IMG/VR virus record: IMGVR_UViG_3300006868_000092
Location: 1 to 25,814 of that record
Reading direction: 5' to 3' (one strand)
From: a virus
Lineage: Duplodnaviria > Caudoviricetes
DNA: 25,814 bases
Each line of letters begins with the position of its first letter. The stretch's first letter is position 1. A program made the translations under genes and the position numbers. Below are positions 1 to 25,814 of this stretch, piece after piece. The notes beneath the pieces are model-generated. The model did no database searches, had not been told where the DNA came from, and was given only the letters and a program-made list of their open reading frames with translations.

Positions 1-57
1 TCGCAGGGAAACGGGTGTAAGATGTGTGTCAGTGGACATAATGGTTATTGTGCGTCG

Positions 58-80
58 GTGTAAGATACATTTCCTTACAC
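58..80. promoter_or_regulatory. Inverted repeat GTGTAAG-N9-CTTACAC (operator-like)
   Basis: Perfect 7-bp arms at 58-64 and 74-80; GGTGTAAGAT also occurs at 14-23 and 57-66. Confidence 0.35.
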
Positions 81-107
81 TTAAGGCCGGGACAGTTGCG
101 TGTGTGT
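81..107 (+). repeat. 27-bp imperfect direct repeat, copy 1 (TTAAGGCCGGGA-nnn-TTG-nn-TGTGTGT)
   Basis: 22/27 identical to 711-737; first 12 bp identical. Confidence 0.7.
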
Positions 108-249
108 AGTGGTGTGGGCTGCAGGACGTGCACACGCTGGGGAAATGGGCTATAGATAAGCGCAATGGCTCCCTCCCTCTCTTGACACCGCAGTGATTGA
201 CCCCTTAAGTGTAGTTTACTTATTACTAATTGTAGGAACTTTAAGAACT

Positions 250-714
250 ATGTCAGTCTACCAAGAATCCCGAGGAGAGCGCAGGAACAGATTACTATAC
301 CCTAGTCATCGTAGGCCGGAGATCACGATAGCTAATCGCTTCTTGCGTGACTGTTACGAGACTGAGATGAGCAACCTGAGTGACGATCAGGTAGCATTAT
401 TGTTGGCGATGTTGATGCGTTGGCGATTGGATCGTCGTAAGGGCAGGCGACCGAAGGTGTGTTGGCGTATCATCCGCATGCCTATGAATGCTGAGAGTTA
501 CGGTAAGGTTCAGTTGGCGGTGTTGGAGTATTTGTGGTGTGTTCGTATGGACAGTCATGGAGGGGTGCTGGAGCATTTGCGTGAGGTAGGATTTGAGCGG
601 ACTACGAAGAACTCGTTGCGAGACTCTATGCGTAGGTTGGTGAGTGATGGGTTGGTGTTGAAGGGGACATTGGACGAGGTATTGGGAGCTGACTATGAAT
701 ATTTGGATAGTTAA
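250..714 (+). CDS. Hypothetical protein, possible C-terminal winged-helix DNA-binding domain
   Basis: ORF 193..714; ATG at 250 is the more plausible start. C-terminal 'QLAVLEYL...TTKNSLRDSMRRLVSDGLV' resembles a wHTH. Confidence 0.5.
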   Translation: MSVYQESRGERRNRLLYPSHRRPEITIANRFLRDCYETEMSNLSDDQVALLLAMLMRWRLDRRKGRRPKVCWRIIRMPMNAESYGKVQLAVLEYLWCVRMDSHGGVLEHLREVGFERTTKNSLRDSMRRLVSDGLVLKGTLDEVLGADYEYLDS

Positions 715-737
715 GGCCGGGAGGATTGGCTGTGTGT
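711..737 (+). repeat. 27-bp imperfect direct repeat, copy 2
   Basis: Matches 81-107 at 22/27 and overlaps the stop codon of the preceding ORF. Confidence 0.7.
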
Positions 738-1128
738 GTTGTTCTTTGTTGGTTGTGCTGGTCGGTCGACTGTGCTCCTGCTCGGTGCTCGTCTACACCT
801 AATTTCTAATAGTAAATGGGGTGGTTGTCAATATTGTTCGGTAAAGCGTTTACTGGGATGGAGATGCGTTATTATTGCAAGTAATTTGCATTAAGTGTTA
901 TCAACGAGTTATGAAAGTTGGTATGAGGATTTACCTGCCGGAATTGTTAGTTTTTGTTAAAATACCATTTAATCCGGTATTTAATTATTTTGGTATACTG
1001 TATAGGAGAAATGGAAGAATATAAAACTTTCTCAACTTTCTTTGGAAAGAGACTTGATAAGGTTTGAAAGGTATGGCTTAGTGTAAATTCAATTATGATA
1101 AACCGCCACAGCACTGGAGAAAATTAAT

Positions 1129-1308
1129 ATGAAATTATACAGATCAAATGACCAATGGATGAATACTAACACTTGCGACTATGTAGATTATGAATATGAA
1201 GATGAGGTTGGTGTCTACATTGATTGCAAACCTGATCGCTTATTGGACGGATCGGAAAGCTATCGAGTTTATACTCGAGAAGAATTTGAAGCTACTTACA
1301 ACTGGTAA
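1129..1308 (+). CDS. Small acidic hypothetical early protein (59 aa, MKLYRSNDQW...ATYNW); not in ORF track
   Basis: GGAG RBS upstream; stop lies 4 bp before the next ATG (1313). Confidence 0.65.
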   Translation: MKLYRSNDQWMNTNTCDYVDYEYEDEVGVYIDCKPDRLLDGSESYRVYTREEFEATYNW

Positions 1309-1312
1309 AATT

Positions 1313-1525
1313 ATGAGAACGAAAAAAATAAACCACTGCATAAAATTATACCGCTCGGAAGCTGAGCTTTACCTGAAGAAGGAGGAGATGGGTGACCGGG
1401 GAGATGAGAAGGCCCATGAGCGAGCCGAGGATAAGCTTTGGAATTACTGCGAAGGCATGACCGAGGAAGAGTTAGAACATTGCGAAGGCGAAATTGGAGT
1501 AGCTGGCTGCTTAACAGATTGGTAG
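1313..1525 (+). CDS. Small hypothetical early protein (MRTKKINHC...)
   Basis: 3' part of ORF 1190..1525; start moved to 1313 to avoid overlap with 1129..1308. Confidence 0.6.
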   Translation: MRTKKINHCIKLYRSEAELYLKKEEMGDRGDEKAHERAEDKLWNYCEGMTEEELEHCEGEIGVAGCLTDW

Positions 1526-1535
1526 GAGAGACGAG

Positions 1536-1775
1536 ATGACAAAGACAAATGAGAAGGAGGGGATGCTACTTAGCATCCTCGATGAGATGTTGAATAATAT
1601 AGACTGCGGTAAAGCCAGAGTGATTATGCGCGACTACCTGAATAGGGGATGGTGCTTCATGCCATACTTTCGAGAGTTGGTTGAGCGCGATTTGACCTTA
1701 GATAAGAAGCAACAAGGTCAAATAATTTACATGGCCGGGGTATTGCTTGAGAGTAACTACAAGATAAAAGGATAG
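1536..1775 (+). CDS. Hypothetical protein
   Basis: ORF with AGGAG RBS in a tightly packed operon. Confidence 0.7.
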   Translation: MTKTNEKEGMLLSILDEMLNNIDCGKARVIMRDYLNRGWCFMPYFRELVERDLTLDKKQQGQIIYMAGVLLESNYKIKG

Positions 1776-1778
1776 ATT

Positions 1779-2060
1779 ATGAATGAAGAACAAAACACAG
1801 TAGCGAGTCGGACACGAGTATTTGTGGCCGACTTTGGGCCGAGAGTAGCCGACCTATTTGATGGTTGGTGTAGACTGAAGAACTGGTGCGAAGAGAGTGG
1901 GACACCACTTTTCTTAGCGGAAGAGCGAGGAATCACGAAAGCGATCAGGTTCATGATAATAGCCCCCTTGCGAGCCGAAGGGTTGACCGAGATATTGCAA
2001 ACACCTTATGTGCAAGAAGTTAAGGAATGGAGAGATTACAAATGGGAGAGAATCGTATGA
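1779..2060 (+). CDS. Hypothetical protein
   Basis: ORF 3 bp after the previous stop; ATGA overlap with the next gene. Confidence 0.7.
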   Translation: MNEEQNTVASRTRVFVADFGPRVADLFDGWCRLKNWCEESGTPLFLAEERGITKAIRFMIIAPLRAEGLTEILQTPYVQEVKEWRDYKWERIV

Positions 2061-2254
2061 ATGAAGAGATACAATACAAGTGGGAGAAGCGTAGCCGTAG
2101 GGTTACGTTTCAGGTGAGGGAGAGTGATTTCCTGAAGTGGAAAGCTGAAGCGCAGCGAGTTGGTGTTAGCACGACGAGGTGGGCCGAGGTTACATTAAAC
2201 GACAAGGTGAGAAGAAACAAGCAACGGAGGAAGAATAATGTGGAGCTTGATTAG
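2057..2254 (+). CDS. Ribbon-helix-helix-like DNA-binding protein
   Basis: ATG at 2057 (ATGA overlap); 'RRVTFQVRESDFLKWKAEAQRVGVSTTRWAEVTL' has the beta-strand + helix-G-helix RHH pattern. Confidence 0.6.
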   Translation: MNEEIQYKWEKRSRRVTFQVRESDFLKWKAEAQRVGVSTTRWAEVTLNDKVRRNKQRRKNNVELD

Positions 2255-2372
2255 GCAGATGATACGTTGGAACGAGCGCAGCATAGTTTGGCTGACTCGG
2301 ATGATAAGCATGGGTGCGTTGGTAGCATTCATTGGGGCTAGCTACGGGTTAATATTTTATTTAGGATTATAA
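2238..2372 (+). CDS. Small membrane protein (44 aa); not in ORF track
   Basis: GGAGG RBS; C-terminal hydrophobic segment MGALVAFIGASYGLIFYLGL; TAATG overlap with the next gene. Confidence 0.6.
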   Translation: MWSLIRQMIRWNERSIVWLTRMISMGALVAFIGASYGLIFYLGL

Positions 2373-2518
2373 TGGACGAAGATCAGATACAAACTAGGGT
2401 GCGAGGAACGCAGGAGGATGAATACGACATTTATCTGAATTGCGAGGATGACGGTGATGGTTACAGTAGAATCACCGGGGAGCGATTACTAACCTTTGAT
2501 GAATGGCTAAATACATAA
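2372..2518 (+). CDS. Small acidic phage protein (48 aa, ...EYDIYLNC...ITGERLLTFDEWLNT); not in ORF track
   Basis: Coupled start; the TFDEWL ending resembles small phage proteins. Confidence 0.65.
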   Translation: MDEDQIQTRVRGTQEDEYDIYLNCEDDGDGYSRITGERLLTFDEWLNT

Positions 2519-2520
2519 AG

Positions 2521-2757
2521 ATGAACAAGTTACAACAAGATGAGAAATTCCTGCGTAGAACAGGATGGAGATATTACCGAGAAACCTGCGTTTGGAAACG
2601 AGCGCAGGATGATGGTAGGATAGCGGTATTGACGAGATACTGGGATGATGAATTGAATAGTGATGCATGGTATAAGGCCTACATCACACCGAAGCACACA
2701 CAGTTTGAATTTTACAATGTAGTAGGAGAGTTAGGGGAATATCATGAAGCAGCGTAA
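2521..2757 (+). CDS. Hypothetical protein
   Basis: ORF 2503..2757; probable start ATG 2521, just after the previous stop. Confidence 0.65.
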   Translation: MNKLQQDEKFLRRTGWRYYRETCVWKRAQDDGRIAVLTRYWDDELNSDAWYKAYITPKHTQFEFYNVVGELGEYHEAA

Positions 2758-2896
2758 GTGGAAAATGACGATAATATATTACGGAGGTAATGAGCTAGTG
2801 GAACATATCACAGCGAGCCGGGTCGATGCGGAGGAAGCTGCAAACGATTGGATGCTGGTAAAGAATGTGTTTGGAGTGAAGCTGGAGGAGAAATGA
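2744..2896 (+). CDS. Small hypothetical protein (50 aa, MKQRKWKMTII...); not in ORF track
   Basis: AGGGG RBS; ATGA overlap with the hydrolase start. Confidence 0.6.
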   Translation: MKQRKWKMTIIYYGGNELVEHITASRVDAEEAANDWMLVKNVFGVKLEEK

Positions 2897-3264
2897 AGAG
2901 CTTGTTACTACTGGCCAGCGTAATAATGGCTGAGAGCAAGGGAGAAGGAGAGTTTGGGATGGCGTTGGTAGCAGACGTCATCCATGAGCGTAGCATAAGG
3001 CAGGGAATAAGCCCCGAGGAAGTGGTTAGAAAGCCTTATCAGTTTGATGGTTTAAACTATGCTCACAAGCAGAACTTAAGGACACCTGAAGGGAAGCGAG
3101 CGATTTACTTGGCGAGTATGTTAGAAGCTGGAATAGATCCGATGCCTAGTTTCAACTATACTCACTTCCGTAGCAGCGCACCACCGAGTTGGGCCACAAA
3201 CATAATCAAATACAATAATCATTATTTTCATCACGAGAGAGGGAAAGAGAAAAGGCCGAGTTGA
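2893..3264 (+). CDS. Cell wall hydrolase, SleB/Hydrolase_2-like lytic transglycosylase
   Basis: LA.VI.AES.GE...GM..VA.VI..R, V..PYQF, THF, PSWA and NHYF motifs; GGAGGAG RBS before ATG 2893. Confidence 0.85.
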   Translation: MKSLLLLASVIMAESKGEGEFGMALVADVIHERSIRQGISPEEVVRKPYQFDGLNYAHKQNLRTPEGKRAIYLASMLEAGIDPMPSFNYTHFRSSAPPSWATNIIKYNNHYFHHERGKEKRPS

Positions 3265-3280
3265 TACCCGGCCTTTTTTT
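3250..3280. terminator. Bidirectional rho-independent terminator
   Basis: AAAAGGCCG-loop-CGGCCTTTTTTT between convergent genes. Confidence 0.8.
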
Positions 3281-3304
3281 AAGTTATTCTATTGGAGTAA
3301 CTTA

Positions 3305-3619
3305 TCAGAATGGCACATCATCGTCGATTTCAGTGACGGCTTCAGGATTATTGCTTGGAGCCGTTTCTTGTTTAGGTTGTTGTCGTTCAGGTGTGGACCA
3401 TACGACCTTGCCATTGCCAAGGATGGTTCCTTTAATATCGTTGTCTCGTTCTTCTTTGGTGGTGGATTCGGATATCATGGCATGGTTTCCGTATTGATCT
3501 TCCTCGTCACTAAGTGAAACGGTGAAGTTGTAGTATTTCTTACCATTTTGGTGTGGTTTGATTTTAGCTTTATTGATTGCGCTTACGTCAATCGAGCATG
3601 CGATTAGTTTTTTACCCAT
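3305..3619 (-). CDS. Single-stranded DNA-binding protein-like
   Basis: Short beta-rich body (IDVSAI, GKKYYNFTV, DQYGN, ILGNGK) with acidic DDDVPF tail; lies downstream of the primase-helicase. Confidence 0.7.
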   Translation of the reverse strand: MGKKLIACSIDVSAINKAKIKPHQNGKKYYNFTVSLSDEEDQYGNHAMISESTTKEERDNDIKGTILGNGKVVWSTPERQQPKQETAPSNNPEAVTEIDDDVPF

Positions 3620-3762
3620 TAGTATTTTCTCGTTGTTAGTGCTCTGCGGATTCCACCGAGAGCTAGTTTTGTTCTATTCTTGTCCAGTTTCCCGGTTAAA
3701 ATTGATCTACAGACGAATACAAGCCAGAGGTAGATGTGCTTGAATCTGTCGGCATGGCTCAT
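3619..3762 (-). CDS. Small hypothetical protein (47 aa, MSHADRFKH...); not in ORF track
   Basis: TAATG coupling at both ends. Confidence 0.5.
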   Translation of the reverse strand: MSHADRFKHIYLWLVFVCRSILTGKLDKNRTKLALGGIRRALTTRKY

Positions 3763-3863
3763 TAGATACCTTTCTTACGTCTTTCGTATTCAAGCTCTTG
3801 CAGAAGTCTCCAGTATAACTTACCGACCCACTTCTCTAGTATTTCTAATATTTTTAATCTCAT
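3762..3863 (-). CDS. Small hypothetical protein (33 aa, MRLKILEILEKW...); not in ORF track
   Basis: ATGA overlap with the primase-helicase stop; fills the gap exactly. Confidence 0.5.
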   Translation of the reverse strand: MRLKILEILEKWVGKLYWRLLQELEYERRKKGI

Positions 3864-5605
3864 ACTTCCTCCAATATGCTGTGTTTACTGTTATATTTGC
3901 ATTTCACGAAATTCTCAATACCATTCTCTCTTTGTTTCCAGCATTTGATGATGGAGTCTGACTCACCTTCCTTACGTTCTTCTGGTGTCTTTTTGTTTCG
4001 GAATACGGTAATACCATTGAATGCTATGTCTGTAATGGCTACACCACCCCTTACGTCGAACTTAGTCGGCATTTTGGATTCATCTTTGGTGTCATTTTTT
4101 CCTGAGTGAGCGACAAGGTGTAAATGTGATTGGTGTATATCTACGAAATCTCGTAGTCGTTGGACAAAATCCTTCTGTTCATCGATATCTTTTTCTGACA
4201 CACCGCATAGGCATAGGGAGTCGATCACAAAGACTCTGACGTTATAGCGTTTTCTTGCGTAGATGAAAGCTTCGATCATTTCGTTTTTATCTGCGACCCC
4301 GGTATTGTCATAGAACCATAGTTTGTTATGCAGAAACGATACTGTTTTCTCGATTGACTGTTGATTTACTTGCCCGGTGATTTGTTTGGCCATGAGGTTT
4401 ATTGCTTTGGGGACTGCTACCTCCATAGAAGCTATCATTGCTTTTTTGTCGTTACGGATCTCGTTAATGATCCACTGTGACAAAACCATAGTCTTTCCAT
4501 GCGATGACCACCCGGTCCAGATGGTGAGTTCTCCTTCTCGTTGTTTAAATTCTAATTTGGGGAACGGTGACTCTGTTCCTTGGTATCTGAGTGGGTCGGC
4601 AAGCCTTACGCATTCATCCTCATAAAACCCAACATCTCTAAGTTTTTCCGGTATAATGACTTTTGCATTTAACAATATTCTCTCGAGTTCATCCTTATCA
4701 CAACCATTCATCCAACAGTCGTTCAGATCCTTTTCCGGTAGCTCTACAATTTTGCATTTGTCTATGCCTAGTCGCTTAATGGCATCGTCAGTAGCATCTT
4801 GACCTACTTGATCCATATCGAAGCACAGGTAGATATCATCGAACTGCATAAGGAAGTCGTAATCGTTCTCGATCCATGAGTTACTTGGTCCACCTTGGGG
4901 AATGGTAAGAGCGTTCCATCCAATTCCTAGAGCAGTGAGCCAATCTTCTTCACCTTCGGTAATCACGATATATTTTGACTCTGGGTCCAGACACTGTTTT
5001 CCGATTAAGCATTGCTTCCCGGTAATTCCTGAGTCCTGAAAAACCTTTTTCTTACCCTTTTCGTTTCGTTCACGAGCTTGATACTTTCGATAAAGAACCT
5101 TTTTCCCATCTTCATCGTAAACCGGATAGCATAATTTCCCGCACTCAGTTTCTTCCAATTTGGCTTTTGAAATTGTATCGGCAGAAATACCTCTTTCTTT
5201 GAAATAATCATACCACCATTCAAGATATGGGAGTTGTTTGGTTTTGTATTGCTGCTTTACAGCCACAGAGGTAGGGGTAGAAACGGTTTTTATAGGCCTA
5301 CCCTTATCGTTACCCCACTCGACACCTAAAAGGCTTCCTATGTCCTTACACGCACCTTTGAAATCGGTATTGCATTTTTCCATCCAAAGTTTGATTAGGT
5401 CACCCTTATCGGATTCATTGGCGAAATCCTTATACATCCCGGCATTTGTTCCTTGGATTGCGATTTTAAAACTCTTTCCGGGGCTTCCGGATATGTCACC
5501 GACACACCAGTTGTTTCCTTCTTGTTTCCCGTTTGGGAATAGAGCCACAGCAATTATCTCGGCTCTAGCTTTCGTTAGTTCTTTCAGTTGATCTGTGTTT
5601 GTCAT
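3860..5605 (-). CDS. DNA primase-helicase (T7 gp4/Twinkle-like: TOPRIM + DnaB-type SF4 helicase)
   Basis: TOPRIM ITEGEED, CFDMD and KDLND; Walker A GWSSHGKT; ASME; Walker B FVIDSL; LHLVAH; DVRG; KQR. Confidence 0.93.
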   Translation of the reverse strand: MTNTDQLKELTKARAEIIAVALFPNGKQEGNNWCVGDISGSPGKSFKIAIQGTNAGMYKDFANESDKGDLIKLWMEKCNTDFKGACKDIGSLLGVEWGNDKGRPIKTVSTPTSVAVKQQYKTKQLPYLEWWYDYFKERGISADTISKAKLEETECGKLCYPVYDEDGKKVLYRKYQARERNEKGKKKVFQDSGITGKQCLIGKQCLDPESKYIVITEGEEDWLTALGIGWNALTIPQGGPSNSWIENDYDFLMQFDDIYLCFDMDQVGQDATDDAIKRLGIDKCKIVELPEKDLNDCWMNGCDKDELERILLNAKVIIPEKLRDVGFYEDECVRLADPLRYQGTESPFPKLEFKQREGELTIWTGWSSHGKTMVLSQWIINEIRNDKKAMIASMEVAVPKAINLMAKQITGQVNQQSIEKTVSFLHNKLWFYDNTGVADKNEMIEAFIYARKRYNVRVFVIDSLCLCGVSEKDIDEQKDFVQRLRDFVDIHQSHLHLVAHSGKNDTKDESKMPTKFDVRGGVAITDIAFNGITVFRNKKTPEERKEGESDSIIKCWKQRENGIENFVKCKYNSKHSILEEV

Positions 5606-5759
5606 TTAATTTTTGTTGGTATCTTTCTCTAAATCGTATTTGTATTTCCTCTTCCGTAATTACGTGAGATCCGAAAGCCATAGTATCCATAAATCTTTCG
5701 TTTCCGATCTCAATTGTGATTTCCTTTAATGCTTCCTTGTATGCTTCTTCTTCGGTCAA
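5565..5759 (-). CDS. Hypothetical protein
   Basis: ATGA-coupled to the initiator gene; overlaps the primase start. Confidence 0.6.
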   Translation of the reverse strand: MTEEEAYKEALKEITIEIGNERFMDTMAFGSHVITEEEIQIRFRERYQQKLNDKHRSTERTNES

Positions 5760-6439
5760 AATGTAATCTCCCCATTCTTTTGTGATTTGAAATCTCTGGC
5801 ACGATCAAGTTCACCAGTCCAATTATTCAAAAGTGTCTGCACATCTTTTCGTTTATATTCACAGTCCGATGTGTAGTAGCTTTCCATCTCATCTATGGTT
5901 TCCTGAATTAGATCCTTATTATCATTATATTTATCAAACTCGTTTTTACTCCATTTTGTTTCGGGTTTTCTATTGAACCAAGATCCTATAGTAATCATAT
6001 AATTATCCATTACCATTACCTTACCTTTACCTTTACCTTTACCTTTACCTGTGCCCCTAAATAGGGGCTGATTAGACCCTAAATTATCAATTAACCCTGC
6101 ATAATCTTTATGTTTAGAATTTATGAGAGAAATTATTTGTTTGTGAGCATTGTTATCTGGATTAAGTTTGCCATTTTTTTGATGCCTAAGAAAATTCTTA
6201 ACCCATAATTTCCCTTCTTTACTAGACCCTATATAGCCCCTGTTTAGCCCCTCAATAGCCCCTAAATACTTTTCCTCATCTATGCCTAATTCAAAACAAG
6301 CTTTCCTCATTGGCATTTCATAAAAACCAGCATTATCGCATTTGTCTAAGATATAAAACCATACAAGCTTTTCGCAGGGTTTTAATTCAAAGAACCATTC
6401 ATCGTCCCATTTGTCGGTGTTAGTGAATCTATAACTCAT
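5756..6439 (-). CDS. Phage replication initiator (replisome organizer / lambda O-like)
   Basis: N-terminal RFT.TDKW.D.WF..L....KL.W.Y..D.CD.AG winged helix; GKGKGKGK low-complexity linker; internal iterons; probable ATG at 6439. Confidence 0.8.
   Translation of the reverse strand: MSYRFTNTDKWDDEWFFELKPCEKLVWFYILDKCDNAGFYEMPMRKACFELGIDEEKYLGAIEGLNRGYIGSSKEGKLWVKNFLRHQKNGKLNPDNNAHKQIISLINSKHKDYAGLIDNLGSNQPLFRGTGKGKGKGKGKVMVMDNYMITIGSWFNRKPETKWSKNEFDKYNDNKDLIQETIDEMESYYTSDCEYKRKDVQTLLNNWTGELDRARDFKSQKNGEITF
6010..6050 (+). repeat. Tandem hexamer (TTTACC)n encoding the GKGK linker
   Basis: cattaccattaccttacctttacctttacctttacctttacct. Confidence 0.8.
6053..6268. repeat. Putative replication origin iterons TAG(A/C)CCCT
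   Basis: Four copies at 6223, 6234, 6245 and 6256 (11-bp period); further copies at 6053-6084, including an inverted TAGGGGC. Confidence 0.7.
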
Positions 6440-6582
6440 AATTAATTCAATCAATGAATACTATTTTCCTTTTGTCGAGTAATTTCTTATTTTATTTTAA
6501 CACTTATGTAATATTGAAATAATATTGAAATAAATTTAATTTAATTTGACTATGGCCTTAATATGATTTTGTTTAGGTGCGT
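6440..6582. promoter_or_regulatory. AT-rich divergent control region with tandem TAATATTGAAA x2 (6509-6530)
   Basis: Lies between divergent operons; perfect 11-bp tandem repeat; TTGAAA and TTGACT -35-like hexamers. Confidence 0.6.
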
Positions 6583-6744
6583 ATGAAAAAAACAACAGCA
6601 ACAGTTTATCTGCCAGTGCAGCTAAAAGAAAAGGCACAAGAGTTTGCAAAGAAAAACTTTATAAGCCTGAACGGTCTAGTAAGCAAAGCACTAACAGAAT
6701 ATATTAATAACAATGAGCGACCAAGAAACACAACTGACTCCTGA
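6583..6744 (+). CDS. Arc/CopG-like ribbon-helix-helix regulator (53 aa); not in ORF track
   Basis: MKKTTATVYLPVQLKEKAQEFAKKNFISLNGLVSKALTEYI is a typical RHH pattern; AGGTG RBS. Confidence 0.8.
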   Translation: MKKTTATVYLPVQLKEKAQEFAKKNFISLNGLVSKALTEYINNNERPRNTTDS

Positions 6745-7411
6745 ACCAATCCAAGAAGTAGACTTGCAACAGTCTGTTTCAGGATTCGCATCGGCCCAAG
6801 GATTTGAGCTTATGCAGCGACAAGCTAAATGCCTGAGTGCATCTACGCTAGTTCCTAAACAATTCCAAGGTAACCTTCCTGACTGCATTATTGCGCTCGA
6901 GATGGCACAACGACTTGGAGCTTCACCATTTGCGGTAATGCAACAACTCTATATTGTGCATGGGAAACCAAGCTGGAGTTCACAATTCATTATTTCAGCT
7001 GTCAATGCATCGGGTAAATTTACACCTCTGCAATTCCGGATGGAAGGTGAAGGAGAAACCAGATCCTGCGTAGCTCACTGTATAGATAAGCTTACCGGGG
7101 AAAGACTAGAAAGCCCGGAGGTTTCCATTAAAATGGCTAAAGCCGAAGGATGGTCAACCAAGTCCGGATCAAAATGGAAAACGATGCCTGACTTAATGTT
7201 GCGTTATCGCGCAGCAACATTCTTCGGAAGATTGTATGCTCCAGAGATTCTACTCGGCATGCAAAGCAAGGAAGAAATTATAGATGTAGATACCGGGAAA
7301 ACCTCAATGAAGGTTGCATCTCCTGCAGCTGAATCATTCATGGGAATTGAACCAGAGAAAAAACCAGAACCAGAAACAACAGAAGATAAAGAAGAAGATT
7401 GGACAGAATAA
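6713..7411 (+). CDS. RecT/Red-beta-like single-strand annealing protein
   Basis: S.LVP..FQGN..DC.IALEMA.RLG.SP..VMQ.LY.VHGKP.WSS; AKAEGW....SKW.TMP..ML.YRAA.FF.R.YAPE...GM. Confidence 0.85.
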   Translation: MSDQETQLTPEPIQEVDLQQSVSGFASAQGFELMQRQAKCLSASTLVPKQFQGNLPDCIIALEMAQRLGASPFAVMQQLYIVHGKPSWSSQFIISAVNASGKFTPLQFRMEGEGETRSCVAHCIDKLTGERLESPEVSIKMAKAEGWSTKSGSKWKTMPDLMLRYRAATFFGRLYAPEILLGMQSKEEIIDVDTGKTSMKVASPAAESFMGIEPEKKPEPETTEDKEEDWTE

Positions 7412-7412
7412 G

Positions 7413-8477
7413 ATGAGCGACGAGAGAAAAGGATTACCATCCGCATCAGAAGCATACCGTTGGATAAATTGTCCCGGTAGCTTTAAAATGCCTAAGAAAC
7501 AAGATGAACCCGGTGAAGCTGCTAAGCGTGGAACTGCCATGCATGACTACTTCGAAACAGGTAACTTCGGTGACCTAAATAAAGAAGAAATTGCAATTGT
7601 TGATAAAGCAAATGATATTATCGCAGAGTTTATCGAAGAAACCTTCCGGGGAAAACCAACAAAGATTATCAGAGAAGAACGCTGGTTCTATAAAAATGGT
7701 GCTGGAAACGAAATATTCTCCGGAAAAGCAGACGTTATCTACATATTCGACAGAACTGCACTGATCGTTGACCTTAAAACCGGGATGGGTGAAGTTGAGT
7801 CAGCTGATAAAAATAGACAACTACAAGCACTGACCATACTTTTGCAACAGAAATACCCAAACGTTTCAGAAGTTTACACCATGCTCGTTCATCCAGCAGT
7901 ATTTGGCGACCTATATAGTGTGGCCCGATATTCTCTAGATGATATCGGAACACTGAAAATGATCATACCAACTGCAGCTTGGAGAGCAAACCAAGAGCAT
8001 CAACCAAAAATGGTCGGGGAACAATGTAGGTATTGTAAGTCATATGACTATTGCGATGCTCCAAAAGTCCAAGCACTACTTGTTCCAGACAATAACCAAT
8101 TGACCATAACCCCGGAGCTACTAGGGAGGATTAAGGATGCCGAAACATTATTAAAAAAGCTTAAGGATGAATCACATAAGAAAGCCATCCAAATGCTTGA
8201 AAATAATAGTGACGCAATACCGGGATGGAAATTAAGAGCCGGAAGAAAGACTCAAACGGTTACGGATCCACAAGAAGCTTGCAGAGTTATGATGAAGGAA
8301 GGTCTTGATCCAGAACAGTTTAGCTTATGTTGTGCAGTAAGTATCCCTAAATTAGCAGATACCTACAAAGCAAATAATCCGGAGGTTAACAAAGTAAACG
8401 CTCGGAGAAAGGTAGAAGGATTACTTAGCGAGGTAATCGAAGAAAGAGTATCATCACCAATATTAGCAAAGAAATAA
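7413..8477 (+). CDS. DUF2800-like PD-(D/E)XK (Cas4-like) exonuclease
   Basis: SAS...RW..CPGS, A..GT..H, FSGKAD, IVDLKTG, QL, G.QCRYC....C, GWKL; probable ATG at 7413. Confidence 0.85.
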   Translation: MSDERKGLPSASEAYRWINCPGSFKMPKKQDEPGEAAKRGTAMHDYFETGNFGDLNKEEIAIVDKANDIIAEFIEETFRGKPTKIIREERWFYKNGAGNEIFSGKADVIYIFDRTALIVDLKTGMGEVESADKNRQLQALTILLQQKYPNVSEVYTMLVHPAVFGDLYSVARYSLDDIGTLKMIIPTAAWRANQEHQPKMVGEQCRYCKSYDYCDAPKVQALLVPDNNQLTITPELLGRIKDAETLLKKLKDESHKKAIQMLENNSDAIPGWKLRAGRKTQTVTDPQEACRVMMKEGLDPEQFSLCCAVSIPKLADTYKANNPEVNKVNARRKVEGLLSEVIEERVSSPILAKK

Positions 8478-8478
8478 T

Positions 8479-8712
8479 ATGGAAGATTCAATTATTAACA
8501 AACCACGTAAATTCTGGATAGTAATTAGAGGTAATGGAAAAACAGGTCAAATCCACTTCAAAGAAAAAAACGCAACCCAAGAAGCGGAGCATATCGCCAC
8601 GACAGAAAGAGTCATTGCCTATGTCATGGAGGCGGATTATGCGTTTGAGCCAGAAACAAAAGTAAACCGCCATTTCCTAATCAACGAAAACTTGAATAAT
8701 GATTGCGATTAA
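8479..8712 (+). CDS. Hypothetical protein
   Basis: ORF in the operon between the nuclease and RusA. Confidence 0.65.
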   Translation: MEDSIINKPRKFWIVIRGNGKTGQIHFKEKNATQEAEHIATTERVIAYVMEADYAFEPETKVNRHFLINENLNNDCD

Positions 8713-9181
8713 AAACGGAAATAAGGACAGAATAGAGTTTGTGGTTACGGGAGATCCGAAGCCACAACCTAGAGCTAGAGCATTTAAAATGGGCAATTCC
8801 GCAAGGATGTATGACCCCGGAACTGCAGACGGATGGAAACAATTAATAGCCAATGAATTAAAGGCTGTATTTAATGACTTTCCAGAAGCTTCACAGTTGC
8901 CCCAAGGTGGCCCCGTTCAAGTAATAGTGGATTACTACATTAAAAGACCCAAAGGACACTACAGAACGGGCAAGAATGCGGACTTAATCAAAGAAAGTGC
9001 TCCTGAATTTCCGGCAGGCAAACCAGACCTTGATAATCTTAACAAAGCGGTTTATGATGTTATCACTCAAACACAGCTAGTCTGGAAAGATGATTCACAA
9101 ATTGTTATTGAACACTCCACCAAGAATTACGCTTACGGTTTTCAAAAGGCCGGAGCTCACATTACTATCGAATGGCTTTGA
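8699..9181 (+). CDS. rusA: RusA-like Holliday junction resolvase
   Basis: G.PKPQPRAR, KPDLDNL.KAV.D and W.DDSQIV catalytic motifs. Confidence 0.9.
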   Translation: MIAIKNGNKDRIEFVVTGDPKPQPRARAFKMGNSARMYDPGTADGWKQLIANELKAVFNDFPEASQLPQGGPVQVIVDYYIKRPKGHYRTGKNADLIKESAPEFPAGKPDLDNLNKAVYDVITQTQLVWKDDSQIVIEHSTKNYAYGFQKAGAHITIEWL

Positions 9182-9227
9182 GTCTATGGGCTGACTTGTA
9201 AAGCGAAACGCACCCACATAACCAGAC

Positions 9228-9274
9228 GCTCCCTGCCGGGGCATTAAGCACGCAATCGAACGAAGGCAGGGAGC
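9228..9274 (+). other. GC-rich stem-loop (10-bp perfect stem, 27-nt loop)
   Basis: GCTCCCTGCC (9228-9237) pairs with GGCAGGGAGC (9265-9274) in the intergenic gap. Confidence 0.6.
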
Positions 9275-9297
9275 ATAACTTTAACGAAGAGAGAAGA

Positions 9298-9432
9298 ATG
9301 AGATACGACCCAGACGAGATGAGCGCAGCAGACTATGCGCTAGACATGGACCCGGATGGATTCATTAAGAACAAGGAAAATAGTGACCCGATGGATTTTT
9401 GGGGAACATGGGAATGGGATGGCGATGAGTGA
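9298..9432 (+). CDS. Small acidic hypothetical protein (44 aa, MRYDPDEMS...WDGDE); not in ORF track
   Basis: ORF whose stop overlaps the ATG at 9425 (ATGAGTGA). Confidence 0.6.
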   Translation: MRYDPDEMSAADYALDMDPDGFIKNKENSDPMDFWGTWEWDGDE

Positions 9433-9646
9433 TACACCGAGAACGGATGCTTTAATGAGAAAGCACATGGAAGTTAATGCTACAGTAGTTAGAGCAGCAG
9501 AGGATTTAGCAGAACACTCCTGTCAACTGGAGCATGAGCTTCAGGAGGCGAAGGGATTATTACGCACAGTTCTCAAAGAAAACGGAATTAATACACTTGG
9601 TAGGATTAAAATAGAAATGTTCCTAGAAAGCGAGGCGGGTGAATGA
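9425..9646 (+). CDS. Hypothetical protein (MSDTPRTDA..., coiled-coil)
   Basis: Start moved from 9356 to 9425 on the basis of the overlap junction; ends ESEAGE. Confidence 0.7.
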   Translation: MSDTPRTDALMRKHMEVNATVVRAAEDLAEHSCQLEHELQEAKGLLRTVLKENGINTLGRIKIEMFLESEAGE

Positions 9647-9933
9647 AATCAATTAAAGACTATAAATCGGCAGTATGTTACACCGAAGGTGTAGGATACG
9701 AGTGGCAGTTAATACCACAGGATCAATCAATCGCATACTTTAGAACAGGTTGTCTGATGTATGCAGAGTTCAGTCGAGTGCTATCTGAAAAAGAATGCCT
9801 GAAGGTTGAAGAGTGCTATAGCTATGACCAGTTTAAGAAACAAAGAACGGTTAAAAAGAAACACCTCTTACAATGGTATAACTTTGAAACTCCTACTAAT
9901 TTCGGAATAGAAAGCGAGGCGGGTGATGAGTGA
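9643..9933 (+). CDS. Hypothetical protein
   Basis: ATGA overlap; ends ESEAGDE. Confidence 0.7.
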   Translation: MKSIKDYKSAVCYTEGVGYEWQLIPQDQSIAYFRTGCLMYAEFSRVLSEKECLKVEECYSYDQFKKQRTVKKKHLLQWYNFETPTNFGIESEAGDE

Positions 9934-10156
9934 TACACCTACATTAACCATCGTTAGTCTAAAAAAGCAGTTAAAATTTATGACCGACAACAAATTTAAT
10001 GCAGACATGATGGTAAAAGATGGATATTGGTATAAAATACATGAGGATGGAGATGAATCATACATAGACCTCAACGAACCTATTTGTGAATATAATCCCA
10101 AATATATACACCTTGAAGCAGATGAACCTGAAAATATGGATATAGGATATGAGTGA
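9926..10156 (+). CDS. Hypothetical protein (MSDTPT...)
   Basis: ATGAGTGA overlap junction. Confidence 0.7.
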   Translation: MSDTPTLTIVSLKKQLKFMTDNKFNADMMVKDGYWYKIHEDGDESYIDLNEPICEYNPKYIHLEADEPENMDIGYE

Positions 10157-10307
10157 TAAACCAAGAAATATGCCATTAGGAGAGTGGCTTCAGTGGCAAA
10201 AGCTACTCAGACAATCTGGCAAGAGTGAGTCAGTGGCAATTAGATATATTGCCAGACTAGCAGCACTAGAAAGTGAGGCGGAAAGCGAAGCGGGTGAGCC
10301 TAAATAA
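10149..10307 (+). CDS. Small hypothetical protein (52 aa, MSDKPRNM...ESEAESEAGEPK); not in ORF track
   Basis: Same start and end motifs as its neighbours. Confidence 0.65.
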   Translation: MSDKPRNMPLGEWLQWQKLLRQSGKSESVAIRYIARLAALESEAESEAGEPK

Positions 10308-10527
10308 GAATTTCACCAAATAAAATAACCTGACAGGGCGATAGAAAGCGTCCTTATAAGGGTTTTGTTTGGGATATGGTTAAATAAGAGCAGTCCGAGT
10401 GACCGACATTAAACAGTCATTACGCCCTTGGTGGATGGGTTCAAATTCACCAACAATCAATAATATTAATCACACTTAAAATAGAAAGAGAGTGGTTTGT
10501 GTTATCGATACTTTGAATGACTAAATT

Positions 10528-10557
10528 GGGGAGGTCTTGGTAAACCTCCCCTTTTTT
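10528..10557 (+). terminator. Rho-independent terminator at the convergence of early and late transcription
   Basis: GGGGAGGT-loop-ACCTCCCC followed by TTTTTT; an overlapping CCTTTTTT/AAAAAAGG inverted repeat extends to 10572. Confidence 0.85.
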
Positions 10558-10579
10558 GGGCATAAAAAAAGGACTTAAT

Positions 10580-10969
10580 TCAGTCCCTCTTTTGTAGTTC
10601 CTCTAAGATCATTTTTAGCACCCCTTGCGTTGCCCTTCGACTTTCGTTGGACTCATTAGAGATGTCAGCTAATTGAGTTTTGATTATATCAAAATCTCGC
10701 TTACATTCTTCCCGAAATTGCATAAGCCCATCCATGTGAGCAGACATTTCCACTAGTGTTGCTACCTGCTCTTTCTCGTGCTTATTAAATTTTTCGGCTA
10801 ATTTATCGTGTGAGTCACCAAGACCCTCGATCTTGCCAGTCAGCTTATCGTAGATTTTCTCATCCTTAACATCACTACGCTCATCTACCGCATTCAAGCG
10901 TCTGTTAATCCAGACGCTCACAGTTACGGCATATGCTGTTAGTGCCATGATCTCAGGTGTGATTTCCAT
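10580..10969 (-). CDS. Membrane-anchored coiled-coil protein (holin/spanin-like candidate)
   Basis: N-terminal hydrophobic IMALTAYAVTVSVWI followed by a coiled coil; last gene of the late operon. Confidence 0.55.
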   Translation of the reverse strand: MEITPEIMALTAYAVTVSVWINRRLNAVDERSDVKDEKIYDKLTGKIEGLGDSHDKLAEKFNKHEKEQVATLVEMSAHMDGLMQFREECKRDFDIIKTQLADISNESNESRRATQGVLKMILEELQKRD

Positions 10970-11385
10970 TAGCTGATTTCCTTCACAACCCTGTCAATCT
11001 CTTTGCTTACGTTGTGTTTACTTGCAAGTTTTGATACCTTATCTTTAACTGCTTTAGCAAGCTCCTTGCCTTCATCTGACTCCGCAATCTTTTCTATTGC
11101 GATTGCAGCAACCTTAACAGCAGTTTTAGCTTTCCTTCGCTTAACTTCCAATCCCGCAGCAAGCATAGTGCTAAATAAACCATATGCTAACCCACCAAAA
11201 GGAACACTTTCAGCAATAGGTTTTGTAACATTGATAGCTCCCTTGACCACTGGGTTAAGTTCCACTGATTCATCCACATCAACTGTAGTAGGATCATCTA
11301 CACCACTATTAGTATAGAGAACTTTTTCTACTGTTTTACAGCCAGTAAGTGATAACAATATAGTAATTAATATTAATTTTTTCAT
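10969..11385 (-). CDS. Lipoprotein with a second hydrophobic segment (lysis/spanin candidate)
   Basis: MKKLILITILLSLTG-C lipobox; internal VPFGGLAYGLFSTMLAAGL followed by KRRK. Confidence 0.65.
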   Translation of the reverse strand: MKKLILITILLSLTGCKTVEKVLYTNSGVDDPTTVDVDESVELNPVVKGAINVTKPIAESVPFGGLAYGLFSTMLAAGLEVKRRKAKTAVKVAAIAIEKIAESDEGKELAKAVKDKVSKLASKHNVSKEIDRVVKEIS

Positions 11386-14300
11386 AATCCTACCTCTTCT
11401 ACCATTGCAGATACTACTGCATTACGTTCACTTGTGCTTAATAGTTTAGTCCAAATTGCTGCATTAGCAGTAGCACCCTCCCAAACGTCAGAACCACCAT
11501 AAGTAAGATTTGACACAGTTCCAGTGTGTAAATCAGCACCTAAAGATGCACTCTCGTTCTCGTCCAGCAATGTTCCAGACGTATTATAGATCCAGTGTTT
11601 AAGGGTCTGACTTGTTTTGTTAAATTGACCAACAAATAGATACCATGTATCATCTGTAATAGTATACTGTGCTGTGCTAGTGACATTAGTACCATCAGGA
11701 GTTGCCGACATTTGAAATCCAGTAGTACCATACCTGATGCCCCATACTTTGTCTCCTGCACTACCCCATTGCCCTATTGCGAATTTATAAGTCCCTGAAG
11801 ATGTAGAATACCATTTTAGCCATAGTGCAACAGTTATATCTGTATTTTCCCAGTTATAACCAGCTTGACGAAGATTTTGTGTTCCATCTTCCCAAAAATG
11901 GTTAATAGATGGGTCTGTTCCTATTCCGTTTTCTACTGCCAATGGCTGATTGGCTATTGTTGATTGACTAAAATCATAATTATTACCAGACAGGTCTAAC
12001 CATTCGTTCACTGCTTCTTGGTTAGCTATATTTCCTGTTACTACACCACCTACTGCATTAGATGAATCTATGCCGTTTTCTGTGAGGTCTAGCGAGGTTT
12101 CTCTAGCAGGTCCAACTGTAGGAGATCCGTTGACTGTGAGGTTTCTGTCTACCCCGTCAACAATGTCATCTTCTGTAAGATTAGTTGGAGTAAGGTCATT
12201 GCCACTTGTGTGGGCATCGCCCCAACGGTCAGCATCATCGTTGAAATCATAGTGTGAAATTAAGTTTGTATCTAAACTTTCGCCAGATAAATCACTGTAA
12301 TGAAAAGGAATACCTCCATTATATAGACCTGAGAAGTATGTATCATCAACCGCAGAAGAATATAGATTTAATTGATCTATAACACCGTCTAATTGGTTAA
12401 ATGAACTGTGCGGAGTGCCTATTTCTATTGTATCATTAGAATCACCCATTGCAGTATATGACCCTACGTGATTGCTTGTGACAGTTTGCTTAACCCCATC
12501 AATAAAAATAGAAATACCACCGTCAGTATCACCAGTGTTGCCTGTATATTTTGCCCCAATATGATACCATTGCCCTGTTGAAATACTGCTCGTTATATCA
12601 GTTCTATACCTATGTATGCCTGAAGCATCAAAAGGAGAAGACTGCAAACCTAAAGCCAAGTAAGGAGTTCCACCTATCCCTTGCTGATAAAAAACCCATT
12701 GCCAAGGGAAAGACCCACTAGCTGATTGCATAACCATTATATTCTGATGTGAACTAGTAGTTATTGTATCAAACTTTATCCAACATGATATAGAAAAAGG
12801 CAAGTCACCTCCCACATCGTAAAAATCAAAATCAGTTGCCCCAGTTAAAGTAAGTCCCTTATTAGTGTGTATATCAACCGCATCATTAAGACTCCTAGAA
12901 GCATCCAACCCTAGACCCCTTGGATCAAGGACGCTGTTCTCAAAGTCATACCATGAGATGAGGTTGGCGGTTGAGCCTGTGTAGTCGGATAGTGTTGCGT
13001 CTTTACCAAGATTATATAAGGTTTCAATTTCAGAAGATGCACCCCCTGTCAACTCTTTGTCCCATATTGATAAATTATACGCATCACCCCTGAAAGGCGT
13101 ATTAACCCCCCAACCGATGTAATTATCTTTATCACCTAAAAATAGCTTACTAGTGGCGGGGCTATTCATAGCAGTATATGAACCAGATAAAGAGTCCGTT
13201 CCACTTTGAGCGACATTATCAATATACATACTAAGATCACCGCTAGTTCTATTGCCATTATAAACAAAAACAAAATGATAAACATCAGTTAAGTTTAGTG
13301 ATGAAATATTTACTATCTTTTGTATGTAGGCAGAATTATCAACATCCGAAACTCTCCAAATAATTTCCGATAATACATTGGTTCCAATTCTCCATTGTAA
13401 ATCAGATGAACTTGACCCATAGCCAATCCAAGGGACTGAAGCAAGTTGATCTAATTTAGCCCAAAAAGAAACGGTGAAAGCAGGCTCATTACCAGTAGTT
13501 CCATCTGCTCCAAAAGAAAAAGCATCTGATGTAATATTTAACTCAGCCCCCGATACATTCATTCCTGCATACTGCGTTCTCGCATCCTTAACCCCGCCAA
13601 CAAGATCCGCTTCTGCTATTGAATTAGGAGTCAGGTGGTTGAGATTAGTGTGGCTATCCTGACCTATGATCGTGTTGTCCTGCTCGTTAAAGTCCCAGTG
13701 TGATACTAGGTTGGTATCTAGTCCTGCTAAAACTAACTCATCGTAGTTGAGTGGTACTCCGCTGTTGTAGAGTGAGTTGATTGTGGAGGCTGAGAGTTCT
13801 GCGTTGTAGATATTAACCTGATCTACTTTGCAGATTGGCTTAAAACTATTGCCTCCAATAAAGAAATCACCGCTACTAGAAATAGAGTCAATAGCATCTA
13901 AAGTGTCCTCTGTTGGCGTGTGAGAAATATTAACACCATTAACATAGAAGTTTATTCCTGTTCCGGCATGTGTGCCATCGTAACTTATTGCTAAGTGAAA
14001 CCATTCATCCAAGGGTAGAGTGTTTGCATCATCTGTAGTTGTTAATAGCCTATTTGATCCATCACTTATCAACCAGAAGCGCATCCTGTTTGTTCCTGAG
14101 AAATCAAACATCGTATTCCAACCCGCAGTAGAACCAGATTCGGTATTCCCTATAAAATATTCTTGTCCAGAATTTGAACTATCTACATAAACCCATGACG
14201 TATAAGTAAAAGAGTCTGTAGTGTCAAAATTAACATCACCAGAATCCGCATTGGCTATTGTGAAATTCCCTGTTCCTCCCAACGAAACCGCATGAGTCTC

Positions 14301-15059
14301 TTGGCTACTCTCACGACCAAAGTTTCTTGGGGAGTCAAAATCATACCACGCAGCTATAGATGAGTAGAATGTCTCGCTGCCCGTAAGATCACGATGTTTG
14401 ATCCCTGTGCCTGAGTTGTAGAGTTCTGTTACTTCAGTTTGGGTCAATACTTTACTATGATAAACTAATTGATCTATAGCACCTAACAATGGATATGTTG
14501 GTGTTCCCGATCTATTATGTGTATAAAATGGATTAGAAATTGTTGTGGCGCTTGGATCACTAATAGCAGAATAATCACCGTCCTGTGACACGTCCAATGT
14601 CTGTAAATCTCCATCGACATATAAGGTTATCTGCTTAGCTGTATGGTCAAATGTAGCGACACCGAAATGATAAGTGCCAGCTCCTGTTGTAATGTTGGCA
14701 GTATCGCTTTGAGCATTAGCACCAGTAGCGTTTTGGAAGAATCTAGCTTTTAATTTATTGGTGCTTACCTCAAAATAAACATAGCCACCAGTTCCTTCCC
14801 TAGCAACAATAGCACCAGATGTTCCGCTATTTCTCTTAAACCAACATGAGATAGAGAAACTGGATTGAATTAATTCATCATCCTTTGTTGCGCTCGTTCC
14901 TTCAAGCCTCCTAGTTCCAGTAGCATCATCAACCGCCAACTTACCATTGACCCCTGTATCAGTGCGCCAGTAACCCCACAGGCTATCTATGTCAAGTATG
15001 CCTATGCTTTTAGCCCATTGCTTAAATCGGCAACAGGCTGAAACAATTGATCCAAACAT
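11382..15059 (-). CDS. Multi-LamG/concanavalin-A-like domain virion adhesin or receptor-binding protein
   Basis: Five repeats of FS.S.W..., W.H....Y, G.ID...., LYN.G, W.DF motifs. Confidence 0.85.
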   Translation of the reverse strand: MFGSIVSACCRFKQWAKSIGILDIDSLWGYWRTDTGVNGKLAVDDATGTRRLEGTSATKDDELIQSSFSISCWFKRNSGTSGAIVAREGTGGYVYFEVSTNKLKARFFQNATGANAQSDTANITTGAGTYHFGVATFDHTAKQITLYVDGDLQTLDVSQDGDYSAISDPSATTISNPFYTHNRSGTPTYPLLGAIDQLVYHSKVLTQTEVTELYNSGTGIKHRDLTGSETFYSSIAAWYDFDSPRNFGRESSQETHAVSLGGTGNFTIANADSGDVNFDTTDSFTYTSWVYVDSSNSGQEYFIGNTESGSTAGWNTMFDFSGTNRMRFWLISDGSNRLLTTTDDANTLPLDEWFHLAISYDGTHAGTGINFYVNGVNISHTPTEDTLDAIDSISSSGDFFIGGNSFKPICKVDQVNIYNAELSASTINSLYNSGVPLNYDELVLAGLDTNLVSHWDFNEQDNTIIGQDSHTNLNHLTPNSIAEADLVGGVKDARTQYAGMNVSGAELNITSDAFSFGADGTTGNEPAFTVSFWAKLDQLASVPWIGYGSSSSDLQWRIGTNVLSEIIWRVSDVDNSAYIQKIVNISSLNLTDVYHFVFVYNGNRTSGDLSMYIDNVAQSGTDSLSGSYTAMNSPATSKLFLGDKDNYIGWGVNTPFRGDAYNLSIWDKELTGGASSEIETLYNLGKDATLSDYTGSTANLISWYDFENSVLDPRGLGLDASRSLNDAVDIHTNKGLTLTGATDFDFYDVGGDLPFSISCWIKFDTITTSSHQNIMVMQSASGSFPWQWVFYQQGIGGTPYLALGLQSSPFDASGIHRYRTDITSSISTGQWYHIGAKYTGNTGDTDGGISIFIDGVKQTVTSNHVGSYTAMGDSNDTIEIGTPHSSFNQLDGVIDQLNLYSSAVDDTYFSGLYNGGIPFHYSDLSGESLDTNLISHYDFNDDADRWGDAHTSGNDLTPTNLTEDDIVDGVDRNLTVNGSPTVGPARETSLDLTENGIDSSNAVGGVVTGNIANQEAVNEWLDLSGNNYDFSQSTIANQPLAVENGIGTDPSINHFWEDGTQNLRQAGYNWENTDITVALWLKWYSTSSGTYKFAIGQWGSAGDKVWGIRYGTTGFQMSATPDGTNVTSTAQYTITDDTWYLFVGQFNKTSQTLKHWIYNTSGTLLDENESASLGADLHTGTVSNLTYGGSDVWEGATANAAIWTKLLSTSERNAVVSAMVEEVGL

Positions 15060-15787
15060 TACGCTTCCTCGTAAGTGATTGCAGTAACAGTTCCATTCGC
15101 TGCTGCATCAGCACGAATCATAAGACCCTCACCTGCAACTGTCGATTTGACCTTACCTCTCGGTGTGTATTGAACACTGTCTGCTCCACCCGTAAACTTG
15201 AGAATCGCTAATGTTTCACTCGAACTATATATAGACACATTACACGCTGCACTACAACTGATTAATAAATCACTCAATACTGCCTTATTGGTTAATGCTC
15301 CACAAAGACTTACACCTGCTGTGTTAATATCTGTGTCTACAAAGGTCTTTATGTTGGGGTCAAATAATGATCCACCATCTTCGGTTACTACTGGCTCTGC
15401 GCTTGTGCCTTGCTGATGTGCCTGTAACTCTGATAATAATGATGCTGCCGTTGTCTCACTGGCTATTCCAGAAGCACTAAAATTTACTGCTCCATCAGCT
15501 TCACCTGTGCTACCAATTAAATCTGTTGAAGCCCCTAAAGAACTAGCAAATAATCTGATTAATGTGTGTTTACTTAAATTAAATGGAACAAAACCATTAT
15601 CACTTAAACTTCCATTTGTGTAATCAACCCATGTATCCCCATTATCATTAGACCATTGTAATTTTACAGTAGCACCATCCCAGTTTCCACTTATTTGAAA
15701 ATTACCACCGCCACCTTTCCAAGACCAGCCGTTTTGAACTGTTGGGTCTGGATATGTATCTCCCGCTGCAAGTGTAATATTAGCCAT
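15059..15787 (-). CDS. Putative minor virion protein
   Basis: Beta-rich FQISGNWDGATVKLQWSNDNGDTW; AGGAG RBS; TAATG-coupled to the LamG gene. Confidence 0.65.
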   Translation of the reverse strand: MANITLAAGDTYPDPTVQNGWSWKGGGGNFQISGNWDGATVKLQWSNDNGDTWVDYTNGSLSDNGFVPFNLSKHTLIRLFASSLGASTDLIGSTGEADGAVNFSASGIASETTAASLLSELQAHQQGTSAEPVVTEDGGSLFDPNIKTFVDTDINTAGVSLCGALTNKAVLSDLLISCSAACNVSIYSSSETLAILKFTGGADSVQYTPRGKVKSTVAGEGLMIRADAAANGTVTAITYEEA

Positions 15788-15861
15788 TTTATTCTCCTAT
15801 TCATCTATTAATCTAAATATCTTGTTGACTAATAAGTAATGTATTGAGAATGGCTAACGTG

Positions 15862-16179
15862 TCAATTCGGAATATCTATGTCAACAATGTCAACATCATC
15901 ACCAACCCAATTATTCTCATTGAGTAGCCACTGCTTTGCAAGCAAGTGCAATCCATATAACACATACCCATCATTGGTTACTGTGTAATCAACCTCAAAA
16001 TCTATAGAGCAATCTATCATGCAACCACCATTTGAGTAGGCATCCTTGGACGCATAGGGAAACAATTCAAGATGCAGTTTCTTCCCGCATTTAAGTAACT
16101 GCGGTTCTACTCGTAGATAATACTCGGTGAGAGAAGTTCCCTCCCTAGTCGTCTTGCTTTTCTTGACTAATAGTGCCAT
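15862..16179 (-). CDS. Hypothetical protein (fibre-associated)
   Basis: ORF with AAGGA RBS in the late operon. Confidence 0.65.
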   Translation of the reverse strand: MALLVKKSKTTREGTSLTEYYLRVEPQLLKCGKKLHLELFPYASKDAYSNGGCMIDCSIDFEVDYTVTNDGYVLYGLHLLAKQWLLNENNWVGDDVDIVDIDIPN

Positions 16180-16276
16180 TGGTTTCCTTTACTATCTCTG
16201 CAATGAGTTGAGCAACCTCTGCATAAGGCTTAGTTGATAAGTAATTTAATATCTTTGCTATTAGTTCTTTATTCAT
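16145..16276 (-). CDS. Small phage protein (43 aa, MNKELIAKILNYLSTKPYAEVAQLI...); not in ORF track
   Basis: IL.YL...PY.EV..LI pattern resembles small proteins found after phage tail fibres. Confidence 0.7.
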   Translation of the reverse strand: MNKELIAKILNYLSTKPYAEVAQLIAEIVKETNGTISQEKQDD

Positions 16277-16277
16277 A

Positions 16278-16910
16278 TTAAAACTGAACACCCTGAGCTA
16301 TAGCATCAAAGGAATCTAACCCGCTAAGGTCATCTCTCACAATGAAGCTCATTCTGTCGTTTGTTCCTTTTCGCAATCTTATTCCCCAAGGCTTACCAAA
16401 TTGCTCGGATATATCAATGATTGGTAGGTATGCTTTGCTTGTTCCACCACCTGAAACGTCAGCTAAATACGCCTCTGTTCCAGTTCCGATCGCATGGGTT
16501 TTGTGACCTGTTCTTACAAACTCAAGATTAGTTTGGATTCCCTCGTGAAGTATTACCGTCCCAAGATCAGAAGTTACCCACTCCCAACCAACTCCGTTAG
16601 TCAATGCCGTTAAGTCTCCGAATTTATTAAGGTTTGGAGAACCACCATCTGCTATGCGAACACTGATAGAGTTCACATAAATATCGTAATCAGCAATGGC
16701 ACGAAGGCTAAATATAACCTCAGTTGTAGAGCCATCAACAGCCATTGCGGATGAACCCGCATCATCGGTAAATCTAGCCCGATAAGGTAGCGATGTTTCG
16801 TTTTCCTCCCTTGGAGGGTGAGGGTGGACTACTGTATATAGCGCACCCTCATCATCAACGTTAAGTCGATTGCCATTGCCATGACCGCTAACTATACGTG
16901 CATCAATCAT
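16278..16910 (-). CDS. Putative virion protein, paralog C
   Basis: Shares the I.xG.G.G....VD N-terminal motif with the two upstream genes. Confidence 0.7.
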   Translation of the reverse strand: MIDARIVSGHGNGNRLNVDDEGALYTVVHPHPPREENETSLPYRARFTDDAGSSAMAVDGSTTEVIFSLRAIADYDIYVNSISVRIADGGSPNLNKFGDLTALTNGVGWEWVTSDLGTVILHEGIQTNLEFVRTGHKTHAIGTGTEAYLADVSGGGTSKAYLPIIDISEQFGKPWGIRLRKGTNDRMSFIVRDDLSGLDSFDAIAQGVQF

Positions 16911-17506
16911 ATTCCAGTGATGTCAGAAGCTAATATATAACCTGTCGCTGCGATCTTTATAGATTGAGAGGTATTCCCTGTTGGCGGTGTCCATGTTACT
17001 CCCAAAGAATTACCTTTTTTCAAAACAATAGGAGCTGCATCAAAAGAGATAACTGTTCCAAATGAACTTCTGGTTGTGTTTGCGAACTCACTTCCACCAG
17101 TCAAGGTATTGCCTTCTGCTCCCTTATACGTAACACCGTCTACTGATTTTGATGATGCGAAGTTTCTATTTGCCTTAGTGTCAATATCTACAGCACCACT
17201 AACAATAGTGCCTCCAGTTGGATTTGATATAATCTTAGCTGTTCCATCTCCAGAGCCTCCTGTTGTTGTTCCTAAGATAAATAAAATCTCGGTAATAACA
17301 AAAGGGTCATCCCCTTCGTATCCTAAATAACCCACAGCACTTTCACTGGCACTCGTTAATGTAATTGTTCCAGTGTTAAAATTGAAAGCATCTCCTTTAA
17401 TTGCAGCCTCTGCAAGTAAGTCTCTTCCTACTGACTCAACGTGTACTCTATTATTACTATCGACTTGAGCTTGATAGCCACCGCCTGATCCATCTGTTAT
17501 AATCAT
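16907..17506 (-). CDS. Putative virion protein, paralog B
   Basis: G/S/T-rich beta protein, similar to 17509..18084. Confidence 0.75.
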   Translation of the reverse strand: MIITDGSGGGYQAQVDSNNRVHVESVGRDLLAEAAIKGDAFNFNTGTITLTSASESAVGYLGYEGDDPFVITEILFILGTTTGGSGDGTAKIISNPTGGTIVSGAVDIDTKANRNFASSKSVDGVTYKGAEGNTLTGGSEFANTTRSSFGTVISFDAAPIVLKKGNSLGVTWTPPTGNTSQSIKIAATGYILASDITGI

Positions 17507-17508
17507 AA

Positions 17509-18084
17509 TTATTCCTCTCCTTCAAACCAACATTGAATTTCAGCACAGAATGTAAGTGCTACACTGGGCTTTGCTACTAGCGCAAGACTAGATGATTTCG
17601 GTAAAATGATAGCACCCTCGTATTCTTGAATCGAATGACCGGGACTGTGGTTAATAAACTGTGATTCATTCGTCCCATCAGTTACAGTTTTGCCATCACC
17701 GCTTGCAGTATAGGCAAATCCGCCAAAAGCCTCATTTGATCCAAAGTTAGATGGTAACTGGTCTGCATCATTGGCATCGCTAATCAGCGTTCCTGTCGAT
17801 GGGTTTCTGATTAGTCTACACTGAACATTGCCAGAAGTATCGGAACAAGTTCTGATTTTACCGATATACAAATCAAGGTCACTTGTATTCTCAAGGTAGA
17901 TAATGCCGTTAAAACTAGCTGTTGTAGTCAAAGAAATAAAGTCAGAGGCAATTAAAAAAGCCTGACCTTCTCTTTTGCTTATATCGCTAACCCTACTTTG
18001 AGATACTGATTTCACTAAGGCTCTATTTAAAGAGTCTACCCCTGCGGAGTATCCCTTACCTCTTCCATCCTGTATTACATTCAT
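17509..18084 (-). CDS. Putative virion protein, paralog A
   Basis: IQDGRGKGYSAGVDSLNR N-terminus; NP..GTL.S.A and NF.S shared with paralog B. Confidence 0.75.
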   Translation of the reverse strand: MNVIQDGRGKGYSAGVDSLNRALVKSVSQSRVSDISKREGQAFLIASDFISLTTTASFNGIIYLENTSDLDLYIGKIRTCSDTSGNVQCRLIRNPSTGTLISDANDADQLPSNFGSNEAFGGFAYTASGDGKTVTDGTNESQFINHSPGHSIQEYEGAIILPKSSSLALVAKPSVALTFCAEIQCWFEGEE

Positions 18085-18251
18085 AAGTCTTCCTCATCTG
18101 TTATAAACTCAAGTTGCTGATTCATTTTTTGCAACTCTTTCAATATTTGTGTTAAAAGTATATGGGTTTCTGGATCTAGGGTTCTTTGGTGATCTTGACC
18201 ATTTCTGGATTGAACTTCTTCTACTCTGCTTCCTCTATCTAATACGCTCAT
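18081..18251 (-). CDS. Small hypothetical protein
   Basis: ATGA overlaps at both ends; ends ILKELQKMNQQLEFITDEEDL. Confidence 0.65.
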   Translation of the reverse strand: MSVLDRGSRVEEVQSRNGQDHQRTLDPETHILLTQILKELQKMNQQLEFITDEEDL

Positions 18252-19801
18252 TTTAAATTCCAATCCGTTCCGTTATAGACTATATTAAATGCCTCTCCAT
18301 CATATATAGATGGTGTAGCTGTTCCATTAATTGTCAAATTAACAGTATTCGTTCCACCAGAATTATTTACGATGACTACATTAGAACCTGTTATAAACCC
18401 TGAAAGACTTGTAGTAATACCAGAAGCAGTTTGAGTTATGTGCGTAATAGAACTTGATATGGTCTTTGTCTCAGTGGTGCTAGTGGTCTGGTAGTCAAAC
18501 TCTCCTGCTGCTGCGCTATCTGCATAATCAACTGTAGCTACTGCTAAGGGTGTGCCTCCCGTAGGCGAAGCTGATAACGTGAACCCATCTGCGGGTATGG
18601 TGAATAGTGCAGTTGTCGCATCTATATCTATATCATCAGTTCCCGCCTCATATTTCAACCAGTTGCCAGATGTTAATTTTCTGAATATAAAGTCCACATC
18701 ATGGTAAGCATCATTGAACTTTATCTGCGTATCATTAGCCTCTATCAGTTCATAATCTGCTGTTTCTGTAATGCTGATTATATTCCTACCCAAAGTGTCA
18801 TTTCTGATCTGGAAATCAAGACTACTGTTCTGTCTAACCTCCCATCTCTGAGAAGTATTCCATAGCTGCAAAGCAACCTCTTGATCTACTGCATTAGTGC
18901 TTTCGATTCGGAACTGTAAAATATTAGCATCGTCATGGCTAAAATGAAATTCGGTGTTAGGACTGCAACCCCAACCATGCCTATCATTTCCTGCGTTGTA
19001 AAAGTATGCATTAGTCTCAGCTTCAGAAGATTGCTTATACCAACGCATATCAACGTCAAATCTACCGTTATTGAATAAATATCTGGTAGTATTCCAAGTC
19101 ACCTCATTCACTGATCTGTTGTAGTTGAATGACATGGAATTAACTTGACCACCACTATAGCTACCAAATACTACGGTATCACTAGAGTTATTAACTCGGA
19201 TAAAATTCTCTCGATCACCCACAGAATTAATTACATCGTAGTCAATAAATTCTGCATTAGCCAATCCGTTATTTTGGTAGTTAACAACAAACTTATTATT
19301 GTTTACATAAAACTCGTTTGTTTTAATTATGGTGTCGTTGGAATTGACCTCTATAGCATCTGTGCCACCAGCATTCAGATTCCATTGGTTAGTCTGAAAC
19401 CGCATATATGTGTCAAGGTCACCATCATGGTAGATGTATTCAGCTACATTAAGATCAGATTGTAATGTCAGCGCACCACTCATGGTATCACCTGTGACAT
19501 TAACATAGTCATTCTCTATATCCGCAAGCGTTGTGCCACTAGATATTACATTACCACTTGCGTCTACAGTTAGCAGTTCATCTAAAGTGAGCGTTGGGAT
19601 AATTAGATTACCAGATGTGATCTCTATATCTCCAACGGTCACATACAAAGAACCTGTAGATAGAGTTAAATCGCCAGCAGTAAGCTCTAACCCTAACTGC
19701 ACCGGAATAACGCTACCCTTGCGCACCACCCACATAATGTCGGTGGCTTCTGCGCCTGTAGAGATATTCTTTAGGTGTAGCCTGTTTCCGTAGCTGCTCA
19801 T
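18248..19801 (-). CDS. Tail fibre-like protein
   Basis: YVNVTGDTMSGAL and YIYHDGDLDTYMRF fibre-type motifs; beta-rich; follows the main fibre gene. Confidence 0.7.
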   Translation of the reverse strand: MSSYGNRLHLKNISTGAEATDIMWVVRKGSVIPVQLGLELTAGDLTLSTGSLYVTVGDIEITSGNLIIPTLTLDELLTVDASGNVISSGTTLADIENDYVNVTGDTMSGALTLQSDLNVAEYIYHDGDLDTYMRFQTNQWNLNAGGTDAIEVNSNDTIIKTNEFYVNNNKFVVNYQNNGLANAEFIDYDVINSVGDRENFIRVNNSSDTVVFGSYSGGQVNSMSFNYNRSVNEVTWNTTRYLFNNGRFDVDMRWYKQSSEAETNAYFYNAGNDRHGWGCSPNTEFHFSHDDANILQFRIESTNAVDQEVALQLWNTSQRWEVRQNSSLDFQIRNDTLGRNIISITETADYELIEANDTQIKFNDAYHDVDFIFRKLTSGNWLKYEAGTDDIDIDATTALFTIPADGFTLSASPTGGTPLAVATVDYADSAAAGEFDYQTTSTTETKTISSSITHITQTASGITTSLSGFITGSNVVIVNNSGGTNTVNLTINGTATPSIYDGEAFNIVYNGTDWNLK

Positions 19802-21318
19802 TAGAACTTGATGCCAACCATGCAGATTATATTGTTTGGTCTTGTTTCTGCGTCACCATTTAAACCGTGAGTATGTGAACCATCGGAGCTTGTTGCAAAC
19901 TGTCCTGCGTTTAAAGCACCTGTGTTTACGGAAATTTGGTGAGTATGTGGGTCTGGACCGTTAGCACTATCAGTAAACATGTTTGCTGATACAGCATCAT
20001 AAGTGCCACCACTTCCTGTAGATACCCCCGGAAGGTCACTATCCCCAAGGTAATCATGGTCGTGTGCACCATCGCTAACAGTTGCTAACCCATTTGCCGC
20101 AGTAGTGTCAAGTTGAGTATTCCCAATAACTGTAACACCATCTGTTGATCTACGGAATCTACCATCTGTCTCTAAGTCTGGAAGATCAAATGTAGTAGAA
20201 CCATCTCCTACACCGTATGTAGTTCCCAATACACCAAATAAATCTGCATATTTAGTTCTACTAACTGCCTGTCCGTTACAGCGTAGGTATCCAATATCAT
20301 CTTCAACTGAGCTAATGTCATATGCAAAGTCTTGGTAAGTTCCTACTAGTCCTGCTGCTGCCTGTGCTGCACTTGAACTACCATCAAAGTAAACCGTTGT
20401 TCCATCACTGGTAAATGCAAGTGAAGAGAATCCGTTACTATCAGTGTTAAGTGCCACTGCTGCGGTGTTTCCAAACCCTGTATTAAATGTAATTGTGCGA
20501 CCACCTGTTACATCTTGATTCACGAGAAGCTTATATACACCCGGCTTAATATTGATTACATTAAGCGTAGGATCTCCCGATAGATTTAATGTAGCTATGT
20601 GCCCAAGTGAGCTATCCCAATTGATTGTAGCCCCATATACAAGGGTTTGAGATAAGAATAAGCTCTCTGATATGTTATTGCTTTGCTCTAATGCTCCTTG
20701 GGTTGCTGAATAAATAGCAAGATTACCCTCAACTTGTGAAGCTGGCCCTGTCATTCCTCCTACATTATCAGCATCTAAGTCAACCGCTTCCCATTCTCCA
20801 TTCGCATCCCAACCAGCTAGTTTACTTAATCGATCATTATAGGCCGGGAGTTTATTGCTTACCCCACTTGGCTCATTATCTGGATACTGAATATTTAAAT
20901 TAGATACGCTTCCGGGTGTTACTCCTTCTCGAGTCAATTGGCAAATTTGAGTTAACTTATCACCCATGTTCTCATTTAACTGAGAATTATACCTACCGAC
21001 CTTTATGAAATCAATCAACTGAGTTAATGGAATGTCTAATGTCATAAACAAATCCCAAGGCCCACTATCGTAAGTAGTCCAATCAGTTATATTATTAGCT
21101 GTCTCGTAAAGACTTACGGATACTTGCGCTCCTGCATCTTCTCCAACATCAGTTACCGTATAGTCAACCCCATCGGTTAAAGTAACCGTCTGTTGGTCGC
21201 TTTGCCTAATCACTTTTACAACTAAGTGAGTAGAATCAAGGACTTTGAACTCGGTAGTATGAGTAGCCCCGATTGTAGTTAGATTTATATTTGTTCTTAT
21301 ATCTTCTGTATTAATCAT
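19801..21318 (-). CDS. Tail fibre with T7-gp17-like N-terminal anchor and phage tail-collar domain
   Basis: N-terminal F.V....L.V...L..GVDYTV...Q..D....DKLT.I.Q; collar YLRCNGQAVSRTKYADLF.VLGTTYG.GDGSTTF.LPDL; H.H repeats; ETRPNNI. Confidence 0.88.
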   Translation of the reverse strand: MINTEDIRTNINLTTIGATHTTEFKVLDSTHLVVKVIRQSDQQTVTLTDGVDYTVTDVGEDAGAQVSVSLYETANNITDWTTYDSGPWDLFMTLDIPLTQLIDFIKVGRYNSQLNENMGDKLTQICQLTREGVTPGSVSNLNIQYPDNEPSGVSNKLPAYNDRLSKLAGWDANGEWEAVDLDADNVGGMTGPASQVEGNLAIYSATQGALEQSNNISESLFLSQTLVYGATINWDSSLGHIATLNLSGDPTLNVINIKPGVYKLLVNQDVTGGRTITFNTGFGNTAAVALNTDSNGFSSLAFTSDGTTVYFDGSSSAAQAAAGLVGTYQDFAYDISSVEDDIGYLRCNGQAVSRTKYADLFGVLGTTYGVGDGSTTFDLPDLETDGRFRRSTDGVTVIGNTQLDTTAANGLATVSDGAHDHDYLGDSDLPGVSTGSGGTYDAVSANMFTDSANGPDPHTHQISVNTGALNAGQFATSSDGSHTHGLNGDAETRPNNIICMVGIKF

Positions 21319-21321
21319 AGC

Positions 21322-24300
21322 TTACCCATCAATTAAGAATGTTTCAAAGTAATCGTTTAAATTTATTGCACCATCTTGTTTTTGTCTACCCATTCTTTCC
21401 AAGTATCGTTCTTGTTGTTCTAGTTTATCGTGGTCTAATAGGTCAAACAAGAATGGCCATAAGGTTCTATCTAGCACCGCTTTAGCTGCAAAGTGATTAA
21501 TAAATGGTGTCCAGTTCTTTGCTTTATCTAATACGTCACCTGCGAAATCTTCATTTTCTGGATCCACTGCTTGTTTAGCCAATCTCTTTACATCTTCGAT
21601 CATGCCAAGTGCTGGACTAGATAATGTTTGTTGACTTTCTCCGAAAATGAAATCTGCCATTAATCCCATTGCACCACCCCTTAAGAATGCTTCAGTCCAT
21701 GTCTTACCGCTATTTATAGGGTGCATACTTTCACCTCGCAACATAGCTAATACATTCATCGCCATATATTGCATAACCGTAGTAAATGCAGCAGTCCAGA
21801 TTAGTAGTGTAACTCCACTGGATCCACCCTTAATGTCTTTCATAAATACTTTATTGAAAGCAGTTAACGGAAATGACTTATACATAGTGAACATTTTAAG
21901 AATACTATTCTGCCAAGTTCCCTCTCTGGTATTAAATGTAAATGATAGCTTTTCTCTAAGACCGGGAGTCAATACTGCTTCATCCATCTTAAATCTCATG
22001 AATGCTGTCAGTGAAGAAATAGCCTCTTCTTTAAGTCGCAATCTTTGTTGTGCTGTTTTAACACCGGGGAACATCGCATCTGCATCAGCACCCTCTAGTG
22101 AATCAAGAGTTACATAAGTTTTACCATCTTGAGTTTTGGATCCAAAGTTTCTTATTGCGTTCCAAGATTCCTCTTTAATTCCTAGTATTTCAAAATCTTT
22201 TGCAACTTCAGGAGCATTCGCTTTTAACCAAGCCATGTCGTGTTGACTGTATTCTCCAAGTCTGCGGACAACCATTAAACTTGCTGCATCTCTCCATATC
22301 TTATTCCAGCCAGTAATTCCGGTAGACTTAAACCAATGGGTTTGCATTCTTGCCATTTTGCTAGATTGACCGATATCATCCGGGTCAAATCTATTACTTG
22401 ACATCATGGTTATTTGCATTGACTCAATGTCACCTAATACACCACGCAATACCATCTTACCTTTATCGGTCTTGGCATCAACTGCAGCACCAAATGATTC
22501 GAACAACGCTGGTAATATATCATTACCTCCCCTACCAAGTCTTGCAACTGCTCTAGCACCAAAAGCAGGGTCTGACATAGATGAAATAAGGATATTACCC
22601 ATCTTTGTCATATTAATAAAAATCTTAGTGTTAGCTATGATCTTAGACCATGTGTAATTTTCAGGAGTTGCATTGGCTCCCTCTAGCTCGTCAAAGGCTG
22701 AATTTACTACACGTTTTAGTTTATTCAGCTTCTCATTTGCTTTAAGTTGACCGCTTTTACTTGCTACATCTGCTACCATTGCAATCAATCCATCGTTCAT
22801 TACCTCCCGGTAAGCTGGACCAAACTTGCGAACTAATGATGCAATATTATTCAAGTGGACAATTTCACCAAAAAATTGATCAGATAATGAAGAGCTACGA
22901 GTATCAGAGTGATATTTACCAGCAGTCTCACCGTCTTTAAAGTGATATAACCTAGATGCTGCTTGTCTCTCTGCTGCATTTGCATGATAAAAGCTTTTCT
23001 CTCCCCTAGCACTATCGGCCCTTGTGTGAATCCCGGTAAAGATACCATCAAAGGCACCATCCAATGAAGCTAGTATTTTAGGATCTTGACGGTGATCTGG
23101 ATACAACGCTGAATCACCGATACCACGATCATAGAAACTCTTTTGAATATCCAAGTCCTCAAGCATCCGGGCTTTCCATTTCCCTTGTAATTCGGAGAAT
23201 GCTTGCTTGTTTAGCTTCTTACCTTTCGCAGTCCACTCATATAGCTTAATGTCAAAAAAGTCTGCTATTGCCTCAATATTGTGTGCTTGCCCAATGATTC
23301 TTGTTTTAGATACCGGAATAAATCCACCATGACGGTTAATTTCACGCACTAGATTATGTGAATACTTCTGAAGAATCTTAGCTGCTGCTTGTGCTTTTGG
23401 GTCAGCTGCTTCACCGTATCCAGCCTTAATTATTTCTAAATCATTGTTTCCACTTGCAAAATAATCCAATACACCAGCATCTTCCATCTCGTCTGAGATT
23501 TTCTTCATGTGACGTGCAGTAGTTCCACGAGACTCGTAATCAATCTCGTCATACAGTATATTGGTTAAAATCTTAGTGCTATCATCTAGGCTTACTGTAG
23601 CCAAGCTGTAATCTCTAATGATCTCCCCTATTTTCAACTGGGTCATTAGTTTAGCACGTTTCCTTAGAACACGCTTTGTATCCCCGGTAACGGCATCATA
23701 ATGCATTGCAATAGGGTTTATATCCTTATCGTCTTTGAAGGATATGCGCTCTACTGCTTTTGCTATTTTGGAAAGAGAAAATCTTATATCTTTACTATAT
23801 TTATTAAATCTAACACTTAATGGTATTATATTTCCCTTATTATCTTTAGTTATAGGTTTTGCAGATTTAATTTGTTCTGGAGAAAAAACAACATATAAAG
23901 CAGGATTTTCTGGAGCATCTCCAAATTGATTTTCATTTTCAAGATATAGTATTATTGAATCAAAATCCCTTTCAGCTCCAGTTGGCTTTCCATCTTTATC
24001 AATTACTCCTTCTTCTAATAATATTCTATTTAATGTAGCATCAAAATTTTCAACACCAGAAAAAGTCATAGACTCTTCTATTGGGTTTTCCATTTTTAAA
24101 TATACTGGCATAGTTTCTTTGCCGAAATTTTTAGCAAATCCTTCTATGTCAGTAAAAAAGTGAGCATCTTTTAGGTTGTTTGCTACTTCTGGAAAATTAC
24201 TTCTACCTCCTTTGTCGAATACCGTAAATTTATTGTCTGTTCCATGGTATAATACTTTAGGAAGGAACCCGGCTTTTTTTGCTGCTTCATTAACGATTTT

Positions 24301-25814
24301 TTGAGCAGTTTCCATATCGCCAGAATCTATTGCTTTTTTATAAGCAGAATCAATAGAAGATAACTTTACATCAGCCCCTTCAAACTTATCCCTTCCTCTA
24401 TCAGCTGTTGCTTTAAGTGAACGTAGACTGAAGGACTTTCCGACATTAACGCTGACAGTATCCTTCGCTTCTGTTTCAACGGGATATCTGCTTTCGGTAA
24501 GTCCGATATCTCTAGCGGTTTGCTCTGTAATAGGTCCAAGTCCTCGTCTTTCAGGATCTTTTCTCCAGTTGTATCCGCTATAACTAGACTCTTTTTCCAC
24601 TCCTCCACTTGTAATTTCTCTGCCATAACTTATTCCTACGTAATCATCATCATATTGATTTCCAGTTGCTCTCTTAAATGACCTGAAATCATCAAGTCGA
24701 GTTGCCATTGTTTCCATATTAGCATCTGCCTTGTATTGACCAAAGGATTCACCTTTAACTGCACCAGATAAAGAAGGAAGAGAGTTGTTGTATAAAACAC
24801 TATTACCTAAAGACTTAGCGTAGTCAAATATCTTGTGTGTTCTTTTATAGAAATCATTTTCACGTAACCATTTATCAACTTTAACCATTTCTCCATCAAC
24901 TGGAACTTCACCACGACCATAGGCTGTAGTCATAATGTATGGTGGGTCCATAACTACAAAGTTATTATTTCCTTTTATTAGCTTATGGTAATCTTTAGAT
25001 GAATCATAAGCTCTCCATTCTACCTTGCCACCTTTATTGATAAACTTTTTATAATTTTGATGTAATTCATCTGCTTTTTCTATTGTTTTTCTTATTACAT
25101 CAGTAGATCGACCTTTCCTGTCACCTTGATCAAGTAACGCTCTAATAGCCATCTTTTCTTCATAACTAAACTTATATTCTTTTTTTAATACTTTTTCTAC
25201 TAAGTTTTGGTTATGCTTTCTATTCTTCCAATTTTTACTTCCTTCTTTGACATCAATTTTATTGAAATTTGCACCTTTTTCATAAACATGCTGAAGTAAT
25301 GTTTGTATAGCAGTAAACTCGCCTTTGATTCCATTTTTTGACTCTATTAATTCAAGCAATGGTTTTAATTTTTCTCCATTTAATCCTTTTTTTAAAAATT
25401 TAGAACCATGCATCATGTGCTGTTTTATTTTTCCAACTCTATCTGGCTCAAAATCATTAAAAATAAGTCTTTTGAATTTATTGGTATTTGCAGCCATCCA
25501 TAAACCATAACCACCGGAACCACCAAACATATCAACTATTGTGTCGGTTTCTTCTGGTAGATCATCAATCCATTTTAAAAGAGTTCCACCAACTTTCTCT
25601 ATAAATGATTTTTTATTTCCTTGATAAACTGGAAATCCTATTACATTTCCATTATAAGCATCGGCATTTGTTGTAATTGAATTATTAGCAATCCTATATA
25701 ATCTATCTAAATAAAAAGATGCATCTTTTTGCTGCTTGGCAACTTCCTTATTACTAATATCAGTGCTACCATCCTCATAGGTGTCCTCAGACTTATATTC
25801 AAACTTTTCTTGGT
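21322..25814 (-). CDS. Giant internal virion/ejection polyvalent protein (5'-truncated): Dam-like MTase + ART-PolyVal-like domain + helical ejection core
   Basis: Frame stays open from 25530 to the window edge (translated by hand). MTase motifs FPVYQGNKK, VDMFGGSGG, ND and MDPPY; ART motifs YHGT, FFT, YL...NP and YVVFSPEQIKS; C-terminal core (EAVLTPG, GTW, YKSFP, GGA.G...D, TPF.N) directly upstream of the tail fibre. Confidence 0.85.
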   Translation of the reverse strand, partial: QEKFEYKSEDTYEDGSTDISNKEVAKQQKDASFYLDRLYRIANNSITTNADAYNGNVIGFPVYQGNKKSFIEKVGGTLLKWIDDLPEETDTIVDMFGGSGGYGLWMAANTNKFKRLIFNDFEPDRVGKIKQHMMHGSKFLKKGLNGEKLKPLLELIESKNGIKGEFTAIQTLLQHVYEKGANFNKIDVKEGSKNWKNRKHNQNLVEKVLKKEYKFSYEEKMAIRALLDQGDRKGRSTDVIRKTIEKADELHQNYKKFINKGGKVEWRAYDSSKDYHKLIKGNNNFVVMDPPYIMTTAYGRGEVPVDGEMVKVDKWLRENDFYKRTHKIFDYAKSLGNSVLYNNSLPSLSGAVKGESFGQYKADANMETMATRLDDFRSFKRATGNQYDDDYVGISYGREITSGGVEKESSYSGYNWRKDPERRGLGPITEQTARDIGLTESRYPVETEAKDTVSVNVGKSFSLRSLKATADRGRDKFEGADVKLSSIDSAYKKAIDSGDMETAQKIVNEAAKKAGFLPKVLYHGTDNKFTVFDKGGRSNFPEVANNLKDAHFFTDIEGFAKNFGKETMPVYLKMENPIEESMTFSGVENFDATLNRILLEEGVIDKDGKPTGAERDFDSIILYLENENQFGDAPENPALYVVFSPEQIKSAKPITKDNKGNIIPLSVRFNKYSKDIRFSLSKIAKAVERISFKDDKDINPIAMHYDAVTGDTKRVLRKRAKLMTQLKIGEIIRDYSLATVSLDDSTKILTNILYDEIDYESRGTTARHMKKISDEMEDAGVLDYFASGNNDLEIIKAGYGEAADPKAQAAAKILQKYSHNLVREINRHGGFIPVSKTRIIGQAHNIEAIADFFDIKLYEWTAKGKKLNKQAFSELQGKWKARMLEDLDIQKSFYDRGIGDSALYPDHRQDPKILASLDGAFDGIFTGIHTRADSARGEKSFYHANAAERQAASRLYHFKDGETAGKYHSDTRSSSLSDQFFGEIVHLNNIASLVRKFGPAYREVMNDGLIAMVADVASKSGQLKANEKLNKLKRVVNSAFDELEGANATPENYTWSKIIANTKIFINMTKMGNILISSMSDPAFGARAVARLGRGGNDILPALFESFGAAVDAKTDKGKMVLRGVLGDIESMQITMMSSNRFDPDDIGQSSKMARMQTHWFKSTGITGWNKIWRDAASLMVVRRLGEYSQHDMAWLKANAPEVAKDFEILGIKEESWNAIRNFGSKTQDGKTYVTLDSLEGADADAMFPGVKTAQQRLRLKEEAISSLTAFMRFKMDEAVLTPGLREKLSFTFNTREGTWQNSILKMFTMYKSFPLTAFNKVFMKDIKGGSSGVTLLIWTAAFTTVMQYMAMNVLAMLRGESMHPINSGKTWTEAFLRGGAMGLMADFIFGESQQTLSSPALGMIEDVKRLAKQAVDPENEDFAGDVLDKAKNWTPFINHFAAKAVLDRTLWPFLFDLLDHDKLEQQERYLERMGRQKQDGAINLNDYFETFLIDG

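What the first reader, a model, noticed from the sequence alone, without database searches (positions are those of the whole stretch)
21322..25814. Virion ejection protein fused to a Dam-like DNA methyltransferase: candidate 'methylate-on-entry' anti-restriction system
Seen: the ORF does not start at 25530 and is open to the window edge (more than 1490 aa). The extra part reads ...GFPVYQGNKKSF...TIVDMFGGSGG, giving motif X and motif I of an alpha-group (Dam/D12) amino-MTase, followed by IFND and catalytic VMDPPY (24937-24948). The MTase (about 24630-25640) is in frame with the ART-like module and a roughly 790-aa helical core. That core resembles podovirus internal/ejection proteins and lies directly before the T7-type tail fibre, the usual position of such genes. 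Established: ejection proteins enter the cell with the DNA; P1 DarB and polyvalent proteins are precedents for injected MTase-containing anti-restriction proteins, though typically with other MTase families plus helicase. Inference: this phage delivers a Dam-family MTase and an ART on its DNA-translocation protein, which could mark the genome as it enters, before any transcription. The long divergent segment between motifs I and IV may give a non-GATC specificity.
Basis: partly seen in the sequence, partly recalled or inferred. Interest (0 to 1): 0.85.

Follow-up and report, generated by a model that had tools for sequence, protein, structure and literature searches.

The report
Dam-fold methylase riding phage ejection proteins
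An uncultured short-tailed phage carries an intact-looking Dam-fold DNA methyltransferase inside the giant protein it likely injects with its DNA; the same enzyme family sits almost only inside such large phage proteins and probably marks the incoming genome so that host restriction enzymes spare it.

Summary
The open ORF is the last 1496 residues of a 2320-aa protein found in several assemblies. It likely fuses the epsilon15-type ejection proteins gp16 and gp17. Between them lie a zincin-like motif, an alpha-class (Dam-fold, DPPY) methyltransferase and an ART-PolyVal domain.

The methyltransferase is not Dam itself: the GATC-reading hairpin motif is missing and the insert is predicted all-helical. 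It belongs to a clade I did not find described. DPPY is kept in 51 of 51 distinct domains, and 29 of 31 non-self search hits are proteins of 700-4400 aa. The domain has moved between scaffolds (97% identical on N-termini 28% identical), and here its GC3 is lower than the core's.

Best reading (about 0.5): after ejection it methylates the entering genome against restriction. Main rival: methylation during packaging. The genome strongly avoids GTAC, CCWGG and CGCG, so protection is not blanket.

The concept has precedents: P1 DarB and the gamma-class methylase in H66 gp60. Virion location, activity and target are untested. Verdict: new variant of a known kind.

The parts
21322..25812 (-). 3' part (residues 825-2320) of a 2320-aa polyvalent ejection-protein gene. 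The missing 824 residues (gp16-like N-terminus, zincin-like HEAVGH motif at aa 471, charged linker) are in L031:7382 onward.
24619..25638 (-). Alpha-class (Dam-fold) amino-methyltransferase domain, about aa 883-1222 of the full protein
   Evidence: pTM 0.80; DpnM, T4Dam, EcoDam top hits
25606..25638 (-). Motif X (G-N-K; Lys invariant in alignment A1)
25513..25533 (-). Motif I (SAM-binding D-x-F-G-G-x-G)
25036..25446 (-). Insert at the target-recognition position: predicted helical with a low-confidence Lys/Asn loop, basic (29 K+R vs 17 D+E over most of it), no Dam hairpin motif; variable in close relatives
24937..24948 (-). Catalytic motif IV, DPPY
   Evidence: 51 of 51 distinct family domains keep it
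23857..24261 (-). ART-PolyVal (ADP-ribosyltransferase-like) domain
   Evidence: PF18760, E 1e-15; alignment
21379..23550 (-). Epsilon15 gp17-type (IVP-D) ejection-protein core; lacks the Cys-bearing N-terminal segment of free gp17 proteins
   Evidence: (profile of 3 cultured-phage homologues, E 9e-71)
19801..21318 (-). Downstream tail fibre with collar domain (context gene that closes the ejection module)

Best explanation
The gene encodes one 2320-aa protein in which a Dam-fold methyltransferase with intact motifs and an ART-like domain sit between a likely gp16-type N-terminus and a gp17-type ejection core; it is likely packaged in the head and ejected with the DNA, and the methyltransferase probably refolds on the cytoplasmic side and marks some non-GATC sites of the entering genome so that matching restriction systems spare it. 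Shown: architecture, motifs, gene order, family-wide confinement to large phage proteins, swapping between scaffolds. Predicted: fold class. Inferred: packaging and ejection (homology and position), cytoplasmic exposure (by analogy with the N4 virion RNA polymerase, which also sits in front of an IVP-D core), action in cis, and the anti-restriction role. The base (m6A, possibly m4C) and the site are unknown. The zincin-like domain may free the cargo.
For: (1) Scaffold: core matches 66 phage records, mostly epsilon15-like and pelagiphage internal virion proteins. Gene order is tail A, tail B, 202 aa, IVP (phrog_418), 739 aa, this gene, fibre, with one gene where SPN1S, Ab31 and HTVC035P have two. 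Hardies et al. assign epsilon15 gp17 to the T7 IVP-D family. (2) Enzyme: DPPY 51 of 51, motif I 50 of 51, motif X 48 of 51; all PDB rows shown with E<1e-3 are DpnM, T4Dam, EcoDam or M.CbeI; dN/dS 0.37 in L008/L014 and saturated synonymous sites in 3 other distant pairs. (3) Specialisation: 29 of 31 non-self hits among 1.84 billion representatives are 700 aa or longer, 22 are 2000 aa or longer; 9 of 9 loci have it in ORFs of 2063 aa or more. In L026, L029 and L030 it lies inside the gene just before a separate gp17 gene. Late methylation alone would not need this tether. (4) Signs of an arms race: 97% identical domains on N-termini 28% identical; cargo GC3 0.19 vs core 0.31, p 1.4e-7, below all 8 other genes checked; 12 of 15 differences between L025 and L028 fall in the recognition-position insert. 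(5) The genome is under restriction pressure.
Against: No virion, activity or host data exist, and no cultured phage record matched the MTase domain. GTAC (7 sites vs 93 expected), CCWGG (0 vs 31) and CGCG (3 vs 22) are strongly avoided, so the enzyme gives no blanket cover. Hardies et al. liken epsilon15 gp16 to IVP-C, the T7 periplasmic tunnel protein, so cargo on gp16 might not face the cytoplasm. Unlike 4 of 4 free gp16-type proteins scanned, this N-terminus has no hydropathy peak above 1.2. The gp16 match is weak: pairwise E 2e-5, phrog_3003 E 6.5e-4, and a mixed profile scored 2.4 bits against a best shuffle of 5.4. A few refolding copies racing fast type II enzymes is kinetically doubtful (inference). 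The closest relative, P0010 (369 aa), may be a free-standing gene. The 14 non-synonymous vs 2 synonymous changes in L025/L028 could also be relaxed selection on a loop.
Confidence: 0.5

Rival explanations
1. Methylate on packaging or late in infection. The enzyme acts in the producer cell, either as part of the core that sits on the portal while DNA is pumped past it, or after release by the zincin domain. Progeny DNA is then already marked in the virion, like a Mom/Hia5-type late modifier that uses the ejection protein as an address.
For: The gene is in the late structural operon. No refolding or race with restriction enzymes is needed. Late Dam-related phage MTases that protect against many restriction enzymes exist (Hia5 family, PMC3299994). 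The closest relative may be free-standing.
Against: A free late gene would do the same job, yet 29 of 31 hits are embedded in large proteins. In gp16-type carriers the domain lies between conserved N- and C-terminal gp16 parts, and none of the 7 such carriers scanned has an HExxH-like motif. Its neighbours (ART, ParB-like, PRTase) are domains that Iyer et al. interpret as early-acting.
Confidence: 0.22
2. Injected effector on host DNA, or a non-writing shield. The domain is delivered but methylates host DNA to disturb methylation-dependent regulation or self/non-self reading, or it binds DNA or SAM and blocks SAM-dependent systems (type I, type III, BREX) without the mark on phage DNA mattering.
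For: Its fusion partners are predicted host-directed effectors. The zincin-like motif could release it. Strong site avoidance shows self-marking is at best partial. In the passages I read, P1 Dar protection is reported without any demonstration of methylation.
Against: Full catalytic motifs are conserved in 51 of 51 domains, which a decoy would not need. A tether to the ejection machine places the enzyme next to phage DNA.
Confidence: 0.18
3. Passenger. A methyltransferase gene inserted in frame into a tolerant linker and has no role there.
For: Atypical GC3 suggests recent arrival; the window's domain is a long branch.
Against: All motifs are intact, the family recurs in many unrelated scaffolds, and distant pairs show purifying selection (measured in relatives, not in this phage).
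Confidence: 0.07

Closest known systems
Polyvalent proteins (Iyer et al. 2017, PMC5512222; read: abstract, sections 8, 9, 14, passages; supplement not available)
   Same: Large late-region phage protein joining a zincin-like HEXXXH motif, ART-PolyVal and a DNA MTase; predicted to be injected with the DNA.
   Different: Their MTase is described as mostly one gamma-class (NPPY/F) clade with LPD36 and an SF2 helicase. 'D12' does not occur in the main text and 'Dam' only in a reference. Here it is alpha class, DPPY, with no helicase or LPD36 hit.
Phage P1 DarB (as described in PMC5512222 section 14 and PMC12810830 passages)
   Same: Virion protein with an adenine MTase domain, co-ejected, protects DNA in cis against type I restriction.
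   Different: Gamma-class MTase plus SWI2/SNF2 ATPase; a head cargo of a myophage, not part of a podophage ejection conduit.
Pseudomonas phage H66 gp60 / F116-like IVP-D with methylase domain (PMC4819975 section 10; PMC5217972 passage; record KC262634)
   Same: Podophage IVP-D-type protein, noted as verified in the virion by mass spectrometry, with an internal MTase and no helicase hit.
   Different: Its MTase has NPPF about 57 residues after motif I (gamma layout) and is not matched by profile A1; different scaffold lineage; function untested in what I read.
Dam / DpnM / T4Dam / M.CbeI (alpha class, PF02086)
   Same: Motif order X-I-II-insert-IV, DPPY, best structural matches.
   Different: 11-14% identity; motif I to IV spacing 161-211 vs 146 in EcoDam; no Dam hairpin motif; fused. 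M.CbeI shows that this fold with DPPY can make m4C (PMC3425538 passages).
Epsilon15-like gp16 and gp17 (Uetakevirus SPN1S_0018/0019, Ab31 ORF15/16, HTVC035P gp48/47)
   Same: Clear gp17 homology, weak gp16 homology, same gene position.
   Different: Separate genes without enzymes in these cultured phages; fused here with about 1200 aa of cargo and linkers. Epsilon15 itself was not fetched; the gp16/gp17 labels rest on gene order and on the genus as recalled.
Hia5 / Hin1523 / Nme1821 non-specific phage MTases (PMC3299994; passages and section 22)
   Same: Dam-related phage enzymes with a divergent recognition region and an anti-restriction effect.
   Different: Free-standing late genes of Mu-like prophages; no sequence comparison was run here.

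Membership tests
Alpha-class (Dam/D12-like) amino-MTase | Motif order X, I, II, insert, IV with (D/N/S)PP(Y/F) | tested here: met
Alpha-class (Dam/D12-like) amino-MTase | Fold closest to Dam-family structures | tested here: met
   Predicted model pTM 0.80; Foldseek E 2e-7 to 3e-5 to DpnM, T4Dam, EcoDam, M.CbeI, TM-score by target 0.49-0.64; Atlas nearest clusters are PF02086 at 0.95
Alpha-class (Dam/D12-like) amino-MTase | Pfam PF02086 above cut-off | tested here: not met
   No hit for this domain; met by 3 of 20 relatives scanned
Alpha-class (Dam/D12-like) amino-MTase | Makes m6A (or m4C) on DNA | not testable with these tools
   Needs an assay; M.CbeI shows DPPY does not fix the base
Dam proper (GATC) | Dam recognition domain with the beta-hairpin motif | tested here: not met
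   Profile aligns to EcoDam only around motifs III-VI; a loose hairpin pattern (its role recalled, letters from L032) is in 2 of 51 domains, not this one; no hairpin in the model, though that loop has low confidence
Dam proper (GATC) | Methylates GATC | not testable with these tools
   GATC observed/expected is 0.80 here and 0.40-1.00 in 15 related loci: uninformative
Polyvalent proteins | Two or more disparate enzyme domains in one polypeptide | tested here: met
   MTase plus ART-PolyVal plus core
Polyvalent proteins | Encoded among virion genes | tested here: met
Polyvalent proteins | Zincin-like metallopeptidase domain | tested here: inconclusive
   HEXXXH-type motif at aa 471 with a later EE (variant described); no Pfam hit; Atlas gives unnamed clusters; weak match to a like motif in P0033, E 0.002
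Polyvalent proteins | Delivered into the host with the DNA | not testable with these tools
   Inferred from homology only
DarB-type methylase-helicase | Gamma-class NPP(Y/F) MTase | tested here: not met
   DPPY, alpha layout
DarB-type methylase-helicase | C-terminal SF2 helicase and N-terminal LPD36 | tested here: not met
   No such Pfam hit in the 2320-aa protein at E<=1; 1 of 35 relatives scanned has a helicase-type hit, about 800 aa away (some are fragments)
Epsilon15-like ejection proteins | gp17/IVP-D core homology | tested here: met
Epsilon15-like ejection proteins | Position after tail A, tail B, IVP-B and gp15-like genes, before the fibre | tested here: met
   vs 40-42; the 739-aa gene has no family hit and is gp15-like by position only
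Epsilon15-like ejection proteins | gp16 homology of the N-terminus | tested here: inconclusive
   Pairwise E 2e-5 and a shared motif with Ab31 ORF15 and HTVC035P gp48; mixed profile not above shuffles
Epsilon15-like ejection proteins | Present in virions and ejected | not testable with these tools
   Uncultured phage
Hia5-type non-specific MTases | Sequence membership and near sequence-independent adenine methylation | not tested
   No Hia5 sequence fetched. Site avoidance is ambiguous: Hia5 blocks CviQI but not Csp6I at GTAC, and not CGCG or CCNGG cutters

The most novel reading that the evidence does not exclude
A dedicated, mobile family of 'ejectosome methyltransferases': Dam-fold enzymes with their own helical recognition domain that short-tailed phages of several lineages plug into the DNA-ejection conduit. 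They write a self-mark on the genome as it leaves the channel, before any gene is read, and switch target through a hypervariable loop as hosts change restriction systems.
Probability: 0.35. Interest if true: 0.82.

Novelty: new variant of a known kind. Interest (0 to 1): 0.62.

Why it matters
Phage methylases made after entry come too late to protect the infecting genome, and whether a virion-borne methylase really writes marks on entry has not been shown in the papers I could read, even for P1 DarB. This clade is a compact, helicase-free, roughly 340-aa module with natural variants that differ mainly in one loop, so the question becomes directly testable. It may also supply MTases with new specificities, and it marks a natural cargo slot in the epsilon15-type gp16/gp17 chain.

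Tried and rejected
Assembly artefact: rejected.
Start at ATG 25530: rejected; it lies in motif I.
GATC-specific Dam: not supported.
DarB type: rejected.

Searches that gave nothing:
- Word-index search for free-standing relatives of 195-622 aa: no hit among 1898 candidates.
- Single-protein scans of viral contigs with P0002, P0004 and P0010: nothing.
- PDB sequence searches: no Dam hit; only designed helical repeats and weak MTases.
- Cultured-phage tblastn with two family domains: no match, and one E 0.5 match.
- Earlier findings by sequence: none.

Rows dropped or not counted:
- L017 (39-residue match) was not confirmed by the profile and was dropped.
- 7 of the 13 loci repeat loci.
- P0031 (314 aa) looks like a frameshifted fragment in the alignment.

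Inconclusive tests:
- RNA-library contigs cover the gene patchily; this does not show transcription.
- L005/L009 dN/dS rests on 3 changes and is uninformative.
- The tree is the quick search, not the careful one, and EcoDam is a long branch. P0050 is labelled gp16-type there only by its terminal Cys.
- ART catalytic status could not be judged: the His and the Asp of the D-S/D-G motif are present, but the position before the last aromatic strand varies across 11 homologues.
- The VIA-align comparison never ran.
- The rest of the 43.6-kb record could not be searched for other MTases, so that question is open.
- The host is unknown. Relatives lie in Verrucomicrobiota and Kiritimatiellota MAGs, which says little about this phage.
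Full report
1. Observation. The frame 21322..25812 (-) is open at the window edge and 1496 aa long; the window is the whole record held. A search with the MTase region returned one protein, P0003, of 2320 aa, of which the window encodes residues 825-2320 exactly. Its cluster has 7 members from three sources; the 3 other full-length members differ by 1-3 residues. Metagenome locus L031 is identical over 2526 nt and supplies the upstream DNA. Of 24 runs listed, 18 hold half or more of the sampled words, all labelled freshwater metagenome, and 14 are flagged as possible sources. In X17, which is not flagged, one contig spans 23374-25814 without a difference. The fusion is real.

2. Scaffold. Residues 1579-2302 match phrog_684 and 66 records of the phage collection, including phiV10, SPN1S, Ab31 and HTVC035P-type pelagiphages. 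A profile of three such proteins scores E 9e-71. Hardies et al. (PMC4819975, section 10 read in full) place epsilon15 gp17 in the T7 IVP-D family, with N4 gp50, where a virion RNA polymerase precedes the IVP-D part. Upstream lie tail A, tail B, a 202-aa gene, an IVP gene (phrog_418) and a 739-aa gene. SPN1S, Ab31 and HTVC035P have two genes between the gp15-like gene and the fibre; this phage has one. Its N-terminus weakly matches Ab31 ORF15 (E 2e-5), but a mixed gp16 profile did not beat shuffles. All 9 gp16-position proteins I aligned end with a Cys and all 6 gp17-position proteins begin with one, while the 2320-aa protein has no Cys and lacks both segments. I infer a gp16-gp17 fusion that replaces a tether between the two proteins. 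An HEXXXH-type motif at aa 471 fits the zincin variant described by Iyer et al. but has no family hit.

3. The methyltransferase. Pfam D12 misses the domain, PHROG 56 hits at 6.5e-7, and the Atlas's nearest clusters are D12 at 0.95. The AlphaFold model from a 20-row alignment (pTM 0.80, mean pLDDT 75.8) has a Rossmann core with a helical insert between motifs II and III. Foldseek found 26 PDB matches at E<=1e-3; the 19 rows shown are all DpnM, T4Dam, EcoDam or M.CbeI. The profile aligns to EcoDam only around motifs III-VI, and the Dam hairpin pattern is absent, so GATC specificity is unlikely. M.CbeI was annotated D12, has DPPY and makes m4C (PMC3425538 passages), so the base is open too.

4. 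A cargo clade. phmmer over 1.84 billion representatives gave 32 hits; of the 31 others, 22 are 2000 aa or longer, 7 are 700-1749 aa and 2 are short. None of the 31 has the gp17 core by my profile. Of 20 scanned with Pfam, 6 have ART-PolyVal, 4 ddrB-ParB, 3 LPD38 and 3 pass the D12 cut-off; of 15 more, 1 has a helicase-type hit. All 9 loci hold the domain in ORFs of 2063 aa or more. Where I scanned neighbours, tail tube B lies upstream in L004, L008 and L009, a portal follows in L010 and a structural gene precedes in L012; L006 and L007 gave no virion neighbour, and L005 and L011 neighbours were not scanned. In L026, L029 and L030 the domain is inside the gene directly before a separate gp17 gene; for L030, P0039, P0045 and P0047 the N-terminus matches SPN1S_0018 (E 8e-21 to 1e-6). 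Across 51 distinct domains, some nearly identical, DPPY is kept in 51, motif I in 50 and motif X in 48. The quick tree mixes gp16-type and giant carriers in two clades and pairs this domain with the possibly free-standing P0010. P0039 and P0045 share 97% in the MTase but 28% over the aligned part of their first 330 residues. Here the MTase+ART stretch has GC3 0.19 against 0.31 in the core (p 1.4e-7) and 0.28-0.42 in 8 other genes. In L025/L028 the domain has 14 non-synonymous and 2 synonymous changes against 122 and 114 upstream, and 12 of 15 residue differences fall in the insert; one of 5 close P0039-group comparisons (P0039/P0045) shows no such clustering. Small numbers, but they fit a recognition loop under pressure to change.

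5. Restriction pressure. In the window plus 9851 upstream bases GTAC occurs 7 times (93 expected), CCWGG 0 (31) and CGCG 3 (22); CATG is at 0.61, TCGA 0.71 and GATC 0.80 of expectation. The phage meets restriction systems, and the enzyme does not cover all of them. The avoided sites could be ones that adenine methylation fails to protect: in Table 3 of PMC3299994 Hia5 methylation did not block Csp6I (GTAC), Bsh1236I (CGCG) or Bme1390I (CCNGG), but it did block CviQI (GTAC). The pattern therefore does not decide between a specific and a broad enzyme.

6. Mechanism. Best reading (0.5): the protein is packaged, threaded out through the tail and anchored by its gp16/gp17 parts, and the MTase refolds in the cytoplasm beside the emerging DNA and marks a subset of sites in cis. 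Every step after the architecture is inferred. Rivals: methylation during packaging (0.22), action on host DNA or as a shield (0.18), passenger (0.07). The weakest links are sidedness (epsilon15 gp16 is likened to IVP-C, and T7 gp15 forms the periplasmic tunnel in PMC8954989 passages) and kinetics.

7. Known and new. Injected methylases in polyvalent proteins are a published idea (PMC5512222), but described as a gamma-class, helicase-linked clade. H66 gp60 is a closer precedent: IVP-D-type, noted as virion-verified, with a gamma-layout MTase unrelated to this one. I found no description of an alpha-class clade in ejection proteins in searches (listings and abstract starts only). The library lacks most subscription papers, and the Iyer supplement could not be read. 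No cultured phage record matched the domain. It works like DarB by hypothesis but fails DarB membership; it is a polyvalent protein and an epsilon15-type ejection protein by the features testable here.

8. Verdict. Observation confirmed; interpretation partly supported; new variant of a known kind; interest 0.62.

Noticed in passing
L001, L002, L003, L026, L029, L030 gp16/gp17 genes; window 21322-25812: 9 of 9 gp16-position proteins end with a Cys and 6 of 6 gp17-position proteins start with one; the fused protein has none. This suggests a disulfide or other tether between gp16 and gp17 in epsilon15-like phages.
   Followed up: partly
window 1-25814 and L031:1-9851: Near-total avoidance of GTAC, CCWGG and CGCG, and of CCCGGG (0 vs 9) and CCATGG (1 vs 9); L007 also lacks GTAC and CCWGG. 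This could help to find the host.
   Followed up: partly
L031:3831-4436 (+): The gene at the usual IVP-A/acetyltransferase position is instead a 202-aa protein matching phrog_12032 and phrog_24280.
   Followed up: no
window 11382-15059 (-): 1225-aa protein with four LamG/concanavalin-like domains, probably a receptor-binding or decoration protein; three small related-looking ORFs lie at 16278-18084.
   Followed up: no
window 3860-9181: Divergently arranged replication and recombination module: DnaD-like loader and primase-helicase on -, RecT, exonuclease and RusA on +.
   Followed up: no
L015:3197-15037 (+): This 3947-aa protein carries a second methyltransferase (phrog_757, aa 1989-2203) just before the Dam-fold one.
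   Followed up: no
P0010 (369 aa, on a 2074-bp contig): Closest relative (33%); begins with Met and ends at the domain boundary, so it may be a free-standing form or donor type. Its context could not be fetched.
   Followed up: partly
L012:6647-20899 (+): Open frame of 5972 aa in a 110-kb virus record, with this MTase, an SF2-type domain, LPD37 and LPD23.
   Followed up: no
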